64,000 nucleotides of DNA from a virus. Below are positions 1-64,000 of the stretch, one piece after another; position 1 is the first letter of the stretch; each line of letters opens with the position of its first letter. Where the stretch lies: IMG/VR virus record IMGVR_UViG_3300045988_125079, positions 32,001 through 96,000 of that record; one strand, 5' to 3'. Both the position numbers and the translations under genes were made by a program. A model generated the notes under the pieces. That model had not been told where the DNA came from. It saw nothing but the letters and a program-made list of their open reading frames with translations, and made no database searches.

Positions 1-19
1 TCAGCTCCTTTTGTTTTCT

Positions 20-95
20 TGGCACGCCTGTTTCGATTCGAACGAAAATCCACTGGGTTTAGAGCCCATTCCTTTACCAATTAAGGTACAGACGC
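20..95 (-). tRNA. tRNA-Sup(CUA), amber suppressor (possibly Gln-derived)
   Basis: 76-nt minus-strand cloverleaf. Acceptor GCGTCTG/CAGGCGT with G1-U72 and U4-G69 wobbles. D arm CCTT-AATTGGTA-AAGG. Anticodon loop C-U-CUA-A-A. T arm TTTCG-TTCGAAT-CGAAA. G73 and CCA are encoded. Confidence 0.8.
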
Positions 96-264
96 TCATA
101 TAGCTGTCTTTCCAGCCGCCATCGGTTTATGTTTTTGTTCCGCAGAACTACTAACAATACCATCACATCAGCCGCACGCGCTAATGCTGGCTACAATAGT
201 TGCAACTCGAAAACTACTTACCGCGTGGTGCAACCGGCGGGTTACGATCAGATTAGATTAGTAC

Positions 265-798
265 CTAATCTTCATTTGAGATAAGTTTAATATCCATGAC
301 TCTGCATGGCAAATTATAAAACTTGCACCATTTCTTTACTGAGTTTCCAGTAACATTAAACATTCTTCCGATTTGATCAAATGGAGTGTCTCTAATTAAT
401 TTTTTCAGATTTTCTCTTGTTGGCCAACAACTATGAAGTTTATTTTTATGACAGGAAACACAGAGCTTTGCTTTTCTGTCGATAATCACTCCACATACTT
501 GACATCGATTTATTTTTTCTTCACACCAATATGAACCATCTTCATATTGATGACACATACCAAAGTCTTCGTGCAGCATGTGGAAACGAGTATGGTCGCT
601 TTGGGTTGCAAATACTATAAGATTTTCTGGACGATTATCGTTTCGGATATGGTTTATATGATGAACCACTTCTTCACGTTTCAACGGCCTCCCTATTTTT
701 TGCTCTGCAACCAAAACATGTTCATACACCATTCCACTGGTATTTGCATGTAAATGATTTGGGCACCAAACTAATATGTAACCATTTGCTATTGCCAT
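265..798 (-). CDS. HNH homing endonuclease (paralog of 1433-1987)
   Basis: ORF 265-1026 trimmed to Met77 (MAIANGY), which aligns with MGYANGY of the paralog; the upstream part overlaps tRNA-Lys. HNH core EVVHHINHIRNDNRPENL. CxxC...CxxC zinc ribbon. C-terminal NSVKKWCKFYNLP. Ends in TAG, with TAA 4 codons later. Confidence 0.8.
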   Translation of the reverse strand: MAIANGYILVWCPNHLHANTSGMVYEHVLVAEQKIGRPLKREEVVHHINHIRNDNRPENLIVFATQSDHTRFHMLHEDFGMCHQYEDGSYWCEEKINRCQVCGVIIDRKAKLCVSCHKNKLHSCWPTRENLKKLIRDTPFDQIGRMFNVTGNSVKKWCKFYNLPCRVMDIKLISNED

Positions 799-821
799 AT
801 GATAAACCTCCCGCCAGTAAC

Positions 822-900
822 TGGTGTGATCGATGGGGCTCGAACCCACGAAAACCCTCTGATTAAAAGTCAGATGCTCTACCAACTGAGCTACGATCAC
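822..900 (-). tRNA. tRNA-Lys(UUU)
   Basis: Acceptor GTGATCG/CGATCAC. D arm GCTC-AGTTGGTA-GAGC. Anticodon loop CTTTTAA. T arm GTGGG-TTCGAGC-CCCAT. A73 and CCA are encoded. Variable region is 8 nt. Confidence 0.85.
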
Positions 901-1352
901 ATATACAAACCACAGAGGGATGTCACCTGTGGTCTTTTGTCCTGGCTTTAACGGGTCAGGCGTCCGGCATTTACCGTTACTCTTCAGAGCACTATTGGCG
1001 ATATGCTTATCCACTGCGGTTCTCAAACTCGATCATCCTTTTTGGTCAAGCCTCTTCCGGGTTATAGCCGCGCTACATAAGGTTTTCAATGTTATTCCTT
1101 CATTACTGTTTTCGAGCTGGTGAGACTTACGCACAGTTGCGCTCGGAATGCGGATCTTACATCGTCAGGGCACGCAGTTTGACCAAGCTTGCTACATCGG
1201 TCCCTGATCAGGAGTGTGACTGCCTCGCTAATCCTGTTGCAAACATCATCGATAATATCATTTGGGTCTGTGGATTTATCTCAGACGGAAAACGCATTAT
1301 CAATCGGAGGGAATTATGAACTCAAATTCAATTATCAAATCAACTTGCACAT

Positions 1353-1427
1353 TGGTGGTCCCGGCCTGAATTGAACAGGCGCACACGGAGCTTCAATCCG
1401 CTGCTCTACCAACTGAGCTACAGAACC
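1353..1427 (-). tRNA. tRNA-Phe(GAA)
   Basis: Acceptor GGTTCTG/CGGGACC with two G-U pairs. D arm GCTC-AGTTGGTA-GAGC. Anticodon loop TTGAAGC. T arm GCCTG-TTCAATT-CAGGC. CCA is encoded. Confidence 0.85.
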
Positions 1428-1432
1428 GTAAT

Positions 1433-1987
1433 TTATATCGTCAACCATTCTTCATTTGTATAATTTTTTATATCGCTAGATTTAAATGGCAAATTATAAT
1501 ACTTGCACCAGTTCTTTATGCAATTTCCAGTTACATTGAACTGTCTCCCTATTTGTTCAAAAGGAAATGATCTTATCAGATTTTTCAAAGTTTCTCTTTT
1601 AGGGCGTCCGTCTCGTCCTTCCTCCCTGTAACATTCTCGGCACAGAGTAGCTCCAGGATATATAACACAACCGCAACGCACACAATGATTGATTTTTAAT
1701 GGGTTGCTTTTACACGAAACCGTTCCATCAATATCAAATGTACATAAAGTAAAATCTTCTTCATTCATATGGAAAATCGAATGATCCTTTTTGGTCTTAA
1801 AAATCATTAAGTTGTCTGGATTATTATTGGACCGATTATGATCAATATGATGCACTACTTCTTCAGCAGTTAGATATCTTCCAAGTTTCTTTTCTGCAAC
1901 TAAAACATGTTCATATACCATTCCACTAATATTCGCATGTGGATGATTAGGCATATAAATTCGAACATATCCGTTAGCATATCCCAT
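1433..1987 (-). CDS. HNH homing endonuclease
   Basis: HNH core EVVHHIDHNRSNNNPDNL. Zinc ribbon CVRCG...CRECY. C-terminal GNCIKNWCKYYNLP. Clear paralog of 265-798. Wedged between tRNA genes. Confidence 0.85.
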   Translation of the reverse strand: MGYANGYVRIYMPNHPHANISGMVYEHVLVAEKKLGRYLTAEEVVHHIDHNRSNNNPDNLMIFKTKKDHSIFHMNEEDFTLCTFDIDGTVSCKSNPLKINHCVRCGCVIYPGATLCRECYREEGRDGRPKRETLKNLIRSFPFEQIGRQFNVTGNCIKNWCKYYNLPFKSSDIKNYTNEEWLTI

Positions 1988-2009
1988 GATTTTATCCTCC
2001 TAATTTATT

Positions 2010-2076
2010 TGAAGAAGTAGGATTCGAACCTACACTCGGGCTTTCGACCCAGCTCTACCAGTTAAGCTATTCTCCC
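2010..2076 (-). ncRNA. degenerate tRNA-like RNA (truncated anticodon arm)
   Basis: Acceptor GGGAGAA/TTCTTC with G3-U70. Normal D arm (GCTT-AACTGGTA-GAGC) and T arm (GTAGG-TTCGAAT-CCTAC). Only about 17 nt occupy the position of the anticodon arm plus variable loop. Loop TCGAAAG lacks U33. No CCA. The 5' end is preceded by the AUAU leader seen at other tRNAs here. Confidence 0.45.
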
Positions 2077-2189
2077 ATATAAACGGCAGGTTTTGTTACG
2101 CCCCTGCCTTGGCGCTCACCATTTATCAGCCATGCGGTAAACGACGGGGCTTATGTAATCGACCCACGAACCTACGCCCATGGATTTTA

Positions 2190-2290
2190 AAGACCTTTGA
2201 CCTGTATTCGTTATTATTTGACCGTTGATAAAAGTTTAACCTTTGAACTTTCAACCTTTAATCTTTAAATAAATAAACTTTAACCTTTCC
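2190..2290. repeat. array of AACCTTT-like heptamers (AAAGGTT on the minus strand)
   Basis: gaccttt, aaccttt, gaacttt, aaccttt, aatcttt, aaacttt and aaccttt are spaced about 8-15 nt apart in a non-coding spacer between tRNA-like genes. Confidence 0.5.
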
Positions 2291-2350
2291 GAAGAATTTG
2301 AGTCAATTACGTGTTGGCCCTCAGGACAACTCCTCCTCTTGACTCGATGT

Positions 2351-2420
2351 TTTTGAATATCGGAATCGAACCGACAAGACAGATTTTATGTCTGCGCCTT
2401 AACCATTTGGCTAATTCAAA
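2351..2420 (-). ncRNA. non-canonical tRNA-like RNA (anticodon undetermined)
   Basis: AU-rich acceptor TTTGAAT/ATTCAAA. D arm GCC-AAATGGTTAA-GGC. T arm GTCGG-TTCGATT-CCGAT. The anticodon stem is either AGACA/TGTCT with loop TAAAATC or GCAGA/TCTGT with loop CATAAAA; both lack U33. The variable region is too short. Confidence 0.45.
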
Positions 2421-2598
2421 ACCCAAGTATTGTTAGAATATATTTATACTTGATCTTCATATAGGCTTATCAGGCCGCTTTTATATGTGACTATTTGCTT
2501 CTTTATTTATTTGATTTCACTCTAGCGCCGCCGTCATTGGCAAAGAGCGAACAATTACAGTTTGTCGTTTTCAATAAACAGTGAATATGTATCAATGA

Positions 2599-3240
2599 TT
2601 AGTATTCGATTGTGATTTCGGTAGTTGCATTAGATTCAGATAAAACCGCGTCAACCTCAGCTTTGAAACTATTGATTTCGTCGGCCAGATTTTCCTTAGT
2701 TTTTTTAATGTTAATACCGTCAATCAGAATCATAGTTTCGCGCTCAATGTAACCATCTCGCATATCGCGAATTGCATCAGGAGACATCCCGTCTTTGTCG
2801 GCGGGGTTATTGCTTCGAATGACAAAATCATCCGCACGATCACTCAGGCGAGAATTCGTAGTTTCAATTACACTGACTGCATTGGAATACTGTCGCTCCA
2901 TCTGATTAAGCAGATCACTCAAGAAGTCGATTCCGTGCTGATTCATCCAAATAATTTGAGCGATAGTGTAGTCCTTACCGCATACAGTGCGATGGGTAAC
3001 AGCGTTAGACTCGGAGATAGCGCGCTTAATAGCATTCAGGCGAGCAATTAGGTCTTTGATTTTATCCAGTGAACTCTGACCATTTGCCTTATACTCTTCA
3101 ATGGTGACACCACCAAGCTTCTTCATGCTCTGCTTAGCAGCTCCGCAGAAAACAGCTTCACGAGTCAGCTTAGAAATCCGGTCTTCCAAAACGTTAATTT
3201 CAGCCAGTGCACGATGAATTGTCATAGTTTCAGTAGTCAT
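2599..3240 (-). CDS. hypothetical protein (213 aa, helical/coiled-coil character)
   Basis: ORF track. ATG start. Fits the minus-strand gene array. Confidence 0.65.
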   Translation of the reverse strand: MTTETMTIHRALAEINVLEDRISKLTREAVFCGAAKQSMKKLGGVTIEEYKANGQSSLDKIKDLIARLNAIKRAISESNAVTHRTVCGKDYTIAQIIWMNQHGIDFLSDLLNQMERQYSNAVSVIETTNSRLSDRADDFVIRSNNPADKDGMSPDAIRDMRDGYIERETMILIDGINIKKTKENLADEINSFKAEVDAVLSESNATTEITIEY

Positions 3241-3292
3241 AGTCGTTCTCCTTTAAAATATATAATCTTTAATGCGGTAGCCCGCTATTCAA

Positions 3293-3368
3293 TGGTGCTG
3301 GGGGTGGGGCACGATCCCACAACCTGAAAATTACAAATTTCCTGCGCTACCAATTACGCCACTCCAGC
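3293..3368 (-). tRNA. tRNA-Thr(UGU)
   Basis: Acceptor GCTGGAG/CCCCAGC with an A6-C67 mismatch. D arm GCGT-AATTGGTA-GCGC. Anticodon loop TTTGTAA. T arm GTGGG-ATCGTGC-CCCAC. CCA is encoded. Confidence 0.8.
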
Positions 3369-3998
3369 TTATGATGTGAGCATGTCTGCCCACATATTTA
3401 AAATGGATTCGATTGGATCTTTCGTAACAAACCCATTCAATTTTGATTCTTGCGATTGAACCGCCAAGTGATTTTTATATGTATCAAAGTACCTAAGCAC
3501 CTGTTGATGAATGCTATTTGTTGTCCTTCCGTCCTTTAAGTACCGACGGTACTTCCCTGCTCCAATTTGATATCGAAGCAATGCTGACGAATCGTTTTCT
3601 GTGAACTGTTTATGATATGCAAGGAGCGCTACTCCGCACCGAATTCCAATCTCGTCATCCAACAATTCCCTCATTGAATTGATACCAAGCGTCCGATGTA
3701 AAAAATCAAAGTTAACTTCATTAACCTGCATCAAACCGTAGTCAATCGTACCGTTAGAATTTTTATGTGTCAGTCCACTTTGAAAACGACTTTCATTATA
3801 TATAACAGCAACAGTCAAACTGTAATCAACGTCATATTCGTTACATATCTCCGCTGTATATCTTTTTAAGTCAGGAGACCAGTTTTCATATTCTTCAATT
3901 GGATTTTCCGCATTAGCAGCCGTTGAAACGACGGCAACGCAAAACAACATAACTATTACCGCACAAATCCATTTTGTAATTGTAATTCTGTACTTCAT
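3369..3998 (-). CDS. lytic transglycosylase (SLT domain) with N-terminal signal/TM segment
   Basis: AVIYNESRFQ...DYGLMQVNE matches the SLT catalytic Glu and GLMQ motifs. The N-terminus is hydrophobic. Confidence 0.8.
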   Translation of the reverse strand: MKYRITITKWICAVIVMLFCVAVVSTAANAENPIEEYENWSPDLKRYTAEICNEYDVDYSLTVAVIYNESRFQSGLTHKNSNGTIDYGLMQVNEVNFDFLHRTLGINSMRELLDDEIGIRCGVALLAYHKQFTENDSSALLRYQIGAGKYRRYLKDGRTTNSIHQQVLRYFDTYKNHLAVQSQESKLNGFVTKDPIESILNMWADMLTS

Positions 3999-4000
3999 GC

Positions 4001-4019
4001 CAACTGTTATTATCTACCC
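4001..4019 (-). promoter_or_regulatory. conserved 19-nt motif, copy 1 (minus-sense GGGTAGATAATAACAGTTG)
   Basis: Plus-strand text CAACTGTTATTATCTACCC is identical at 33469 and 40384, and matches 18/19 at 54630. This copy ends 2 nt upstream of the ATG of 3369-3998. Confidence 0.5.
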
Positions 4020-4037
4020 TATACATTTTTTAAGAGA

Positions 4038-4055
4038 AAGAGCCTCTCGGCTCTT
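4038..4055 (-). terminator. hairpin after 4066-5100 (weak terminator candidate)
   Basis: AAGAGCC-GAGA-GGCTCTT lies directly downstream of the stop codon. The trailing run TCTCTT is a poor U-tract. Confidence 0.35.
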
Positions 4056-4065
4056 AGTCTTATCA

Positions 4066-5100
4066 TTAAATTTTTTTAGCTTTAGATGCCATCATACAAT
4101 AATCTGCGTAAGTCATCTCACTGCCGTATGATTTCATATGGCTTATTACATAATCAGATCCGTAAGTCAATTGATCCAGTCTCATCTGGTGAAAACTTTT
4201 TAATTTTCGAATCACGGAACTTCTTATATAAATATCTTTATACGGAGAATTATCTGGCAAAAGCATCGAAGCTTCTTTTTCGAAACTTATTAATTTGTGT
4301 GCGTAATGTACACTTATCTGATCCTGAACCATATTTCTTCTAACGACATTACGCACTAGATATGGACTATCTACATATTCAACTATTCGTGTTGTTTGTT
4401 TATCGCCAAGGTTTACAATTGCTTCATATCCAGTGCTAATGACTGAATTCCAAATTGTACGAAACGCAAAATCATTATCGATTGTAACAGTTTTAACTGA
4501 ATGATCTTCTTTATTTACATCTGTTTTTAAAAGATCTCTTATACTGTCAAAGTCAAATTGGTAATATAACAAAATAACAACCGTAGCTGTCATTGCGTAT
4601 CGTCCACCGTAAAATAAGTTTTGAACATAATTCATAAAGGATTCTTCGTCTTCAAAAATGAAATCGCTTTCATATTTATCATTTTTCTGAATCGCTTCAA
4701 CTTGTTTTGCGGTTATTTCTGATTTCGTACCAAAAGCATTCTTTTTAGGACTTGTCCTATTAACCATAACTCCATGGGTTTTATATGTTCGTGCATTAAT
4801 ATATTGATTTTCATAGCACCATAACACATAACTTTTCATTACGGCTGCAAGCCTTCTTTGTGTTCCGGAACATAAACTATTAAACCATAAAAGATATACA
4901 TCGTCCATTTCTGGAGAACCCAACGAAAATTCGCAAAAATCCTTGTTGTACCTTTTTTCAATAGGCCCAGTATGTCTGAAAACAGACAATACCGTATTCT
5001 CCCTGGATTTTTGTGTCTTGCCTGTTTCGCCCTGACCAACGTAAAAATCAATGAATTCGGCCTTTCTATCACGATTATAGATTTTATCATCTACATTCAT
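4066..5100 (-). CDS. hypothetical protein (344 aa)
   Basis: Long ORF with ATG start in the minus-strand array. No motif recognised. Confidence 0.7.
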   Translation of the reverse strand: MNVDDKIYNRDRKAEFIDFYVGQGETGKTQKSRENTVLSVFRHTGPIEKRYNKDFCEFSLGSPEMDDVYLLWFNSLCSGTQRRLAAVMKSYVLWCYENQYINARTYKTHGVMVNRTSPKKNAFGTKSEITAKQVEAIQKNDKYESDFIFEDEESFMNYVQNLFYGGRYAMTATVVILLYYQFDFDSIRDLLKTDVNKEDHSVKTVTIDNDFAFRTIWNSVISTGYEAIVNLGDKQTTRIVEYVDSPYLVRNVVRRNMVQDQISVHYAHKLISFEKEASMLLPDNSPYKDIYIRSSVIRKLKSFHQMRLDQLTYGSDYVISHMKSYGSEMTYADYCMMASKAKKI

Positions 5101-5192
5101 TTCAGTTACTCCTCACACAGTGCGGTTTGTGTATTATTTATATTTTACACTATGTAAGAAGGTTTTGCAATGAAAAGATTTAAAATCTACGG

Positions 5193-5609
5193 TTATGCGA
5201 TAGCTTTTGGGTTGGTAGTTTGAGCCACCACATTCAGAAGCGGACATTGAATCATCATGGCGTTCACAGCCTTTGCCCAGTTTGCTTCAGTAAAAATGCC
5301 AATCGGCTCACTAAGCTGCAAATTGCGAATCGTATCTCTGCCCTCAACGACAAGAGTAGAGTCTTTCTTTAACCCTTCAACTTCGCCAGCCTTATAATCA
5401 ACATGAACAGGATTGCGACTGGCGGTTCGTTTTGTTGTAAACGGAATGACCTCGCATTGTCCAGATTTTTTGTTGTAAATATTGTTGGATACGATTAGAT
5501 ATGGATGAATTCCAATATACTTATGTACACTGGTTTTCGCTTCGCTTTCAGCTACATAGCCAAACCTAATCTCTCCGATCTTTGGGACGCTCTTGCCAGC
5601 CATGAACAT
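5193..5609 (-). CDS. MazF/PemK-family toxin-like endoribonuclease
   Basis: GEIRF...HPYLIVSNNIYNKKSGQCEVIPFTTK...GLKKDSTLVVEGRDTI follows the PemK/MazF pattern (RPxlIVS..N....viPiTs...S.v). Start moved to Met13, which has AAGGAGG 8 nt upstream. Confidence 0.6.
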   Translation of the reverse strand: MFMAGKSVPKIGEIRFGYVAESEAKTSVHKYIGIHPYLIVSNNIYNKKSGQCEVIPFTTKRTASRNPVHVDYKAGEVEGLKKDSTLVVEGRDTIRNLQLSEPIGIFTEANWAKAVNAMMIQCPLLNVVAQTTNPKAIA

Positions 5610-5651
5610 ATTTATGACCTCCTTGTTTATGGCTTGTCTTTTCATGGTCCC

Positions 5652-5680
5652 ATTATATCACTCTAAAGGGTAGTTGTCAA
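5652..5680 (-). promoter_or_regulatory. consensus sigma70-type promoter (TTGACA-17-TATAAT)
   Basis: Minus-sense TTGACA (5680-5675), a 17-nt spacer, then TATAAT (5657-5652). Lies just upstream of the MazF-like gene. Confidence 0.6.
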
Positions 5681-5704
5681 CCGTTTGTGACTATTTGTGA
5701 TGAT

Positions 5705-6037
5705 TTATTTAAATCTACCTTTTAGAAGTTCAAACCTTATAGATTCTTTTGAAAGATCGGATTTTGTAATAACCTCAGTTTTTCTCCCATTTTCAAAGAT
5801 CTCGCATTGGAATTTATTTCCAGTTATAACAAATCCAGCCTCTTCTTGTAACTCAGGGTTAACATTATAAAGTGTCCCCCAAATCGCGTAGCTTTTCTTT
5901 CTTTTTATCAATTCAAGATTTTGGGACCGTATTCTAACATAAAGACCATTATCTTCATCACCTCCTCCCCATATAAATATATTTGAAAATGACATAAGAT
6001 AATTAAAAAACTCTTCCGCAGTAAAAGTCTTTATCAT
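5705..6037 (-). CDS. hypothetical protein (110 aa)
   Basis: ORF track. ATG with AAAGGGGAAA upstream. Confidence 0.6.
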   Translation of the reverse strand: MIKTFTAEEFFNYLMSFSNIFIWGGGDEDNGLYVRIRSQNLELIKRKKSYAIWGTLYNVNPELQEEAGFVITGNKFQCEIFENGRKTEVITKSDLSKESIRFELLKGRFK

Positions 6038-6148
6038 TTTTTTGTTTCCCCTTTAAACAACCGCATTTTGTTAATTCTCTGCGGACTTCTCTTTTCGGTT
6101 GTTATTTTACCATATTATAGTTGTAAAATCAATAGAATTAGTTGTTCT

Positions 6149-6547
6149 TTATCTCAGCTTCTGCATCCACTTCCGCGAAATCTCGTTCTGATGTAGATAA
6201 TAAGTAACTCCCGTCACGTCATTCACAACCACATCATCATACGGGATACCCTTTTCATTAAGGTGAGCGATGAACCAACGCTTGGTCAGATAACACATCG
6301 GAGTTTTCCAAGGGTCGCCATAATCCAGTTTGCATTTTTTACAAGCATTATAATGGTTGCCGCACATATCCCACCACTCTTTACGAACACGCTCTCGCAT
6401 CCGCAGCACGTCTGGTGTGCCGACATATCCCATCTCTTCAACAGCTTTATGTACGGCTTTCTTCTGTTTGATGGATTGACCGGCATTGATGCCCGCACTG
6501 GCACCCAAACCCAACAGACCTAAAACGAACGAAGCAGCTCCACTCAT
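6149..6547 (-). CDS. hypothetical protein with N-terminal TM/glycine-zipper segment
   Basis: ORF track. AAGGAGG upstream. N-terminus SFVLGLLGLGASAGINAG. Confidence 0.6.
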   Translation of the reverse strand: MSGAASFVLGLLGLGASAGINAGQSIKQKKAVHKAVEEMGYVGTPDVLRMRERVRKEWWDMCGNHYNACKKCKLDYGDPWKTPMCYLTKRWFIAHLNEKGIPYDDVVVNDVTGVTYYLHQNEISRKWMQKLR

Positions 6548-6564
6548 GATGTTTTCCTCCTTGA

Positions 6565-6870
6565 TTATTCCATTGCAGTTTCAAGATCAAAAGTCGCACT
6601 CTCGAAGTCTCCATCAAGAGCATAAAGTATATTTTCAATATGATTAGATGCGCTAGAAAGATAATCACAGGCTCGGTCTGCTTTATCATATCTTTCACCA
6701 TCCTGAAGATTTTCTGGGATATTGTCTCGATAATTTTCTTCTTCATCCAAAATGTTATCGATTGTATCCTTTGTATTTTCTAAATCTTGCAATAAGTCAT
6801 TCATCTTTTGCTCAAGCTCATTTAGATGGTTAATAGTACCTTGAATTGCTTTTCTACGTTCTTTATTCAT
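6565..6870 (-). CDS. hypothetical acidic coiled-coil protein (101 aa)
   Basis: ORF track. ATG with AAGGAA upstream. Confidence 0.6.
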   Translation of the reverse strand: MNKERRKAIQGTINHLNELEQKMNDLLQDLENTKDTIDNILDEEENYRDNIPENLQDGERYDKADRACDYLSSASNHIENILYALDGDFESATFDLETAME

Positions 6871-6879
6871 TATTATTCC

Positions 6880-7506
6880 TTATTCAAACAGATCATTACG
6901 AATCCTTGGACGATATACACGATTTTCAGACCAGTCAATTGCTTTTTGGACCTTCCCTGTTCCCCAATCTCTTAAGGTGAAATAAGCAATACCTTCTAAA
7001 AGCTCTTTGATATCTTTACAATCACGTCGTTTCATTCTAGCTTTTTTCAACTCATTCTCAAGATAGCATCGTCTTACTGCGTTCGAATTTTGGAGTTCTA
7101 TTGCATGTTCAATGTCTGTGATCTCCAAACATGCCTCTTTTAATTCTTTACAGATGTCATTATATGTATCATTCAATCGCCCCAGAGTATCGTCAACGGC
7201 TAAAAGTCCTGCTTTTACTCCAGCCAATCTTTCTGAGTCCGGAACTTTTGTACGCACTCCTTCGACATGTTCGAACTCGTTATCTTCAATTTCGCAGGGT
7301 GGAACTGTTCCGCCATTTTCTGCGATCTCTTTCTTAGTAACAGCCCGATATCCTTTTCCTCGAAAAATATTAGGAAAACAATTTAACTGCTTTTTTACCC
7401 TGTCTTCATCGTAAACACAGGCTTCACTCAGTTTTGGAGTTTCAACTAGAACATTATCCTTGGTTCTCTTTAAAAACGTGGTCCCATTTGTGATAACATA
7501 ATCCAA
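6880..7506 (-). CDS. hypothetical protein (208 aa)
   Basis: ORF track. TTG start 10 nt after AGGAGG. Confidence 0.6.
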   Translation of the reverse strand: MDYVITNGTTFLKRTKDNVLVETPKLSEACVYDEDRVKKQLNCFPNIFRGKGYRAVTKKEIAENGGTVPPCEIEDNEFEHVEGVRTKVPDSERLAGVKAGLLAVDDTLGRLNDTYNDICKELKEACLEITDIEHAIELQNSNAVRRCYLENELKKARMKRRDCKDIKELLEGIAYFTLRDWGTGKVQKAIDWSENRVYRPRIRNDLFE

Positions 7507-7548
7507 AAATTATCATCCTCCTACCTTATTATAATAGAGGTCTACAAA

Positions 7549-8157
7549 TTAATGTTCCTTTAACACTACTGACTGTCCTTTTTCAAGTGCCCAACAATTT
7601 TTGCCTGCATAAGCGCAATCTTCACAATGACCAGAACATTCACACGCATCTGTAGGAGCTTCACATATACCATTCTTGAATGAAATGTATGCAACTGGAA
7701 GATTGTAGGGATTATTCATATTATAATTGGGCCAAAAAGAAAACAGAATATGTAAATTATTGGGTATTTTATTATCTGTAGCCAAATACTCGTTGATAAG
7801 ATCATATTTTTTAGTGAATGCCAAAAACTGGGTGCGAGGCAACTTAATTGCAATTCGACACATCATTTCAAAATAGCGCCTGTCCACGATGTCGCCACTT
7901 ACATGCCATCTAAAATAAAAAGACCCATAGGCGGCCGCAGTTGCTTGAACTTCAAAGCCGTCAGGGTCTGATAACCACAAATTCAAATTGTTGTCATAAG
8001 CGTTCCGCACAACACCTCTCCAGTCGAAATGACGGACATAACATGTCTTTGCGCATGGAACGCCCGGAGCACACGTTGCAATACGAGGCATCGAAATTGA
8101 TTTGATACTCCCCATTTTGCTGTTTGCGTTCGACACTGACAGCTTTAACATATTCAA
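7549..8157 (-). CDS. Cys-rich phage protein (reminiscent of the mycobacteriophage Gp88-type family; unverified)
   Basis: N-terminal SKMGSIKSISMPRIATCAPGVPCAKTCY and C-terminal CECSGHCEDC cysteine clusters. Confidence 0.55.
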   Translation of the reverse strand: MNMLKLSVSNANSKMGSIKSISMPRIATCAPGVPCAKTCYVRHFDWRGVVRNAYDNNLNLWLSDPDGFEVQATAAAYGSFYFRWHVSGDIVDRRYFEMMCRIAIKLPRTQFLAFTKKYDLINEYLATDNKIPNNLHILFSFWPNYNMNNPYNLPVAYISFKNGICEAPTDACECSGHCEDCAYAGKNCWALEKGQSVVLKEH

Positions 8158-8225
8158 TTCTTCACGGCCTCTCTCCGAAGCCGCACTCCTTCCTTATTAT
8201 AATAGCACTGTATTAGTCCAATAAT

Positions 8226-8372
8226 TTAGATATCTAGAACCGGTTCATCAGGCACCAAAGGATCGAATCTCGCTTCCACGTCCAAATCGTAATGATATGG
8301 GATGCCAAGACGATCTAGTTCTTCCTTGAAAATTTCAGCCAATTCATCCGGTGTATAGTCTTCGATTTTCAT
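8226..8372 (-). CDS. small hypothetical protein (48 aa)
   Basis: Hand-translated MKIEDYTPDELAEIF...VLDI. The ATG lies 1 nt after the stop of the upstream gene. Below the ORF-track length cutoff. Confidence 0.4.
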   Translation of the reverse strand: MKIEDYTPDELAEIFKEELDRLGIPYHYDLDVEARFDPLVPDEPVLDI

Positions 8373-8373
8373 T

Positions 8374-9159
8374 TCACACTACCTTTAATGCCATTCGATT
8401 GATAGTAACAACTAACTCGTTGACACGGTTTCTATCGATGGTGTCCGGCAAAGCAGTGTTCGCCTTATCGTACTGCAGGCGTTTTTCATATTCTTTGTGG
8501 AAATCTTTTACATCATGCTTGATATAACCGTTTGTAGCCTGGAATTCACCGTTTCGAGCCATCATCAATAGGTCGTGGTTTTCCGCTCGATTCGTAATGA
8601 TTTCACCCTTTTCCAAGATGTCAAATACCGTGAGATAAAGACGAATCATATTCATGATGGTTTTGTTCATTCGCTTCTTGGTGATCTGATCTTCTGGGTG
8701 TTGATTACACCATTCGCCCAAAGTGACTGCCTTCTTGAACAATTTATCTGCAAAGCCACCAAACGAATACACGACCTGTCTGGACAGGAACAACTTCTTA
8801 TTATCTATCAAAAGCTTTGTGGCCGGATGATAGCTTATAACGAGATCATCAACATTTCCAAGCTGCTCCAGCATGTTCGGATTGCCGCTACACATGAGCT
8901 TAACTGCTTTATTGAAGCTAAATACCGTTGTATCAGTGGTTTCATCGACCCAGTGATCGAACGTGTCCATGCCAAGCAGCTCATATTCTGTATTAAGCGC
9001 GACACCACGGATATCCACATCAGATCCTGCTACATTCGTTCCATAAGCATGGCTACCGCCAATAGTCAGAAACATCAAATGCTTGCTTAGGTGTGGATCA
9101 GTACGTAGAAAATCATACGGTTTGCTATCAATAATACGTTGTAATTCTTCTCGTGTCAT
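8374..9159 (-). CDS. Pol-beta-superfamily nucleotidyltransferase (RlaP-like)
   Basis: GGSHAYGTNVAGSDVDIRGV is the GS...DxD nucleotidyltransferase signature. Start trimmed to MTREELQ, which has AAGAGGTGG upstream. Confidence 0.65.
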   Translation of the reverse strand: MTREELQRIIDSKPYDFLRTDPHLSKHLMFLTIGGSHAYGTNVAGSDVDIRGVALNTEYELLGMDTFDHWVDETTDTTVFSFNKAVKLMCSGNPNMLEQLGNVDDLVISYHPATKLLIDNKKLFLSRQVVYSFGGFADKLFKKAVTLGEWCNQHPEDQITKKRMNKTIMNMIRLYLTVFDILEKGEIITNRAENHDLLMMARNGEFQATNGYIKHDVKDFHKEYEKRLQYDKANTALPDTIDRNRVNELVVTINRMALKVV

Positions 9160-9292
9160 TTTTACCACCTCTTTACGTTTTAGATTATTAACATCACAGC
9201 AATAAAACAAAATGCCCACATCGGAACAATTAACCATACCCAATCAAGGCAAAAATCAATAAATTGAGATAATAATCTCAAAATAAAGTTCA

Positions 9293-10132
9293 TCATAACC
9301 CTGTTTGCACCGTATCAAATTCGATCGTCTCTCCTGTTTCTTTATTGACACCATACCCTACCACATGAACGATATAAGCCGGCCAGCGCTCTTTGTTTTC
9401 ATCAATGGCGATACGAACAGTACCTTTGAAATTTTTGATCCAAGTTACACACCAAGGCTTTTCAAGATGATCATTGTATTTTGGATTAAACTTTAAGACG
9501 GAGACCAAATCAGCCACACATACCATACCGGCATCTGCGCAGAATTCGCCCAGTTTAACCTTCGTTTCTGGCACGAATGTAGTACAACCCCAATCACCGT
9601 AGTAAGTATTGGACTCTATTCCAATGATGCCATGGCTGCTGATATCGCAACATTCAAATTTTCTCCGCTCGTCATTTGACATATTATGAGACAGATAACA
9701 TGGATCTGTAATGATAATATCCCCATCAAACTCCATAATACCATCTTCTGCTTCAAGATAACGATCTTTATATTCTAAGAATTCTTCATATTTTTCTGCC
9801 ATATCTCGCAGTTTTTCAAATTCCTTCGAGATTTTCTTCAGCGTTTCATCGGGATCTGCACCCCTTTCGATATCATGCTTAATATACCATTTCACAAAAA
9901 AAGAGCCACTATCCGTTTCTGTAACCAATCTATGTACATCGAAACTGTCTGGTTCCTCGTTAAGCTTTGCAAGCGCCTCAAACAGTTTTATCTCGACATC
10001 AACAACACGACGATCAATAGTGCTCTTAACCCATTCAGGAATTCGATTCCATTCATCTACCAATGCCTGTGGATAATCTTTAAACTGTTCATGATATTCT
10101 TTATTCTTCTGTTCTACCCATTCATGTGTCAT
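9293..10132 (-). CDS. hypothetical protein (279 aa)
   Basis: ORF track trimmed to MTHEWVEQ, which has AGGAGA upstream and abuts the stop of 10135-10650. Confidence 0.6.
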   Translation of the reverse strand: MTHEWVEQKNKEYHEQFKDYPQALVDEWNRIPEWVKSTIDRRVVDVEIKLFEALAKLNEEPDSFDVHRLVTETDSGSFFVKWYIKHDIERGADPDETLKKISKEFEKLRDMAEKYEEFLEYKDRYLEAEDGIMEFDGDIIITDPCYLSHNMSNDERRKFECCDISSHGIIGIESNTYYGDWGCTTFVPETKVKLGEFCADAGMVCVADLVSVLKFNPKYNDHLEKPWCVTWIKNFKGTVRIAIDENKERWPAYIVHVVGYGVNKETGETIEFDTVQTGL

Positions 10133-10134
10133 AT

Positions 10135-10650
10135 TTATTCTCCTATCAGATTCGGATTCGTTGAATTCCAAATTTCTTGAGACGTATTTTCGCCATCATC
10201 CGACAGTTTATCGACCCAAGCATTGAGCACCTCACGGTACACTGTCATATTTGGACAAAAATGACTGTTGGTGAATACCGGCATATCGTCATTGCACAGA
10301 ATTCTCATGATAGCAGCACACACAGCGGCGGATCTCGATACACCAGCAGCACAATTCACGCAGAACCAATCGGTCTTATCTGCTTCGTGGTTATCCAAGA
10401 CAAAATTTACAATATTCCTAGCTTGAACATTCGTAATACATGTACCTTCCAGATTGGTGGTACAATCATCAAACTTCAGTGGTAAGAACGTAATGTTGCC
10501 TTCGCACTTCTGAAAATTGATATGATAACCATTCGCCTCAGTAATAGAGATAAACCGAATTCGTTCAAAATGCGATTCTTGAATAAACTTTTCTGCTTCG
10601 TCGGCGCTCATAACGGAGAACTTCCATTTGCCACGATACATGGTAATCAT
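10135..10650 (-). CDS. Cys-based (dual-specificity/PTP-like) phosphatase
   Basis: VNCAAGVSRSAAV matches the CX5R(S/T) active-site loop. Start at MITMYRG, which has GGAGGG upstream. Confidence 0.6.
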   Translation of the reverse strand: MITMYRGKWKFSVMSADEAEKFIQESHFERIRFISITEANGYHINFQKCEGNITFLPLKFDDCTTNLEGTCITNVQARNIVNFVLDNHEADKTDWFCVNCAAGVSRSAAVCAAIMRILCNDDMPVFTNSHFCPNMTVYREVLNAWVDKLSDDGENTSQEIWNSTNPNLIGE

Positions 10651-10651
10651 T

Positions 10652-11230
10652 TTATCCCTCCTCGATACCGAATAGTTCTTCGCCAAATAAGAAAAACTCT
10701 CCGCCAGTCAGTTCGTCATTCACGTCATTTAATTGATCAAACCTAAAATGAGACGGATCAATATTGATATGTTTGAAACCGGCCTCTGGCATATCCAAGT
10801 CATCACCATAACTGGAAATATAATCATCCAGACATTCGTAATACTGATAGCAACTGTTATAAATCTCCTGTTCATCATAATCAATCGTCATTTCTCCACA
10901 AGCAAAATGCAACTGATCATTCATTCCAAACTCGGAAATAGCAATCAAGCCGTCACTACCATTTACATTGTCCTTTTTAATGACTCCATTTGGATACACA
11001 TCTTCAAAATAAGACCAATCAGATGAATCAACGCCACCACCGTTCTGTTCGATATGATGCTTCAACTTGAGAATTAGGTCATCTTTTGTTGTGCAGCTCC
11101 CCCAGTTAACGAATTGTATGAGTTCATCTGCAATTGTTAAAGACGGCCATGTGTATGCACCCCAACGATAATGAATCGTAGCGATATCTTCGCCAAAAGC
11201 GTGAATCTTAACAACTAACGGTTGACTCAT
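10652..11230 (-). CDS. hypothetical protein (192 aa)
   Basis: ORF track. Its ATG overlaps the stop of the next gene. Confidence 0.6.
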   Translation of the reverse strand: MSQPLVVKIHAFGEDIATIHYRWGAYTWPSLTIADELIQFVNWGSCTTKDDLILKLKHHIEQNGGGVDSSDWSYFEDVYPNGVIKKDNVNGSDGLIAISEFGMNDQLHFACGEMTIDYDEQEIYNSCYQYYECLDDYISSYGDDLDMPEAGFKHINIDPSHFRFDQLNDVNDELTGGEFFLFGEELFGIEEG

Positions 11231-11544
11231 TATTTCAATTTCCCTTCTTGATATAATCTTCTTTTATATTCTCGAACTTTTCGAATCGTCTTTGCCCGTT
11301 CTTCTCGATCTTGCTTATAATTCATCCAATGATTTTTTATGTACTCATCGTTTTTTGCTTTTGATTCTTCATTTACAATCAACAAAATAGTTTTATGAGA
11401 TACATTATACTCTCGTGCAAGTTTTCGAAGTGAATATGTACCAGTTTGATATTTACGAAGTATTTCTGTCTTTTTTTCGGAAGTTAATTTTACACGCCGA
11501 TCTTGTTGCTCAGACAAGCGAATATTCTGCCACTTACTCGCCAT
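11230..11544 (-). CDS. small HTH DNA-binding protein
   Basis: YSLRKLAREYNVSHKTILLI is helix-turn-helix-like. Start trimmed to MASKWQN; the longer ORF-track N-terminus overlaps 11534-11866. Confidence 0.55.
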   Translation of the reverse strand: MASKWQNIRLSEQQDRRVKLTSEKKTEILRKYQTGTYSLRKLAREYNVSHKTILLIVNEESKAKNDEYIKNHWMNYKQDREERAKTIRKVREYKRRLYQEGKLK

Positions 11545-11866
11545 CTTCCTCAACCACCGGTCCAAAGTATTCGCCAAGCACTTCATCCCAAATTTCGTTT
11601 TCAGGGACATTGCAATCAAACTCATCCATAAAACGACTGGCGAGATAGTCAATATCTTCAATTGCATCATCGTAAGATACACCGTATTCCTTTTCAAACG
11701 CGTTCTTATCGCCGTCAAGCCATTCTAGGCGCTCATCAATAAATCGCTTTGCATCCATTTCACGATAGTGTGCTTCCTGATACCGATACGCCGCTTCAAT
11801 CTGATCTTCATTCATGACATAAGATGCTCCAGTAACACTGCTTACAACCACGATGTCTTTATCCAT
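11534..11866 (-). CDS. hypothetical acidic protein (110 aa)
   Basis: ORF track. ATG start in the operon array. Confidence 0.6.
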   Translation of the reverse strand: MDKDIVVVSSVTGASYVMNEDQIEAAYRYQEAHYREMDAKRFIDERLEWLDGDKNAFEKEYGVSYDDAIEDIDYLASRFMDEFDCNVPENEIWDEVLGEYFGPVVEEDGE

Positions 11867-11868
11867 AA

Positions 11869-12036
11869 TTATCCCTTTACTGCCTCAATACACACTAACT
11901 CATCTTCATAGTCGTTCATTTCGTTTTCATCGTACATAATCTTAGCAATTTTTTCAGCTTCTTCTTTTGAGTTTGCTTCAACAACGGTTTCATAATATCT
12001 AATTGCTGAAGCATAAACCGTATATTTATATTTCAT
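11869..12036 (-). CDS. small hypothetical protein (55 aa)
   Basis: Hand-translated MKYKYTVYASAIRYYE...CIEAVKG. ATG overlaps the upstream TAA (TAATG). Below the ORF-track cutoff. Confidence 0.45.
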   Translation of the reverse strand: MKYKYTVYASAIRYYETVVEANSKEEAEKIAKIMYDENEMNDYEDELVCIEAVKG

Positions 12037-12227
12037 TAAAAATACTCCTTCAGTGTTTCCTCCAAATATTCAAATCCGTTATAATCTTCAATGATTTCAT
12101 AATGCCCTGGTTCTACCCATCCACCACAGCACAAACACAAAACTCGATCGTCATTAAAAATAATGCCAAAGTGAATATCATCCGGTTCATCGAGATCCTT
12201 AAATTTAATCAGGCTCCTTGCTTCCAT
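12036..12227 (-). CDS. hypothetical protein (CCGG/zinc-like motif)
   Basis: ORF track 12036-12299 begins with GTG inside the HD gene. Trimmed to the first ATG (MEARSLIKF). Confidence 0.5.
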   Translation of the reverse strand: MEARSLIKFKDLDEPDDIHFGIIFNDDRVLCLCCGGWVEPGHYEIIEDYNGFEYLEETLKEYF

Positions 12228-12250
12228 CTTTACACCGTCCAACAATTGTC

Positions 12251-12811
12251 TTATACTCCAGCAATATGACTTGCCATCATGTCCGCTGTGTGTGTCCACA
12301 ACACATTCTGAAATTGACCAATGGCTCGATTATAATACTTCCATTCGTTTGTATCTGTCTCATAGGCACCCATATGCCATCGAATGCATGCAACTTCTTC
12401 CTCTGTCAGGGTGATAACACTCGCCAGCATACAGATGGATTTTTCGCCATGATGACTGAAAATAGAATCGTTCAGATACTCATATGTTCCTTTATCCGGA
12501 ATAAAAAGATACTGATCTGTTTTGCAAACATCATGCAACAGCCCAATTAGATACGGAGAGCGTGGATTTCCCCATTTCAGTCCTAACTTATCTGTCAGCG
12601 AAACAAGAGCCTTAACAACAGCGATGCTATGCTCTGCCAAACCACATGGATGAGAACCATGATATTTTGCAGATGCAGGAGCTACCCAAAAATTATGATG
12701 ATTTAGCCACTGAGTGAGTTTCATATAATCATCCCATGTTAAATACTTTTTCAAATCTTCATAAATTTCGTTTTTGAGTTCAACTTGCTTCTTTTCAATT
12801 TCTTCGTTCAT
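12251..12811 (-). CDS. HD-domain phosphohydrolase
   Basis: AEHSIAV...LIGLLHDVCK gives the H...HD metal-binding motifs. Confidence 0.75.
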   Translation of the reverse strand: MNEEIEKKQVELKNEIYEDLKKYLTWDDYMKLTQWLNHHNFWVAPASAKYHGSHPCGLAEHSIAVVKALVSLTDKLGLKWGNPRSPYLIGLLHDVCKTDQYLFIPDKGTYEYLNDSIFSHHGEKSICMLASVITLTEEEVACIRWHMGAYETDTNEWKYYNRAIGQFQNVLWTHTADMMASHIAGV

Positions 12812-12813
12812 TT

Positions 12814-13029
12814 TTATTCTCCTTTGCTTTTTAAAATATCTTTACGTACCCAACTTTCAAAACTCTCTACTACTTCATCGTCAAGCTCGTATTGATAATA
12901 AAAATCAACTTCACCATGAACATCAATACGATACATAGCCATAACGAAACCGTATTTTTCATTTGAAGCGTTAACATATCCGATTGTGCAATATCCTTTA
13001 TGTTGCTCGCATTGATCAAGTTTCCACAT
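12814..13029 (-). CDS. hypothetical protein (71 aa)
   Basis: ORF track. Tight spacing with neighbours. Confidence 0.55.
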   Translation of the reverse strand: MWKLDQCEQHKGYCTIGYVNASNEKYGFVMAMYRIDVHGEVDFYYQYELDDEVVESFESWVRKDILKSKGE

Positions 13030-13038
13030 ATAAACCTC

Positions 13039-13302
13039 TTAATCCTGACAAATATCTCCGTCCTCAAATCGAACCGAGGCTACATAGTTTTCATCATTCT
13101 TTTTATATCCAACAGTTTGAATATTGCCAAATGTTGAATTATATTCCGTTATTGATACCAAATTATTCCAGTCTACATTCACACCATCTTCAGAAAAGAA
13201 GATGCCGATACCAGGATAATCTTCTGTTTCACCAGTTGGACGGCACACAAGGTATCCACCGGGAATCTTGATTTTCATATCTATTTCATTAATAGGGATC
13301 AT
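13039..13302 (-). CDS. hypothetical protein (87 aa)
   Basis: ORF track. GGAGAT upstream of the ATG. Confidence 0.55.
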   Translation of the reverse strand: MIPINEIDMKIKIPGGYLVCRPTGETEDYPGIGIFFSEDGVNVDWNNLVSITEYNSTFGNIQTVGYKKNDENYVASVRFEDGDICQD

Positions 13303-13332
13303 ATTATCATCTCCAACAAAAGCATGATTCCA

Positions 13333-13536
13333 TTACTCAACATCTTCGAACTCACAATTTTCTTCATCTAGCTCATCACTGTCGGTAATGTATTCAAGAG
13401 TTCCAAGGGGAATTTTAGTGATATGTTCTTTCGCATATTTAATAGCTTCATCAATATTCATACTATCAGGAACATCAATAAAACTATTATAAACGGCCAT
13501 ACAATTTACAGTTACAGCCAATCTTTTCATACTCAT
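13333..13536 (-). CDS. hypothetical acidic protein (67 aa)
   Basis: ORF track. AAGGAG upstream. Confidence 0.55.
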   Translation of the reverse strand: MSMKRLAVTVNCMAVYNSFIDVPDSMNIDEAIKYAKEHITKIPLGTLEYITDSDELDEENCEFEDVE

Positions 13537-13619
13537 CTGCTCCTTTATTATGTTTTATTGTTTTGTATTGGCAGCGGTTATGCCTGCCCCAGTACCGCCA
13601 ATCACCTGGCATACGATTT

Positions 13620-13820
13620 TTACTTTAGCATCCCTTCGATCTTGTCAACCAAGGTCCAATACTCCATACCATAGAGACACGCTTCGTTATCGCCCTCATG
13701 TCGTTCAGCTTGCTCGTTAGAATCTTCGCACGGAACTTCAATCCCCTTCTGATACAGAAGGTCATCAAAGAGATCGACAATTCGTGCAGCAAGTTCTCTT
13801 TTCTTGTCCATCTGATTCAC
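13620..13820 (-). CDS. hypothetical protein (66 aa)
   Basis: ORF track. GTG start 8 nt after GAGGAG. Confidence 0.5.
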   Translation of the reverse strand: MNQMDKKRELAARIVDLFDDLLYQKGIEVPCEDSNEQAERHEGDNEACLYGMEYWTLVDKIEGMLK

Positions 13821-13825
13821 TCATT

Positions 13826-14014
13826 TTACTCCTCAAAGTCAATATCAAAAGAAGTAGTTCCGTCTTCGTTTTCCCGATAATTCATTTCAGCGAGAGAGTC
13901 CATACACTCCTTTAACTTCTTTTGCGTGTTCTCTACATCCGGATGGCTTAGAAGATACTGGAGTCGTTTTGCTCCATCAGCACTCAAAATAATATCTCCA
14001 TTAACGTAGTGCAT
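13826..14014 (-). CDS. hypothetical protein (62 aa)
   Basis: ORF track. ATG start. Abuts pncA. Confidence 0.55.
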   Translation of the reverse strand: MHYVNGDIILSADGAKRLQYLLSHPDVENTQKKLKECMDSLAEMNYRENEDGTTSFDIDFEE

Positions 14015-14015
14015 T

Positions 14016-14582
14016 TTATTCCTCGTTTACAATTTCGATTTGACACATCTTCATGGCGGCAAGTGCATTCTTGTGAGACTCAGGAGTAACGCCGGCACAG
14101 CAGCTTGCATCCACAATGATAGGTACCGACGGTAGAGCAGCTTTGAGCAGCATTGCATTAGAGATCACGCAGATATCAGTACAGAGACCAACCAGAGTAA
14201 TAGAAGTGATGTCCGCACTGGTGCACCAAAAAACATCTTTCAGATCACTTGCCAACCGGAATGATCCAAATGTGAATTTATCGTAAACCGGATTATTTTC
14301 ACACCAGTCTTCATCGGGGATCGTTGCATCGACCTCATCGACAAGCTGCCAGCCTCGTGTACCGCGCAGACAATGTTTAACAGGAAGGCGCTTGCCCTCT
14401 TGGGTTTCGAGATAATTGTTATGGTGAGTATCCCGGGTATACAGGACCTTACCTTTCCAACTCTTGATCTTCTCCACAACCTTCGGCACAATTGCCTGAG
14501 CTTCTGGAGTGCCAAGAGCGCCGGTCACAAAATCGTTCTGCATATCCACAACAATCAGAATATCAGCCTTTGTCTTTTCCAT
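14016..14582 (-). CDS. pncA: nicotinamidase / isochorismatase-family hydrolase
   Basis: ILIVVDMQNDF and TLVGLCTDICV provide the Asp, Lys and Cys catalytic pattern of PncA-type enzymes. Confidence 0.75.
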   Translation of the reverse strand: MEKTKADILIVVDMQNDFVTGALGTPEAQAIVPKVVEKIKSWKGKVLYTRDTHHNNYLETQEGKRLPVKHCLRGTRGWQLVDEVDATIPDEDWCENNPVYDKFTFGSFRLASDLKDVFWCTSADITSITLVGLCTDICVISNAMLLKAALPSVPIIVDASCCAGVTPESHKNALAAMKMCQIEIVNEE

Positions 14583-14594
14583 AAGAACTCTCCC

Positions 14595-15794
14595 TTAATT
14601 GTATTTCCAAATATATCCACCTGCTGATTTTTGTTTTCCTTTACAGCAGTTATAAATATTCGAGTGTTTGATGTTGTAATAGTTCGCAGCATCCGTCATA
14701 CTGCCCCATTCTTTAATTAAATTTCCAGTTTTATCATATTGGAGTACCTTTCGCTTTCCGCCGATATGCTCTTCTTTGCTTTTCGCAAACGCCACAACGT
14801 CATCAACGTCAAGTCCGTCCTCGTCATAAGCCCAAGCGTATCCTTTTGCCATATAAGCTTTCCGGTTACAGCACTCAGAAATTGCTCCATCACTTCCATT
14901 TACGGCTATAGCAGCTTCTGTTATTGTGTCATACCGCGCAACAATTTCTTTAGAATTCACATCTATTTGACAGACTTTTGCCCGATATCGTTTGTGTTTA
15001 TGAACACGCATTTCTTTTTCATGATATTCGTATTTATCAATACATTCTTCATTGAGCATTTGTTGGTAGAATTTTTGAAATATTTCTTCGATACGATTAA
15101 AATGAGTGTATTTAATATAAAGGATTGGAATTTTATGTTCTTCGCAATAATCGGATTTTATTTTGTCCAATCGTTTTCGTTCTTCAAGATTCTTTTCTTT
15201 TTGCTCTTTACATTCACCATTGAATGTAAATGGGTAATAATGCTGTTCGCCTTGTAATTCTACAAGAAACAGTAACTTTTTACTCTCATGGTGAAATATC
15301 GCGAAGTCAAAAGGTAAAGCTCTTGTATCTATACAATCAGCAAATTTATATTGCTGAATATATAAGATATTATTTTCAGACAGATATTGTTGCAGAATAT
15401 ATTCTGCTTTTGAAGAAACACAGCCGCATGATATTGTTTGCCCTGTAGTTAAAGCAGATATTGATACATAAGCGTATCTCCCACAGTCACATTCACATGT
15501 CCATATGGTTCTTTTTCCCGGTTTTCGTACAGGGCATAAAGCCACTAATTTACCAAAACGCTGACCAGTAACATCAACAAACTTAATCTTTGATGTGTTC
15601 TCACTTTGAAAACATCCACATGATCGTGTATGTCCAGATTTTAAATGTGTGCCGGCAACGACAACTTCGTTTCCACAATCGCATTTACAAATCCAATGTG
15701 GTTTATGTTGACCAGACGGTGTTATTCTGTCTTCTGCAGGTCCTATAACTGTTAATCGACCAAATTTTTGACCTGTTAAATCCTCCCTACTCAT
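14595..15794 (-). CDS. homing-endonuclease-like protein (Zn-ribbon repeats + Vsr/PD-(D/E)xK-like core + NUMOD1-type repeats)
   Basis: Two N-terminal repeats GQ(K/R)FG(R/K)L.V..W.C.CDCG...SCGC. Central LPFDFAIF...LVELQGEQHY. Two C-terminal repeats ending GY(A/I)W(A/K)Y. Confidence 0.65.
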   Translation of the reverse strand: MSREDLTGQKFGRLTVIGPAEDRITPSGQHKPHWICKCDCGNEVVVAGTHLKSGHTRSCGCFQSENTSKIKFVDVTGQRFGKLVALCPVRKPGKRTIWTCECDCGRYAYVSISALTTGQTISCGCVSSKAEYILQQYLSENNILYIQQYKFADCIDTRALPFDFAIFHHESKKLLFLVELQGEQHYYPFTFNGECKEQKEKNLEERKRLDKIKSDYCEEHKIPILYIKYTHFNRIEEIFQKFYQQMLNEECIDKYEYHEKEMRVHKHKRYRAKVCQIDVNSKEIVARYDTITEAAIAVNGSDGAISECCNRKAYMAKGYAWAYDEDGLDVDDVVAFAKSKEEHIGGKRKVLQYDKTGNLIKEWGSMTDAANYYNIKHSNIYNCCKGKQKSAGGYIWKYN

Positions 15795-15828
15795 AAATCA
15801 CTCACTTTCTATTGTAATTTTTTACAAT

Positions 15829-16581
15829 TTACTTGACCCAGTTTCTCATAAAGGTAGGCATTGGAAGCATTTTAAACATATTTGCATTGTGAAGCCTATC
15901 GATTTTTGCTGCCGTTTCAGTATCCCCACCAAAGTCTCCAGTACGAATATACTTATCCAGAAATTCGTATGTGAATCCAAGATTGTCTTCGTCCGTTTTA
16001 CCACTCAACCCATCCTGCGGAATTTTGTTGATAAACTTATCAGGCAAGCCAAGCAAAGTTCCAACCGCCTTAACTTCGGTTACTGTTAAATCGCCCAATG
16101 GACTAAATTGACCAACAGTGTCACCAAAAACACTTCCATACCCGGTGTACCGCTCACTATAGTTCGAATTATTGCTCACCCGCCCATTCCTGCTCTGTGC
16201 CACCATGAACAGAGTTGCCATACGGATGCGAGCCGGCAAATTCACACGAGCCTGCTTGGTATCCACGATCCCACCAGTACGGCCAGATTCCAGCAGTGTA
16301 TTCACCGTGCCCGCGATATTGATCTCATGTGAGTCGATGTCGAGGTACTTCACTACCTCACGCGCCACATCAATATCGCTCTGAACACCCTGCGGCATCA
16401 GAACACCAATGACGCGATCCTTGCCAATGGCCTCACAGCACAGAGCCGCCACAATAGTAGAATCCTTGCCACCAGAGATTCCGACGACTGCGTTGCACTC
16501 AGGGCCGTTCTTACGGAAGTAGTTGCGAATCCAGTTGATCAATTCTTCCTTAGTTTTCTTTGCATCGAATGTATAATTCAT
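15829..16581 (-). CDS. nadE: NH3-dependent NAD+ synthetase
   Basis: GISGGKDSTIVAAL is the PP-loop motif (SGGxDS). Length of about 250 aa fits NadE. Confidence 0.8.
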   Translation of the reverse strand: MNYTFDAKKTKEELINWIRNYFRKNGPECNAVVGISGGKDSTIVAALCCEAIGKDRVIGVLMPQGVQSDIDVAREVVKYLDIDSHEINIAGTVNTLLESGRTGGIVDTKQARVNLPARIRMATLFMVAQSRNGRVSNNSNYSERYTGYGSVFGDTVGQFSPLGDLTVTEVKAVGTLLGLPDKFINKIPQDGLSGKTDEDNLGFTYEFLDKYIRTGDFGGDTETAAKIDRLHNANMFKMLPMPTFMRNWVK

Positions 16582-16594
16582 AATTCATTCCTCC

Positions 16595-17059
16595 TTACAG
16601 TTTCCACAGCTCCACATCAACACCCTGGAATGCAGCATCAATATTCTTTTTGACCGTATCCCAGTTTGCACCGCCACGGACACAGCCGATCTTATACGGC
16701 ATTGCTACCTTGAGGTTTCCAGCACGAGCGATATCTGCAACGGTACTGAGCGCTTTTGTCAGAGCATCGATAGAGGTGTACTGCTTCCCGTTATAACCGA
16801 AATCTTCCTGACCGAAACAGTTAGCGATCCAGCGGCTCCCCTCTTCATTCACAGGAACTAGCTGTGCTACACCGAGATTCTGAGCAGGATCATTCATACA
16901 GCGCTCACATAGATCACGATACTGTTCGTATACGGCTGGATACCGTTCACGAACTTCTTTAGCAACACCGGACCCCATAACACCCTGACAATTGACCTGA
17001 TGACAGATAATGTCAGCATCAGAATCAAATACGTTGCCCTCTTTGATCACAACAGCCAT
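16595..17059 (-). CDS. macro-domain protein (ADP-ribose binding/hydrolase)
   Basis: ICHQVNCQGVMGSGVAKEV is a typical macro-domain glycine-rich loop. Start set at the Met 9 nt after GGAGG. Confidence 0.7.
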   Translation of the reverse strand: MAVVIKEGNVFDSDADIICHQVNCQGVMGSGVAKEVRERYPAVYEQYRDLCERCMNDPAQNLGVAQLVPVNEEGSRWIANCFGQEDFGYNGKQYTSIDALTKALSTVADIARAGNLKVAMPYKIGCVRGGANWDTVKKNIDAAFQGVDVELWKL

Positions 17060-17065
17060 CAGCAT

Positions 17066-17278
17066 TCACCTCCGATTCAACTCTTTGATTCCAAAATATT
17101 GCGCTCCTCGTTGACTACGCAAATTAAACTGCTCAAGCTCTGGGGTCCATACAACCACATCCATCTCATCAAAAGCCCCTGCATGAATTAACTTCAGAGC
17201 TTCTTTTCTATCGCATTTGCGAATAACTTTTCCATCGTACCAAAAGCGAATTAAGTTATCAGTGGGTTTATAAATCAT
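17066..17278 (-). CDS. hypothetical protein (70 aa)
   Basis: ORF track trimmed to the ATG (MIYKPTDN), which overlaps the NAMPT stop (TGATG). Confidence 0.5.
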   Translation of the reverse strand: MIYKPTDNLIRFWYDGKVIRKCDRKEALKLIHAGAFDEMDVVVWTPELEQFNLRSQRGAQYFGIKELNRR

Positions 17279-18756
17279 CAAAACTTTCCTTCCCACAGTC
17301 GATCGCGAACTTCTTTCAGACTGTACTCTTTTACCATCTCGCCATTACGGAATACAGTCTGCAACAGGTTGCCGTCGGAATGAGCAGCGTGATCCATCAA
17401 GCCATCTGTATAGGTCAGTTTTCCAGAATCATCCTTGGTGACATAGCACATACCCTTCAGACTCTTCTTAAAGTGATCAGTGTCGGTTTTGGGGTCTTTG
17501 AAGATTTGAATCTCCTTGCCATTGACCACTCCATAAGTTGCCTTAACTGCCATGCCAAAAGTATCGCGGGTAAACGGCTTCAACTGACCATTCTGCTCGA
17601 TGCACTGCATGGAAAAAGAACCAACACCGAGACTGACATTATTGCAGGCGAAGCCGTGTGCTTTGAGTTCGGCATAAATCTTTTCACAGCGCTGCACAGT
17701 AATCGAATCCCCGTATAGTGCCTTCACATGCGGGTCGAGCACCTTGTAGCCCTTACTGTTGACTGTGCCACCGAAGATATCCCACAGATGGTAAACAGTC
17801 TGCGTGACGATTTCTACCGGATCACCAGAGTCGCCACGAATCAGCAGCGTGCCATTGTGCGCCATAATCTCGTCTTTGAGCTGGGGTAGGATATTATCGA
17901 CCAGATTCCAATAGTCGTAGGAATCAGATACCATACTGAAGCTCATATTGGGATACAGCTCAGTCAGCGCCCGGCGGATGAAAGTGATCTCGTCTCCATC
18001 GACAGCGAAGTTAGAACACATCACACTATGCTCGGTGCTAATAGCGCCAAACGCAACGGGCTCCTTAGTGCAATCACAGCGATACATTTCTTCCAGATAC
18101 GGAATCGCAGGAACAGTGGCCGTATTCAAAAAGCTCAGACACCACCCAGCGCTGGATTTGACAGCAGACTGCATACACTCCTGACCACGGAAACTGAAAT
18201 CGCCCAGAGCACGAGCATGAGGCACGCCATCCTCCACGGTTTCATCGTAATATTTGTCCACGATATCGCGGTACAGGGTGCCGACCGTTGCAGAAATCAT
18301 CGGATGCCACAGCTCAGAGCTCATAAAGGATTCGAGGAACTGCGGAACCCATGCGAAATCAGGATGCGTATTGCTCATCTCAAGGAACGGCACATGAATC
18401 GGGCAGCGAGTGCCCTCGGGCAGTGCTTTGATCTCGACAGGAAGATAGCCCAGGTCATGCAGGGCAGCAATCTTATCGATATCATAAGCGTCTTTGCCAA
18501 TGGTTGCGTCCAGGACACGCTGATAATTTGAGACAACCCACTCCTTTGGGAAATCAAAAAACCAACGTTTAAAATAATTCTGCAGATAATTCTTGCAGAA
18601 CGCCTGAACACCAAACACGACGACTTCATCCACGCCATCCAGACGGCTCATACGAGGAGTAAAGTAACTGACCAGCTTGGTAGTGCCAGCCGGGAACTGC
18701 TTACTGTGAGTTGTCTTGTAGAAGTCACACAACAGCATCGGGTTAATATTGATCAT
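17278..18756 (-). CDS. nadV: nicotinamide phosphoribosyltransferase family (NAMPT/NadV; may instead be the NARP1 Namat type)
   Basis: 492 aa. N-terminal LLCDFYKTTH. Overall NAPRTase/NAMPT-like layout, including ALYGDSIT. Confidence 0.75.
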   Translation of the reverse strand: MININPMLLCDFYKTTHSKQFPAGTTKLVSYFTPRMSRLDGVDEVVVFGVQAFCKNYLQNYFKRWFFDFPKEWVVSNYQRVLDATIGKDAYDIDKIAALHDLGYLPVEIKALPEGTRCPIHVPFLEMSNTHPDFAWVPQFLESFMSSELWHPMISATVGTLYRDIVDKYYDETVEDGVPHARALGDFSFRGQECMQSAVKSSAGWCLSFLNTATVPAIPYLEEMYRCDCTKEPVAFGAISTEHSVMCSNFAVDGDEITFIRRALTELYPNMSFSMVSDSYDYWNLVDNILPQLKDEIMAHNGTLLIRGDSGDPVEIVTQTVYHLWDIFGGTVNSKGYKVLDPHVKALYGDSITVQRCEKIYAELKAHGFACNNVSLGVGSFSMQCIEQNGQLKPFTRDTFGMAVKATYGVVNGKEIQIFKDPKTDTDHFKKSLKGMCYVTKDDSGKLTYTDGLMDHAAHSDGNLLQTVFRNGEMVKEYSLKEVRDRLWEGKF

Positions 18757-18775
18757 TTCAAATCCTCCTTAAATC

Positions 18776-18940
18776 TCAGCTTTTATCGGCATTCACAAGC
18801 GTTCTTAATGCAACAATCCCCATTGAACACGCTTCATACTTCTGTACATCTTTTTCGTCAAAGCAGTTAAATCCAGCTCTCATATCAGAAAGTGTATGAA
18901 TCGCATTCCAAACTTCTTCTTCGGTGTATTTATATGCCAT
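18776..18940 (-). CDS. small hypothetical protein (54 aa)
   Basis: Hand-translated MAYKYTEEEVWNAIH...NADKS. Fills the gap between 18756 and 18964. Below the ORF-track cutoff. Confidence 0.4.
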   Translation of the reverse strand: MAYKYTEEEVWNAIHTLSDMRAGFNCFDEKDVQKYEACSMGIVALRTLVNADKS

Positions 18941-18963
18941 ATCTATTCAACCCATTTTAGAAC

Positions 18964-19245
18964 TTAACTTTTATCGTTAATCCTCCAGTCCAATTTTTGA
19001 CCACATTGTCTGCAGTAGTGATCATATTGACCAATTAACGTTGTATTGCACTTTGGGCATCTGTAGCTTTCATATTTTGGATCGACTACGACTTTCTTGC
19101 TCTCAATCCGATTGAAGTAATCACTCAAAACATCACTTATCATTGCTTTTTCAGACCAGTATGCATCTCCGTATTTGATACTTTTCGTTAAGCGCTGATA
19201 TGCACTAAGGATTTCACCTTTTGCATACTTCATATCAGTCCTCAT
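18964..19245 (-). CDS. zinc-ribbon protein (93 aa)
   Basis: CPKCN...CRQCG. An alternative ATG lies at 19233. Confidence 0.55.
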   Translation of the reverse strand: MRTDMKYAKGEILSAYQRLTKSIKYGDAYWSEKAMISDVLSDYFNRIESKKVVVDPKYESYRCPKCNTTLIGQYDHYCRQCGQKLDWRINDKS

Positions 19246-20062
19246 CCCAACGATGCTCCAATACAGTAATTTTGTCGTGCTTTCCAGTGAAGATACTGTC
19301 CGTAGTGTAAACCCCGTGAATCAGTTCCGGATCGTCAAACAGATGGCCGCGTTCCTTATCCAGGATACTGTTCTCGCAGTGGCTGACATACATATCGATA
19401 TTACCAGCACCCAGTTCCTTCAGCTTCTTGGCCGAATAGAACATGGTACCGCCGTAAGAGCAAATATCGTCAATCATCAGAACCTTTTCGCCAGGCTTCA
19501 CTTCGCCAACGACATCCAGACCGAGAATCTTACCAGTCGCCCAATCGCGCTTTTTATCGCCATGGATAATATAGGCACTGCACTTTGCTCGATCCAGTGC
19601 CCAGTGAACAGTTTCCTCGTATCGTTTCATTGCCCCTGCATCTGGGAAGTAGATCACATCCGGCTTGCTCTCCTCGATTACCTGACAAATCTCACGAATC
19701 GGAGTGTGTACTTCACACCGATCGATCAGAGCGGGAGCCACGTCGCTATGAGGATCAAATACAACAACGCGGCTGAATTCACATCGATTGATCTCCTCTG
19801 CGAACCACTTGAGAGTGAATACATCATCGTCACTATGAACGCGATCCATACGGGCGTTCGGAATATACGGCATAAACAGCTCGACTTCTCCCCCGTTATC
19901 TTTTACATCCTTTGCAATCATAACGACGGCGGGAAGTTCAGCCATAGATTCAAATGTCCAGACGATGCTGATCACATTCAGATAATTGATAGCTCTATAC
20001 TTCTTGATCAGCGGAGTGCCGTCAGGGAAAGAATCGATTTTATAATAATTTGCTTTAACCAT
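19235..20062 (-). CDS. prs: ribose-phosphate pyrophosphokinase family (Prs; may instead be the NARP1 Adps type)
   Basis: LFMPYIPNARMDR, VVVFDPHS and VLMIDDICSYGGT parallel the Prs motifs IPYFGYARQDR, VDLHA and VDDMIDTGGT. Confidence 0.75.
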   Translation of the reverse strand: MVKANYYKIDSFPDGTPLIKKYRAINYLNVISIVWTFESMAELPAVVMIAKDVKDNGGEVELFMPYIPNARMDRVHSDDDVFTLKWFAEEINRCEFSRVVVFDPHSDVAPALIDRCEVHTPIREICQVIEESKPDVIYFPDAGAMKRYEETVHWALDRAKCSAYIIHGDKKRDWATGKILGLDVVGEVKPGEKVLMIDDICSYGGTMFYSAKKLKELGAGNIDMYVSHCENSILDKERGHLFDDPELIHGVYTTDSIFTGKHDKITVLEHRWDED

Positions 20063-20073
20063 ATCGAACCTCC

Positions 20074-21177
20074 TTAAACTGCGTAATGCAGGCTACGCCC
20101 ACCACGACGTTCAAACATAATATACTTAACCGTTTCCTTTTCAAATGCAGCGTAGTCTGCCTTTTCCCACTCATAATCTCGGTCATAGGGATTTTCGACT
20201 CTGAGATTCTCACCAGAAATCTTACACTTACCAGTCTGCTGATCGAATTCAATATTATCCGTATTGAACCGAATCAAGTAGCTGTCCTTGCCCACAATCG
20301 GGGTGAAGTAATCAGAATAATCATGACCGCCATTAAACAAATCATAACTACCATGGCTAATAGACTTTTTACCGCTTTCAGTTACTGCCGTGACAGTATA
20401 GGCCATGTCGTCCAGATTGATGATGTTCAGATCCATGATGGCATCCTTAAATGGGGTACCGAGATTCAGCTCGAAAGCGATGGACCGCAGACAATCGTAA
20501 TTCAGAGTGACACGAGAAGAGAACTGAATAACAGATTCAATTTCGCCATAATACTTTGGATCAAGCTTGTCCTGCAGATAAGTACGAATCTCTTCAGCCT
20601 GCGGATAATCGAAGCGAAAATGATAATGGAAACGACCCGGACGGTTTACCAGATAATCATTCAGACTTCGCAGTTCATTGCACGTGACCACAAACAATTT
20701 CTTGCCTGCGGTAGTGCCGTCGAATAGACTCAGCATAGTATCCTGTGGCGTATTGTCATCTGTTTTGCGGAATGTTTTATCAAACTCGTCAAACAGAACC
20801 ATAACTTCCTGCGTGATTGATTCAATAAAACTTGCAATACCGGGGACGTATTCACTTACCAAAATGACAGGATAGCCCTCATCAATAGCGGCCTTAGCGA
20901 TCATTTTAGCAGTCATAGACTTACCGATACCCTTATCACCGCTGAGAATCACACCAAGATTTCGAGTAAACACTTTAAACGTACTCATTACCTTGGCTGC
21001 CTTTTCACTGGCGACACCATACACCTTTTCATCAACAACCATATCAGGACGACGAACCAGATAAAAACCGGTCATTTTGGAGAAACAGATGTCATATGTG
21101 CCTGCTGGAATTTGGTCATAAGCCTGCATGTCATCGCCGTACAGATGTAAACGGCCAGAGCTTTCAACAATTTTCAT
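20074..21177 (-). CDS. AAA+ ATPase
   Basis: Walker A GDKGIGKS. Walker B VLFDEFD. Confidence 0.75.
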   Translation of the reverse strand: MKIVESSGRLHLYGDDMQAYDQIPAGTYDICFSKMTGFYLVRRPDMVVDEKVYGVASEKAAKVMSTFKVFTRNLGVILSGDKGIGKSMTAKMIAKAAIDEGYPVILVSEYVPGIASFIESITQEVMVLFDEFDKTFRKTDDNTPQDTMLSLFDGTTAGKKLFVVTCNELRSLNDYLVNRPGRFHYHFRFDYPQAEEIRTYLQDKLDPKYYGEIESVIQFSSRVTLNYDCLRSIAFELNLGTPFKDAIMDLNIINLDDMAYTVTAVTESGKKSISHGSYDLFNGGHDYSDYFTPIVGKDSYLIRFNTDNIEFDQQTGKCKISGENLRVENPYDRDYEWEKADYAAFEKETVKYIMFERRGGRSLHYAV

Positions 21178-21188
21178 ATTGGCACTCC

Positions 21189-21575
21189 TTAGTTCAGCTC
21201 TTCCAGCTTCTTCATTAGGTCGTCGATGCCCATATCTTCCAACTCTTTATCCTTCTTCTTAGCTACGATCTTCATAATTTTATCGCGCTGTGCCTTCTTC
21301 TCGGCTGCGCTCGCACGAGCCTCGGACTCGGCCAGCTTGACGGATACGATATACTTGACCAGCTCAATCTTGTTTGCCAGTTCGGTATCCTCGGCGCTCT
21401 TAGCCGCCAGCAAAGAGTCTTCGTCGGCGGTTTTCTTCTGGCGGTTCAAAGCTTTAAAGATCGCATCCAGAGCCTCAACGTTCAGATCCCACAGATCTTC
21501 AACAGTCATAACACCCTTATAGGTGAAGCGATAGCGGTTACGAGTTGCGATCTCAAATAAATTCTTCTCCATCAT
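21189..21575 (-). CDS. hypothetical coiled-coil protein (128 aa)
   Basis: ORF track. Ala/Lys/Glu-rich helical sequence. Confidence 0.6.
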   Translation of the reverse strand: MMEKNLFEIATRNRYRFTYKGVMTVEDLWDLNVEALDAIFKALNRQKKTADEDSLLAAKSAEDTELANKIELVKYIVSVKLAESEARASAAEKKAQRDKIMKIVAKKKDKELEDMGIDDLMKKLEELN

Positions 21576-21585
21576 AATTCTCCTT

Positions 21586-21849
21586 TTACAATAACGAGTG
21601 ACAAGTTAGCCGCTTAGAATTCTCAAACATATCATCAGACCACAGCCAATTCATAGTATCTTCTTTAAGCTGATATCGGTCTTCTCTATATCCACCAATT
21701 GTCACAATTTTCCCGCAGAATTTTTTCATGTCTGAAACAAATCCAACTTTAATATCAGGGCATGGCCCAGATCGCATGCTATATATTTTCAGTTGTTCTA
21801 AATTCTGTTTTACACGCACCCTATCCCCAGGTTTGTAGCGATATTCCAT
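21586..21849 (-). CDS. small beta-barrel-like protein with CxSLL-COOH tail (LTCHSLL)
   Basis: MEYRYKPGDRVRV...WLWSDDMF...LTCHSLL. Start trimmed to the ATG aligned with paralogs. Confidence 0.7.
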   Translation of the reverse strand: MEYRYKPGDRVRVKQNLEQLKIYSMRSGPCPDIKVGFVSDMKKFCGKIVTIGGYREDRYQLKEDTMNWLWSDDMFENSKRLTCHSLL

Positions 21850-22022
21850 TATGATTCCCCATTCGTCATGTTCCTTCCACAATGAGGGCAGAACCGAGAT
21901 AAATGTTCATAATAATGTTGTGCTAAAATGTTATAGCGACAATCAGCGTCGTATCCACATTTTTCACAAAAATGCCATCCGTTTTCATCTTCCACCCATG
22001 TAGAAATATCGTTCTCGTTCAT
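21849..22022 (-). CDS. small zinc-ribbon protein (57 aa)
   Basis: Hand-translated MNENDISTWVED...CEKCG...CPHCG. Its stop overlaps the next ATG (TAATG). Confidence 0.45.
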   Translation of the reverse strand: MNENDISTWVEDENGWHFCEKCGYDADCRYNILAQHYYEHLSRFCPHCGRNMTNGES

Positions 22023-22031
22023 AGAATCTCC

Positions 22032-22298
22032 TTATAATAATGATTTGCAAGATAACAGATTTGCTAAGCCTAAAAACATCTCATCTGTCCATAGGATATT
22101 GTTTTGAGCTTCTTCTATGACATATCGATTTAAAACATACCCCATGACCGTCACAGTTTTCCCCTCAAAAGGTTTTCTTGCTTTAAAAGATCTTTTTACG
22201 ACAACTCCAAAATCTTGGGATAACATCTTATAATTATGACCTTCTTCGAAGCAATCTATCACGCGAACATGGTCTCCGGGTTTATATTGATATCCCAT
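22032..22298 (-). CDS. small beta-barrel-like protein with CxSLL-COOH tail (LSCKSLL)
   Basis: MGYQYKPGDHVRV...ILWTDEMF...LSCKSLL. AAAGGAGAG upstream. Confidence 0.7.
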   Translation of the reverse strand: MGYQYKPGDHVRVIDCFEEGHNYKMLSQDFGVVVKRSFKARKPFEGKTVTVMGYVLNRYVIEEAQNNILWTDEMFLGLANLLSCKSLL

Positions 22299-22308
22299 AA
22301 TCTCTCCT

Positions 22309-22575
22309 TTACAGCAGTGACCGACACGTAAAAGGATTAGCCAGACCGACAAACATATCATCAGACCAAATAGTGTCTTTATTTGACTCTTCGATCATGT
22401 ATCCGCCCAGTCTATATCCGGAAATCGTTACAACTTTCCCAGCAAGACGTTTTCTTGTCGGCAACGACACTCCGATTGTCAGAATGCTTTTACCAGAAGA
22501 CATATAATGGTTTTTCCCTGGTTCAAATTTATCTATCACGCGAACTCTATCCCCAAGCTTATATTTGTAATCCAA
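22309..22575 (-). CDS. small beta-barrel-like protein with CxSLL-COOH tail (FTCRSLL)
   Basis: (TTG)DYKYKLGDRVRV...TIWSDDMF...FTCRSLL. Confidence 0.65.
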   Translation of the reverse strand: MDYKYKLGDRVRVIDKFEPGKNHYMSSGKSILTIGVSLPTRKRLAGKVVTISGYRLGGYMIEESNKDTIWSDDMFVGLANPFTCRSLL

Positions 22576-24645
22576 TTAAATCACCACTTTCAGAACTCGC
22601 TCAGTAGCTCCCTGCACCTTGACAATGAAGGAGTCATGCTTTGTCTCAGAGAAACCAACGCCAGACAGCTGGTCATCGACAGACTGGACCGCCATCTGAG
22701 AACCGAGAGCTTCAAACACCCGCTTATGCTGCAGAAGTTCTGCTTTCAGAAATTCGTTGTAGAATCCGTTCGGCTTTTCAGGGTTGACACAATCCTTCAG
22801 CATAAAGAAGTAGTGACGGTTGCCGTTTCCGGTCTGCTCGTCCCAGTAGTTTGGAGAGTACATGGCCACAGAAACAGGAACGAACTGGTTGGAATTCACA
22901 CTCCAGATTTCGCGGGTGCTGGTAGAACTGGGCAGCTGCTCCTTGATAGAGAACTTGCCATCCTTCAGCGTGACCTTTGCCACGGCGACATTCTGACCCT
23001 GATGCAGCGGCTTATCGTAGTTAAACGAGTAGATGTTGCCATCGAACTCGATCTCAGCACGGAAACCGGTTTTTCCGCCACGACCAGCGAAACAATGAAC
23101 ATAGAAACTGTATTCGCCCTCCTTCATCTTTTTGATATCAGGCCAGGTGATGTTCTCGACTGCGACACGATTACGACCAGGCTGCATGATGTCAACATCC
23201 AGAACACCGCCCGTAGTGTAATTACGTTTTGCGCCAAAATAGATGTGGTTCTTATCGGGTTCAATGCAATGAGCATCCTCATCGTTTTCGTCCCACTCGC
23301 ACGACATATCATTCCACTGAATAGAGAAACGCAGAACGCCGTCGATTTTACCGCCAGCATTTTTGACGTTCTCCCGGATCTGGCTGTCAGTCACGTTACC
23401 CGTATATGCCCAACTAAAACCGTTCGCCCACTTGAACATAGATGGCGCAGCCTTATCCTGCGGCGCAATCAGAGACACCATATTCTTCTCGAAACGATTC
23501 TCCATGAACAGTTCCAGCCCAGTCGCAGTCGGAAGCACGTCCTTGATGAACTTGTCGATGCCGATTTCCTCTGCACGACCAAACTTCTTAGGATCAATCG
23601 CAACAGTCTTAGCCATTGCTTCAAACGGATTTGTAGCACCAGCAATACGAGGAGCAGCGTCACGATTACAGAACAGGATATTGTTGGCAGTGATATCGTC
23701 CAGAGTAGCAAACCGACGACCCAGACTGTTCATATAACCCAGCTCAGTGACGGTTTTCTGTGCATCCTCCAGCATCTTCTTGGTGAAAATCGCCTTGGGA
23801 CGCTTATAGTTAGCTGGTGCAACCACCTTTTCAAAAGCAGTCACAGCAGAATCCACATCCATACCTTCACTCAGATTAATAAGCAGAGTACCGATTGCAG
23901 TGTTACGAATACGAAGCTGTCCCATATCGCCCCATGCCGGTGCCAGCCAAACATAAGCGGCCTTGTTCTCAGCCGGAGTATTGTCATATTCAATCTTGTT
24001 AGTCTTAAATACCTTGACGGCGTTTTCAAATTCCTTACCGCGATACAAACTATTCTGTGCAATCAGCTCCAGAACAGTATCAACAGCATCCATGGTCAGT
24101 TCTTCCAGAGAACGCTTGTATACGTTTGCGGAATCACGCCACTGAGCCATCTTGGTAGCCACATCATCAGGCCGCACAACGAAACGCTGCGGAATCTTGA
24201 CTGCGAAATGATCCCAAGTACGCACATCCTTGTGGTTTTCATCGTACTCATAGTTCATCTCGGTGCCGAACATATTACCAGAACCGATCATATTGCGACT
24301 GACAAAGTACGGATTCACAATAGTGCGGCTCTTCACATAAGCATCCAGAGCGTCCACAACAGGCTGATACTTGGCAGACTTTGCATCGAAATTCCACACA
24401 GTAATCATTTTTCCATCATCAAACGCCACCAGCTTGCCGATATTCTTCACAAAACGGCGGCAGCAGGAACAATCATACTCACGGCGCTTACGGAACAGCT
24501 CATTCATACCGGCCGGGAAGCTGTCAAGATACAGATTGTACAGTTCATCCTCGTCTGCATCGGTGATAAACAGTGGATTCTCACCCTTCACCATCTCATT
24601 GAAGTGGTCCTGCAGAAGTGCGCGAAATTCCTTAAAATCAGACAT
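22576..24645 (-). CDS. large conserved hypothetical protein (689 aa)
   Basis: Long ORF with balanced composition. N-terminal REYDCSCCRRF cysteine motif. The 723-aa plus-strand ORF opposite it is judged a shadow. Confidence 0.75.
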   Translation of the reverse strand: MSDFKEFRALLQDHFNEMVKGENPLFITDADEDELYNLYLDSFPAGMNELFRKRREYDCSCCRRFVKNIGKLVAFDDGKMITVWNFDAKSAKYQPVVDALDAYVKSRTIVNPYFVSRNMIGSGNMFGTEMNYEYDENHKDVRTWDHFAVKIPQRFVVRPDDVATKMAQWRDSANVYKRSLEELTMDAVDTVLELIAQNSLYRGKEFENAVKVFKTNKIEYDNTPAENKAAYVWLAPAWGDMGQLRIRNTAIGTLLINLSEGMDVDSAVTAFEKVVAPANYKRPKAIFTKKMLEDAQKTVTELGYMNSLGRRFATLDDITANNILFCNRDAAPRIAGATNPFEAMAKTVAIDPKKFGRAEEIGIDKFIKDVLPTATGLELFMENRFEKNMVSLIAPQDKAAPSMFKWANGFSWAYTGNVTDSQIRENVKNAGGKIDGVLRFSIQWNDMSCEWDENDEDAHCIEPDKNHIYFGAKRNYTTGGVLDVDIMQPGRNRVAVENITWPDIKKMKEGEYSFYVHCFAGRGGKTGFRAEIEFDGNIYSFNYDKPLHQGQNVAVAKVTLKDGKFSIKEQLPSSTSTREIWSVNSNQFVPVSVAMYSPNYWDEQTGNGNRHYFFMLKDCVNPEKPNGFYNEFLKAELLQHKRVFEALGSQMAVQSVDDQLSGVGFSETKHDSFIVKVQGATERVLKVVI

Positions 24646-24934
24646 TGTTATTCTCCTTTGCTTTCATATAATTTTTGAGAAAAATACTCAAAAGTTCATC
24701 GGTGACTTCAAATCCTTGCCAGATTCGAGAGCTCTTATCTGTTCCAACTTGAGCATATAAATTTGTATTGCAATCAACCTCAATTGTAGAATCCGGATAT
24801 TTTTCAATCTCGTCATACTCATCAATTGCACTATTATTTATATAAAGATCAGCCTCATTTCTGCTATCAAAAAAACGAGGGAATTCGCACGATCCTTCAG
24901 AATCATATTCAAAAACACACCAGATCTTGTTCAT
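24638..24934 (-). CDS. hypothetical acidic protein (98 aa)
   Basis: ORF track. ATG start. Confidence 0.55.
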   Translation of the reverse strand: MNKIWCVFEYDSEGSCEFPRFFDSRNEADLYINNSAIDEYDEIEKYPDSTIEVDCNTNLYAQVGTDKSSRIWQGFEVTDELLSIFLKNYMKAKENNNV

Positions 24935-24943
24935 ATAACCACC

Positions 24944-25210
24944 TCATAATAATGACTTGCATCTAAACTGATGAGTTATTTTTTCAAACATTTCATCGCA
25001 CCAGAGCCAATTACACTCTTTTATTTTATACGATCCAAAAGATGAAATATGGTCAATATGAACTAATTTCCCACGCATTGCCATCATCTCTTCAATAACA
25101 TAATCGCTTTCCTGTTCAGCATATGGCCCAGATTTCATACAATAAAGATGACCCATACTTAAATCTTTACGGACACGAACTGTATCTCCAGGCTTATATA
25201 GATAATCCAT
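24944..25210 (-). CDS. small beta-barrel-like protein with CxSLL-COOH tail (FRCKSLL)
   Basis: MDYLYKPGDTVRV...WLWCDEMF...FRCKSLL. GAGGAG upstream. Confidence 0.7.
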   Translation of the reverse strand: MDYLYKPGDTVRVRKDLSMGHLYCMKSGPYAEQESDYVIEEMMAMRGKLVHIDHISSFGSYKIKECNWLWCDEMFEKITHQFRCKSLL

Positions 25211-25221
25211 ATTTTCACTCC

Positions 25222-25482
25222 TCACAAGAGAGACTTACATACAATTCGACCCTCCGGTTCAAACATTTCATCTGTCCAATGCCAATTAATTTCGTTTAAG
25301 AGATATTGACCGCATGAAAATCCCTTGATATGGACAAACTGACCACGGAATTTCATCATATCGTCATTGGTGCTATTTGAACCATACTTGTAATCAGGGC
25401 CAGATTTCATACGGTACGATTGTTTGGTACTCAAATCGGCTCGAACCCGAACTCTCTGTCCAACTTTATATTTGTAATCCAT
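25222..25482 (-). CDS. small beta-barrel-like protein with CxSLL-COOH tail (IVCKSLL)
   Basis: MDYKYKVGQRVRV...WHWTDEMF...IVCKSLL. Confidence 0.7.
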   Translation of the reverse strand: MDYKYKVGQRVRVRADLSTKQSYRMKSGPDYKYGSNSTNDDMMKFRGQFVHIKGFSCGQYLLNEINWHWTDEMFEPEGRIVCKSLL

Positions 25483-25490
25483 ATTTCACC

Positions 25491-25763
25491 TCAAAGAAGA
25501 GACTTGCATGTAAGTGGCGTTAACGGTTCAAACATTTCATCGACGAAATAATTGCACTTACCATCTTCGATGATCTTGTACTTTCCATTTGCTTTATGAG
25601 AAATATGAACTATCTTTCCTGCCCAATTTGTTCTAATGCTGTATGTAGCGTAAGTGCTTGCATATCCTGGACCAGACTGCATTTGATATACATGTCCACC
25701 TTCAAGATGCTGCTTTACTTTAACAGCCTGTCCATTCCTGTATTTATATTTACTTTTCGACAT
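25491..25763 (-). CDS. small beta-barrel-like protein with CxSLL-COOH tail (LTCKSLL)
   Basis: MSKSKYKYRNGQAVKV...YFVDEMF...LTCKSLL. Confidence 0.7.
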   Translation of the reverse strand: MSKSKYKYRNGQAVKVKQHLEGGHVYQMQSGPGYASTYATYSIRTNWAGKIVHISHKANGKYKIIEDGKCNYFVDEMFEPLTPLTCKSLL

Positions 25764-25783
25764 TTTCTTTTACCTCCCAAAAT

Positions 25784-25876
25784 TTACAAAAGACTCGTAC
25801 AGTAAATAAATTTTGCAGGCACGAGCATTCCATCACGTACTTGTACCGCATCGCCAACTTTATACATACACGCCAT
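25784..25876 (-). CDS. 30-aa mini-protein with CxSLL-COOH tail (IYCTSLL)
   Basis: Hand-translated MACMYKVGDAVQVRDGMLVPAKFIYCTSLL. Lies between the integrase stop and 25763. Below the ORF-track cutoff. Confidence 0.5.
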   Translation of the reverse strand: MACMYKVGDAVQVRDGMLVPAKFIYCTSLL

Positions 25877-25879
25877 TTT

Positions 25880-26686
25880 TCATTCTCCATCAAACCAATC
25901 AGAAACTCGATCCGACATCCTGTCCATCTTTTCCTGTGCAGCCTTACAATACCTCATTGTGATTCTTTCATCGCTATGATTCAATTTCATCTGGAGAAGC
26001 TGCAGAGTATTTCCTTCGTCTTGAGTCCCCTCTGCACTCTTTAGCGCTGCCATTGCATATGTTTTTCGCATTGTATGTGTAGACAATTCAATATCAAGGC
26101 CGCACATTTTACCGGCATTTTTCAGGATACCATATATCGATCGAACATTAAGCGAACCGCCCTTCTGGCTCTGGAATAAAAACACATCTCGTGAGACTTC
26201 AAAATGCTGCTCGTCGTAATATTCTTTCAAAACTTCGGCAGCCATTTTAGGAATTTTACAGATATTTCGCTTTCCTGTTTTCTGCTCAAAAACATCAAGA
26301 TGGCTCTTTACTTTACCATTTAGTGTATAAACATCTTCCGTCTTTAGTTTTACAAGATCGCTGCAACGAAGACCGACAGAACAACCAAGAATGAACAGCG
26401 TTTTATTCCTGATTCTATATCCGACCTTACCGTTTTTACCAAGATAATCTACTACTTTTTTGAACTCCTCTTTAGATTGAATCGGACTAGCCGGAGTCGG
26501 CTTCTTTCGTCCATCGCAAGTGTAAAGACTTGTTGTTTTCGTCTTCTTTTGTTTTTTTCGAGCAGCTGTTACGGCGTCACGAATCATCTGCTGCAATTCA
26601 TCTTCAGATAACGTAATATGAGCTTCGTCAGAAGAATTAGGAAATATAATCAGCTTATCTTTTTCTTTTACCGCTGCTTCTGCCAT
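25880..26686 (-). CDS. tyrosine recombinase / phage integrase family
   Basis: GLRCSDL (Arg I), HTMRKTY (HxxR) and LNHSDERITMRYC (His and catalytic Tyr). Confidence 0.8.
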   Translation of the reverse strand: MAEAAVKEKDKLIIFPNSSDEAHITLSEDELQQMIRDAVTAARKKQKKTKTTSLYTCDGRKKPTPASPIQSKEEFKKVVDYLGKNGKVGYRIRNKTLFILGCSVGLRCSDLVKLKTEDVYTLNGKVKSHLDVFEQKTGKRNICKIPKMAAEVLKEYYDEQHFEVSRDVFLFQSQKGGSLNVRSIYGILKNAGKMCGLDIELSTHTMRKTYAMAALKSAEGTQDEGNTLQLLQMKLNHSDERITMRYCKAAQEKMDRMSDRVSDWFDGE

Positions 26687-26713
26687 ATTGTAGCCTCCTT
26701 ATATGTGTTACAT

Positions 26714-26968
26714 TTACAGCAAACTTCGACACGAAAACGGTGCAGCACCTTCAAGCATTCCGTCCGACCAGAGATAGTTTCCATCATCTATATCGAGAAT
26801 ATAAAATCCACTTTTGTATCCTACGATTTTAGTAGTCATCCCTTCATAACTCGACATATGTAAACCAAGTCCGCAGTAATTCCCAGGACACGGTCCAGAT
26901 ACCATTGGAAGATTTTTTACCGGAGATTCTATTTTGACTTTTTGTCCAATTTTATATTTGTAATTCAT
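26714..26968 (-). CDS. small beta-barrel-like protein with CxSLL-COOH tail (FSCRSLL)
   Basis: MNYKYKIGQKVKI...YLWSDGML...FSCRSLL. Start trimmed to the ATG aligned with paralogs. Confidence 0.7.
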   Translation of the reverse strand: MNYKYKIGQKVKIESPVKNLPMVSGPCPGNYCGLGLHMSSYEGMTTKIVGYKSGFYILDIDDGNYLWSDGMLEGAAPFSCRSLL

Positions 26969-27034
26969 ACTATACCTTTCTTTCACACTCTCTTCTAATT
27001 GGTTGGAGGCCAGAGAGGAGTTCAAAGCGAGAGG

Positions 27035-27282
27035 ATTTAATTTGATTGGCGAAGCGATAAATTAAATACGAACGATTTGAATCCGCGCGTCCGCCGAAGG
27101 ATCAAGGGCGACTCCAGCTTCGCTGGGTCGCCTGCGATCCGCAGGTCGGACCTGGCTGAATGCCAATGCGGGTGGAAGATCCCCGATGCGCTCCTCCCGG
27201 AGGGCGAGCGAGGGGATCGACATGCCTTACCATTATCTCAACAGTTGGAATCTCCAGCTGCCTAAATTTCATTTAGTATTCA
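27035..27282 (+). ncRNA. GC-rich structured element, copy A (unclassified family)
   Basis: Nested perfect helices: ATTTAATTT/AAATTAAAT, GGCGAC/GTCGCC, CCTGCG/CGCAGG, GATCCCC/GGGGATC. The 3' module has hairpin CAGTTGG-AATCT-CCAGCTG, hairpin CTAAAT-TTC-ATTTAG, then TATTCA. The G-U pair forms only in plus sense. Strand and RNA-versus-DNA nature are uncertain. Confidence 0.4.
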
Positions 27283-27299
27283 AGAGAGATCAAACAGTT

Positions 27300-27662
27300 T
27301 TACTTTTCAACAATAGAATCCGAATCATCTATTTCTTCTGACTCTTCATCGAGAGCGTCATCTAGTTCCAATAAATACTGATTCAAGGCGTCTCGGCCAG
27401 CCTCAAGCATTGCTCGATGGATTTCAGGTTCTGCATCCTTTAAAAGATCCCCACAAAGTGCAAGATCCTCAGCTTCAAACCCCGTAGATTCCATATCCTT
27501 GATGGCATCCGCGACATCTGAAGGGGCCCAAAATACCATAGCACGATGTTCGTCTTCATCGAGGACTTCAACATCGTCATTTACCACTGCTCTCACATAA
27601 TCAGCGACATTTTCAAGCAGCTCAGGTGGCACAGAACCGTCACGACACATAATTTCAATCAT
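27300..27662 (-). CDS. highly acidic small protein (120 aa; DNA-mimic/anti-defence candidate)
   Basis: Asp/Glu-rich throughout (for example LDDALDEESEEIDDSDS). Start at MIEIMCRDG with GGAGGA upstream. Immediately downstream of the RT. Confidence 0.6.
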   Translation of the reverse strand: MIEIMCRDGSVPPELLENVADYVRAVVNDDVEVLDEDEHRAMVFWAPSDVADAIKDMESTGFEAEDLALCGDLLKDAEPEIHRAMLEAGRDALNQYLLELDDALDEESEEIDDSDSIVEK

Positions 27663-27675
27663 AAATCCTCCTTTG

Positions 27676-28908
27676 TTATGCGGCATCTTTTGGACGAAGA
27701 TCGTCTTTAATCATAGCCATCACATCAACATGGTATTTGTTGTTGGCTTTTGAAATCAACGCTTTGATTTTGTCTTTTTCTACCATTTTATAATAGCTGA
27801 TAAGACCATTAAGCTCCTGAACGTCTTCAATTGTCCAAGGAGCATTTTCCTTTTTACAGCGGATATAGTTGGACATCATAATCTTGAATGTCTTGATGTT
27901 ACGCCATCCAACCGTGATTTCATTGTTCTGATTCCACATCAAGCCGAGCACCCAGTTTTTACTCGAATGACGATTGCCGTAATGAGTTTTTTCTTCATTC
28001 AGAGTAAATGGAGCATGGATATACGCCAGAATATTTTTGATTACATCCTGCATCTCCATATAGTCAAAACTCAAATAACAACTAATCGTGATATCATCCG
28101 CATATCTTGTATAAGTAAAATCACGAGTAATGCCATCTTTCATTTTGAAACCATGACGAATTTTTCGACTCAGCAAATGATCAAATGGAATCATCATGAC
28201 ATTCGTAAGCCAAGGACTCAAGGGGCTTCCCTGCGGTAATCCATTGCGAAGAAAAGCAATCTTTAATGCATCACTCAACGCTTCATGGCCGCCGAATGGA
28301 TCTTGCATGATAAGAGCGAACGGATAAATCACACTCAACATTCCCATAACAAACTCTGGATTAGAGCTGGGGAAAAATCCGTGAAAGTCGAATTTTACAG
28401 ACCAGTTATTTTCATAAATAACCTGCTCTTTTTCTCCTGTTGTCGGGTTCGTTTTAGTCCGCACATGCCCTTCCTGATGTTTTTTCACAGCAGTCAAAGT
28501 AGACCGATGCGGAACATAAGCATGTGCCGCAGTATGATAGTCTGCAAGCATAAAGCTTTTTAACAACGTTTGCAGTTCGTTCAATGCGTCACTAAGGATT
28601 TTGTCTGGAGCATCAATTGGCCGCATGCCACCTGTTTTTTTGGGAATTTCATAGTGAGTATAGTGAACAGACATATCCGGTTCAGATTCGAGCTGTTCGT
28701 ATTTCTTATTAAACGCTTCGAGTTCTCGAATCATTCGGTTAATATCTGTCATGGCTCTCAAACGTGGGGTAAGTTCGTCTCTACAAACAGTCACAGTCGA
28801 AGTAACATCTTCTCGATATTTCAATTTCTCAGACTCGATAATGCCTGCAAGAATCTCATCGATTGTGATCTGTCTCGTTTTAGGGGCTGCTTTGTATGTA
28901 ATATACAT
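27676..28908 (-). CDS. reverse transcriptase (retron/Abi/DRT-like, stand-alone RT domain)
   Basis: RT motifs KKTGGMRPIDAP (1), HAYVPHRS (2a), KFDFHGFFPS (3), GLPQGSPLSPWLTN (4), YTRYADDITIS (5) and KNWVLGL (7). No endonuclease, maturase or Cas domains. Confidence 0.85.
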   Translation of the reverse strand: MYITYKAAPKTRQITIDEILAGIIESEKLKYREDVTSTVTVCRDELTPRLRAMTDINRMIRELEAFNKKYEQLESEPDMSVHYTHYEIPKKTGGMRPIDAPDKILSDALNELQTLLKSFMLADYHTAAHAYVPHRSTLTAVKKHQEGHVRTKTNPTTGEKEQVIYENNWSVKFDFHGFFPSSNPEFVMGMLSVIYPFALIMQDPFGGHEALSDALKIAFLRNGLPQGSPLSPWLTNVMMIPFDHLLSRKIRHGFKMKDGITRDFTYTRYADDITISCYLSFDYMEMQDVIKNILAYIHAPFTLNEEKTHYGNRHSSKNWVLGLMWNQNNEITVGWRNIKTFKIMMSNYIRCKKENAPWTIEDVQELNGLISYYKMVEKDKIKALISKANNKYHVDVMAMIKDDLRPKDAA

Positions 28909-28929
28909 ATTATCTTCCTCTTATCGTGA

Positions 28930-29165
28930 TCTAAATAGGTCTCAGCTCATTCCAAGCCTGATCGCAGTGCGGATCTTGACTATGTTGTTGAGCGATACAT
29001 CGTAAAATTTCACCCTGCAGTGACGCTGATGACGTCGACTACCTGGAGGATGGCCGTTGCCTCCGCGGTACCTCCATGGCCATCGGCGGCTCGCGGGGCA
29101 CCTCCCTCGTTCTACCTTTGCGAACCAATCGGATCTCCGGTTGGACTGTGGTTAACAGTAATTCA
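28930..29165 (+). ncRNA. GC-rich structured element, copy B (same family as A and C)
   Basis: Helices GATGGCC/GGCCATC and CCGCG/CGCGG. The 3' module is CTACCTTTGCGAA, hairpin CCAATCGG-ATCT-CCGGTTGG, hairpin CTGT-GGTTA-ACAG, then TAATTCA. Confidence 0.4.
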
Positions 29166-29185
29166 TCACGATTTTATTTCAAATT

Positions 29186-29860
29186 TTAACTTGCAATAAC
29201 ACTATGCTGATAAGGATCAACAACAATCATCTTGTTGACTTTATTCTTCCCCATAGCAAATCCGATGAAATTCGTAACAGCCTGACAGCAGATTTCACGA
29301 ACTGTCGGAGCAAGTCCCTGAACAACGCCACATGCAGAAACGGGCGTACTTGCCGTGGCTTCTTCGTGAGTGAAATCCATAGAATTTTTGAGATTTTCCT
29401 TCATGGATTCATCCATCCAATCAGCCGCCCAACACTGAGCGTCGTAAAGACCGGTTCGGATATCAAACACGCCCTTAATATTGGGATTATATTTGTTCTT
29501 CTCCATGAAATCTTTTCGAATTTCAATGTTGTCAACAGCCAGGAAAACATATCCCTGAACCTGTTCACCATGCCAACCATTGGGTTTGATGATGATATCG
29601 TCCTTCGCGTCAGGATTAATCATGCAGATGAGATTTGCAACAGCTTCAACCTTCGGATGACCAATATCCTGCTGGAAAAACATTTGGTTCACGATATTCT
29701 TCGATTCAACGATGTCCATATCCCAAAGCGTAAAATTAGTGAGGCCGTATCGAGCCAACAGCTCAGCCACAGTCGAACCAACAGAACCACAGCCAATGAT
29801 ATGCACCTGGCCACGAATTTCTTTAGGATTGAAAATCATCTCAATCTTGCTCAGATTCAT
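29186..29860 (-). CDS. ThiF/MoeB/E1-like adenylyltransferase (short, no obvious catalytic-Cys domain)
   Basis: HIIGCGSVGSTVAELLARYGL is a Rossmann GxGxxG motif at the N-terminus. 224 aa. Confidence 0.75.
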   Translation of the reverse strand: MNLSKIEMIFNPKEIRGQVHIIGCGSVGSTVAELLARYGLTNFTLWDMDIVESKNIVNQMFFQQDIGHPKVEAVANLICMINPDAKDDIIIKPNGWHGEQVQGYVFLAVDNIEIRKDFMEKNKYNPNIKGVFDIRTGLYDAQCWAADWMDESMKENLKNSMDFTHEEATASTPVSACGVVQGLAPTVREICCQAVTNFIGFAMGKNKVNKMIVVDPYQHSVIAS

Positions 29861-29877
29861 TTGTTTATCCTTTCTTT

Positions 29878-30840
29878 TTAATCCTGAAATGCATCAATGT
29901 CGTTATAATACGGCCAGCAACTCGAATTACCGACTGCTTCCAATTCTTCAGGATGCTCTTCGTAATACTTGGCGAGATTGCTTTTTGCCGGCACTTTCGG
30001 AGCGGCGCTGCCAGTTACCGTCTTCTTCGACTCTTCTTTTTTTGTCCCGACCAACGGGGTTTTCGGGTACGTAACGGTGGAGCCGTATACCTTACTTGCA
30101 CCCGCGCCTCCTGCAGAATATCCTCCATTGCTTCCAATTGCGTTTGCGCTGTAATTGGTATTTCCGGTCCAATTCCCTGTCGCGCCATATACAGGTGTTG
30201 TGGCAATTTTGTTCTTAACAATCTGGTCTGCGTTTTCGAGAAATCGAGAAGAATCAAAATCACCAACGGTGACATTCACATCCTCTCCTTCATAGATAAC
30301 GTTTGCCTTCAGATCAATAACCCGAACATTATACTCACGCCGCTTGTTCCAAATCATAAAGATTTCATAGCTATCCATCGGCATAGTATCAACGAAACGC
30401 CACTGGTCTTCCATATCTGTAGCACTCGGGGTGACTCCCATATTGACATGAGAATGACCTTGAAAATGCAGACTGTTAAAATCCTCATCGGGCAGCTTCG
30501 CGTACCACATAGAATACTCTCCCCAATCGGTATTCACGGTCGCTCCCGTGACAGTCTGGGGATAAAGCAGAATCTTAGTAATCTGAAAGTGAGTATCATC
30601 GATTCGATTCACCGTGCCACACCACGCGACTTCGGACGAGAAGTGGTTAATCAGAGCGAACATCTGATGATATGCTTCGTAGGTGAAATTCACTGTGATT
30701 GCATTCTTCTGCTTTACTGCAGGAAATTCTGCGCTATATGTAAACTTATCACTGCGGATATAATTCATAGCCATCAGCTGTTCATAAAGCTTCTGTGCTG
30801 CGTTCTTTGCGTACTCCTGTGAAATCTTAATCGGCTTCAT
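29878..30840 (-). CDS. JAB/MPN (JAMM) metallopeptidase with Gly/Ser-rich C-terminal extension
   Basis: HFQGHSHVNMGVTPSATD matches HxH-x7-S-xx-D. A low-complexity tail follows. Confidence 0.75.
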   Translation of the reverse strand: MKPIKISQEYAKNAAQKLYEQLMAMNYIRSDKFTYSAEFPAVKQKNAITVNFTYEAYHQMFALINHFSSEVAWCGTVNRIDDTHFQITKILLYPQTVTGATVNTDWGEYSMWYAKLPDEDFNSLHFQGHSHVNMGVTPSATDMEDQWRFVDTMPMDSYEIFMIWNKRREYNVRVIDLKANVIYEGEDVNVTVGDFDSSRFLENADQIVKNKIATTPVYGATGNWTGNTNYSANAIGSNGGYSAGGAGASKVYGSTVTYPKTPLVGTKKEESKKTVTGSAAPKVPAKSNLAKYYEEHPEELEAVGNSSCWPYYNDIDAFQD

Positions 30841-30854
30841 TTATATCTCCCCTT

Positions 30855-32327
30855 TCAAGCAGCCGCCGTTTCCTTTTCTTTCTTTAAGATTTCGAACACC
30901 TCTGCGACTGTATAAAGATTACCAGCATCGTCCTCAAGATATTTCTTGGTAGAAATGGTTCGTTCATTGAACAGATCATGCATCAATTCGGAAACCACCG
31001 TAGAATCACCCCAGTTCAGGTAAGAACTGGAGCAGATAATAGTAGTAAGAGTCCCAATGAAATCATGATTCTGAGATAACGATTCAAAGGTCGCTTCATA
31101 GCCACCGTAGCAAGCATGGCGATCAATGTGCGGCTGACGGATACGATTTTCCATCATCTCCGGATGATCTTCCATATCACACTGAGTGACAACACGAACA
31201 CGATCATCAGAATTCACGCGCCATTCACAATATGTGCGGATCTTAAAGCGATGTTCTTTCCAAATAGCGCAGAAGAATTCTTTCGTTTCCTCAAAAGAGT
31301 ACGGGCTCTTCTGATAGATGTAGTTTCGTGCATCCCGTTTGTTCTCGACACTGTGCCGGAAAGCGCCTTCATCACAGTCATTCAAAAAGCCGGTGTAACC
31401 AACATACAGGTTGTCATCGCTCTTTCGGAGAAAGCTCAGAACTTTATTCGCTTTCAGATAATTTACAATAGCTGCCTCGTCTTCGTCTGTACAGCAAGCA
31501 CGATTACGAATTGCTTCAAGACGAATCTGCGCATCGTCCAGCTTGCTCCGATACTGGCGAATCTGATCGAAAGTATCCGTGATCCGACGTTCATAGCTGC
31601 GGATTTCTTCTTCTCCGCGACTAATAATCGAGTCATAATTGGCACTGCAGAATCCCTTCAGGCTTGCAGCCAATTTCTTTCCATAGAAATCGCCAGCGTC
31701 ATAGATCTTCTGCATGGCATCGCAGAACTTGGCATCCTCTTGATTGTATAAAAACTGGATAATGGCCTTTTCTTCTTCTGTAATCGGCACTTTCTTAAAG
31801 CACCAAGGAGTCAGACGGGGAAAACAACTCGCCGCCATATGCATAGCCTGCATAATTTTTTGACGGCCAACAAAGATGATAGTTCCCTTCTTTTTCTCAT
31901 TCTGGTAAACCGTTACATCACCAGCCTTATCAATGTACTGTGAGACATCATCAAGTTTCTTCCAGCCGAGCTTCTTATAATCCTCGTTATATTCTTCGCT
32001 CTTTTTCATGATTTCTGTAGCATTATCGGTATCGAGGATATTAACCAGAACACCATAACGGAAAGTCTTAAAAGGACTGTCTTCGTGAACAAACGTCTCT
32101 TTCGTCAGTTCGCTCTCCTCAGAGCTAAAATAACTCGTGATAACCTGCAACTGAATGCGGCCGCCGATCTCATTCATCGCCTTCAAACGTTCCTCGTTCA
32201 GAAACATTCTCATAACAGCCAGCAGCGTGTTGTCTTTCACTTCGGTATCGTTCTGAGAAAGGATATTCTGATAAGCATCGTCACACTCATTTGTGCCAAG
32301 CTTAACAATAATCGGGTTGAAAGCCAT
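30855..32327 (-). CDS. hypothetical protein (490 aa) in the ThiF-JAB cassette
   Basis: Long ORF. AGGAGGAAAAATT precedes the ATG. The segment QPHIDRHACYGG might be an E2-like His...Cys site, but this cannot be judged by eye. Confidence 0.7.
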   Translation of the reverse strand: MAFNPIIVKLGTNECDDAYQNILSQNDTEVKDNTLLAVMRMFLNEERLKAMNEIGGRIQLQVITSYFSSEESELTKETFVHEDSPFKTFRYGVLVNILDTDNATEIMKKSEEYNEDYKKLGWKKLDDVSQYIDKAGDVTVYQNEKKKGTIIFVGRQKIMQAMHMAASCFPRLTPWCFKKVPITEEEKAIIQFLYNQEDAKFCDAMQKIYDAGDFYGKKLAASLKGFCSANYDSIISRGEEEIRSYERRITDTFDQIRQYRSKLDDAQIRLEAIRNRACCTDEDEAAIVNYLKANKVLSFLRKSDDNLYVGYTGFLNDCDEGAFRHSVENKRDARNYIYQKSPYSFEETKEFFCAIWKEHRFKIRTYCEWRVNSDDRVRVVTQCDMEDHPEMMENRIRQPHIDRHACYGGYEATFESLSQNHDFIGTLTTIICSSSYLNWGDSTVVSELMHDLFNERTISTKKYLEDDAGNLYTVAEVFEILKKEKETAAA

Positions 32328-32378
32328 AATTTTTCCTCCTATATGTAATTTTTATTTCAGGAGCCCAGATACTGGACA

Positions 32379-32408
32379 TATATAAGGCAGACTTTAACCG
32401 GCCTGCCA
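32379..32408 (-). terminator. rho-independent terminator candidate after the 76-aa gene
   Basis: Minus-sense GGCAG-gccggttaaagt-CTGCC followed by TTATATAT. Confidence 0.45.
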
Positions 32409-32483
32409 GCGGCTGCAATGCTTAGAATATCGTTGTAACCAATAACGATTTACTTTTTATTTGCGATTCTTTTCGTTAATCGT

Positions 32484-32714
32484 TTAACGGGCGTTATCAT
32501 GCTTCGCGACGACCGTGATATAGCATGCATCACCGACGCCCAGAGCAGTCAGAGACATGTTCAGCTTGTCGGGGGTCAGGATCGTACCATCCAGAGTAGC
32601 CTGAGCAGCGCTGAAATCAACGCCATTCTCAGTCAGGATCTCACGGGGAGTCTTAGTAGAAGCAGCGGGAACGGTGTTACGGTTGCCATTGGTAACGAGA
32701 GTAACGAAAGTCAT
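32484..32714 (-). CDS. ThiS/MoaD-like beta-grasp (ubiquitin-like) protein lacking a Gly-Gly end
   Basis: VTLVTNGNRNTV...TPREIL...GVD...ATLDGTIL...LGVGDACYITVVAKHDNAR parallels the ThiS/MoaD pattern (vNGe..v...tv.eLl....vavNg.iv....L.dGD.veiv). GC-rich codons. Confidence 0.55.
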   Translation of the reverse strand: MTFVTLVTNGNRNTVPAASTKTPREILTENGVDFSAAQATLDGTILTPDKLNMSLTALGVGDACYITVVAKHDNAR

Positions 32715-32834
32715 AATATGTACCTCTTTCTAATTTGAAAAATATTTTGAAACGCCAATCAGCGAATCATCTTAATGAATGCCGGACGTATTGCGCTGGA
32801 ACATCCGGCGTGGAACCAATGCTCTGCTTAGCTC

Positions 32835-33272
32835 TTACTCAGCGTCAGCAGTGTGCTCAGGCTCGACCTCGTCATCGATGTTGATAGCTGCATTCATAGC
32901 GGCCTCATCAGCAGCGATGCTCTCCATTGCCGCATCAATCTGAGCCTCGATCTTCTCGCAGTTGACAATGGTCAGACCCAGATAGTCGCGAACCCATGCC
33001 TTGATGGCATCAGGAGTCTTCAGGTCGGCGGGCACCGGACGGCTCAGAACTGCAACCTTCTCACCGGTAACAGAATCGTTTGCAAACACGACACCGTTCT
33101 TGGAGATATCGTCCTTAGAATCGACCATCATGGCGCACACCGGAGTCTTGTCCTTGCCTTCGCCCTTGTACAGAACCAGAGCATCAGGACGGAACTTGGT
33201 GACCTTCTTCAGAGTCTCAACATTGAACTTGGAAGCGACGAACAGGGAATTGAACTTAACAGTTGCCTTCAT
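32835..33272 (-). CDS. hypothetical protein (145 aa, acidic C-terminus)
   Basis: ORF track. ATG start. GC-rich codon usage like the 76-aa gene. Confidence 0.65.
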   Translation of the reverse strand: MKATVKFNSLFVASKFNVETLKKVTKFRPDALVLYKGEGKDKTPVCAMMVDSKDDISKNGVVFANDSVTGEKVAVLSRPVPADLKTPDAIKAWVRDYLGLTIVNCEKIEAQIDAAMESIAADEAAMNAAINIDDEVEPEHTADAE

Positions 33273-33468
33273 AGTGTTTTCTCCTTTTTAATAAGAAAGT
33301 TTTTATGTAAACGAGCAATCACCCGTTTTACCTTGTTTGTAACAGCTCCTTCATATCATCCAGAGCCTCATCCCATGTGTCAGCAGATTGAATAAACTGG
33401 CCATTATCCGCTGACACGAGTTCATAATGGCCGTCAACATACTTGATATACATACTTTCCTCCTTATC

Positions 33469-33487
33469 AACTGTTATTATCTACCCT
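33469..33487 (-). promoter_or_regulatory. conserved 19-nt motif, copy 2
   Basis: CAACTGTTATTATCTACCC is identical to copy 1. Followed in plus-strand text by the inverted repeat TACCC-tttaaat-GGGTA. Confidence 0.5.
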
Positions 33488-33502
33488 TTAAATGGGTAAA
33501 AA

Positions 33503-33730
33503 TTATAATAGCGACTTGCAACAAATCTGATCGGAACATGGTTCCCATAGCCAATTAGGACACCATGAAATATGTATTTCACCATGTGAAAATGGATCGA
33601 TCATATCAACAATAATCTGTCCTTCTTCGTCAACAGCCACAATTTTCCCTCGCTTATGATAGTTGGTATCAGTGGCCGAGCATTCATTTCCAATTCTTAC
33701 CATCTGTCCGATACGAAATTTATATTCCAT
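33503..33730 (-). CDS. small protein with CxSLL-COOH tail (ICCKSLL)
   Basis: MEYKFRIGQMVRI...WLWEPCSDQICCKSLL. Confidence 0.7.
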   Translation of the reverse strand: MEYKFRIGQMVRIGNECSATDTNYHKRGKIVAVDEEGQIIVDMIDPFSHGEIHISWCPNWLWEPCSDQICCKSLL

Positions 33731-33739
33731 ATTTCCCCC

Positions 33740-33985
33740 TCATAGCAAAGACTTACATTCAAACGAAGGGCAGCGATCAAAATAGTCTGGTGATTTTCGC
33801 CATCGATACCCTTTCTTTAGCGGCGGATAACCAACAAGTGACACTTCATCTTCTAAAAGTTCCACAGTGAGTGTTCCATTAGGTGCAATGTCGACTACTT
33901 TGCCAAGTTTTCTTTGTGCCTCATCGCACCACATGTCATCAATATCAGTCGTTCTGACAAGATCCCCAATTTTAAATTTAGTCAT
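33740..33985 (-). CDS. small protein with CxSLL-COOH tail (FECKSLL)
   Basis: MTKFKIGDLVRT...DRCPSFECKSLL. Confidence 0.7.
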   Translation of the reverse strand: MTKFKIGDLVRTTDIDDMWCDEAQRKLGKVVDIAPNGTLTVELLEDEVSLVGYPPLKKGYRWRKSPDYFDRCPSFECKSLL

Positions 33986-33997
33986 CAGCTAATCCTC

Positions 33998-34234
33998 TCA
34001 CAACAACGATTTACAAACAAATGGCTTTGTTTTTACCTTCACCCAATTATCAGCAGTGAGCCACCATTCATAACCAGCCCCTACGTCTTCTCCGCTGCCG
34101 ATATCGGGCATTGCCTCAAGCATTTCAACAACGATATAGTCAACGTCTACTGCCTTCACGATTCCTTTCTTCCCGACATTCCCAGGAGCCCACATATGGG
34201 GAGCCGAAGCGACAATATCACCAACCTTAACCAT
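33998..34234 (-). CDS. small protein with CxSLL-COOH tail (FVCKSLL)
   Basis: MVKVGDIVAS...VKTKPFVCKSLL. Confidence 0.7.
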   Translation of the reverse strand: MVKVGDIVASAPHMWAPGNVGKKGIVKAVDVDYIVVEMLEAMPDIGSGEDVGAGYEWWLTADNWVKVKTKPFVCKSLL

Positions 34235-34243
34235 TTTTTCACC

Positions 34244-34468
34244 TTACTTGAGTTTCTTCAAGATATTCTCCTTCATGACTTTGCACAAAGACTCAACGTA
34301 TGCCTCCTTCATTTTCTTGGACATTTTCTCATTATTAAGATAATCTGCAGTGGTTTCAATCATAGAATTGCCTACGATCTCCATCACATCACCCTTATCT
34401 TCGCCTTTATCCAAAGTAATGTCAGTCAACACGCCGTTGAAGGGAGTAGTGCTAATAATCAGTTTCAT
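34244..34468 (-). CDS. hypothetical protein (74 aa)
   Basis: ORF track. ATG start. First CDS after the tRNA array. Confidence 0.55.
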   Translation of the reverse strand: MKLIISTTPFNGVLTDITLDKGEDKGDVMEIVGNSMIETTADYLNNEKMSKKMKEAYVESLCKVMKENILKKLK

Positions 34469-34508
34469 AATACTTTGTCCTTTCGCTTTTATTATTAATA
34501 TTCGAACA

Positions 34509-34589
34509 TGGTGCGGCTAGAGGGACTTGAACCCTCACCCGAAGACCAGATCCTAAATCTAGCGTGTCTGCCGATTCCACCATAGCCGC
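34509..34589 (-). tRNA. tRNA-Leu(UAG)
   Basis: Acceptor GCGGCTA/TAGCCGC. Anticodon loop TTTAGGA. Long variable arm. T arm GAGGG-TTCAAGT-CCCTC. CCA is encoded. Confidence 0.85.
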
Positions 34590-34728
34590 ATATAAATTAG
34601 GTACACCTGCACTCCCGATTCTCCAAGCAGGACAACTTCCATTTCGGACCACTACATCCGAAACATTAGGGCGCAACAAGGAAGTCGTGGCTATTTTATT
34701 GATCGTACTTTTACCACTATGTACCTAT

Positions 34729-34851
34729 TGGTGCCGCAGAGCTGAGTCGAACAGCTACTGTGCTCACATCATCATCCTCTACCCTATCCTTGTCATGACT
34801 AAGAATTCGCTGTAAAGGAATCACCATGATTATTGCATTACCTCTTGCGGC
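34729..34851 (-). ncRNA. expanded tRNA-like RNA (123 nt) with acceptor stem, T arm and CCA
   Basis: 5' GCCGCAA pairs with 3' CTGCGGC-A-CCA. T arm AGCTG-TTCGACT-CAGCT. The interior is about 47 nt too long for a tRNA; it holds stem ATTCTT/AAGGAT with loop AGTCATGAC. The AUAU leader precedes the 5' end as at genuine tRNAs. Confidence 0.4.
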
Positions 34852-35061
34852 ATATAAAATGTTCAGGCCGGATCATCTTGCTGTTTAACCACTGTTTCGT
34901 ATTCCCGCTATCGTTCATGAACTCTCATCATCGATTGCTTCGTGGCACCTGAACCCCCATTTTGTTAGAGACCTAATGGGCAAAGCTGTCTACCTACACC
35001 GGTTGTGAACGGACATACCCGGCTGGATTCAGACACTGGAGTCTCAAACCGTTTCGTGTCG

Positions 35062-35135
35062 TGGAGCAGTCAACGAGAATCGAACTCGCCCATCCTGCTT
35101 GGAAGGCAGGCGTACCACCACTATACGATGACTGC
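35062..35135 (-). tRNA. tRNA-Gly(UCC)
   Basis: Acceptor GCAGTCA/TGACTGC. Anticodon stem CCTGC/GCAGG with loop CTTCCAA. T arm GCGAG-TTCGATT-CTCGT. CCA is encoded. Confidence 0.85.
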
Positions 35136-35354
35136 ATATAATTCCCAGCTCAACTTTCATTGGCTGGGCTCGGCTTAACTTTGGCCTATTGCATTCGATA
35201 CAACACGTTCGCAAGATTATATCAAAAGAGCCGAGAATAATAGACTTCCTCTGCAGAAAGGTAATAGACAGAGGCTTTCGTTAACCCCTTTCGGGGTGGT
35301 ATCCCGCACAGGCGCGGCCGGATCTGACCGCTAAAGACCCTACCCATACGAGAT

Positions 35355-35440
35355 TGGTGCTACCGACCCGACTTGAACGGGCACGTCGTTACCGACAAGA
35401 GATTTTAAGTCTCCGGTGTCTGCCATTCCACCACGGTAGC
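35355..35440 (-). tRNA. tRNA-Leu(UAA)
   Basis: Acceptor GCTACCG/CGGTAGC. Anticodon loop CTTAAAA. Long variable arm TGTCGGTAACGACGT. T arm GCCCG-TTCAAGT-CGGGT. CCA is encoded. Confidence 0.85.
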
Positions 35441-35527
35441 ATATCAAAGCTGTCTGTCCAGCAGTCAACCGTCTTTCCGATTTGCCAAACCGTTTTACCC
35501 AATAGACTCCCGACTCGATCGAGCCGG

Positions 35528-35610
35528 TGGTGTTTCGGATGGGACTTGAACCCACATGCTTGCGCAGAAGTTTTTGAGACTCCCCTGTCTGCCGATTCCA
35601 GCACCGAAAC
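35528..35610 (-). tRNA. tRNA-Leu(CAA)
   Basis: Acceptor GTTTCGG/CCGAAAC. Anticodon loop CTCAAAA. Long variable arm. T arm GTGGG-TTCAAGT-CCCAT. CCA is encoded. Confidence 0.8.
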
Positions 35611-35650
35611 ATATATGCTCGTCTTTCCGAGCCGCCACTGCTTGCGCAGG

Positions 35651-36562
35651 TTACTTCATATCATTCAGTACAGGGATGCTGGTATCACCGCCGACATAAG
35701 TAGGAAGCTTACCATCCCACTTTTCATACATCTGCTGCTGAATCAGCCGGTCAGTCAGAGACTCAGAGATGATTTTATTCGCCTCGGCTTCTGCGTTCGC
35801 CTTGGAAATCTTGGTCTGATTCTCAATCTCCTGCGCCTCGTCATTGCGCTCGGCCACAAAAGACTTGTTAATAGCAGCCTGAACAGACGCATCGTCGTAC
35901 TCGATGCCATCCTTCATACCAAGAACAGTAATCGTGATACCGCGCTCTGCAAAATACTCAGTCACATCCTTGCGGACATAATCCATAATCTCGGCCTTCT
36001 TCTCAAGGATCTCATTCATGGTGTACTTAGCGCACATTTCAACAAAGTCAGCTTCAACACGAGCACGGATTTCAGTATCCATAATCTCGGAGAGCTGCTT
36101 GTTATTGTAGGAATACAGGAACTTGACTGCATCGTTTTCAGTGTAGATCTGAGCAGAGCAGTTCATACCGACGGAGAAGCCAATAGACTCTTTGCTTTCG
36201 GCAGAGATGGACTGGTTGACAGTGCTGGTGCCACTATCCTTGCCCTCGGACCATTCACGAGTAACAGGAGTTCTATTGACGACGACTAACATATTATCCG
36301 GAACCCAAGTACCAATAATGTCAGTCGGCGACAGATGTCGCTTCGAGTAAGTAATGTACACCTGCTTGGCTGCCACCTTTGCCTCGGCGAGCATTGCCTC
36401 ACTCTCAAAGGACGCCTGATTTTCCCCACCCTCTGAAAGTGAAATCAGAAATGCAGTTTCATGAGGTTCGATTGTATGCACCTCTTTCTTAGTGCACCCC
36501 GTAAATGTCATCGCCATCACGATTGCACATGAAACTACGAAAATCTTTTTGAATTTCTTCAT
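35651..36562 (-). CDS. SPFH/band-7 (stomatin/prohibitin-like) lipoprotein
   Basis: Signal peptide with lipobox MTFTG-C. SPFH-like core followed by an Ala/Glu-rich helix (KANAEAEANKII). Confidence 0.7.
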   Translation of the reverse strand: MKKFKKIFVVSCAIVMAMTFTGCTKKEVHTIEPHETAFLISLSEGGENQASFESEAMLAEAKVAAKQVYITYSKRHLSPTDIIGTWVPDNMLVVVNRTPVTREWSEGKDSGTSTVNQSISAESKESIGFSVGMNCSAQIYTENDAVKFLYSYNNKQLSEIMDTEIRARVEADFVEMCAKYTMNEILEKKAEIMDYVRKDVTEYFAERGITITVLGMKDGIEYDDASVQAAINKSFVAERNDEAQEIENQTKISKANAEAEANKIISESLTDRLIQQQMYEKWDGKLPTYVGGDTSIPVLNDMK

Positions 36563-36574
36563 TCGTTCCTCCTT

Positions 36575-36799
36575 TTAATTTTTGAATAGAATATATACCA
36601 CAGCTCCAATCGCAAGCGACAGAGCTACAGACACCGAAAAAGCCAACTCGCTAATACGGCCGTAAAGAGAACTTATGCTTCCTGTTGCCATTTGAACAAG
36701 CGAGATGTGCCGCAGGAGCTTTTCGAAAATATCATCGAGACTCAAAAACGAAACAACCGATGCGCAGGCTGCCAGCAATAAATCTTTATGTTTTTTCAT
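36575..36799 (-). CDS. small membrane protein (74 aa)
   Basis: Two hydrophobic segments. Immediately upstream of the SPFH gene, in an NfeD-like position. Confidence 0.55.
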   Translation of the reverse strand: MKKHKDLLLAACASVVSFLSLDDIFEKLLRHISLVQMATGSISSLYGRISELAFSVSVALSLAIGAVVYILFKN

Positions 36800-36872
36800 A
36801 GCTTACCACCTCAGAATCCGGTCTCAGCTTTGCCATAAATTGGGTCATGATGACAAAACTCACACATTTGAA

Positions 36873-37544
36873 TTACTCCTTATCAAAGATATCCGTGTAC
36901 TTCGTGTACAGTTTACCGTTGTGGAAGTAAGTATTGTAATCGCACTGTTCAATATACCACCAGCGTTTCTGATGACCGGCCTTCAGGAAGTCATGCAGAT
37001 GATAAGTTGACTCGTAGTTCTCGTCCACACGCTGCCGGAACGAAAGCTCGTCAATCTCATCTGACGTTTCGACGTAATCAGCGATTCCATTGATTTCGTC
37101 CTCAGTCATATCGTCATCCACAACAAAGACCACTCGAACGATTTCGTTACCTCGACGACAAACATTCTCAATCTCATCTGTCGTATGCAGGTGATATACA
37201 ACACGGTCGAACTTATCAAACGGAAACAACATAATCTCGTGATTGTTTTCTGCATCAAAGTAACTGGTATGCAGCTCAATCTTGCGAAAAGAACGCCAAC
37301 ACGTCTCGAAAAAGCCACGCCACCATGCCTGATGCTCCCACCAGTGGAAAAGTGGATCGCCTCCTCCAGAAACAGACACCCAGTTGCAATCGTTGCATTC
37401 GTTATGAAGAACTTGCCACAGCTGAGCATAAGAAGAATACTCCCCTGTCGGTGTCATCTTGAGCTTGTTATTACGGACGATACACTCAGGGCAGCTGTAA
37501 TGGCAGCCGAAGTTCGTGATAATACTGAGATACTTGTCAGTCAT
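36873..37544 (-). CDS. small radical-SAM enzyme (activase/QueE-like size)
   Basis: FGCHYSCPEC matches CX3CX2C. SGGGDPLF is a glycine-rich SAM-binding motif. 223 aa. Confidence 0.7.
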   Translation of the reverse strand: MTDKYLSIITNFGCHYSCPECIVRNNKLKMTPTGEYSSYAQLWQVLHNECNDCNWVSVSGGGDPLFHWWEHQAWWRGFFETCWRSFRKIELHTSYFDAENNHEIMLFPFDKFDRVVYHLHTTDEIENVCRRGNEIVRVVFVVDDDMTEDEINGIADYVETSDEIDELSFRQRVDENYESTYHLHDFLKAGHQKRWWYIEQCDYNTYFHNGKLYTKYTDIFDKE

Positions 37545-37566
37545 CTTGATTTACTCCTTTTTTAAA

Positions 37567-37824
37567 TTATGCATACCACTTGGGTTGTTCCATATAAATT
37601 TTTGCTCCTTTGGTAAATCCAAGTCCCATAAGAAGATCAGCGATTACTGCATCCATATCTTCATGGACTCCGTCATAAGGAGGATACGGCCAATGAAGCT
37701 CGTCCATCAGTTTGTCGAACTCGTCGATAATTTCTTGAGGAATCTGAATTTGCCCTTTGAATTTATCAGCCCATGCTCCATATTCGGACTCTGGTTTAAG
37801 CTGTTTCTCATTGTCGTAAAACAT
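37567..37824 (-). CDS. hypothetical protein (85 aa)
   Basis: ORF track. ATG start. Confidence 0.55.
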   Translation of the reverse strand: MFYDNEKQLKPESEYGAWADKFKGQIQIPQEIIDEFDKLMDELHWPYPPYDGVHEDMDAVIADLLMGLGFTKGAKIYMEQPKWYA

Positions 37825-37870
37825 TTCATTTTACCTCATTTGTTTAAATTGTTTCGTTCGTACATTATTA

Positions 37871-37948
37871 TGGGACGTGTCGGATTCGAACCGTGATACA
37901 TAGACCCAGTTATGAGCTGGGCTCTCTAACCAATTGAGATAACGTCCC
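37871..37948 (-). tRNA. tRNA-Met/Ile2(CAU), with a weak T stem
   Basis: Acceptor GGGACGT/ACGTCCC. D arm TCTC-AATTGGTTA-GAGA. Anticodon stem CCCAG/CTGGG with loop CTCATAA. T loop TTCGAAT with only 3 clean stem pairs. No CCA encoded. Confidence 0.7.
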
Positions 37949-38353
37949 ACAGAGAGGAGGATTTAACCATGTACACCATCAGCGAGGAGCAAGCGGCTTA
38001 CCAATGCGCAATACTCGGTCGCGTCAGTAGATACAACACATAAGCGATTAGGTCTCTTATGGTGTCCATCCTCAAAGGCTGCCCTTTTCAAATTCACTCT
38101 CCGATACTCTGGGCACCGAGCATCTATGCCACTTTCGCAGGCAGTGCCAAATTCGCCTACTCATAATAGAGCCATGCACATCCACTGTGGCGGGTAGCTA
38201 CTCCCGTTGCATCATGGTTATTATTTTCGGTCAGAGCGTTATGGGTGTGTCAGAGGGGGAGTATGATCACCCACGGTGGAATTGCGCCACCCCAGCGACC
38301 GCGCACTACACTACGCTGCCGCATCGAACCTAGCTTTGCGGCTTGCACCGCTA

Positions 38354-38737
38354 TGGACCCGGTGGGATTCGAACCCACGTCCAAAACTAATACTCGATTA
38401 CAATTTTCTTACGCAATAGCCAGCATTTAGAATTTTGAAAAGGAATTCATGCCGCCGACACAGCAACCTTAGGGACGTAACGGTTGTTACATCACTCCAC
38501 CACTCGGTTTTGACGTCCGAGAACGCTAGTGTTTCTTACCGTTTACATCGGGTTCCGGGATTTATTCTTTGAACCGTCAAGCATTTACCTGCCTATCAGG
38601 ATGCTGTTTTGGGCACGGCATCAAGCCGCGCAACGATAACTGTTGTTGTTAGCGTTTATTTGTTTTTTGCCTCGTAAGGTGATGGCCGACCTGCGAATTG
38701 TAATTTTTCTTAGCCCTGTCGAAAACCTTTCGGGCCC
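38354..38737 (-). ncRNA. ~384-nt structured RNA closed by a tRNA-like acceptor stem and T arm
   Basis: 5' GGGCCCG pairs with 3' CGGGTCC, giving a G3-U70 pair. T arm GTGGG-TTCGAAT-CCCAC. A long-range 9-bp helix joins ATTACAATT and AATTGTAAT. Internal helices include GGACGT/ACGTCC and GTAAC/GTTAC. The 5' end follows the AUAU leader. Confidence 0.35.
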
Positions 38738-38743
38738 ATATAG

Positions 38744-38785
38744 AGAGGTCTCCAGGAATCAAACCCAGAAGTAATCATTGACCTC
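38744..38785 (-). ncRNA. tRNA minihelix-like RNA (acceptor + T-arm only)
   Basis: GAGGTCA...CTGGG-TTTGATT-CCTGG-AGACCTC. The AUAU leader lies 5' of it. It is directly followed by the leader of the next unit. Confidence 0.3.
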
Positions 38786-38929
38786 ATATAAAAGCAGGAT
38801 TATCGTACCTGCACAGCAATTTCAGCTACGGCAATTCAATCAAAAAGAAATTTGCAAAACATACGAAGCAAATGAAAAGGAGGTAATTGAATTGCTTTAT
38901 ACACAGGGGAATGCCGAAACCCTGCGCAA

Positions 38930-39005
38930 TGGTCCAAGTGACAGGTTACGATCCTGCTGCCTCATGCTCCCAAAGCACGCGCTCTGCCAATTGAGCTACA
39001 CCTGG
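38930..39005 (-). tRNA. tRNA-Pro(UGG)
   Basis: Acceptor CCAGGTG/CACTTGG. D arm GCTC-AATTGGCA-GAGC. Anticodon loop TTTGGGA. T arm GCAGG-ATCGTAA-CCTGT. CCA is encoded. Confidence 0.85.
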
Positions 39006-39071
39006 ATATATGCCGGTCTTTCCCGGCCGTCAGCCCCGCGCAGGGCAATGGAGGATGAGAAAATGTCTTAG

Positions 39072-40364
39072 TTAGGAAACCGCATCCAACGCTTTCGCAG
39101 CTTCCTTGAAGATTTTCATGTTCTTCTCCGATTCTGCGAAGATATCGGTTTTGGACTTTGGTGGACGGTTATGAGCACGAACATATGCTTTTGTTAAGCG
39201 ATTCATCTTTGCAACGCCCACAATGTCATAAATCTTCTGATAGGTTACCCAGTATCCAACTGTCTTGTCACCACGTTTTTCAGCGATTGGTTTAATAATC
39301 GGAAGCGTGATGCTCGCTTTATAGTATTTCTTTTTCTTAGATTCAGCAACAATCGAAACCGGCTCTTCGGATTCAACCACGCGACATTCAGCTTCAACGA
39401 CAGGTTCGGGTTCAGCAGCACGTCTCTTCGGAATTGCATCAGCCGGAATGATAGGAGGCGTCTTTGTAAGCACCCCCTTAATTCCCTTCTTGACTTCGGC
39501 ATTGTGCTTTTCGTTTTCACAGCGGTCTTTCATAATCGACATGAAGATCGATTTATACATCTCACTTGCCTCGATTACATCCAAACCGCTGATGTTTTTG
39601 AGACTTCCCTTATAATCAGTTTGTCTCACGAATTCTTTACGTGCATCCTCAAAGAACCAACCATAGTTGCGCCCCAGATAATCGTACCCCTGATGCAATA
39701 CGCAATTCAGAGTCAAACCTGTCAGGCTGACGATTTTGTTAGCCAGATCGTAAACTTCAGTCCGCCATTCACTACGCCCTTTCGGTGTCTGCCTCGGAGT
39801 GTAGGACCCAGGCTGTGTGCTTTGAAGTTTTCTTTCGAGCTGTTTGCAAACGAATAAGACATTATCAATGGCCTGTCTGTCCTGTTTGCGGGCAGTCTCG
39901 AATGCATCAAGCTTGGCCATCATCTCGTTTTGAATTTTCTGAACCGCAAGGACTTCTTGGTTCATCAACTCGAACCTTTGCTGACCCGTTGTTTTGACTG
40001 TGTAAGAGCCAGTCTTTCGAATCGCAGGAAGCACTTCACTGGTAACCCAGCGTTTAAAACGCTTGGCGGAATCAAGCTTACTTCCGAAAATCAAAGCATA
40101 CAGACCGGACTCGTTAATGACCGTCATAAGCCTGTTTTGGCCTGACCCGTTAAAACGACGGGTCAGCCTATCTTCCGTATCAACGTGCTTTCTTAACGCC
40201 TGGTCTGTATCTCCATACCCAAGCGCAGCTGCCACGTCTTTCCCTACAAACCAAGGATCAGAGTCGATCATAATAGAACGAATACTGCCAAACTCCTCGC
40301 TCGCAAACGCCCTGAGTACAGGCGGTTCACACTGTTTAACACTCTCTACCTTTTCTGCATTCAT
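39072..40364 (-). CDS. BRO-N domain protein (antirepressor-like)
   Basis: N-terminal FGSIRSIMIDSDPWFVGKDVAAALGYGDTDQALRKHV is typical of Bro-N. 430 aa. Confidence 0.7.
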   Translation of the reverse strand: MNAEKVESVKQCEPPVLRAFASEEFGSIRSIMIDSDPWFVGKDVAAALGYGDTDQALRKHVDTEDRLTRRFNGSGQNRLMTVINESGLYALIFGSKLDSAKRFKRWVTSEVLPAIRKTGSYTVKTTGQQRFELMNQEVLAVQKIQNEMMAKLDAFETARKQDRQAIDNVLFVCKQLERKLQSTQPGSYTPRQTPKGRSEWRTEVYDLANKIVSLTGLTLNCVLHQGYDYLGRNYGWFFEDARKEFVRQTDYKGSLKNISGLDVIEASEMYKSIFMSIMKDRCENEKHNAEVKKGIKGVLTKTPPIIPADAIPKRRAAEPEPVVEAECRVVESEEPVSIVAESKKKKYYKASITLPIIKPIAEKRGDKTVGYWVTYQKIYDIVGVAKMNRLTKAYVRAHNRPPKSKTDIFAESEKNMKIFKEAAKALDAVS

Positions 40365-40383
40365 TGTCCTAACCTTTCTTTTG

Positions 40384-40402
40384 CAACTGTTATTATCTAC
40401 CC
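40384..40402 (-). promoter_or_regulatory. conserved 19-nt motif, copy 3
   Basis: CAACTGTTATTATCTACCC is identical to copies 1 and 2. Lies about 20 nt upstream of the ATG of 39072-40364. Confidence 0.5.
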
Positions 40403-40550
40403 TCTACGAGAACAGAATACCACGTTGTCCTCTACATGTCAACTGTCATTTCGAACAGTAGATCATAATTGTTTTTGTGTGTTTTATGTTATTTGTTCCA
40501 TTTTTATAAAAAGTTTTCAACATCATCCTTCCATGTATTTTTGTTTCATC

Positions 40551-40841
40551 GAGATCTGATGAGTGCTGAGCGGTCTTCAGGCTGCCTGAGGCTGCAGGAG
40601 GTTAACGATGATTGGATGTCTTACCTGCGGACTGCCGGTATTTGGATTATTTCCTTGGCCAGGAAAATGCTGCTAGGTCGGACATTGGTACGTTTGGCCT
40701 GTCTAACAGGTGCCCTGAAGAAGTGAGTACCTGCGTGGGTCGACGTCGTCGCCTGGAAGGCGACATCTCGGTGCGGGCCTACCTCGTCCTACCTTTGCGA
40801 AACAGTTGGATATCCAGCTGCACTACTTTCGTAGTTATTCA
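40551..40841 (+). ncRNA. GC-rich structured element, copy C (same family as A and B)
   Basis: Helices GTCGCC-tggaa-GGCGAC and CCTGC/GCGGG, the latter with a G-U pair in plus sense only. The 3' module is CTACCTTTGCGAA, hairpin CAGTTGG-ATAT-CCAGCTG, hairpin ACTAC-TTTC-GTAGT, then TATTCA. Confidence 0.4.
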
Positions 40842-41061
40842 TCTCGATGTCCTTGATCAGCTTGCGTTTATTGTCTATGCGGAGCTATCAAAATCGACCA
40901 TTAAAATCACCTCTTTTCAAGTATGCCTTTTTGTTCCAATAATTATGCAGGCAAAACAGGGACAACGTGCACCAGTAGAGTAACTTCATTACTGAACCCC
41001 GTTATGTTATTTTACCCCTTGTTTATCTTAGACTTTTCAGGCTAAAAATTGATTCTGGCTT

Positions 41062-41406
41062 TTATTCAGCAGCCGCAGTTGCTTCTCTATACCGTTTAAA
41101 CCGTTCCGTGACCTTAGCTTTCTGCTCTTCAGTCATAACACGTTTAGGCTTAAACCCAACCAGCTTCTTCGGTACCGAGTACCAACGAGTCAAAACTTCG
41201 CCAGCAGATGTCTTGTACTCTCTGACGAGCTTATAGCTTTCAGGATCACGCTCGCACATCTTGTCAAGCCGCCTCCAAAAAACGGGATCAGTCGAACAGA
41301 TCTCAGCCTGTTTACTGGTCGCGCCGATCGTAATAATAGTCTCCTGCTCTTCGCGGGTAATACCAGGACCACCCTTTGGAGTAGTATTCACAGTCATATT
41401 TTCCAC
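41062..41406 (-). CDS. hypothetical protein (114 aa)
   Basis: ORF track. GTG start, or ATG at 41397. Confidence 0.55.
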   Translation of the reverse strand: MENMTVNTTPKGGPGITREEQETIITIGATSKQAEICSTDPVFWRRLDKMCERDPESYKLVREYKTSAGEVLTRWYSVPKKLVGFKPKRVMTEEQKAKVTERFKRYREATAAAE

Positions 41407-41435
41407 GCATTATCGTTCCTTTCTTACCGTGACGA

Positions 41436-41702
41436 TTATTCGTACCACGAAATCACAATAACATTGTCGAGTCCAGTATCATACGTCACACCGTCAATCT
41501 CAATCGAGGCATAGCCATAGTGCCGCCCCGATCGTGCTTTTGAGCACTCGCCTTCAACCAGCAATGTACCATCAGGATTGTAGACCTTGGCATATTTTAC
41601 TCGCGTACTCTTTTCAGCATCTGGGTTCGAGTTTTTGACGCAACCGGTCAACAACAGAACAGTAGCCAGTACGATCGCCGCGAGCAGCTTATGAAATCGC
41701 AT
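41436..41702 (-). CDS. small lipoprotein
   Basis: MRFHKLLAAIVLATVLLLTG-C gives a signal peptide plus lipobox. Confidence 0.65.
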   Translation of the reverse strand: MRFHKLLAAIVLATVLLLTGCVKNSNPDAEKSTRVKYAKVYNPDGTLLVEGECSKARSGRHYGYASIEIDGVTYDTGLDNVIVISWYE

Positions 41703-41707
41703 AAAAG

Positions 41708-41787
41708 GGTTCTCCTTTCTTTCCTTTCTCTTCTTTCGCTCTTTCTCCTTGATGGTTCCTCTTCTTTTCCTTCTTCTTCTTCCCCCT
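41708..41787 (-). repeat. ~80-nt polypurine tract (minus sense) in the 5' leader of the lipoprotein gene
   Basis: The plus-strand text is almost pure C/T (ttctcctttctttcctttctcttctttcgctctttctcc...cttcttcttcttccccc). Confidence 0.6.
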
Positions 41788-42066
41788 TACAATCCCCTAA
41801 TAATAATAACTATAATAACATCTCCTTAATTCTCTATTACACAATCATCACAATCTAATTAATCTGTTCCTAAAATTATTTCTCGCCACACTTCGCTCGT
41901 CGCTTGTTTGGCTTCGAATCAGAGTCGCTTCGCGCTTGGACTTCGCCCAAACCCGTTTTGTTTTTGTTTGATTGAATTCGAGTAGTGATTTCGTTAGGAA
42001 ATTGCATGTATTTTTGTTGTGTTATGATTTATGTTTTTAATGCTTTCAACAGAGTTTTCAACATTG

Positions 42067-42321
42067 TTACAGAAGCGACTTGCAATAAAGCGGCTCTTTA
42101 TGACGTAGAAATTCGTATTGTTCACTATATAAACAATCTTCAATATATCCGTCTTTAAATTTCATATGTGGACACCGATCGTTATAATCCTCATCCAAAT
42201 CATATTTGTCCCAGCCAAGAAATTCACATTCTTGTTCATTATAATAATCAAGATTTCTACAATGAAGTCTGAATATTGAACCTGGAATCCAAATTTCTTC
42301 TTGCGCCGTTACTTTCGTCAT
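42067..42321 (-). CDS. small protein with CxSLL-COOH tail (LYCKSLL)
   Basis: MTKVTAQEEIW...RHKEPLYCKSLL. The body is unlike the YKxGD family. Confidence 0.65.
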   Translation of the reverse strand: MTKVTAQEEIWIPGSIFRLHCRNLDYYNEQECEFLGWDKYDLDEDYNDRCPHMKFKDGYIEDCLYSEQYEFLRHKEPLYCKSLL

Positions 42322-42417
42322 TTGCTGGACCTCGTTTCAAGTAAAATTAGGAACAGAAGATTCGTATTTAACGATAATACGTTTCATGGTTTGACTCTTT
42401 AATTAACTTTTGCATAC

Positions 42418-42445
42418 ATTATACAACCGTTAGGCGTATTGTCAA
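42418..42445 (-). promoter_or_regulatory. near-consensus sigma70 promoter (TTGACA-16-TGTATAAT)
   Basis: Minus-sense TTGACA (42445-42440), a 16-nt spacer whose last 2 nt are the TG extension, then TATAAT (42423-42418). Confidence 0.55.
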
Positions 42446-42508
42446 CCCCTTTTTGATGTAATTTTGAGGTAGCAGAACAACTTTTAAGAGTTAAGAACGT
42501 TCCAAATT

Positions 42509-42721
42509 TCAGTAGCTTCGCTCATATATAGTGCCATCTTCTCTAATGATTGTTACGTTCTCTAGGCCAAAATTATAAGCAGCGATGTGCTTTGCTTTAA
42601 CATAATCGCGACTCAGATGTAGAATTTTGTTACAGTCACGGACTCGCCGCTCGTAGTTGGATCGTGCAGTGATCTTCCAGCCACTCTTCTCGCAGTACAT
42701 GACGAACTCACGCATTGACAT
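42509..42721 (-). CDS. hypothetical protein (70 aa)
   Basis: ORF track trimmed from the TTG start to the ATG preceded by AGGAGG. Confidence 0.5.
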   Translation of the reverse strand: MSMREFVMYCEKSGWKITARSNYERRVRDCNKILHLSRDYVKAKHIAAYNFGLENVTIIREDGTIYERSY

Positions 42722-42807
42722 TGGCCTCCTGTAACTCAACGATCTTAGTTGATTTGTTTGAAGATTTTACAACTGTATGGAGTGAATTAAGTAACACTTA
42801 AAGAAGT

Positions 42808-43224
42808 TTAGCTAATGCGAATCAGCCCTGCTCCAACGCCCATCTTCACACCGATTGCGCCAAACTCACTGAATTCCGGTGCATTGTAGTTGACCGCATA
42901 AACACAAGGACACATATTTTCAATGTCGCCCCAATCCCACGGCCATTCATCTTTCTCGTCGCTGACATAAAGCAGATTGTCAATGACGCCGAGCTCCTTA
43001 TGGAATGACCGGATCACACTGTAAACAAGTCCGCCGTACTCTTCTTCAAATTCGTGGACAGCTGCTTTCTGTTGGTCGTCTAGAGCGTAAAAAGCGCCCC
43101 AAGGCGGCTCACTGGATAGCGGTGTACCGTCTGCCTCGAACAGTTCAATTGCTTCATGAAAGAATCCAAACGCTTTCATCCGCTTGATAGCTTCGGCGCG
43201 CTTCTCTTCGATTGATACCTTCAT
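42808..43224 (-). CDS. hypothetical protein (138 aa)
   Basis: ORF track. ATG overlaps the upstream stop. Confidence 0.6.
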   Translation of the reverse strand: MKVSIEEKRAEAIKRMKAFGFFHEAIELFEADGTPLSSEPPWGAFYALDDQQKAAVHEFEEEYGGLVYSVIRSFHKELGVIDNLLYVSDEKDEWPWDWGDIENMCPCVYAVNYNAPEFSEFGAIGVKMGVGAGLIRIS

Positions 43225-43502
43225 TAGTTATCGCCTCCTTCAGGAATCACTTCGATCGTCTTGATTGAACCCGGCGAAAAACTCCGCCCACGAAGATCTT
43301 CCAACTTCGACAGGAAATCGAGAAGCGTATGCCAGCTAGTTGGCTTGTACTTCTGTTTTGCTCCCGCACTCAGGGTTGCTTGAAGTTCGCCAACGATATA
43401 GTCATCAAGGAAGTCCAGTCGAGCACCCGCCTCGCCGTCTTCCCAGCGACCTGTTTCGCTATTCCACTTAGCGACGTCATATGTAACCAGAATCGATTTC
43501 AT
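43224..43502 (-). CDS. hypothetical protein (92 aa)
   Basis: ORF track. ATG overlaps the upstream stop. Confidence 0.6.
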   Translation of the reverse strand: MKSILVTYDVAKWNSETGRWEDGEAGARLDFLDDYIVGELQATLSAGAKQKYKPTSWHTLLDFLSKLEDLRGRSFSPGSIKTIEVIPEGGDN

Positions 43503-43870
43503 TATACTTCGCCCCTTTCAATCAGCATTCTCGCCGCTTCTTTCAGGATACAGACACCCTGTGCACAACTCGCCACATCGATATTATGCTGTCTGTAAAG
43601 CATCCAGATCCCGCCAAAGAAACATACCGGGTCGCCAGCGGTATAACCAGCTGCATTCTGCCACAAACCCAGACCGGTATTGTTGAACAGCTTGTCCTTC
43701 TTATAGGCCCGCCGCAGCCCTTCCGGTGAAATAGGAATGTACTGTTTGACCTTATCTAGACCGCCAAAATAGTCGATATAACGAGCATAAATTTCACGAT
43801 GATCGAGTTCCATGCCCGTTCGCTTATCGATAGTGTTGCAAATGATACCGCATGCCTGATCAAGTGTCAC
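43502..43870 (-). CDS. hypothetical protein (122 aa)
   Basis: ORF track. GTG start 8 nt after AAGGAGGG. Confidence 0.6.
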   Translation of the reverse strand: MTLDQACGIICNTIDKRTGMELDHREIYARYIDYFGGLDKVKQYIPISPEGLRRAYKKDKLFNNTGLGLWQNAAGYTAGDPVCFFGGIWMLYRQHNIDVASCAQGVCILKEAARMLIERGEV

Positions 43871-43884
43871 AACTGCGTCCCTCC

Positions 43885-44172
43885 TTATTTATTGGATTTG
43901 CATTGATATTTTCGCTCAACTAATTCAGCTTCAGCACAAGTCATGCCATATCGCCATCGGATATCAACAACGGATTCGACCCAGTTTCCAGTCTTACGAT
44001 TCTTTATGACACGAACCTCTTCAACATCTTTGTGAATCTGTGTGCCGGGTTTCGGGAGATAAGTCAAAACGGTTTCCTCAGAATGTTCCAGATCATATGA
44101 GCCAACAAATGTACAATCACGTTTGATCAGATCAAAAATTTTCTTACGGTTCTGTTTGGACAAGTTTCGCAC
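43885..44172 (-). CDS. hypothetical protein (95 aa)
   Basis: ORF track. GTG start 10 nt after AAGGAGG. Confidence 0.55.
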   Translation of the reverse strand: MRNLSKQNRKKIFDLIKRDCTFVGSYDLEHSEETVLTYLPKPGTQIHKDVEEVRVIKNRKTGNWVESVVDIRWRYGMTCAEAELVERKYQCKSNK

Positions 44173-44190
44173 AGCTGCGCCGCCTCCTTA

Positions 44191-44457
44191 CTATTCTTCG
44201 AGTGTGATATCATCGTGACCAGCATCTTCAAGTGGTTCATCTGTTGCAAGCGCAATGATCTCGTCAATGTTGTTTTCGATTAGATATTTGACATCTTCCA
44301 GTCGCTGATCCAGAATTTCTTTCATCTGGGTTCTGACTGCTGTTTCACCGATATATGCGTAATTGCACTTCAGAGCCAGAATCAGGTCGTCAAACGTAAC
44401 GGGATCGAGAATCGTATCGCTGGTGAGCATGTCTTTGCCGAGTTTCCATTCAGACAT
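44191..44457 (-). CDS. hypothetical acidic protein (88 aa); ends TAG-TAA
   Basis: ORF track trimmed to MSEWKLGK, which has AAAGGAGA upstream. The TAG terminator is immediately followed by in-frame TAA. Confidence 0.55.
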   Translation of the reverse strand: MSEWKLGKDMLTSDTILDPVTFDDLILALKCNYAYIGETAVRTQMKEILDQRLEDVKYLIENNIDEIIALATDEPLEDAGHDDITLEE

Positions 44458-44488
44458 CTTGCGGGTCTCCTTTCTGCGACAGTCGTGC

Positions 44489-44803
44489 TTAAAATCTCCT
44501 GAACTGTACAAACTTGCCGTTAGCGTAGCAGGGAGAGTAGCACTGAATTCTTGTACCGTATCGCTCAAGGAATGCGTTTACAAAAACAGGTTCGCCCTGA
44601 AGAATTACAGCTTCCGGTTTCATGGTCATAACTGTATCAGCCGTATCCCATGCGAGAACTCGGACTCGGACAGAGGAATCAGTCGGCACAATAGTAGGTA
44701 GCGCCCAATCATGAAGAGTGCCATCTGTGCACATCTTTCGTGCTGCATCGAGCTGAGCGTTGGACCATTGGGCGATAGAAAGTTCCGTCATATTGAGAAC
44801 CAT
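44489..44803 (-). CDS. hypothetical protein (104 aa)
   Basis: ORF track. AAGGAGG upstream. Confidence 0.6.
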   Translation of the reverse strand: MVLNMTELSIAQWSNAQLDAARKMCTDGTLHDWALPTIVPTDSSVRVRVLAWDTADTVMTMKPEAVILQGEPVFVNAFLERYGTRIQCYSPCYANGKFVQFRRF

Positions 44804-44819
44804 TGCTACGTTTGCCTCC

Positions 44820-45164
44820 TTATTCTTTTACGGATAGTTCTTTTGCCATAATTCTTTCGCGCATCTCAGCTCCAGTTGAGGAAAAGTAATCGCGAGTAAG
44901 AACCCATGCATCTTCTTCGCCGCAGATTTCGGAAGGCTCTTTGAACAAACGAATTGCTTCGTCTGGCTTTTTACCACCAAAGATTTCCTTCTTAGCCGCA
45001 TCTGTGATACAAGGATCATTGTAGAGATTATGCCACCATTTTTCTTGTTCTTTAAGATACTCAAGTGCTTGTTCTTCAGTAACAAAAAGATCGTAATGAA
45101 ACTTGTCGTCGTGAATAGTTTCGTCACGGTCTTCATGGGACATAAAAATTCCCCAAACAAACAT
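44820..45164 (-). CDS. hypothetical protein (114 aa)
   Basis: ORF track trimmed to the ATG 9 nt after AAGGAGG. Confidence 0.55.
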   Translation of the reverse strand: MFVWGIFMSHEDRDETIHDDKFHYDLFVTEEQALEYLKEQEKWWHNLYNDPCITDAAKKEIFGGKKPDEAIRLFKEPSEICGEEDAWVLTRDYFSSTGAEMRERIMAKELSVKE

Positions 45165-45180
45165 ACTGCGCCGCCTCCTT

Positions 45181-45387
45181 TCATCCCATTTCGATCGTGA
45201 CACTGTTATATTCAGGGGTTCGATACATCACATCAGTTTCCCACTTCTTGGCACAATCGTAACTGGCGAATGCACGGCGGACCACCTTGAGCGGGATTTT
45301 GCCATTGTTGTCGGCGTAGAATGTAATCTTGTAATGCTGGAGCCGATAGCTAGCGTCTGCATAATCACCCATGCTGTGAACCCTCAC
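45181..45387 (-). CDS. hypothetical protein (68 aa)
   Basis: ORF track. GTG overlaps the upstream TGA. An alternative ATG lies at 45372. Confidence 0.5.
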   Translation of the reverse strand: MRVHSMGDYADASYRLQHYKITFYADNNGKIPLKVVRRAFASYDCAKKWETDVMYRTPEYNSVTIEMG

Positions 45388-45653
45388 TTCACTTCTCTTG
45401 ATTCGATCTGGACAAAACGCTCAAGCTCGTCGCCGTCTCCGTTCTTCCAACAATAACTAAGATTGCGTCCATCAGTATCGAACACAACGTCATAGCACTC
45501 CGGGTCTGCACTCACCGATTTTGCCATATCGGTCAACATTTTCATAGCACAATCGAGACTGCTATAGACATCCCCATTGTAATGATTGAACATCACCCAC
45601 GACTGGCCTTTGACTCGCTTGGAATAGGAATTATCTAAAATATGTACCATCAT
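45384..45653 (-). CDS. hypothetical protein (89 aa)
   Basis: ORF track. Confidence 0.55.
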   Translation of the reverse strand: MMVHILDNSYSKRVKGQSWVMFNHYNGDVYSSLDCAMKMLTDMAKSVSADPECYDVVFDTDGRNLSYCWKNGDGDELERFVQIESREVK

Positions 45654-45711
45654 TGTTACAACTTCCTTCTTTTTATCCGCTGCATTCTCTGTGGATTATA
45701 TATAGCGACGC

Positions 45712-45948
45712 TCATACCATATAGAAGTAAGAATACTTGATTTCTGGAGCGTATTTGTACTGGGTGACACACTCCAGCCCAATGATATGTTTGTTGCCTT
45801 GTAGGAGCGCCTTCTGACCTGGCGATAAAGTACAGTCAAGCAGCACCCGCATTGCCGGCTGACCACCCTTCAAGAGAACATTCTGATACTCGATCACATG
45901 GCTTTTGATCCTTGGCGGAAGGGATTCAATCCGTTTCGCGGTGTTCAT
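45712..45948 (-). CDS. hypothetical protein (78 aa)
   Basis: ORF track. GAGGAAA upstream. Confidence 0.55.
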   Translation of the reverse strand: MNTAKRIESLPPRIKSHVIEYQNVLLKGGQPAMRVLLDCTLSPGQKALLQGNKHIIGLECVTQYKYAPEIKYSYFYMV

Positions 45949-46263
45949 GTTGATTTCCTCTTTTCTTTTTGTGTGTGCTATTGTATTGGATGTGGTTACG
46001 TCTGCCTCGGTACCACCAGTCGCCCGACATTAACTCACCATTCTGCGTTTTGTATCCCATATTTCAGGCGAGGAACATGGTCGGTGACACCAGATAACTT
46101 TTTACAGCAATTATCAATACTGTACACAGAAAAGACCTTGTACTCCAATAGACATGGTCACATATCTATGTAAGAATGCGATTGATTGACTTGCCATTTA
46201 TTAACGCCCTTATACAGGTCTTACATAATCATTAATGACTACCGTCAATCAATTTTGCAGCGA

Positions 46264-46295
46264 TCATAAAAGAGGCCGCTGACTTTTGGCCTCTT
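46264..46295 (-). terminator. rho-independent terminator
   Basis: Minus-sense AAGAGGCC-aaaagtcagc-GGCCTCTT followed by TTATGAT. Confidence 0.55.
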
Positions 46296-46354
46296 GAACG
46301 GTGTCCAGAGGGGCACCGAAAGTCTATTCGTTTCATCAAGTATATTGTTAGGCG

Positions 46355-46462
46355 TCAAAACAGTTTGTATCGCCATGCCATGAAAACTTTCTCATTGGAT
46401 TCAGACGCGACCTTGCACCAATGGCAATACCCTATCGGCTTGCTATTCATGTCTAAAAACAT
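46355..46462 (-). CDS. 35-aa peptide (CxxC)
   Basis: ORF track 46355-46573 (GTG start) trimmed to MFLDMNSK, which has AAAGGAGG 10 nt upstream. Confidence 0.4.
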   Translation of the reverse strand: MFLDMNSKPIGYCHWCKVASESNEKVFMAWRYKLF

Positions 46463-46742
46463 GTAATTTGAACCTCCTTTCTGATGTGTTCGTTCGCTTA
46501 CACGACCTTTAAGATACTTACGAAATTCAATTTTGAATCCGTGCACTGACTCGCGATCGAAAAACGTTTTCACCCTCGGGCGGAACGCTTGCTCTTACTG
46601 CTACGCTTTTTCAACGTGCTTTTAAAACTGGGCTTGGAACCAGCACGGTTCTGCAGAACTCGTGGCCGCATTACACTCCGGCACTATTGCACCGGAGCGT
46701 CCTCTGCGTTATTCATCGCAACAATCGAAATAAACGTCATAA

Positions 46743-46751
46743 ATTATATCA
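46743..46751 (-). promoter_or_regulatory. extended -10 element (TGATATAAT)
   Basis: Minus-sense TG-A-TATAAT, about 280 nt upstream of the 35-aa ORF. No clear -35. Confidence 0.35.
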
Positions 46752-46823
46752 CCAATAACATCTTCGATTGAGCGATTGGAAATCATTGTATGTAGTAAAC
46801 TTTTGGCAACGGTGTACCGCTGG

Positions 46824-47195
46824 TCAGGACCGCACCACTTTCAACTCGCCGCGCTTACGGTTAGGTTTCGTGCCAGGCATGTAAATTGGCCTTGCAGTAG
46901 CCACCTTTGTGACCTGCTCTTCGACTGCAGGACTCAGCGGCTTAACATCCTTCGTGCTCCGTGCCGGCGTAATACTTGCATCGTCATTCGGCAGACGGTA
47001 TGGGCCAGCAAAATGAGTCTTGCGCAAATTCACGTCAACCGCTTCCAGGTCGTCCAGACTGAGGCCACGCTTGGCGACCTCGTTCGGAGTAAACAATTCT
47101 CCAGCAACAATAGCTGACCAGTATTCGATACCGCCGCGCCTCCTGACCAGGTAAGGCTTACCATCAGACGTTAATTTGACACGATAAAACAGCAT
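46824..47195 (-). CDS. hypothetical protein (123 aa)
   Basis: ORF track. GAGAGGTAAA upstream. Confidence 0.6.
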   Translation of the reverse strand: MLFYRVKLTSDGKPYLVRRRGGIEYWSAIVAGELFTPNEVAKRGLSLDDLEAVDVNLRKTHFAGPYRLPNDDASITPARSTKDVKPLSPAVEEQVTKVATARPIYMPGTKPNRKRGELKVVRS

Positions 47196-47211
47196 TTTTA
47201 TTTACCTCTCT

Positions 47212-47457
47212 TCAAATTTTGTATATTGCAATCATGAGCACCGCAGCGATCATGGTTACATACAAAGTAGCTACAATCGGCTCTTCGTGAAATATTTCCA
47301 CAACTTCATACCAGCATTTTTGGCAAACCTTGCAAAGCCGATTGTATGTTTTAAAACAGCCCAGATAGTAAAATCCTCGGCCGATCTGAATACCTGCCGT
47401 TGAGATTACAAGAACTCCGATTGTTCCGAGAATCCATTCAAACACGAATCGCGCCAC
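47212..47457 (-). CDS. small membrane protein (81 aa)
   Basis: Two hydrophobic helices and a CxxC motif. GTG start is uncertain. Confidence 0.5.
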   Translation of the reverse strand: MARFVFEWILGTIGVLVISTAGIQIGRGFYYLGCFKTYNRLCKVCQKCWYEVVEIFHEEPIVATLYVTMIAAVLMIAIYKI

Positions 47458-47460
47458 CTT

Positions 47461-47703
47461 TCAGATTTTAATAAACTGATCCAGATATAAACGAAGGCCG
47501 AGCATTTTGAAAAACGCCCGACCTGTTGTTGTATATGAGATTTTACGATAGCCGCAATCCCGTCGACTTTCACCGTTATTGATTGCTACACGGACGCGTT
47601 CTTCACCAGCTACACAATCGTAACGAAGGATTTCATATCCGCCATGATTACAGACCGGATACACAGCGATCGCCCGTGACAGTTCGACTGTAGCGCTTTT
47701 CAT
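47461..47703 (-). CDS. hypothetical protein (80 aa)
   Basis: ORF track trimmed to MKSATVEL. Overlaps the 3' end of 47648-48022. Confidence 0.45.
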   Translation of the reverse strand: MKSATVELSRAIAVYPVCNHGGYEILRYDCVAGEERVRVAINNGESRRDCGYRKISYTTTGRAFFKMLGLRLYLDQFIKI

Positions 47704-48022
47704 AAACCATTCTCGCCTTCTTTCCAAACATGTTTCGTCCACGTTTAGTCATCTGTCCATCGTCATGAACAATAAACCCATTATGATCTGTAATAGTCGC
47801 AATCAGCTTGCCGCCCCGTTCAATTTGCTCCCAGACAAGATGTTTTGGAATGTTAGATTTATAGCTTGCAAGCTCTTTGAATCCATTTCGTGCCTGCTCA
47901 AAAAATTGCGGACTGAGATACGTGTCATTGAGTTTGACGATTTTCAGGATTTCCAAATTCTCATTGATAACGACGCCAAACATTTCTTCAGCGACGTTTT
48001 CATAAATCTCGCTGATTATCAT
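47648..48022 (-). CDS. hypothetical protein (124 aa)
   Basis: ORF track trimmed to MIISEIY, directly after the stop of 48024-48746. Confidence 0.5.
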   Translation of the reverse strand: MIISEIYENVAEEMFGVVINENLEILKIVKLNDTYLSPQFFEQARNGFKELASYKSNIPKHLVWEQIERGGKLIATITDHNGFIVHDDGQMTKRGRNMFGKKARMVYEKRYSRTVTGDRCVSGL

Positions 48023-48023
48023 T

Positions 48024-48746
48024 TTAGAAATCATCCCCTTCTTCGTCTTCGCCAATGTAACACATCTCTTGTTTCAAGCCGACTTCTGGAATCACCTTAA
48101 CAATGGAAGCCCGGCGGATTCGCCCGACTTTCAATTCGTATTTGAGCAGCTCAAACGTGGATCTTGCCGCTGCTTGAATTGGAAATCGCAATATTTGTTC
48201 TTCGCCAGTCAGGTGGATGATGCGAACTTGATATAACCCCTGCGGCTTAGGCTCTGTCGTGTAATCTTTAGGAAGAGACCGTGCCAGGACTTTATATTTG
48301 CCGTCTCCAGTCTTTTCGCAAAGGCACACCGAGTAGCAATTCATATTTTCATTGGCTGTTTTCCAACCAAGAAACTCCTTATTCGCTTCTTCAAGTGTAG
48401 AATAGAATTTCTTACTGATACCAGAACCTCTTTTAGAGCCTTTTATAAGTTCGAGCTGAACCATATACTCAGGCGGGGATTTTTTGGTTTGTTGCTGTGT
48501 TGCCCTGAGTTCTTGTACTTCGCCATCTTTTAGATTCAGAGCAAAGAACACAGCGGTTTCAGTGGCAGGATTCGAACTAGTGATATAGTTCTCTTTTTTG
48601 TCGAGCTCGTCGCAAATTTTTCTGATTTCTTCGAGTTGTTTTAAAGCATTTTCTGCCAGAGAACAGTTACGATATTGGATAGTATTTTCGTATTTGTGTA
48701 ATGCTCCAAACCATGCAAGTTCAAAGATCTGTTTCACAGTCAGCAT
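48024..48746 (-). CDS. hypothetical protein (240 aa)
   Basis: ORF track. ATG start. Confidence 0.65.
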   Translation of the reverse strand: MLTVKQIFELAWFGALHKYENTIQYRNCSLAENALKQLEEIRKICDELDKKENYITSSNPATETAVFFALNLKDGEVQELRATQQQTKKSPPEYMVQLELIKGSKRGSGISKKFYSTLEEANKEFLGWKTANENMNCYSVCLCEKTGDGKYKVLARSLPKDYTTEPKPQGLYQVRIIHLTGEEQILRFPIQAAARSTFELLKYELKVGRIRRASIVKVIPEVGLKQEMCYIGEDEEGDDF

Positions 48747-48800
48747 TCGATTTTATTCCCCTTTTTCTGCTGCTACCTTGCAGTGTTCTTACTCGTCGGT

Positions 48801-49283
48801 TTACACATCGCCTCGCACAATGCCCATCACGGGAACACGCTGGCCTTCGCCCTGTTCAAACACATGAGCCTCGGTAGCGCGACCACCATAAACTTCACGC
48901 TTAGCCAGCTCAAAGTTTTCTTCAGCTTCCTTGTAGCTTCTGCACGGGTATTCAATTTGACCAAGACAAACCCATTTGATAGCAATAACATAAGGGGCTT
49001 CAGCAATCACCTGCTTATATGATTCCCGTCCACGATTCATGGAATCATTGCGCTCTTTAACTGCTTCTTCAGCCAGCTTGATTGCCATATCGGCACTGGT
49101 CGGGTGCTGCTTATGTTTTTCTTTCAGATAGACAGCTTCGATTGCATTCAAAGTCCCTTCACAGTCTTTTACAAGAGCTGCCGTTTTAGCACAGGGAATC
49201 GAATCATAAATAGCGCGTGCCGATTCGTATTCGTTCATTGCGCCCTTACGTGCATACTTGAGAATAGTCAGATTATCCAGCAT
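48801..49283 (-). CDS. hypothetical protein (160 aa)
   Basis: ORF track. AGAGAGGTAAATAAAA upstream. Confidence 0.65.
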   Translation of the reverse strand: MLDNLTILKYARKGAMNEYESARAIYDSIPCAKTAALVKDCEGTLNAIEAVYLKEKHKQHPTSADMAIKLAEEAVKERNDSMNRGRESYKQVIAEAPYVIAIKWVCLGQIEYPCRSYKEAEENFELAKREVYGGRATEAHVFEQGEGQRVPVMGIVRGDV

Positions 49284-49314
49284 TTTTATTTACCTCTCTT
49301 TGCTTATATATATA

Positions 49315-49881
49315 TCAGTCTGCTTTAGTGCAGTCAGACCACAGAACATCTTCCACGAAATCGTCAGAAAAATCCGGAGTTCCATTTGAATTGATAACGA
49401 GTGTCGCACTTTCACCGCGCTGCAGTGGGCAGAACCCGTAAAAGAACCAGTCTTCACCGTACTGGTCAGAAAACCAGACGCATTCACTTTGATTGTAGAT
49501 GCCGAAGACAGTTCCCTTCAAAATATAACGGCCAAGCGGTCCAACGGCCACATTGGCATAGGAACTTTGAATCGGATTTACCGCTACAACTTCGTCGTCG
49601 TAGATATACTCGGGTGTACCAGCGTCGCTCATTACGAGCTCGACTTCTTGCCCAACGATAAAATCAGGGTCGGCATTAAAAGCCCAAAGCTGGCCACGTT
49701 CATCCAGCGCAGTAAATTCACCGTCGATTTCGCTCCAGATTGTTCCGGCTTTGGTGTATGTCTGCTGAGGCATGGTGCCGGCAGCGTTTGCACTAGGAAC
49801 AGGAATTGCGAATATTGTAGTGATGAGGATAACGGCTGCGATGATAACAGTCATTCCTCGAAGCGAACGCATTGTTTTCAT
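49315..49881 (-). CDS. secreted protein (signal peptide)
   Basis: MKTMRSLRGMTVIIAAVILITTIFAIPVPSANA-AG. Confidence 0.65.
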   Translation of the reverse strand: MKTMRSLRGMTVIIAAVILITTIFAIPVPSANAAGTMPQQTYTKAGTIWSEIDGEFTALDERGQLWAFNADPDFIVGQEVELVMSDAGTPEYIYDDEVVAVNPIQSSYANVAVGPLGRYILKGTVFGIYNQSECVWFSDQYGEDWFFYGFCPLQRGESATLVINSNGTPDFSDDFVEDVLWSDCTKAD

Positions 49882-49929
49882 AATGATTTACCTTTCTTTA
49901 ATTCAAATGGATTCGTAACAGTGGCACTT

Positions 49930-50139
49930 TTAACGGCGGTGCTTCTCTCGCGCTTCGGCTGCAAAGCCCAGCTGCATGAAGAAAATTGCCAGCAGGATCA
50001 GCACCATAGCCGTAATAAACGCACCGTCCGAAACGATGCCGCCGGTCTGACAGGTGCCCTCAAGGCCCATGCTGTACAGCAGGCCCACGCAAAAGCTGCT
50101 CATCGCCAGCAAGTACCAAACGCCAGATTTGATTCTCAT
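49930..50139 (-). CDS. small membrane protein (69 aa)
   Basis: Two hydrophobic helices. AAGAAAGGAAAA upstream. Confidence 0.55.
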   Translation of the reverse strand: MRIKSGVWYLLAMSSFCVGLLYSMGLEGTCQTGGIVSDGAFITAMVLILLAIFFMQLGFAAEAREKHRR

Positions 50140-50154
50140 GTGGATTTTCCTTTC

Positions 50155-50292
50155 TTATTCTATCCAGCTTTTTGCGGAGCTTACATAATCAACACCCGCA
50201 TTCTGCAATGCTTCACGATATACAGTGGCCAGTTCGGTGTCGCCAAACATAATCGCTAAATCATAGGCGGATTCAATTGCGATAATGGACAT
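50155..50292 (-). CDS. small hypothetical protein (45 aa)
   Basis: Hand-translated MSIIAIESAYDLAIMF...SWIE. GAGGTG upstream. Below the ORF-track cutoff. Confidence 0.4.
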   Translation of the reverse strand: MSIIAIESAYDLAIMFGDTELATVYREALQNAGVDYVSSAKSWIE

Positions 50293-50305
50293 GACATCAC
50301 ACCTC

Positions 50306-50599
50306 TTATGCTTTGTAATTGCGGCACTTCACACCGTTCTGACGGCGAGAACAAGTCATACGCTTACAACCTTCACAACCGCCACAAGCTGCAACTGAAA
50401 TCAAATCATACACAGGATGAGCGACAATCAGGTCGTAACAGCCGGGTGTACTAGGAGTGTGCCAGCGATTTGGCTCGATTTCGATTGCATTTTCTGGCAG
50501 AGAGTCAATCTGAGTGGACAAACCCTCTTCGTCATAGCGAATCAAAGTGTATCCAGTCAGCCTATAACCGGGTTTAGCCGGAAATTCAAACGATTTCAT
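50306..50599 (-). CDS. hypothetical Cys-rich protein (97 aa)
   Basis: ORF track trimmed to MKSFEFPAK, which has AAGGAGA upstream. C-terminal ACGGCEGCKRMTC. Confidence 0.55.
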   Translation of the reverse strand: MKSFEFPAKPGYRLTGYTLIRYDEEGLSTQIDSLPENAIEIEPNRWHTPSTPGCYDLIVAHPVYDLISVAACGGCEGCKRMTCSRRQNGVKCRNYKA

Positions 50600-50771
50600 A
50601 ACGGATTCTCCTTTGCTTTTGCATGGGTAAAATGCCTGCTGGGGCGTACTGGGGCGGTATACTATCTTCCCCGTGACCGCCAATCGCACGGCATAAGAAA
50701 AGAGGTAAAAGAAAACGCCAGCACTTGTGTCTTGCGGACGCACTTGCTGACGTTGGGGTTGGTTATTAAAT

Positions 50772-50799
50772 TTGGGCGGTTTTATGTCATGCCCGGGAC
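50772..50799 (-). promoter_or_regulatory. conserved 27-nt post-stop motif, copy 1 (GTCCCGGGCATGAC core)
   Basis: 22/27 identical to 51746-51772. Lies 8 nt downstream of the stop of 50808-50993. Confidence 0.4.
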
Positions 50800-50807
50800 G
50801 TGCAGGG

Positions 50808-50993
50808 TCAGAGTTCGTTGATTTCTACTCTTATAACGGTTTGGTTTTCACCGTAATTCAGCTTCATAGCATACAAAGTCAAATCACGAAACTCTTCTGC
50901 TTCTTTCTTCGTAGCAAAATTAGTTGTCGTTAAGACTTTCGGTTCGTCTCTAAGGCAACTGATAGTTTTAACTACGAATTTATTTTCAGCCAT
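50808..50993 (-). CDS. hypothetical protein (61 aa)
   Basis: ORF track. GGAGGTAAATTT upstream. Confidence 0.55.
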   Translation of the reverse strand: MAENKFVVKTISCLRDEPKVLTTTNFATKKEAEEFRDLTLYAMKLNYGENQTVIRVEINEL

Positions 50994-51071
50994 AAATTTA
51001 CCTCCTGCGCTGGAATGGGATTAAACTAATCGCATTATAACGAACAGCGGAAGTAAATTCAAGGCGAAAAT

Positions 51072-51665
51072 TCAACGTTTACCAGATTTTACAGGAAACT
51101 GAGGATTAAGAGGACGGTAACCGTCGGTCGTATTGCCGTCCATATACTGGGCCATCTTATTATCCATAAAACGAATTCGACCATTCACATCAATCTGGCC
51201 ACCGTAGATTTCTTGGCTCGCAATCTGATACTCTTTCGAGAGGACAATTGGTGAATTACCGGCACTACGACCGATACCTTTGCCTTTAAACCGACGAATA
51301 CAAGATTTGCAATTGTCAGAAAACGCACGGTTATACATTGCATTTTCACAACGCCTTACAGAATCGGTTTGTTTTTCAGATTTGGATTTGATTTTCCAAA
51401 CCTGAATACGATGCTGGTGGACTGCTTCAAGAAGGAACGCGCTGATTTTAGTGGGACAAATTCGTACCCACTTAGAACCATTGTTCAGGATCACCATAGA
51501 AGGATATACACCAACTGCTGTCGCATATGGCTTAGTGATGAAATGAACACCACCGAACGAACCATAAAGTTCATTCAAGTTTACAACGTTACCACAGAAC
51601 AGCGTGGGCGTTTTTGCTTGAATAACCCATGCCTTCTGCGCATTGTCTCTGTAATTCGTTTTCAT
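51072..51665 (-). CDS. hypothetical protein (197 aa)
   Basis: ORF track. AGAGGTAAA upstream. Confidence 0.65.
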   Translation of the reverse strand: MKTNYRDNAQKAWVIQAKTPTLFCGNVVNLNELYGSFGGVHFITKPYATAVGVYPSMVILNNGSKWVRICPTKISAFLLEAVHQHRIQVWKIKSKSEKQTDSVRRCENAMYNRAFSDNCKSCIRRFKGKGIGRSAGNSPIVLSKEYQIASQEIYGGQIDVNGRIRFMDNKMAQYMDGNTTDGYRPLNPQFPVKSGKR

Positions 51666-51745
51666 TGCGCATTTACCTCTCTTTTCTATCAGAATCTTAG
51701 TTTAAAGCCCCCGCGCCACGTCAAGGCGTTCTGAATTTGCGGGAG

Positions 51746-51772
51746 TGAGCAGTTTAACGTCATGCCCGGGAC
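51746..51772 (-). promoter_or_regulatory. conserved 27-nt post-stop motif, copy 2
   Basis: Lies 7 nt downstream of the stop of 51780-52418. See copy 1. Confidence 0.4.
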
Positions 51773-51779
51773 AGCGCTA

Positions 51780-52418
51780 TTAAACAGCAGGAATAACAGA
51801 CTTGAGTTCGTCTACATCAAGAAGTTCTTTTTCGCTGATGAGCCCTCGATTGTACAGTTTGAAATGATGGTCACACTGCTCTTTTGCGAGGGTCAAAATA
51901 ATATCAGTTAAACCGTATTTGATGCAGGCTTTTTCTGCATAAGCTAATTTTTTTGCAGAATAAGAATTTGCGTACAATTTATCTGCAAGGTACGCTTTTT
52001 TATACTCAGATTCACACTTTCTTACAAATGCACGTTCACACAATTTGATTTTGCGCTGGTGCTCTTCTACAGACAGCATACACCACAGCAGCTGCCCCAA
52101 CAAAATTTCTTTCGTATCGGCGTTGACGACAGGCTTATTCTCAGGCCGTGTATACATGATATACCCATCCCTTGCGTTCTCAACGTACTTGACAGGCATA
52201 CCAGCACTCAGCATCTTGAACACCGTGTCGTCATTCACATTGGAAAGCCTCTCTCCGCCTTCCATGACGACATTGTATGCAGGACGAGCGACGATCTCGA
52301 CATCTGCGCTTGCAAAGTCGTGGGTCAGGTCATAAACCATCTCGTCAAGCTGGTAATAACCATGCTCACGAACATGGCCAAAACCGATGTTTTCACGAAT
52401 GATGTAAGGGCAGGACAT
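51780..52418 (-). CDS. hypothetical protein (212 aa)
   Basis: ORF track trimmed to MSCPYIIRE, which has AAGAGG upstream. The longer N-terminus is Pro/Arg-rich and spans a terminator. Confidence 0.6.
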   Translation of the reverse strand: MSCPYIIRENIGFGHVREHGYYQLDEMVYDLTHDFASADVEIVARPAYNVVMEGGERLSNVNDDTVFKMLSAGMPVKYVENARDGYIMYTRPENKPVVNADTKEILLGQLLWCMLSVEEHQRKIKLCERAFVRKCESEYKKAYLADKLYANSYSAKKLAYAEKACIKYGLTDIILTLAKEQCDHHFKLYNRGLISEKELLDVDELKSVIPAV

Positions 52419-52481
52419 AACGACAACCTCTTTTCTGAGTGTACAAAATGCGCCACACTCTAAGACGCTACGCATACTGCG

Positions 52482-52514
52482 TTGGAAAGGGGCCGCTTTG
52501 AACGGTGCGACCCC
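52482..52514 (-). terminator. rho-independent terminator
   Basis: Minus-sense GGGGTCGC-accgttcaaa-GCGGCCCC, with a G-U pair in minus sense, followed by TTTCC. Confidence 0.5.
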
Positions 52515-52539
52515 GAAAGGGTATCCGTGAGCTGCGTGG

Positions 52540-53355
52540 TTACTGCTTATCTTCGGCGGCTTTGGTCTCTTCGGCCTTCTTGGTGCGACCGTACAGAGCG
52601 TCCAGAATGGCCTGCTTCTCTTCCTGAGTCGCATGGCTCTTATTGACGAGGGTCACGACTGCCACAATGTCGATACTGTGGGCTTCGTAGTCGGCCACCT
52701 TCTTCTCCAGCTGCGCAATCTTGTCGTCTTTTTCCTTGGCTTCTTCTGCGGCCTTCTGCTCTTCTGCAGCTTTATCAGCGGCTTTTTTCTCGTTAGCGGC
52801 TTTGGTGTCTGCAGCCTTCTTTGCCTTTGCATCGTTGGCGGCCTTGCGTGCTTTCTTGAAGTCTGCCGCGCTGATACGGGCAAGAGGTTGACCGTTCAGA
52901 ATGCGGGCGGTCTCAAAGATGAGGTAGTTCAAGAAGCAGTCAGAAATTTTGCTTGCATCACCCGCGGCATCCGCTCTTGCATCTGCGGACACTTCGCCCA
53001 TCAGCACAAGGTCAGGCACGGTTACGCTATACAGAGGACGCCGCTTCCCGTCTGCCTTGTTAGGGTCGCGACTGCCCAGACCGTAAAACCACATTGCCAT
53101 AGACTTGCGTGCCTTTTCTTCTGCGGCCTTCAGCGCGGGGAGATCTTCTTCGGCAGTGCCCTTGCTTTCGCGGAGCATCACCATTGCCGCGATATCAGCA
53201 TACACTGCATCCGACACTTTCTTGATGCCCTCGACCGTGCCAACGACACGGAAGTCCTCAAGGGACTTTTTGGTGATAGCGGACACTTCCTGCTCAGGGT
53301 CAGCAATTGCCATGACCAGAGTAGCCAGTTCAGTCAGTTTTACGTTCTTTGCCAT
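52540..53355 (-). CDS. hypothetical protein with Lys/Ala-rich (histone-H1-like) C-terminal half
   Basis: KKARKAANDAKAKKAADTKAANEKKAADKAAEEQKAAEEAK. First gene of the minus-strand block. GAGAGGTAAAG upstream. Confidence 0.65.
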   Translation of the reverse strand: MAKNVKLTELATLVMAIADPEQEVSAITKKSLEDFRVVGTVEGIKKVSDAVYADIAAMVMLRESKGTAEEDLPALKAAEEKARKSMAMWFYGLGSRDPNKADGKRRPLYSVTVPDLVLMGEVSADARADAAGDASKISDCFLNYLIFETARILNGQPLARISAADFKKARKAANDAKAKKAADTKAANEKKAADKAAEEQKAAEEAKEKDDKIAQLEKKVADYEAHSIDIVAVVTLVNKSHATQEEKQAILDALYGRTKKAEETKAAEDKQ

Positions 53356-54592
53356 AATTCTTTACCTCTCTTTTGCGATTGTGTACAGTGCTATCCGTAT
53401 GATAACACTTGACGCGGTGCAAACTTGCGCTTGCGCCGTCTCAAGTGCCCGCCATGCTTTTACACATGACGAACACTGAAAAACTGTTATTTTTGTACGC
53501 TAAAGTGGTAGTTTTAAGCCTTGCTTTAGCGTAAAAGTGACTGCACAAATTGCGCTTGTATTCATGCAAGGCATTCCAGCTTTTGACATTTTGCAAGCTT
53601 GCGATTGCACGTCCACCACTAAAGAGTATAGTTAGGACTTGTGCAACGGCTACTTTTGTGCGTGCCAGCGCTTTTCCGACACTTATCGGGCGGTATCTGG
53701 CACATCATCACAGTGCACCCTATTAAGGCGCACCTATAGCTTATTTATCCAGTCGGCTATAGTCGGCAAGGTATATGCTATCCCCACGGAAGGCGTTTGA
53801 AATGGGACGCAAGACGAATACACACAAGTTGCAACGTCCGGCATAGTTCCCGCGCCAAAGCGTGGTCGTTCTACCTGTTTAAATTTTCAAAGTGCAACTG
53901 CTCCCCGGAAGCGGGTGCCGTTCCGGTGTTTCCCGTTCCCTCTGGAGTGACTACAGTATAGCCTAAATAATTTTTTTGTGCAACATGTCTACATGCCAGT
54001 TATCAGAACGCCAGTATAAAGAATGGCCGTGCCAGCCTATATATAAATAGGTATAAATTCCGTTCTGCCAGCAAAGTAAATAGCACCTTTTAACGGTAGG
54101 TACGATTTTCCGAAAAGCCGCATGATTCCTAGAGAAAATGGACATTCGGCGCGGCACGTGGCGGGGGTGGTTAAAAATCGAGAAATGGGGTGTGCCAGCC
54201 CTAAAGGGCTAAGTTGTTTCATCTCCCCATCACCAAATTATCTCTTCGGTTCCACCTTTAGTGTGCGTCATTTGTACATTAGCTTCGTGCTTCAATTCCT
54301 GTCCACGCATCACAACTTTGCTCATTTTATTCAATTAATCCGCTTAACAGCCCGCTTTCCTAAATCGCCACAAACTATATCCGAAGCTCCATCCGGAAAT
54401 CATCGTGTCATCGTTATATTTTATTATGTATTATTTTGTATATTTTCTGCCATTTGTTGCCATTTATTGTATTTTATCGCTGTTAAAAACGCATTAAATC
54501 GCTATATTTTCATCGTATTTTCGCTATTTTTTCGCCATTTATTGAATATTTTATTAAATTTCGCCTCATTCCGGAAATATTCATAATTTTAC

Positions 54593-54621
54593 TTGATATT
54601 TTGCATATTTAGGGGTATAAT
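54593..54621 (+). promoter_or_regulatory. sigma70-type promoter (TTGATA-17-TATAAT) for the plus-strand block
   Basis: TTGATA at 54593-54598, a 17-nt spacer, TATAAT at 54616-54621. Confidence 0.55.
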
Positions 54622-54629
54622 TATAAAAA

Positions 54630-54647
54630 CAACTGTTATTATCTACC
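54630..54647 (-). promoter_or_regulatory. conserved 19-nt motif, copy 4 (18/19 match)
   Basis: CAACTGTTATTATCTACC(g) is in the same plus-strand-text orientation as copies 1-3. Lies just downstream of the plus-strand -10. Followed by the inverted repeat CTACC-gtatagaat-GGTAG. Confidence 0.45.
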
Positions 54648-54698
54648 GTATAGAATGGTAGAGTAACATTTATTATAAGAAAGGACTGAATATCTGTT

Positions 54699-56027
54699 AT
54701 GAAATTTTATGACACTTCCGCCCTACTCGATCTCGGTGCTGCAGCATTCACAAGTCAGTTCTTGATTGCAGACATGACTTTGCACGAGTTAGAAGATATT
54801 AAAACAAGTGGTAAAAAGAACGAAGAAACTCGTTAGAAGGCACGTACCGTAACCCGCCTGCTTGCTGAACACCGCGACGATGGTAGCTTCCGAGTAGTAG
54901 CCGTTCCCATGTCTTCCCTATTCTACATCTTGGATGGCAAGCCAATCAGTGACAATAATGACGCGACGATCATGGCAACCGCCTATTGGTATCTGGATGA
55001 GCTGTGTCACAATTTGAATGACGCGATTGAAGCCGGTCTCACAGACGCACAGCGACAGATCCAAGCTGATATCGATTCTTTTAAATTTGTCACCAGCGAC
55101 TTAAGTTGTGCCAATATCGCCAGCGGTATTCTTGATCTACCGACTGAGTTCACTTTTCCTAACGCAACAGCTGCGAAAAACGACTATAAAGGATGGATAG
55201 AGGTCGCCCTAGAAGATGGCGGCGAAGAAGCGTTGGCTATGGCCTACTCTAAAGATGTCGAGCAGAAGAACTTGTTTGATACGCCCACTAACGGTTATGT
55301 CTTAATCCCAAATGCAGACGCTGATGGTAACACGGCTGGACTTCGCTGGGATGGCTCGCGCTATGTACCTATTAAGTATAAAAAAATCAGCAACCGCTTC
55401 ACTGGGGACATTCGCCCTCTCAACAATCAGCAGAAACTCGCCTTTGATATGCTGCAGAACGACAACATCACCGTCAAGATGCTTGCTGGAACATTCGGCA
55501 GTGGTAAAACGATGCTCATGGTGTCATCCGCTATTGATATGATCGAGAAACATAAAATTGACAAACTGATCTGGATTCGCAACAACATCGAAGTCAAGAA
55601 CACAAAAGAACTGGGAGCACTTCCCGGCACTCTACTAGAGAAGCTAGGAGCGGCCTCATTTGCTGGACCTCTTGCAGACCATTTGGGCGGAGAAAGCGGT
55701 TTGGAGTATTGGATCAAGAATGGGCAAGTAGAGGTGGCGCATCTCGGCTTCATTCGTGGGCGCGACTATAAGAATGCTATCTTGCTAGTATCAGAAGCAG
55801 AGAACTTGACAAAAGAACACATCCAGTTGCTGCTCGGCCGTGTAGGTGAAGGATCTATGCTGTGGCTTGACGGCGACTTGAAGCAGACGGATGAGGCGGT
55901 ATTTGAAAATAACAGTGGTATGCGCAAGGCAATCTCTGCTTTGACTGGAAATCCGCACTTTGCTTATGTGTACATGCCGAAGACAGAACGCAGCGAGACC
56001 GCACAGCTTGCCGATCTACTCGATTGA
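54699..56027 (+). CDS. phoH: PIN-domain + PhoH-like ATPase (YlaK-like), with in-frame TAG at 54834-54836
   Basis: ATG at 54699 gives MKFYDTSALLDLG...HELEDIK (PIN-like) in the same frame as ORF 54909-56027, which has Walker A GTFGSGKT. The two parts are separated by a single TAG. Confidence 0.7.
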
Positions 56028-56040
56028 GGCGTCGCGCAAG

Positions 56041-56475
56041 ATGATAGAAGTAAAAATAAGCGGCCTGAAAGTAGCGGACTACTGGTCTCCTACCGACGGA
56101 TGGAACTATGACGCCATTGATAGTCTTGCAAAAGAATTGTACGACCGCTACCGAGAAGCCGAAGCCGAACAGACAGTGGAGTTATTCAAGAACTACATAG
56201 AAAAAATGAGTATACTACATGAAATCGATCCATTCTCTATTGACTATATCCGCGATCAGATTGAGTGGATGATTCGTCCTTTGATGCATCGTGGAATGAC
56301 GATGAAAAAACGGTTGCAGATAAACGCATTGACCTATGAGATCGTAGAAAAGTTGCTTCCCTCTTATCTTGATAATATGGCTATGCTACATCAGTTACAA
56401 AAAGAATTAGAAAATGCGGCTTTGCATCGATATTTGATTACGCCATTTGGCAAAAGGACAGCTGTATGGAAATAA
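56041..56475 (+). CDS. hypothetical protein (144 aa)
   Basis: ORF track trimmed to MIEVKISG. Confidence 0.55.
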   Translation: MIEVKISGLKVADYWSPTDGWNYDAIDSLAKELYDRYREAEAEQTVELFKNYIEKMSILHEIDPFSIDYIRDQIEWMIRPLMHRGMTMKKRLQINALTYEIVEKLLPSYLDNMAMLHQLQKELENAALHRYLITPFGKRTAVWK

Positions 56476-56714
56476 TGAATGAAGCTAATTTGAATATGTT
56501 CTGGGCGATTGATGAGTATTTGACTTATAAGATGTCGCGATACTTTAATGCGTATATTCTTCTGATTGGTTTAAAAGACGATTCTGGTTTCTTTATGAAT
56601 TTTGAAGGTGGCAAAGGTGGAGTCGAAGGTCATTTATATAAAGAAAAAGGTCCAGCGGTATTCGCATTTATTGGCGACAATTACAAGATTCTACGAAATG
56701 ACGATGCAAAGTAG
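56466..56714 (+). CDS. hypothetical protein (82 aa); ends in TAG (would extend to 56771 if TAG is sense)
   Basis: ORF track. The next in-frame stop after the TAG is TGA at 56769-56771. Confidence 0.5.
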   Translation: MEIMNEANLNMFWAIDEYLTYKMSRYFNAYILLIGLKDDSGFFMNFEGGKGGVEGHLYKEKGPAVFAFIGDNYKILRNDDAK

Positions 56715-56790
56715 ATTGTAGATTTAGCATTAAAACTATGCAGTCAATACGAAGATCAATTATTTAATTGAATAGGAGGTTCCACAGGGT

Positions 56791-57264
56791 ATGTATAAAA
56801 TATTCGCTCCACGCGGCGGTGGCCGCACCTATCAAATATGTAAATACGCGATTGAAAACGACTGCGACATTATTGTGCCCGCTCTGAATTCTATCCAACA
56901 CATTATAACGATCATAATGCAAATCTGCTATGATTCTAATGGTGAATATGAATATATTGATGACAATAACAATTTGCGTGATATCAAAATTAAAACACCA
57001 AACGACACGATTGTGATCCACGTTTTTGACGCTGATAGTTTCCGACATGCACAATTTGGCCCCGCCAGAAGAAAACCCGTGGTGATCGACGATATTGATG
57101 AATGTATGAAGCGTATTATAAATTCCGACTTGATTGAAGCTATTTCTATAGCTACATATGACCCATCTGATGTCGCACTTCATCCTAAAATCACAGATGC
57201 AGATGATCCAGCTATAGGAAGACCGGCACTGCAACCGCAACTGACCTGTAGGAGTTTACTATGA
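56791..57264 (+). CDS. protein with P-loop-like N-terminus and CxSLL-COOH tail (LTCRSLL)
   Basis: APRGGGRT...VVIDDID...LTCRSLL. AGGAGG upstream. Confidence 0.65.
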   Translation: MYKIFAPRGGGRTYQICKYAIENDCDIIVPALNSIQHIITIIMQICYDSNGEYEYIDDNNNLRDIKIKTPNDTIVIHVFDADSFRHAQFGPARRKPVVIDDIDECMKRIINSDLIEAISIATYDPSDVALHPKITDADDPAIGRPALQPQLTCRSLL

Positions 57265-57605
57265 CAACAGATATTTTTGGAACGAGTAATTTTAAAAAGA
57301 ACGAAAAGGAAATACTAGACCTGGCTCGACATAAATTATATGCAGAACTTAGTGAAGAGCGTGGACGTAAAGTAGATTCAGTAACGATTTATGTTGATAT
57401 GGATCGCAGATATATACATTATGACTGGGATTTAACTTTTACTCTTAATCCGAAATATTTTATCAAAGTCGGAATTATATCTGGGTTACGGATGGAAATT
57501 ATTGAAGGCGACGCTGCAGAACTAATTTATAAGCGATATCTTGAATTGGTTAGCAAGTATACAATGCAATCTAAAAAATCGTTTGTTTGTAGGAGTTTGC
57601 TATGA
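57261..57605 (+). CDS. protein with CxSLL-COOH tail (FVCRSLL)
   Basis: The ATG sits inside the previous gene's tail codons (cTATGA), with AGGAG 7 nt upstream. Confidence 0.65.
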   Translation: MTTDIFGTSNFKKNEKEILDLARHKLYAELSEERGRKVDSVTIYVDMDRRYIHYDWDLTFTLNPKYFIKVGIISGLRMEIIEGDAAELIYKRYLELVSKYTMQSKKSFVCRSLL

Positions 57606-58021
57606 ATTACACTGTAACCGCCAGAGTCGCAATGCTGACTTCTGTAAATTATAATGCCAAAAATGGAATATACGTCCCATTAAACGATAATAACATGGTA
57701 TGGGTCATGCCATTCAAATCGTACCGTGATTTTAGAGCATGGTATTTAAGAGCAGACGATAGTTCAAAAATATTTCATCAGATATGGTTTGGACCCGGAT
57801 ATACCTATGATTCCATGAGTGATGTAGCGACACGGCTTGCAAAAGAATTTGATCAGCTTAACAATATGGATTATTACCGACTTGTTAATAACGATAGTAT
57901 TTTAGATTTGATACATCCTATCAAGCTTGACTATACGTGGACTTTCGATCATGTCGTAAAAATCACAGCGCCATGGTATGAACGAAATAAAAAGAATCTC
58001 GTATGCTACAGCCTATTGTAA
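57602..58021 (+). CDS. protein with CxSLL-COOH tail (LVCYSLL)
   Basis: Same ATGA-type coupling as 57261. Confidence 0.65.
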   Translation: MNYTVTARVAMLTSVNYNAKNGIYVPLNDNNMVWVMPFKSYRDFRAWYLRADDSSKIFHQIWFGPGYTYDSMSDVATRLAKEFDQLNNMDYYRLVNNDSILDLIHPIKLDYTWTFDHVVKITAPWYERNKKNLVCYSLL

Positions 58022-58047
58022 ACGTAGTGGGGAAGGAACTTCGTAGA

Positions 58048-58320
58048 ATGACACGAGAAGAAACTATAAAGTTAGTTGCTGAGAGCATATTTAGCGATCC
58101 AAGTATTAAGGCAACTCAACGGCAAGATGATCTTATTAAAGTAATAACATGTATGGCTGTGAATGGTGTTGACCATGTTTTGTATAAAGATAAAAAATAT
58201 AGACTTGATTGCGACGCAGGTTGGTTATTGTCTGACTTTATTATAAACGATTTTTATACATATCCGAAACCAATATACATAAATAAACAGCAGCCGCTAA
58301 TTTGCAGGAGTTTATTATGA
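58048..58320 (+). CDS. protein with CxSLL-COOH tail (LICRSLL)
   Basis: ORF track trimmed to MTREETIK, which has GGGGAAGGAA upstream. Confidence 0.6.
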   Translation: MTREETIKLVAESIFSDPSIKATQRQDDLIKVITCMAVNGVDHVLYKDKKYRLDCDAGWLLSDFIINDFYTYPKPIYINKQQPLICRSLL

Positions 58321-59075
58321 ATAGAATTGATTTTCAAAATGGATCGTAGATTCAAACGATAGAAACCAATCACGACGAATCTCAGGATGAAGTAATTAAT
58401 GTTTGGTCTGCAGATGGCAAACCAGTTAGAATCTGTCGTGAAAGCAATCCGAGCATTCAAGTGGTAAAACAATGTGCTGCAGATTATATAAAAAGATGGG
58501 CTGAAGTAAAACATTCAATTTCGACAATGCCTGAAGTATCAGACAAGTTTGACTATGAGTTTTATAACTACTCCCCTTCTCCGACTATTAATACGATTGA
58601 TTTATTTAATCGAGAATATGAAATGATAGTAAATGCAGAACGACAATCACATAAAGAAGAGGACGATATGAGAATTTTATTTGTAAGTCCAGAAAAATAC
58701 GATGCCGTATGTTCTTGGTATGATAATTTAGACACTGTACAAAAACACCGTAAAGTAATCGTAATATGCAAATCGCCGGACGAATTCCGTGAAAAGTTTG
58801 ACTATAGTAAAATGAATGCACAGTGTACTATGTTCTACTTTGATGAATATCTTGGATTGGCTAAGTCGTTTGAATATTGCAAATTATTTACTAAGTTGTA
58901 TGGAGAAGCTGATGTTAGATACATCTGTGGAAATAAAATGCGACAGATAAATATAGATGATTTAATGTGCCGCAATACATTTGATTGGTTTAAAGAGTTT
59001 TCTGTCGTGCCAGAATGCTTGGAAGATCTTATTCGAAATAGTAAGAGAGCCTTCGTTTGTAAGAGTCTATTATGA
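58317..59075 (+). CDS. protein with CxSLL-COOH tail (FVCKSLL) and in-frame TAG at 58347-58349
   Basis: The coupled ATG at 58317 (ttATGa) gives MNRIDFQNGS-TAG-IQTIETNHDES..., in frame with ORF 58461-59075. Confidence 0.55.
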
Positions 59076-59111
59076 TGTTTAATATAAAAAGCATTAAAGA
59101 GGTGAACACAT

Positions 59112-59300
59112 TTGGAACCCATCAGAGCATACGATCTCATCAACGGTTACTTTACACCAGAAATTAAAACTAATTCGTTTGTAATCGACAGAGCTAAAAA
59201 TGTACAAGATGAAATTGAAGATTTACGAAAACAGCTTATTGCTGTACAACGTGAGTTAGAAAAAATGAAGAAGCCCTTCCGTTGTGAATCGCTTCTATAA
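59112..59300 (+). CDS. coiled-coil protein with CxSLL-COOH tail (FRCESLL)
   Basis: TTG start 5 nt after AAAGAGGTGA. Confidence 0.55.
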   Translation: MEPIRAYDLINGYFTPEIKTNSFVIDRAKNVQDEIEDLRKQLIAVQRELEKMKKPFRCESLL

Positions 59301-59311
59301 GGAGGTCATTT

Positions 59312-59590
59312 ATGAAAGAAGATAATTTTTCAAAACAGGATATTTATAATATTGGATTCGCCGTAGTTGATGCGGTACGCGATTACGCAGTTACATATGA
59401 AAATATTATTGACGCAATTCAGATTTATGCTGAATGGCAAGAGTTAATTGGTGGTGCCTCGCTCCACGATACACTCTGGATGGATGATGGAACGCCAATG
59501 TCTCCTTCTTTGACGCGATATTTGTATTGTAAGCTATACGGGCTGAAAGAATATGATAACAACGACGAGGAGGATTATGGCGATGAGTGA
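59312..59590 (+). CDS. hypothetical acidic protein (92 aa)
   Basis: ORF track. AAGGAGG upstream. Confidence 0.6.
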   Translation: MKEDNFSKQDIYNIGFAVVDAVRDYAVTYENIIDAIQIYAEWQELIGGASLHDTLWMDDGTPMSPSLTRYLYCKLYGLKEYDNNDEEDYGDE

Positions 59591-59759
59591 TCGCAAGCGT
59601 AATAAGGTTTCGAAGAGTACATATATGCGCGAAGCTCGTAAACAGCGCATGATTGAAAACCAGTTTATGCACGAAGTTGAGAAGGCTCAGGAAGCCGCGC
59701 AGCCCAAACATGATAAGTGGCAGCGTAACAAACGGCGCGAATGGGATGATGAAGAGTAA
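59577..59759 (+). CDS. small basic protein (60 aa)
   Basis: ORF track trimmed to MAMSDRKRNK, which has GAGGAGG upstream. Confidence 0.5.
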   Translation: MAMSDRKRNKVSKSTYMREARKQRMIENQFMHEVEKAQEAAQPKHDKWQRNKRREWDDEE

Positions 59760-59767
59760 GGAAGGAG

Positions 59768-60139
59768 ATGTATCGCAGCATGGATAAAGAGCCTAAAAAG
59801 CCGGGCGGAGAGAATGATACAGAGCGAGACGATATTCAGGAGATCCGTGTCAACTCTATTCCGCTGATGGTGCTTATCGCTGGTGTTTTAAGTTCCGTTG
59901 ATTTTGTTGATTGGATGTTTACTATCGCAGAAATGCTGGTTGTATTCGTGCTTACATATCAGATTCTAGGGCGTGTGCTCTTTACTGCTCTGGTGGTTAC
60001 GCCCATTTTGGTTGTGTTTATCAGCAGGTGTTTGGCGGCCTACGATGAGATCACGTATAGCGACGACGATATGGGCGGCGATAGCGAAGATAACGATGAT
60101 GACCATTTTAACGACCACTGGAACAATTTGATTCATTGA
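59768..60139 (+). CDS. membrane protein (2-3 TM) with acidic C-terminus
   Basis: Hydrophobic segments IPLMVLIAGVL, MLVVFVLTYQILG and VVTPILVVFI. Confidence 0.6.
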   Translation: MYRSMDKEPKKPGGENDTERDDIQEIRVNSIPLMVLIAGVLSSVDFVDWMFTIAEMLVVFVLTYQILGRVLFTALVVTPILVVFISRCLAAYDEITYSDDDMGGDSEDNDDDHFNDHWNNLIH

Positions 60140-60152
60140 GGAGTGATATTAT

Positions 60153-62696
60153 TTGTTTAGTCCACCATTATATAGCGTACTAAAATTTAACTTGAATTAT
60201 ATCGTTTCTCATAACTATAATTTTAAACTGACACCAGAAGAGATGGAGCAGTATAAAGTCTTGCAGGGTGACGATATGCTGTTCAGACAGATTCGGCTCA
60301 TTTCCGACGACTAGAATAAATTCCAGCGCTTTATTATCTTTGTTGATGCAACAGGCGGCCAAAACCACCCTGATGCTATCGATCATTTAGTAGAGCATGG
60401 ATTCAAATTTAATGGTCAAAAATATCTGTTCTGTGAACGTAGTGCAAGTATGGTTCGTCAGAGTATGTTGAGTTTTGTTGAGCGACATATCTACCCTGAA
60501 CTCGATCGCCGTGTAAGCATGGAACTGGATTTTTCTGAGACACCAACTGTCCTGAGCAAGTATTATGCATATCGTGGTTTGATGCTGAGCAGCTGCCACT
60601 GTCTGGAGAACTGGTATCCCAAAATGATTGTTGTTCCAGATTATATGACAACGATCAAGAATCAGTGGATCGAGTACCTGGTAGACAAAACTGTGACGTT
60701 TAATGACCGCAAAACAGGCAAAGAACGTACCTGGACCCAGAAAGATATCGCCACAAAAACAGTTGACATTGATATCAACGCCTTTGATGGTGCTGGAATA
60801 TGCCACCCAAGTATCATGCGCGAATTTGAAAAGCGTATCGGTACTTCTGAACGGATGAATAGCTTGATTCTACGTGCTCCATATATCAAGGGTTGCTTAC
60901 ACGAGATTGATTACGAGCGTTTTTTTGAAGAGAACGGCGTTACAAAAATCAAGGATATCTGGGGTATGGAATATGATGTAACACCTGGCAGTGAACCAAT
61001 GATTATTATTACTGCTTCAATGTACAAGGGTCTCAAATATTTCAAGAAAACTGGTACCTATTCTGACTGGGAGAGATACTGGGAACTCTTCAAGAAGTAC
61101 GATAACTGCCTTGGTGTAGCCAAATGGAACTTTACGCTTGAACAAGAACCGCTTTCCACCCGTAGCAACTATCAGGTTATTCAAGACCTACAGCTTGACA
61201 ATGAGTCTTTTAAGCATCTAGCCGACGACAGCATTACCTGGTATCAGAATATTGTCAAAGGCGACCCGATTTATACATACTGCTTCCTTGGTTTACTTGC
61301 CGAGAACAATGACCCGATGAATCATTACATGGCTGCTGCCCTGCGTAATCCAGTGATGGTAAAAGAGCCGGCAATCAAAGATTATATTCACTCGCTGCTT
61401 GATAAATATCGCAATGAGATGAAGTGCGGTCGGCTTTGGATGAATGCTACTTTTAAGTTCTGGGCTCCTGACCTTATCGCACTATTGCAGCATATTGGTG
61501 GCCTTCCTGTGACTGGCTGCCTTGAAGACGGTGAGTTCTACAGTTTCGATCGTCGTGGTGTGATGGAAGGAGACCGCTTAATTGAGCGCAATCCCCATAT
61601 CTCTGTTGCTGAGCATGTAAAGGCCAAGGCCGTAGACAACGAATACACCCATAAATACTGCAGCCATCTTCAGAATGTTGCTATGGTGAATATCAAATCC
61701 ATCGTGGCTTCCAGACTTAATGGTTCAGATTTTGACGGCGACCTGGTTTTAATCATCGACAATCCGCTGATGATGAGTGGTGTTCCTGATAATATCCCCA
61801 TTACACTTGATGTTGAAGATAAGATCACTGCGTTAGCAGAATGTGATATTGTGAAGAACAAAGTTGCTTGCACCATTCGTGGATTGAAAAGTTCTATTGG
61901 TGAGATCTCAAACTACGCAACTGCATACCATAATAAGGTTCCGACCATGGAAAAGACCAAAAAGCTCTATCACGATAATATTTCGCTTTTGAGTATCTGC
62001 AACGGAAAAGCTATCGATTATGCCAAAACCGGTGTTCTGTATCCGATCCCGCGTAATGTAGCAGCTTATGGTCGTCCTCTACCCTACTTTATGAAGTATG
62101 CAGGTCCTTACTACGCACGTTTACATAATCTCAGCAAGGCACATAGCAACATGAACCTGCTTTGCATGAGTCTGGAGCGTTGGGAGCGCGGTGTACGGTG
62201 GCGCAAAGAGCCGGCAGGCAGCTTTGATTGGCATATCATGTACGACCCAGAGGTCTCCTATGACCAGGCAGTCTTTGATGAGATCGAAGCCATTTTCTTG
62301 GATTTCAACAAATGCCGCAAGGAACAGCTTGAGTTCGAAAAGAAATGCCGCAACTGGCAATTATATCATAAGGACATCGAGTCGCGTATTACCAAAGAAG
62401 AAGCCAAGACATATGAAACGAACTGGCAGGCGATCTACAATGTCTACCGTAACAAGTGCAAGCTGGTGTGTCCTGATGTGAGAGAGCTGGCGAATATTCT
62501 TGTAGTGCTTTGCTATGAGAAGTATCCAAATAAATTTAAGAAGTTCTTGTGGCACATGGCCGGCGCTGGTGTGGTCGAAAATATCAAGCCGGTTCTTGTT
62601 CAGTTACCAGTTCACGACCCGAACGGTGAGTATGAATATCTTGGCCAGCGATATAGTTTGGCTGAACCGAAAACTTATGAAGCGAGGGTGAAATAA
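60153..62696 (+). CDS. YonO-like single-subunit RNA polymerase (DPBB, DFDGD), with in-frame TAG at 60312-60314
   Basis: NGSDFDGDLVLII resembles the universal NADFDGD Mg-binding loop. ORF 60450-62696 extends upstream in frame through one TAG to a TTG at 60153, which lies 9 nt after GAGGAG. Confidence 0.6.
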
Positions 62697-62697
62697 T

Positions 62698-62997
62698 ATG
62701 GATAATTTGAAAGATCCGGTTACAATGGATAAACCCGAGCAAATGAATACACTTCATTGTCTATTTTGCTGCTCTACAAAAGTATATCCTGTTGTTGGAA
62801 AAGATATAAAATGTAAAAACAAATATCCGCCATATCAAGAAATTAAAATTCCAAGTATTGATGGACTATATTGCCCTGATTGTAAAACAGCTTATGCTAT
62901 AGACAAAAATCTTGACGATGTAATTCAGCAGTGTAGAAATATTTCGGGTGATTTAAATTTTTATCCATCAGAAATAAAGGAGAAAATTGATGTTTAA
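62698..62997 (+). CDS. zinc-ribbon protein (99 aa)
   Basis: CLFCC...CKNK...CPDCK. Confidence 0.55.
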   Translation: MDNLKDPVTMDKPEQMNTLHCLFCCSTKVYPVVGKDIKCKNKYPPYQEIKIPSIDGLYCPDCKTAYAIDKNLDDVIQQCRNISGDLNFYPSEIKEKIDV

Positions 62998-63250
62998 TCT
63001 ATTCAAAAAGAAGAAACCACAACAGGAAGAAGCTCCACAGCAGATGGAATGCCCCAAGTGTGGCGGAATCATGACACTGACAAATGGACTAACATATACA
63101 TTCCACTGTCGGGGGCAAGAACTCGAAGCCTCAAATGTTACCGCCATGAAATGCGCGAATTGCGGCGAAATGATGTTTAGCTGGGACGAGGCTCAACGTA
63201 TTCAAAAATTCGCTCATGAATCTGTGGGCTGGGAGGATAAAACAGAATGA
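62987..63250 (+). CDS. zinc-ribbon protein (YgiT/MqsA-N-like)
   Basis: CPKCGG...CANCGE with the typical spacing. Confidence 0.55.
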   Translation: MMFNLFKKKKPQQEEAPQQMECPKCGGIMTLTNGLTYTFHCRGQELEASNVTAMKCANCGEMMFSWDEAQRIQKFAHESVGWEDKTE

Positions 63251-63531
63251 GTTATCAGTGTTTTAAGACAACGGTTGTCACTTGTGTAATTTTGTTATGT
63301 TCACTCTTAGGTTTGGGAATCTGGGCATCCATTCCACATAAAAATGATACTGGCGACAAGTCAGTTTGCAACACAAAGACCTTATATCGTATTTCGGATA
63401 CAGAATTGATTTATGATGATAACACAAGGATCTTATATTATTGTTTATACAACGGTTTTATGTCTCCATACTACAATGCACGTGGCCAGCTTTGCCGCTA
63501 TGTTAATGGCGAAATTGTACCAATCGAGTAA
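63247..63531 (+). CDS. small membrane-anchored protein (94 aa)
   Basis: N-terminal TM segment VVTCVILLCSLLGLGIWA. Confidence 0.55.
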   Translation: MSYQCFKTTVVTCVILLCSLLGLGIWASIPHKNDTGDKSVCNTKTLYRISDTELIYDDNTRILYYCLYNGFMSPYYNARGQLCRYVNGEIVPIE

Positions 63532-63546
63532 GGAGGTTATGTAAAA

Positions 63547-63699
63547 ATGAATATGGCCGCGTTAATTGCATATTGGAGAGCTAGACCATTTTCGTTCATA
63601 GAAAAGTATTTTCATCTTCGTCTATATTGGTATCAAAAATTATATTTACGAATGATCTATGATAGGAGGTTAAATGGCATATACAACTTTCTACTGTAA
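63547..63699 (+). CDS. small hypothetical protein (50 aa)
   Basis: Hand-translated MNMAALIAYWRARPFSFIEKYF... AAGGAGG lies 10 nt upstream. Overlaps the next ORF by 26 nt. Confidence 0.4.
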   Translation: MNMAALIAYWRARPFSFIEKYFHLRLYWYQKLYLRMIYDRRLNGIYNFLL

Positions 63700-64000
63700 T
63701 GAAAATATGTTGCTTGATCATTGGCAGGACTATCACGAGTCAAATCTGATGTTGCGAAACCTGCTAAAGCGAACCTCCCTCTCCCCTATTGAATGCGCCA
63801 CGTTTTATTATGAGCGGATGAAAAATCCTGAGTCTGTCAGTTATGATCGCAGCCACTTGATTCAGATGTTCAGCAGAGGTCGTAAAAATAACGCGCCTAT
63901 ATTTGACGTACATCAAGTTGTACTTTATCAGAAAGATCTGGACTATATTACAGAGGCGCGCCGAAAATATCATATCAACTACGCACAATTACGTGTTCTG
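63674..64000 (+). CDS. hypothetical protein, 5' partial (runs off the window)
   Basis: ATG after ATAGGAGG. Open to the window end (MAYTTFYCNENMLLDHWQDYHE...). Confidence 0.5.
   Translation, partial: MAYTTFYCNENMLLDHWQDYHESNLMLRNLLKRTSLSPIECATFYYERMKNPESVSYDRSHLIQMFSRGRKNNAPIFDVHQVVLYQKDLDYITEARRKYHINYAQLRVL

What the first reader, a model, noticed from the sequence alone, without database searches (positions are those of the whole stretch)
27676..28908. Stand-alone reverse transcriptase in a phage-like genome, next to the ThiF-JAB cassette
The 410-aa protein has complete RT motifs 1-7: KKTGGMRPIDAP, FDFHGFFPS, GLPQGSPLSPWLTN, YTRYADDITIS and KNWVLGL. It has no maturase/X, endonuclease or Cas1 domain and no DGR-type motif 4. 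It resembles retron/Abi/DRT-class RTs more than group II intron RTs, but it lacks the retron VTG triplet (WVLGL instead).

It is followed by a very acidic 120-aa protein. The pair is bracketed by two related GC-rich structured elements (27035-27282 and 28930-29165). Defence-type RTs normally sit in bacterial islands, so one embedded in a lytic-looking phage module may indicate counter-defence or a retroelement parasite.
Basis: partly seen in the sequence, partly recalled or inferred. Interest (0 to 1): 0.7.

Follow-up and report, generated by a model that had tools for sequence, protein, structure and literature searches.

The report
Phage retron with several template RNAs
A large gut phage carries a retron-type reverse transcriptase with at least three retron-style template RNA genes, no recognisable toxin, and a conserved link to a ubiquitin-like modification cassette, so it is a retron variant that probably does something other than classical bacterial anti-phage defence.

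Summary
ORF 27676..28908(-) is a 410-aa reverse transcriptase with all the quoted motifs. A 120-aa acidic protein (pI 4.05) follows it, and two GC-rich non-coding elements flank the pair.

The RT is not stand-alone. HMMs and PDB matches put it among retron RTs, not group II, DGR or DRT. Both flanking elements are retron-type msr-msd RNA genes. A third lies 12 kb away at 40849..40547(-). Each has an a1/a2 closing stem, a G directly after a1, two hairpins, and a variable GC-rich stretch ending in AG before a2.

The RNA architecture recurs in about 160 related loci, at 2-7 copies per locus, with strong covariation. A model built without the window sequences gave 104 hits, all on the RT strand.

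The msd-like core is a local hot spot of divergence: 57% identity against 95-100% in the flanks, in a genome whose RT protein is 100% identical.

The family is seen only in metagenomic contigs, mostly 70-160 kb, from animal guts. It sits immediately downstream of a Ubl / 490-aa / JAB / ThiF cassette in 135 of 140 loci. No known retron effector is present.

Function is inferred only. The likeliest reading is production of several RT-DNAs used in phage-host or phage-phage conflict.

This is a new variant of a known kind.

The parts
27676..28908 (-). Retron-clade reverse transcriptase, 410 aa. Catalytic YADD at YTRYADD. Region X reads AVKKH and region Y reads VLG.
   Evidence: ORF. RVT_1. Retron RT HMMs. 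Retron RTs are the 12 best PDB sequence matches. Invariant catalytic residues across 16 diverse homologues.
28923..29172 (-). ncRNA 1, retron msr-msd type, directly upstream of the RT. a1 is 29172..29165 (ATCGTGAT). The putative branching G is 29164. Two msr hairpins span 29159..29125. The variable GC-rich msd-like core follows. a2 is 28930..28923 (ATCACGAT), preceded by TTTAG.
   Evidence: a1/a2 covaries in relatives (GTTTGTGAT/ATCACAAAC, GTTTCTGTAAT/ATTACAGAAAC, ATCTGCAAT/ATTGCAGAT). Hypervariable core.
27300..27662 (-). Acidic 120-aa protein (pI 4.05) that starts 13 nt after the RT stop, behind an AAGGAGG. It is found downstream of the RT in 71 of 144 loci, and those listed carry RTs at least 60% identical to this one.
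   Evidence: No family or PDB match. The AF2 model is unusable at pLDDT 46.
26988..27288 (-). ncRNA 2, same architecture, downstream of the acidic gene. a1 is 27288..27282 (CTCTCTT). G is 27281. a2 is 26994..26988 (AAGAGAG), preceded by AATTAG.
   Evidence: MFE closes a1/a2, z = -3.2. Homologous copies at the same position in L004, L015, L022, L024 and L058 have different a1/a2 sequences.
40547..40849 (-). ncRNA 3, same architecture, 12 kb from the RT, in the spacer between ORF 41062..41406(-) and the Bro-N gene 39072..40364(-). a1 is 40849..40841 (CATCGAGAT). G is 40840. a2 is 40555..40547. It shares TTCGCAAAGGTAG.ACGAGG with ncRNA 1.
   Evidence: It is the only window hit of covariance model R1, which was built without window sequences (16.7 bits, E=0.15).
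29186..29860 (-). ThiF-family E1-like adenylyltransferase, 224 aa, the gene immediately upstream of ncRNA 1 and the RT.
   Evidence: PF00899 at 3.4e-20. Upstream of the RT in 135 of 140 loci. In the reverse direction, 79 of 79 ThiF-seeded loci have the RT downstream.
29878..30840 (-). JAB/MPN+ metalloprotease-like protein, 320 aa, with the JAMM motif HSHVNMGVTPSATD.
   Evidence: Motif read from the translation. No Pfam hit. Conserved with the RT in 135 of 140 loci.
30855..32327 (-). 490-aa protein of unknown fold, with invariant P-H-I and Cys406. Part of the conserved module.
   Evidence: AF2 pLDDT 89. No PDB fold match below E=0.4.
32484..32714 (-). 76-aa ubiquitin-like candidate. The family ends in a conserved K-x-D-(N/G)-A followed by 0-4 variable residues.
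   Evidence: Ubl identity is inferred from size, position and C-terminal pattern, not from a family hit.
32835..33272 (-). 145-aa protein of unknown function, the first gene of the conserved module.

Best explanation
This is a phage-encoded retron variant. One retron-clade reverse transcriptase serves several msr-msd-type non-coding RNAs: three in this window, and 2-7 in the flanks fetched around the RT of relatives.

Each RNA folds so that an a1/a2 stem brings its 3' part next to a G that directly follows a1. Two hairpins after the G are the likely RT recognition module.

By analogy with retrons, the RT would prime on the 2'-OH of that G. It would then copy the GC-rich segment that ends in AG just before a2. 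This would yield several distinct multicopy RNA-linked single-stranded DNAs during infection.

Shown here:
- the RT class;
- the RNA architecture and its covariation;
- the multiplicity of RNA genes;
- the local hypervariability of the template core;
- the absence of any known retron effector;
- the conserved placement behind a Ubl / p490 / JAB / ThiF cassette in a family of gut phages.

Inferred:
- that cDNA is made, and made by 2'-5' priming;
- that the products act in phage-host or phage-phage conflict, for example as abundant fast-evolving nucleic-acid decoys or sensors, rather than as the antitoxin of a toxin as in bacterial retrons.
For: RT class:
- PADLOC RT_II-A 1.3e-38, RT_XIII 1.3e-36 and RT_I-A 4.6e-30.
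- NCBIfam retron_St85_RT 1.6e-43, against group II at 75 bits and Drt2 at 40 bits.
- The 12 best PDB matches are all retron RTs.
- YADD, LPQG, the H of region X and the G of region Y are invariant in 16 homologues down to 42% identity.

RNA:
- 21 copies from diverse loci fold independently into G + 4-5 nt + hairpin 1 + hairpin 2.
- a1/a2 is kept through dozens of different sequences.
- On 14 seed sequences, 97.6% of cells pair against 70.6% shuffled, 13 of 15 pairs have compensatory changes, and the covariation score is 0.878 against 0.30 shuffled and about 0.1 slid.
- Model R1 found 104 hits at E<=1 in 71 loci, all on the RT strand and mostly just upstream or downstream of the RT.
- On that alignment 97.8% of cells pair and 14 of 15 pairs are compensatory.
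- 62% of the CM hits have an a1/a2 stem of at least 8 bp ending exactly before model position 1, against 2.1% at random G positions.
- All three window RNAs close a1/a2 in the MFE fold.

Hypervariability:
- Window against L002 gives 57% identity in the msd bin and 95-100% in the flanks, with the RT protein identical.
- Among 42 genomes, pi is 0.25 in the core, 0.107 at RT third codon positions and 0.07 in the msr part.

Context:
- ThiF, JAB and p490 lie upstream in 135, 135 and 131 of 140 loci.
- Downstream genes differ between lineages.
- 79 of 79 in the reciprocal test.
Against: - No cDNA or msDNA has been observed. 2'-5' priming is assumed from architecture only.
- The retron hallmark motifs are degenerate: VLG for VTG, and AVKKH for NAXXH.
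- RT scores are below NCBIfam's curated cut-off (149 bits against 235).
- Rfam's retron msr model does not match.
- The msd-like region is not one long hairpin as in classical retrons. It is a 150-250-nt multi-hairpin region, and where reverse transcription would stop is unknown.
- Covariance models built from distant relatives detect the window's own copies poorly: nc3 at 16.7 bits (E=0.15), nc2 at 6.2 bits, nc1 not at all. Support for nc1 and nc2 therefore rests on position, direct homology to L004-type copies, and folding.
- The seed sequences for the covariation test were picked by a hairpin descriptor, which inflates the percentage paired.
- No effector is identified, so the 'tripartite' retron logic is not fulfilled.
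- The conserved neighbourhood could be synteny within one phage lineage rather than a functional link.
Confidence: 0.72

Rival explanations
1. This is a classical tripartite retron used by the phage for superinfection exclusion or abortive infection against competing phages. The effector is unrecognised: the acidic 120-aa protein, p490, or the whole Ubl/JAB/ThiF cassette. It would be held in check by the RT-msDNA complex.
For: - Retron logic as described in PMC7736814.
- Tight conserved linkage of the RT with the cassette.
- The acidic gene starts 13 nt after the RT stop.
- Prophage-borne retrons are known (my knowledge).
Against: - None of the neighbours matches any PADLOC effector model, apart from the generic E1 Rossmann stretch of ThiF.
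- The acidic protein is missing from about half of the loci.
- A toxin/antitoxin design does not explain 2-7 different template RNAs per RT.
Confidence: 0.15
2. The RT, with its RNA-DNA product, is itself a substrate of the adjacent E1/JAB machinery. Its C-terminal alanine would be adenylated and conjugated to a target, as CD-NTases are conjugated by Cap2 and released by Cap3 in type II CBASS.
For: - The RT C-terminal residue is Ala in 61 of 118 homologues (plus 5 Gly) against 5.5% Ala overall, on tails of different lengths.
- 43 of 84 distinct tails in the loci end in Ala, often as IKADL[SRK]A.
- This resembles the conserved end of the cassette's Ubl-like protein, VVKAD(N/G)A, which is followed by 0-4 removable residues.
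- The E1 gene is always the immediate upstream neighbour.
- The precedent is PMC10097602.
Against: - The tail similarity is short and was not tested statistically. The homologues are related, so terminal Ala may be inherited.
- About half of the tails do not end in Ala or Gly.
- The cassette already has its own Ubl.
- No E2 was identified: the p490 fold search found nothing.
Confidence: 0.1
3. This is a selfish or decaying retroelement that rides in the phage genome with no benefit to the phage.
For: - No function is demonstrated.
- The RNA genes are multiplied and dispersed.
Against: - Catalytic residues are invariant.
- The RT is under purifying selection: pi is 0.023, 0.008 and 0.107 at codon positions 1, 2 and 3.
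- The RT keeps the same position in about 160 loci down to 37% identity.
- Retron cDNA does not include msr or a1/a2, so the RNA genes cannot spread by retrotransposition (inference).
Confidence: 0.03
4. This is a DRT2-like system in which the upstream RNA templates rolling-circle cDNA that encodes a new gene, or a DGR, or a group II intron.
For: - An ncRNA lies upstream of an RT of about 400 aa.
- There is a weak Drt2 HMM hit (2.2e-10).
Against: - Drt2 scores 40 bits against a cut-off of 390, and group II scores 75 against 300.
- Rfam finds no intron RNA.
- The ncRNAs have no repeat anywhere in the window.
- There is no adenine-specific variation: the non-consensus fraction is 0.149, 0.153, 0.165 and 0.186 at A, C, G and T positions.
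- The architecture (closing stem plus G) is retron-like.
Confidence: 0.02

Closest known systems
Bacterial retrons (msr-msd ncRNA plus RT; Mestre et al. 2020 types I-XIII). The nearest by HMM are type II-A (St85/Sen2 family), XIII and I-A (Ec78/Ec83).
   Same: RT clade. The ncRNA lies upstream of the RT on the same strand. An a1/a2 inverted repeat closes the RNA. A G follows a1 directly. Stem-loops follow the G. The most conserved residues of region X (H) and region Y (G) are kept.
   Different: Encoded by large phages known only from metagenomes, not by bacterial defence islands. There are 2-7 ncRNA genes per RT, some far from it. There is no recognisable effector. VTG is replaced by VLG and NAXXH by AVKKH. 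The msd-like region is long (150-250 nt), multi-hairpin and hypervariable. The RT is fixed behind a Ubl/JAB/ThiF cassette.
Stand-alone (msr-msd)-RT cassettes in branches of retron RT clades 2 and 11 (PMC7736814).
   Same: A retron RT plus ncRNA without an associated effector.
   Different: Those are bacterial and described with a single ncRNA. Whether this family belongs to either clade was not tested, because no phylogeny was made.
[quoted passage not shown]
   Same: A retron-like RT in a large phage with no linked effector. A long non-coding stretch upstream was suspected to hold the ncRNA. Function is unknown.
   Different: gp206 is 501 aa with a 200-aa N-terminal domain and did not appear among matches in the phage collection. 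No ncRNA structure or multiplicity was reported there. No ThiF link was reported.
Type II CBASS Cap2 (E1-E2) and Cap3 (JAB) acting on the CD-NTase C-terminus (PMC10097602).
   Same: A nucleotide-polymerising enzyme encoded next to an E1-like and a JAB protein. The enzyme's C-terminus is enriched in a small residue.
   Different: The enzyme here is an RT. The E1 is short (224 aa) with no E2 fused. A separate Ubl-like gene is present. Conjugation is entirely untested.
Diversity-generating retroelements of phages.
   Same: A phage-borne RT next to a hypervariable sequence.
   Different: There is no TR/VR pair, no Avd and no adenine-specific changes. The RT is of a different clade. The variable sequence is non-coding.

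Membership tests
Retron | RT belongs to the retron/retron-like RT clade. | tested here: met
   The best HMMs in PADLOC and NCBIfam are retron RTs. The 12 best PDB sequence matches are retron RTs. The score is below NCBIfam's curated cut-off for the St85 family (149 against 235), so it is not a member of that particular subfamily. No phylogeny was made.
Retron | Region Y has a VTG triplet and region X has a NAXXH motif (PMC7736814). | tested here: inconclusive
   VLG aligns to the VTG of Ec83, and AVKKH aligns to NAKIH. G322 and H144 are invariant in the family, while T, N and A are not kept. The source calls G and H the most conserved residues.
Retron | A contiguous ncRNA has a1/a2 inverted repeats, a branching G at the end of a1, and msr stem-loops. 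| tested here: met
   Rfam's msr family does not match, so the RNA is a new sequence family with the retron layout.
Retron | Produces msDNA, a single-stranded DNA joined 2'-5' to the RNA. | not testable with these tools
   Needs nucleic-acid gels, cDNA sequencing or a debranching assay.
Retron | A third component: an effector protein or domain co-evolving with the RT. | tested here: inconclusive
   No known effector model matches. A conserved neighbour set exists, but its role is unknown.
Group II intron RT | Maturase/X domain and intron RNA domains around the ORF. | tested here: not met
   TIGR04416 scores 75 bits against a cut-off of 300. Rfam finds no intron domain at gathering or at E<=5.
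DGR | A TR/VR repeat pair with adenine-specific differences, and a DGR-clade RT. | tested here: not met
   No second copy of any ncRNA segment exists in the window beyond a 20-nt msr match between nc1 and nc3. Variation shows no A bias. No DGR model is among the hits listed.
DRT2 (UG2) | Drt2-family RT. | tested here: not met
   NF041746 scores 40 bits against a cut-off of 390 and covers only residues 221-353.
Type II CBASS-like conjugation of the enzyme | E1 and E2 activity plus JAB, and an enzyme C-terminus that is conjugated. | tested here: inconclusive
   An E1-like protein and a JAMM motif are present. No E2 was found. C-terminal Ala is enriched. Conjugation is not testable here.

The most novel reading that the evidence does not exclude
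The phage uses one retron RT to make a panel of fast-evolving RT-DNAs, and the RT-DNA particle is coupled to the neighbouring ubiquitin-like conjugation machinery. The RT's C-terminal alanine tail mimics the Ubl tail (KADxxA against KADNA). It would be adenylated by the ThiF-like E1 and attached to host or phage proteins, with JAB reversing it. That would be a protein-conjugated retron deployed by a virus: a new way of delivering or anchoring nucleic-acid decoys or sensors, and the first functional link between retrons and bacterial ubiquitin-like systems.
Probability: 0.1. Interest if true: 0.9.

Novelty: new variant of a known kind. Interest (0 to 1): 0.72.

Why it matters
Retrons are currently understood as bacterial anti-phage toxin-antitoxin-like systems with one RNA, one RT and one effector. 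This family departs from that picture in four ways.

- It is large: at least 1,304 database proteins at E<=1e-5.
- It lives in phage genomes.
- It multiplies the template RNA instead of carrying a toxin.
- It lets the template core evolve faster than synonymous sites.

The family raises the question of what reverse-transcribed DNA does for a virus, and makes that question testable. It offers natural multi-template retrons, which could be useful for multiplexed RT-DNA production or editing. It also points to a possible link with ubiquitin-like conjugation.

The family appears to be common in human and animal gut viromes. Its RT clusters hold hundreds to more than a thousand member sequences.

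Tried and rejected
1. Direct MAFFT alignment of the two flanking elements showed no convincing similarity. Their relatedness only appears at the level of architecture and through homologues.

2. MAFFT/RNAalifold on 21 msr segments gave a poor alignment with only 3 pairs predicted. It was replaced by per-sequence folding and a seed of similar-geometry sequences.

3. Covariance models R1 and R2 work across relatives but are weak on the window itself: nc3 at 16.7 and 11.6 bits, nc2 at 6.2 bits, nc1 undetected. The window subtype has a 1x1 internal loop and a 4-nt loop in hairpin 2. A third model was not built.

4. Rfam, at gathering threshold and at E<=5, gave no match to the three RNAs.

5. A search for msd complementarity elsewhere in the window, testing the guide or spacer idea, found nothing beyond chance 11-16-mers.

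6. A DGR-like adenine bias in msd variation was absent.

7. The promoter and terminator scan around the locus was at chance level.

8. p490 as an E2-like enzyme (motif QPHIDRHAC): the AF2 model is confident (pLDDT 89), but Foldseek against the PDB gave nothing below E=0.4. The idea is not supported.

9. Acidic protein: no family or PDB match, only 3 homologues by the word-indexed search, and AF2 pLDDT 46, so no fold search was run.

10. Literature: no paper in the held library describes phage-encoded retrons with several ncRNAs, or a retron-ThiF link.

11. Phage collection: only one unannotated human-faecal contig (MT835544) carries a close homologue.
Full report
**1. Observation**

- Pfam RVT_1 matches residues 88-312 at E=2.9e-16.
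- No other domain is detected by Pfam, NCBIfam, PADLOC or PHROGs.

An acidic ORF follows.
- The longest reading is 27300..27686 (128 aa).
- Homologues are 111-120 aa, and an AAGGAGG precedes the ATG at 27662.
- The protein is therefore 120 aa, with pI 4.05 and 37 acidic against 8 basic residues.

The two GC-rich elements are there. GC is 0.53 overall and 0.56-0.57 in their cores, against 0.40 in the RT gene.

**2. What the RT is**

The best profile matches are all retron RTs.
- PADLOC: RT_II-A 1.3e-38, RT_XIII 1.3e-36, RT_I-A 4.6e-30.
- NCBIfam: retron_St85_RT 1.6e-43 and retron_Ec67 1e-25, against group II RT/maturase at 75 bits (cut-off 300), Drt2 at 40 bits (cut-off 390) and Drt3a at 25 bits.
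- The 12 best PDB sequence matches are retron RTs: Ec83, Ec78, Ec86, Ec67, the St85 family and Kva2.

In the alignment to Ec83, the query's VLG sits on VTG and AVKKH sits on NAKIH.

Across 16 family members down to 42% identity, the following are invariant:
- YxDD (YTRYADD);
- LPQG;
- H144 of region X;
- N318, W319 and G322 of region Y.

Mestre et al. (PMC7736814) name VTG and NAXXH as retron hallmarks, with G and H as the most conserved residues. The hallmarks are therefore half kept. All scores are below the curated cut-offs of named retron subfamilies. This is a divergent branch, not a member of a named type.

**3. What the flanking elements are**

I fetched 80 related loci from IMG/VR, with RT identity of 41-100% on contigs mostly of 70-150 kb.

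The spacer upstream of the RT always begins with a short sequence whose reverse complement lies just before the RT start. The pair changes in a compensatory way between groups:

| Group | a1 | a2 |
|---|---|---|
| Window group | ATCGTGAT | ATCACGAT |
| L071 group | GTTTGTGAT | ATCACAAAC |
| L076 group | GTTTCTGTAAT | ATTACAGAAAC |
| L080 group | ATCTGCAAT | ATTGCAGAT |

A G follows the first arm in each of these groups. AG, or more rarely GG, usually precedes the second arm.

After the G, 21 copies from diverse loci fold on their own into the same layout. That layout is 4-5 unpaired bases, hairpin 1 (5-10 bp of free sequence), then immediately hairpin 2 with a one-base bulge or 1x1 loop. This is the retron msr-msd layout: a1/a2, branching G and msr stem-loops.

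The element downstream of the acidic gene has the same layout with different a1/a2 sequences. Examples are CTCTCTT/AAGAGAG in the window, AATCTCTTTT/AAAAGAGATT in L004 and AAAATCACTTT/AAAGTGATTTT in L015.

**4. A third copy**

A descriptor scan of the whole window looked for an a1 of at least 7 bp, then a G, two adjacent hairpins, and AG plus a2 170-430 nt downstream.
- It returned seven hits, all on the minus strand.
- Three have the clean architecture: 29172..28923, 27288..26988 and a new one at 40849..40547.
- Shuffled sequence gave 2 passes per three shuffled strands.

The third copy shares TTCGCAAAGGTAG.ACGAGG with copy 1. It lies in a spacer next to a Bro-N gene. All three MFE folds close a1/a2 and form the two hairpins, with z-scores of -1.9, -3.2 and -2.9.

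**5. Family-wide test**

The seed was 14 msr segments of similar geometry from loci other than the window.
- 97.6% of cells pair, against 70.6% in shuffles.
- 13 of 15 pairs have compensatory changes.
- The covariation score is 0.878, against 0.30 shuffled and about 0.1 with partners slid.
- The seed was chosen by a hairpin descriptor, so the percentage paired is inflated. The variety of pair types is not.

Model R1 built from this seed gave 104 hits at E<=1 in 71 loci (806 kb, both strands).
- Every hit is on the RT strand.
- Hits cluster just upstream and just downstream of the RT.
- On that alignment 97.8% of cells pair, 14 of 15 pairs are compensatory, and the score is 0.813 against 0.244.

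A separate feature co-occurs with the hits. In 62% of them, an a1/a2 stem of at least 8 bp ends exactly before model position 1, with its partner 190-363 nt downstream. The figure is 2.1% at random G positions.

Copy number per locus, within the flanks fetched, is 2 in 62 loci, 3-4 in 17 and 1 in 2. It reaches seven in L126, and there are tandem triplets after the RT in L093, L099 and L104.

Weak point: R1 and R2 detect the window's own copies poorly. Hairpin 2 of this subtype has a 1x1 loop. For nc1 and nc2 the evidence is position, direct homology with compensatory changes to L004-type copies, and folding.

**6. Hypervariable core**

The window and L002 encode identical RT proteins and are 95-100% identical in DNA over the flanks.
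- Identity falls to 57% in the 100-nt bin covering the core of ncRNA 1.
- It falls to 77% in the bin covering ncRNA 2.

Diversity among 42 genomes of one subgroup:

| Region | pi |
|---|---|
| ncRNA core | 0.25 |
| RT third codon positions | 0.107 |
| msr part | 0.07 |

Changes keep the local hairpins. They are ordinary in spectrum: 434 transitions, 290 transversions and no adenine bias.

The cores match nothing else in the window. Whether the pattern comes from diversifying selection, allele exchange or local hypermutation is open.

**7. Context**

The RT family has at least 1,304 database members at E<=1e-5. Almost all are unnamed metagenome proteins on contigs of up to about 150-200 kb.

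In GTDB genomes it occurs only on MAG contigs. Most are binned with Oscillospiraceae, Lachnospiraceae, Defluviitaleaceae and other Clostridia from human, ruminant, rabbit, chicken and termite guts.

No cultured phage in the phage collection has a close homologue.

Other features found in the window:
- 12 tRNAs, a tmRNA and a twister-P5 ribozyme;
- NAD synthase, NAMPT and RlaP;
- PhoH, Bro-N and a homing endonuclease;
- a protein of the Pfam RdRP family (PF05183).

In 135 of 140 loci with enough upstream sequence, the RT follows the same block: p145, a 76-85-aa Ubl-like protein, p490, a JAB protein (JAMM motif HSHVNMGVTPSATD) and ThiF.
- This holds down to 37% RT identity.
- Downstream genes differ by lineage: integrase and DUF8224 here, an RdRP-family protein with Sak and SSB in L083, a resolvase in L085, and arrays of small ORFs in L087.
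- Seeding from ThiF, 79 of 79 loci have the RT downstream, although these are the closest 80 of 328.
- No neighbour matches a known retron effector.

**8. Mechanism**

The best-supported reading is a retron that makes several RT-DNAs from several templates with one RT. Steps 2-7 above are shown. cDNA synthesis, 2'-5' priming and any biological role are inferred.

Three features fit a role in an arms race better than the toxin-guarding role of bacterial retrons:
- the lack of a toxin;
- the multiplication of templates, each with its own a1/a2 so that it folds on its own;
- the fast-evolving cores.

The RT-DNAs could act as abundant decoys, or as sensors, for host or rival-phage factors.

**9. 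A lead on the cassette**

The Ubl-like family ends in a conserved K-x-D-(N/G)-A followed by 0-4 variable residues. This is the pattern expected of a precursor trimmed by JAB to expose a C-terminal Ala.

The RT's own C-terminus is Ala in 61 of 118 homologues, against 5.5% Ala overall. It is Ala in 43 of 84 distinct tails in the loci, often as IKADL[SRK]A.

In type II CBASS the CD-NTase C-terminus is conjugated by an E1-E2 protein and released by a JAB protein (PMC10097602).

An analogous conjugation of the RT is possible but untested. No E2 was found, and shared ancestry may explain part of the Ala excess.

**10. Verdict**

The finding is real and more interesting than 'stand-alone RT'. It is a phage-borne, multi-template, effector-less retron variant, fixed next to a ubiquitin-like cassette, widespread in gut viromes and, as far as the held literature shows, undescribed.

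The nearest published note is the retron-like RT of Staphylococcus jumbo phages, for which an upstream ncRNA was only suspected.

Noticed in passing
window 21586..21849(-), 22032..22361(-), 22309..22503(-), 24944..25210(-), 25222..25482(-), 25491..25763(-), 26714..26968(-), 33503..33730(-), 33740..33985(-), 33998..34234(-), 42067..42321(-), 56791..57264(+), 57261..57605(+), 57602..58021(+), 58003..58320(+): Fifteen small ORFs (64-157 aa) end in the same C-terminal tag, C-x-S-L-L (mostly CKSLL or CRSLL), although their N-terminal parts differ. They account for 15 of the 18 ORFs of 50-160 aa that end in LL. In the distant relative L087, many of the small ORFs on the RT strand end in DFV, AFV, DFL, DFI or DML instead. 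This looks like a shared sorting, processing or modification signal.
   Followed up: partly
window 26714..27025(-): The middle of this CRSLL-tagged small protein gene is a second local divergence hot spot. It is 60-70% identical to L002 and L003 in a 100-nt bin, with 97-100% in the flanks.
   Followed up: no
window 32484..32714(-), and homologues in L002-L159: The 76-aa protein upstream of p490 belongs to a family whose C-terminus is a conserved K-x-D-(N/G)-A followed by 0-4 variable residues (R, AA, TGMN, VVM and others). This fits a ubiquitin-like precursor ending in Ala rather than Gly-Gly after trimming.
   Followed up: partly
window 30855..32327(-): The 490-aa module protein gives a confident AF2 model (pLDDT 89, pTM 0.49) with no structural match in the PDB below E=0.4. 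P399, H400, I401 and C406 are invariant. It may be a new fold or a multi-domain protein that needs domain-wise searching.
   Followed up: partly
window 46628..46708(-): A twister-P5 ribozyme matches above Rfam's gathering score (45.9 bits against 37.6) inside the phage genome.
   Followed up: no
window 38351..38737(-), and tRNAs at 23..3368 and 34512..39005: A phage-encoded tmRNA (92 bits) and 12 tRNA genes lie on the same strand as the RT module.
   Followed up: no
window 15829..16581(-), 17278..18756(-), 19235..20062(-); also L082 18362..21326: NAD synthase, NAMPT and a weak PRTase-domain match lie together. The related contig L082 adds RNA ligase and a Macro domain.
   Followed up: no
window 60450..62696(+): A 748-aa protein matches the Pfam RdRP family PF05183 at 2.1e-13. 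Relatives L083 and L084 carry a similar gene right after the RT.
   Followed up: no
window 25880..26686(-) and 4066..5100(-): A tyrosine recombinase lies 1 kb downstream of the RT module and is conserved there in close relatives. A second protein has an MrpR-type core-binding domain. The phage may therefore not be strictly lytic.
   Followed up: no
L126 2928..10131; L093 510..2850; L099 5674..7976; L104 5669..8304: Some relatives carry many retron-type ncRNA genes: up to seven in L126, and tandem triplets directly after the RT in L093, L099 and L104. Each has its own a1/a2 sequence.
   Followed up: partly
L109, L112, L125, L133: Four RT loci from MAGs show none of the ThiF, JAB or p490 genes in 6 kb of upstream flank, yet still have retron-type ncRNAs next to the RT. 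In L119, ThiF lies downstream of the RT. These exceptions could show whether the RT works without the cassette.
   Followed up: no

What the first reader, a model, noticed from the sequence alone, without database searches (positions are those of the whole stretch)
29186..32714. ThiF/E1-like + JAB + 490-aa unknown + ThiS/MoaD-like protein: a ubiquitin-like conjugation cassette without a Gly-Gly end
The four genes, reading along the minus strand:
- a 76-aa beta-grasp candidate ending ...YITVVAKHDNAR, with no GG and followed by its own terminator
- a 490-aa unknown protein
- a JAMM peptidase (HSH-x7-S-xx-D) with a Gly/Ser-rich tail
- a 224-aa ThiF adenylation domain with no recognisable catalytic-Cys domain

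Similar parts lists occur in bacterial Bil systems, CBASS Cap2/Cap3, PRTRC cassettes on mobile elements, and phage tail-associated Ubl-JAB genes. The compact E1, the non-Gly C-terminus and the position beside an RT do not match any of these as I remember them. The real substrate could be the 76-aa protein after JAB trimming. It could instead be the many CxSLL C-termini encoded by the same genome.
Basis: partly seen in the sequence, partly recalled or inferred. Interest (0 to 1): 0.65.

Follow-up and report, generated by a model that had tools for sequence, protein, structure and literature searches.

The report
Phage retron linked to ubiquitin-like cassette
The four genes are real and encode a ubiquitin-like protein, a minimal activating enzyme, a JAMM peptidase and an unknown 490-residue protein. 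In a very large group of uncultured gut phages they always sit in one block with a fifth unknown gene and a retron (a reverse transcriptase with its structured RNA). I found no description of this combination.

Summary
Observation confirmed. All four minus-strand ORFs exist, each with an RBS.

- **76-aa protein:** a beta-grasp ubiquitin-like protein (Ubl). AF2 pLDDT is 82.5 and all top 50 Foldseek hits are SUMO, ubiquitin, ISG15 or TtuB.
- **320-aa protein:** carries an invariant JAMM motif (E70, H129-S-H131, S139, D142).
- **224-aa protein:** a minimal ThiF/E1 with no E2 and no Zn motifs.
- **490-aa protein:** no Pfam, PHROG or PDB match, yet it founds a family of about 2,100 clusters at 50% identity.

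In the 24 loci examined in detail whose sequence reaches that far, down to about 20% identity, the order is 145-aa protein, Ubl, 490-aa protein, JAB, E1, ncRNA, RT. The E1-RT gap encodes a retron-type ncRNA: a1/a2 inverted repeats, a G after a1, and covarying hairpins. A second, orphan copy lies 11.6 kb away.

The Ubl family ends in D-[N/G/S]-[A/G] plus 0-4 variable residues. In two lineages the Ubl is fused to the 145-aa protein. This supports JAB trimming and a non-Gly-Gly mature end.

A UBC fold in the 490-aa protein is not supported. The cassette fails the membership tests for Bil, CBASS, PRTRC and ThiS/MoaD. It is a new variant: a phage retron coupled to a Ubl system. Its function is inferred only.

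The parts
32835..33272 (-). 145-aa protein of unknown fold ('X140'), first gene of the conserved block
   Evidence: Found in the same position in every locus with enough sequence. Fused to the C-terminus of the Ubl in L081 and twice in L095. It has no invariant Cys but invariant K2 and K26. No Pfam, NCBIfam, PHROG or PADLOC hit. Best PDB profile hit is E 0.09, not significant.
32484..32714 (-). 76-aa ubiquitin-like beta-grasp protein. Predicted mature end is ...K-H-D-N-A75, with R76 as a removable tail.
   Evidence: AF2 with 36 sequences: pLDDT 82.5, pTM 0.66, beta-beta-alpha-beta-beta-(alpha)-beta, disordered residues 74-76. Foldseek against PDB: all top 50 hits are SUMO, ubiquitin, ISG15, Caldiarchaeum Ub or TtuB; best E 5.6e-4, probability 1.00, TM 0.65-0.75. 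Profile against PDB: SAMP2 E 0.013. Family C-termini are D-[NGS]-[AG] plus 0-4 residues.
32386..32407 (-). Weak terminator-like hairpin between the Ubl gene and the 490-aa gene
   Evidence: 7-bp stem, 5 G-C pairs, tail TTATATATGT. The number of such sites in the region does not exceed shuffles. Possibly an attenuator. Low confidence.
30855..32327 (-). 490-aa protein of unknown function ('P490'): N-domain, 51-residue helix (226-276), C-domain. Invariant D32, H400, C406 and G408, in the motif [N/Q]-P-H-I-x-x-[Y/H]-x-C-x-G.
   Evidence: AF2 pLDDT 86.5, pTM 0.49. No PDB fold match below E 0.64. The only BFVD match is one uncharacterised metagenomic siphovirus protein, E 1.9e-25. 2,095 clusters at E<=1e-3 among 1.84e9 representatives. 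No Pfam or PHROG hit for 10 distant members. Invariant residues.
29878..30840 (-). JAMM/JAB metallopeptidase (residues ~50-200) with a low-complexity G/S/N/T/Y-rich tail (~210-320)
   Evidence: Invariant E70, H129, S130, H131, S139 and D142. Rpn11 chains are the top PDB profile hits, with the motif aligned, E 0.067. One member hits Pfam Prok-JAB at E 0.15 only.
29186..29860 (-). 224-aa minimal ThiF/E1 adenylation domain
   Evidence: Pfam ThiF 3.4e-20. PDB profile: UBA5 1e-13, TcdA 1e-10, MccB 1e-9, MoeB 2e-8, Cap2 1e-7. Invariant G23-C-G-S-V-G28, D47, D49, K70, D110, R115 and C177. The E1 Arg of the N-L-x-R-Q motif is replaced by N58/Q59. No CxxC motifs (sequence).
28923..29172 (-). Retron-type ncRNA 1 (msr-msd): a1 ATCGTGAT (29172-29165), G29164, two msr hairpins, a variable msd, a2 ATCACGAT (28930-28923)
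   Evidence: RNAalifold on 9 loci predicts the long-range a1/a2 stem, with one compensatory AU>GC, plus hairpins. In 27 copies 93.8% of cells are paired, against 69% in shuffles and 30-43% when slid. 18 of 21 pairs change on both sides, with 0 of 500 shuffles as high. No Rfam family is hit.
27676..28908 (-). 410-aa retron-type reverse transcriptase (YADD present)
   Evidence: Pfam RVT_1 2.9e-16. Best NCBIfam hit is retron St85 RT, 1.6e-43, 149 bits, below the 235-bit cutoff. Best PADLOC hits are retron RT_II-A 1.3e-38 and RT_XIII 1.3e-36. Present downstream of the E1 in all 24 loci examined in detail that extend that far.
27300..27686 (-). 128-aa acidic protein overlapping the RT stop codon; specific to the close clade
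   Evidence: Conserved after the RT in L003, L006, L010, L028 and L058 but not in distant loci. Not part of the core.
40548..40848 (-). Orphan second retron-type ncRNA: a1 ATCGAGAT (40848-40841), G40840, a2 ATCTCGAT (40555-40548)
   Evidence: Covariance model R1 scores 56.8 bits, E about 2e-13. Its a1/a2 pair is compensatory relative to copy 1. First seen as a 72% BLAST match.

Best explanation
This is one conserved phage module in which a retron is permanently coupled to a ubiquitin-like activation and deconjugation cassette. The retron consists of the RT plus one or more msr-msd RNAs.

Proposed mechanism:
1. The JAMM peptidase removes the short C-terminal tail of the 76-aa Ubl. Here that is R76; in fused versions it is the whole 145-aa protein. 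This exposes ...Asp-Asn-Ala-COOH. (Inferred from family patterns.)
2. The minimal E1 adenylates that carboxylate with ATP. It may then hold the Ubl on its invariant Cys177. (Inferred from conserved ATP-site residues.)
3. The activated Ubl is passed to a partner. The 490-aa protein, with its invariant His400/Cys406 pair, is the best candidate for the missing E2/E3-type carrier or specificity factor. The 145-aa protein, with invariant Lys2/Lys26 and recurrent fusion to the Ubl, is the best candidate for the direct partner or target. (Speculative.)
4. The JAMM peptidase also reverses the linkage. (By analogy with Cap3, BilC and Rpn11.)
5. The RT-msDNA complex acts as in other retrons, as the sensor or gate of this effector module, or is itself what the module acts on. 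(Speculative.)

The block is kept in one order across a very deep phage clade. It sits among early and accessory genes, including NAD-salvage genes and tRNAs. It therefore probably serves the phage during infection, in host takeover, counter-defence or exclusion of competitors, rather than in cofactor synthesis.
For: **Parts**
- Ubl beta-grasp fold.
- E1.
- JAMM motif invariant.
- Retron-type RT.
- Retron-type ncRNA with a1/a2 repeats, a G after a1 and covarying hairpins.

**Linkage**
- In 22 distant IMG/VR loci (P490 23-45% identical to the distant-set query; its members are ~20% identical to the window's), the order X140-Ubl-P490-JAB-ThiF-RT is kept on one strand (L101 is cut before the RT). 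Inserts of 0.5-1.2 kb separate some genes.
- The same order holds in L003, L005, L006, L008 and L010. L081 lacks a separate X140 because it is fused to the Ubl there.

**Processing**
- Family C-termini are K-x-D-[N/G/S]-[A/G] followed by nothing (9 of 19 distant members end exactly in ...DNA) or by R, AA, AE, AAI, TSK, VVM, TGMN, LAA, or CC after D-G-G.
- Ubl-X140 fusions with the same D-N-A junction occur in L081 and twice in L095, although X140 is encoded upstream of the Ubl when the two are separate.

**Other points**
- No E2 is found, but an invariant His/Cys motif is present in P490 across about 2,100 clusters.
- The published retron classification lists no ThiF, JAB or ubiquitin association. 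Four literature searches found no description.
Against: - No biochemical step is shown.
- All loci come from one phage clade, however deep. Conserved order could therefore reflect descent rather than functional coupling.
- The E1 lacks the conserved Arg of the N-L-x-R-Q motif, which is N58/Q59 here. Its activity is therefore assumed.
- A terminal Ala preceded by Asn is not the usual E1 substrate.
- P490 shows no structural similarity to E2, E3 or any solved fold.
- The equivalence of C177 to the MoeB/ThiF loop Cys rests on reading the sequences. hhalign aligned only residues 16-118.
- msDNA synthesis is not demonstrated, and the RT scores below NCBIfam retron cutoffs.
- Orphan ncRNA copies lie far from the cassette.
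Confidence: 0.5

Rival explanations
1. These are two independent neighbours. The Ubl/E1/JAB/P490/X140 genes form a self-contained phage Ubl system, and the retron is a separate element that is only syntenic because all carriers descend from one ancestral phage.
For: - Every locus found is a large viral contig of one clade.
- Inserts of up to about 1.2 kb separate ThiF and RT in several loci.
- ncRNA copies also occur kilobases away from the cassette.
- The 128-aa gene translationally coupled to the RT is not conserved with the cassette.
Against: - Order and adjacency persist at about 20% P490 identity while the flanking genes differ.
- The ncRNA sits directly after the E1 stop in most loci. 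The gap length is conserved at 290-310 nt in about 55 of the 65 close loci measured.
- Known retrons always have an adjacent effector (PMC7736814), and no other candidate effector is conserved here.
Confidence: 0.2
2. This is carrier-protein chemistry rather than protein tagging. The Ubl would be a ThiS/MoaD/TtuB-like acyl-adenylate or thiocarboxylate carrier, activated by a MoeB-like minimal E1 and matured by the JAB, as in CysO/Mec+ or QbsE/QbsD. X140 would be the MoaE-like partner, and P490 the enzyme that modifies a small molecule or nucleic acid, for example the retron RNA/DNA or phage tRNAs.
For: - The E1 has MoeB/ThiF size and no E2 is detectable.
- TcdA, a tRNA-modifying E1-like enzyme, is the second-best PDB family.
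- The Ubl-partner fusions resemble the known MoaD-MoaE fusions (my own knowledge), and TtuB is among the fold hits (rank 27).
- JAB-trimmed carrier tails are known for this class (Iyer et al. 2006, PMC1779556).
- The window encodes 11 tRNAs.
Against: - Most members have no Gly-Gly end.
- No rhodanese, cysteine desulfurase, ThiG, MoaE or PP-loop gene lies in the block.
- The best NCBIfam ThiF/MoeB equivalog scores are far below their cutoffs (69 against 159 bits; 39 against 376 bits).
- The top fold matches are SUMO and ubiquitin rather than ThiS or MoaD.
Confidence: 0.15
3. The E1 and/or JAB act on the hydrophobic C-terminal tails of the many small phage proteins, by MccB-like adenylation or tail processing. 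Here those tails are [F/L/I]-x-C-[K/R]-S-L-L.
For: - 16 ORFs in the window carry the tail. They lie on both strands and have unrelated bodies. Their codons are synonymous but different, so the tail is selected at the protein level.
- Seven of them flank the cassette.
- Other lineage-specific tails (SIDDLL, SLEEIL, SIDDFV, PLFHGFF, DIxCLM) recur on small ORFs flanking the cassette in L010, L094, L095, L098, L100 and L103.
- MccB is among the E1's PDB relatives.
Against: - Many loci with an intact cassette show no such tails within 7-8 kb: L005, L081, L083-L092, L096, L097 and L102.
- Every locus encodes a dedicated Ubl with a conserved, E1-style flexible end.
- At 224 aa the E1 has no room for the extra N-terminal peptide-binding domain of the 350-aa MccB.
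- Tail-bearing genes are spread over 38 kb of the window.
Confidence: 0.07
4. This is a prophage-borne abortive-infection defence system: a retron whose toxic effector is controlled by Ubl conjugation, analogous to Cap2/Cap3 control of CBASS. It would protect lysogens against other phages.
For: - Retrons and bacterial Ubl systems are known anti-phage systems (literature).
- A tyrosine recombinase lies 1 kb away and is syntenic in related loci.
- The PADLOC E1-E2 and retron RT models are the best defence-library hits.
Against: - The block is found only on viral contigs and on two short MAG contigs, never in a bacterial chromosome context in the one GTDB scan. That scan used patterns from the close family only.
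- It is kept at a fixed position across a deep phage clade. That is unlike mobile defence islands.
Confidence: 0.08

Closest known systems
Retrons (RT + msr-msd ncRNA + effector; types I-XIII of Mestre et al. 2020, PMC7736814)
   Same: - The RT's best matches are retron RT models.
- The ncRNA lies immediately upstream of the RT, with a1/a2 inverted repeats, a G directly after a1, msr hairpins and a variable msd.
- The accessory genes are adjacent.
   Different: - It is carried by phages rather than bacteria.
- The accessory module is a five-gene Ubl/E1/JAMM set that is absent from the published classification.
- Several ncRNA copies occur per genome: 2 in the window and 8 in L097.
- The RT is below NCBIfam retron cutoffs.
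- msDNA has not been shown.
Bil system (BilA Ubl, BilB E2, BilC JAB, BilD E1) and the related Bub operons
   Same: A free beta-grasp Ubl, an E1 and a JAB-type peptidase are encoded in one operon.
   Different: - No UBC-fold E2 is detectable.
- The Ubl ends in Asn-Ala plus a tail rather than Gly.
- The E1 is only 224 aa.
- It has extra P490 and X140 proteins and a retron.
- It is phage-encoded rather than a bacterial defence locus.
Type II CBASS Cap2 (E2-E1 fusion) / Cap3 (JAB)
   Same: An E1 adenylation domain is related (PADLOC E1-E2 models E 7e-19; Cap2 chains 1e-7). A JAB antagonist is present. The machinery is coupled to a nucleotide-polymerising enzyme.
   Different: - The similarity covers only residues 18-86 of the E1.
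- There is no E2 domain and no CD-NTase.
- The substrate is a dedicated Ubl rather than the polymerase's own tail, as far as can be seen.
Phage lambda/T1 tail-assembly Ubl-JAB pair (TAPI/TAPK; Iyer et al. 2006, PMC1779556)
   Same: It is phage-encoded. A Ubl is fused through a short linker to a second small domain, and a JAB is predicted to release it.
   Different: - TAPI ends in Gly, and that pair has no E1.
- It lies in the tail gene cluster.
- Here the block lies in an early/accessory region with an E1 and an RT.
ThiS/MoaD-type carriers with MoeB/ThiF and JAB maturases (CysO/Mec+, QbsC/D/E)
   Same: It has a minimal E1 without an E2, a small beta-grasp protein, and a JAB that trims a short C-terminal tail.
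   Different: Most members have no Gly-Gly. There are no sulfur-donor or biosynthetic genes. The E1 scores far below the equivalog cutoffs.
PRTRC cassette (ParB-related, ThiF-related)
   Same: A ThiF-family protein with small partners is carried on a mobile element.
   Different: PRTRC_ThiF scores 26 bits against a cutoff of 144.75. No PRTRC A-F or ParB model is hit.

Membership tests
Retron | RT belonging to the retron RT clade | tested here: inconclusive
   The best NCBIfam and PADLOC matches are all retron RTs (St85 1.6e-43; RT_II-A 1.3e-38). However, the score of 149 bits is below the 235-bit cutoff. No phylogeny was made.
Retron | ncRNA next to the RT with a1/a2 inverted repeats flanking msr-msd, and a conserved G after a1 | tested here: met
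   a1 ATCGTGAT, then G, with a2 ATCACGAT 244 nt apart. RNAalifold recovers the stem. a1/a2 covary between copies and lineages: ATCGAGAT/ATCTCGAT, ACACTGTGAT, CTTTGCAAT, TTCTGTAAC. 11 of 16 copies have a repeat of 8 nt or more, against 13% of random positions.
Retron | Production of branched multicopy ssDNA (msDNA) | not testable with these tools
Retron | Adjacent effector gene(s) co-inherited with the RT | tested here: met
   X140-Ubl-P490-JAB-ThiF precede the ncRNA and RT in all 24 loci examined in detail whose sequence reaches that far. Effector function itself was not tested.
Ubiquitin-like modifier (E1-activated beta-grasp protein) | Beta-grasp fold | tested here: met
   AF2 pLDDT 82.5. 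All top 50 Foldseek hits are Ub, SUMO, ISG15 or TtuB, with TM 0.65-0.75.
Ubiquitin-like modifier (E1-activated beta-grasp protein) | Flexible C-terminal tail ending in Gly(-Gly) | tested here: not met
   The window protein ends D-N-A-R. The family consensus is D-[N/G/S]-[A/G] plus 0-4 residues. Only a few members have G-G or G-A.
Bil / canonical E1-E2 Ubl conjugation | UBC-fold E2 with a catalytic Cys | tested here: not met
   There is no E2 Pfam hit in any of the five proteins. The P490 model has no UBC match. X140 has no invariant Cys.
Bil / canonical E1-E2 Ubl conjugation | E1 adenylation domain with ATP-binding residues and a catalytic Cys | tested here: inconclusive
   GxGxxG, D47, K70, D110 and C177 are invariant. 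However, the motif Arg is replaced by N58/Q59, and the position of C177 was judged by eye only.
JAMM/MPN+ metallopeptidase | E...HxH-x7-S-xx-D zinc and catalytic motif | tested here: met
   E70, H129, H131, S139 and D142 are invariant and align to the Rpn11 motif. Statistical support from profiles is weak (E 0.067; Pfam Prok-JAB 0.15 in one member).
Type II CBASS | CD-NTase plus a Cap2 E2-E1 fusion | tested here: not met
   PADLOC E1-E2 hits cover only residues 18-86 of the 224-aa E1. There is no CD-NTase hit.
PRTRC | PRTRC ThiF plus proteins A-F and ParB | tested here: not met
   TIGR03736 scores 26 bits against a cutoff of 144.75. No other PRTRC model is hit.
ThiS/MoaD sulfur-carrier pathway | ThiF/MoeB equivalog, a Gly-Gly carrier, and adjacent biosynthetic or sulfur-donor genes | tested here: not met
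   All ThiF/MoeB equivalog scores are far below their cutoffs. There is no GG. There are no such neighbours.
Diversity-generating retroelement | A template repeat near the RT matching a variable repeat at a gene's 3' end | tested here: not met
   The only second match of the RT-proximal non-coding region is the intergenic orphan ncRNA.

The most novel reading that the evidence does not exclude
Reverse transcription and ubiquitin-like conjugation are mechanistically coupled in a new class of phage retron. The RT, working from an array of interchangeable msr-msd RNAs (2 in this genome, up to 8 in a relative), would make msDNAs that scaffold, gate or are themselves joined to the Ubl machinery. 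That machinery uses an E2-less route, through the invariant His/Cys protein P490, and a non-Gly (Asn-Ala) Ubl end. This would be a Ubl pathway of a new type and the first retron used by a virus for its own infection programme.
Probability: 0.3. Interest if true: 0.9.

Novelty: new variant of a known kind. Interest (0 to 1): 0.8.

Why it matters
Retrons and bacterial ubiquitin-like systems are two of the most active topics in phage-bacterium conflict, and they have been studied as separate, host-encoded defences. Here both are fused into one invariant block on the virus side.

The block is common. Its signature 490-aa protein alone forms about 2,100 clusters at 50% identity, and none of the 32 members scanned hits a Pfam family (none of the 11 scanned hits a PHROG).

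If the coupling is functional, it would give three things:
- a new retron effector class;
- a Ubl pathway that works without a recognisable E2 and with an Asn-Ala end;
- a natural multi-template retron, which is of practical interest for retron-based editing.

It would also show what a large clade of uncultured gut phages does with a reverse transcriptase.

Tried and rejected
- **DGR reading of the RT.** Rejected. There is no variable-repeat match, and the only second copy is another ncRNA.
- **UBC/E2 fold in P490.** Foldseek against PDB, a per-member Pfam scan, hhalign against UBE2D2 and a profile against PDB sequences were all negative.
- **X140 as the E2.** Rejected because it has no invariant Cys.
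- **Named families.** PRTRC, CBASS and ThiF/MoeB equivalogs all score below their cutoffs.
- **CxSLL as a DNA-level site,** such as a recombination or terminator site. Rejected because the codons differ.
- **'CxSLL absent from distant loci, so irrelevant'.** Withdrawn after other lineage-specific tails were found.
- **Cultured relatives.** tblastn of P490 against 50,697 GenBank phages gave only the uncultured record MT835544. The E1 has 28%-identical relatives in Xanthomonas/Erwinia jumbo phages, but their neighbours are not homologous.
- **GTDB genomes.** Only two short MAG contigs were found.
- **Searches that failed.** The search for related loci with the 40-sequence distant alignment failed for lack of a conserved stretch. 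A single-protein scan found nothing. An index search with the distant profile returned only 4 proteins.
- **Rfam.** No family matches the ncRNA.

Full report
**1. Observation**

- ThiF, 29186-29860
- JAB, 29878-30840
- a 490-aa protein, 30855-32327
- a 76-aa protein, 32484-32714

Each has an ATG start, a TAA or TGA stop and a Shine-Dalgarno-like sequence. Gene spacing is tight: 17 nt between JAB and ThiF, and 14 nt between the 490-aa gene and JAB. The exception is 156 nt after the 76-aa gene. That spacer holds one weak terminator-like hairpin, no better than shuffled sequence yields.

**2. The parts**

*ThiF/E1.*
- It matches Pfam ThiF over residues 18-209 (3.4e-20).
- Nine family members share an invariant G23-C-G-S-V-G28, D47, D49, K70, D110, R115 and an A176-C177-G178 motif.
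- A family profile hits UBA5 (1e-13), TcdA (1e-10), MccB (1e-9), MoeB (2e-8) and Cap2 (1e-7). The hits mostly cover only the N-terminal half.
- ThiF/MoeB equivalog models score far below their cutoffs, and the PRTRC ThiF model scores 26 bits against 144.75.
- The Arg of the E1 N-L-x-R-Q motif is N58 in the hhalign alignment to MoeB and Q59 in the HMMER alignment to UBA5.
- The protein has no CxxC zinc motifs and no inserted Cys domain.
- Reading the sequences, C177 sits where the crossover-loop Cys of MoeB and ThiF sits. No tool aligned that half, so this is an inference.

*JAB.*
- It has no hit in Pfam, NCBIfam, PHROGs or PADLOC.
- E70, H129-S-H131, S139 and D142 are invariant in homologues down to 30% identity.
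- A family profile puts Rpn11 chains first in the PDB, with the motif in register, at E 0.067.
- The C-terminal ~110 residues are low-complexity.

*The 76-aa protein.*
- With a 36-sequence alignment, AlphaFold2 gives pLDDT 82.5 and pTM 0.66. The topology is beta-beta-alpha-beta-beta-(alpha)-beta, with a disordered tail at residues 74-76.
- All 50 top Foldseek hits in the PDB are ubiquitin-type modifiers: SUMO1/2, ubiquitin, ISG15, Caldiarchaeum ubiquitin and TtuB. Best E is 5.6e-4, probability 1.00 and TM 0.65-0.75.
- Sequence profiles reach SAMP2 at E 0.013.
- It is therefore a beta-grasp Ubl.

*The 490-aa protein (P490).*
- It folds confidently (pLDDT 86.5; pTM 0.49) into two domains joined by a 51-residue helix.
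- It matches nothing in the PDB below E 0.64. In BFVD it matches only one uncharacterised metagenomic siphovirus protein.
- The motif itself is real and is the most conserved feature of the family: [N/Q]-P-H-I-x-x-[Y/H]-x-C-x-G.

**3. The unit is larger than four genes**

A profile search of 1.84 billion representative proteins finds 2,095 P490 clusters at E<=1e-3 and 902 at E<=1e-30. Nearly all of the 150 listed are 440-550 aa. None of the ten distant members tested has a Pfam or PHROG family.

I looked at the genomic context in five sets:
- 67 close IMG/VR loci
- five ENA, Logan or NCBI contigs at 22-49% identity
- three very distant Logan contigs
- 22 distant IMG/VR loci on 46-137 kb viral contigs
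- the window itself

Scanning the distant sets with HMMs built from the window's clade gave the same order on one strand in every locus long enough to show it: X140, Ubl, P490, JAB, ThiF, RT. The E-values were 1e-16 to 1e-134. Some loci have inserts of 0.5-1.2 kb between genes.

The acidic 128-aa gene that overlaps the RT stop is conserved only in the close clade.

Outside viral contigs, one GTDB scan found only two short MAG contigs. That scan used patterns from the close family only. GenBank phages hold only one uncultured record.

**4. The RT is a retron**

The RT's best NCBIfam and PADLOC matches are retron RTs, and it has YADD.

The ~280-nt gap between ThiF and RT is conserved in length. 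Aligned across nine loci, it shows:
- an invariant 5' ATCGTGAT-G-AAT
- two hairpins
- a variable GC-rich middle
- an invariant 3' TTAGATCACGAT just before the RT ribosome-binding site

The 5' and 3' elements are reverse complements. RNAalifold predicts this long-range stem, including one compensatory change, and finds 10 pairs with double-sided changes.

A covariance model of the 5' part finds a second copy in the window at 40767-40850 (56.8 bits). That copy has its own inverted repeat, ATCGAGAT/ATCTCGAT, 295 nt apart. This is a compensatory change relative to copy 1.

The model also finds copies right after ThiF or right after the RT in distant loci, eight copies in L097, and extra orphan copies in L005 and L010.

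Eleven of 16 copies have an inverted repeat of 8 nt or more, 244-364 nt downstream, against 13% at random positions. The repeat sequences differ by lineage, and a G usually follows a1.

Over 27 copies:
- 93.8% of cells pair, against 69% in shuffles and 30-43% with slid partners.
- 18 of 21 pairs change on both sides.
- 0 of 500 shuffles reach the observed values.

This alignment was fitted to the model, which inflates the values somewhat.

This is the anatomy of a retron msr-msd RNA. The published classification of retron-associated genes mentions no ThiF, JAB or ubiquitin association (PMC7736814). Four full-text searches found no paper joining the two.

**5. What the family says about mechanism**

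*Ubl C-termini.* The Ubl family ends in K-x-D-[N/G/S]-[A/G].
- Nine of 19 distinct distant members stop exactly at ...D-N-A.
- Others add R (the window), A, AA, AE, AAI, AAA, TSK, VVM, TGMN or LAA.
- Two members end in D-G-G followed by C or CC.

A conserved end followed by a variable, dispensable tail is the pattern of a Ubl precursor. It places the mature end at A75, with Asn-Ala taking the place of Gly-Gly.

*Fusions.*
- In L081 the Ubl is fused through ...KADNA-ADAHIAG... to an X140 domain.
- In L095 two such fusions sit beside a free Ubl and a free X140.
- When the genes are separate, X140 is encoded upstream of the Ubl. These are therefore true fusions rather than read-through.

The fusions tie X140 to the Ubl. 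They require an endopeptidase at the D-N-A junction if a free end is needed. X140 has no invariant Cys but does have invariant K2 and K26.

*Proposed sequence of events.*
1. JAB trims the Ubl.
2. The E1 adenylates A75.
3. The Ubl is transferred, possibly through C177 and then C406 of P490, to a target that may be X140.
4. JAB reverses the linkage.
5. The retron RT-msDNA acts as gate or object of the system.

Only the parts list and the linkage are shown. Every chemical step is inferred.

**6. Rivals**

- *Cassette and retron are independent neighbours kept by descent.* This cannot be excluded, because all carriers belong to one clade, however deep.
- *A carrier-protein pathway of the ThiS/MoaD/TtuB type.* This fits the E2-less minimal E1, the JAB maturase and the Ubl-partner fusion. 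It lacks Gly-Gly, sulfur donors and biosynthetic neighbours.
Distant loci lack this tail. However, several have their own recurrent tails: SIDDLL, SLEEIL, SIDDFV, PLFHGFF and DIxCLM. Other loci show none within 7-8 kb. A link to the cassette is possible but unsupported.
- *A prophage-borne abortive-infection role.* This is possible given the nearby recombinase. It fits poorly with a fixed position across a deep phage clade.

**7. Comparison and verdict**

The cassette works most like a Bil-type or Cap2/Cap3-type Ubl system joined to a retron, but it fails the membership tests:
- Bil: no E2 and no Gly end.
- CBASS: no CD-NTase and no E2-E1 fusion.
- PRTRC and ThiF/MoeB: scores are below the cutoffs.

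It meets the structural tests for a retron, apart from msDNA, which could not be tested.

I rate it a new variant of known kinds. It is widespread and undescribed in the literature I could search, and its function is unknown. Interest is 0.8.

Noticed in passing
window 21586-22503, 24944-27025, 33503-34234, 42067-42321 (minus strand) and 56791-59075 (plus strand): Sixteen ORFs of 64-182 aa end in [F/L/I]-x-C-[K/R/H/Y]-S-L-L. Their bodies are unrelated and the tail codons differ, so the tail is selected at the protein level. Distant relatives carry other lineage-specific hydrophobic tails on small ORFs: SIDDLL, SLEEIL, SIDDFV, PLFHGFF and DIxCLM. The general pattern is hydrophobic(-5)-x-x-hydrophobic-hydrophobic-COOH. 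This could be a docking, degron or packaging signal.
   Followed up: partly
window 40548-40848 (minus strand); also L097 (8 copies), L005 4612 and 5010, L010 1543 and 1969: Orphan extra copies of the retron-type ncRNA lie kilobases from the RT. Each has its own covarying a1/a2 pair and a different msd. This implies one RT serving several templates.
   Followed up: partly
window 15829-16581, 17278-18756, 19235-20062 (minus strand): An NAD-related gene cluster: NAD synthetase, nicotinamide phosphoribosyltransferase and ribose-phosphate pyrophosphokinase (PHROG hits 9e-59, 2e-162 and 4e-61). These are the kind of genes phages use to restore NAD+ against host defences.
   Followed up: no
window 20-95, 38354-38737, 46628-46708 (all minus strand): A suppressor-type tRNA with anticodon CTA (called tRNA-Pyl by ARAGORN), a phage tmRNA with tag ANNNSYRCAA, and a Twister-P5 ribozyme match (45.9 bits). 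There are also ten ordinary tRNAs. TAG ends only 2 of 56 long minus-strand ORFs.
   Followed up: no
window 25880-26686 (minus strand): A 268-aa tyrosine recombinase (Phage_integrase 1.2e-18) lies among the tail-bearing small genes. It is syntenic downstream of the RT in L003, L005, L006 and L010. A second integrase-like ORF lies at 4066-5100.
   Followed up: no
L081 7212-7841; L095 6119-6736 and 6848-7480: Natural fusions of the Ubl to the X140 domain across a ...KADNA-linker junction. L095 also keeps a free Ubl and a free X140. L094, L096, L098 and L099 carry an extra 209-231-aa partial paralogue of P490 upstream.
   Followed up: partly
L105 (Xanthomonas phage PhiXhv-15, PV764602, 84889-88768): Cultured Xanthomonas/Erwinia jumbo phages encode a 227-aa minimal ThiF that is 28% identical to this one, with the same N-x-x-N-Q and A-C-G motifs. 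It sits beside an 892-aa ORF and a 141-aa ORF ending ...AKASGG. My HMMs detect no homologue of the JAB, RT, P490 or X140 families among the ten ORFs tested there. This is probably a different phage E1-Ubl pair.
   Followed up: partly
window 36873-37544 (minus strand) and 35651-36562 (minus strand): A 223-aa ORF with a C-x3-C-x2-C motif (GCHYSCPEC), typical of radical-SAM enzymes. Next to it is a 303-aa lipoprotein-like ORF whose homologue in L006 is Band_7/SPFH.
   Followed up: no
window 22576-24645 (minus strand): A 689-aa protein that matches PHROG_1735 end to end (1.5e-256; DUF8224 in a relative), function unknown. It is conserved next to the small-gene array in related loci.
   Followed up: no
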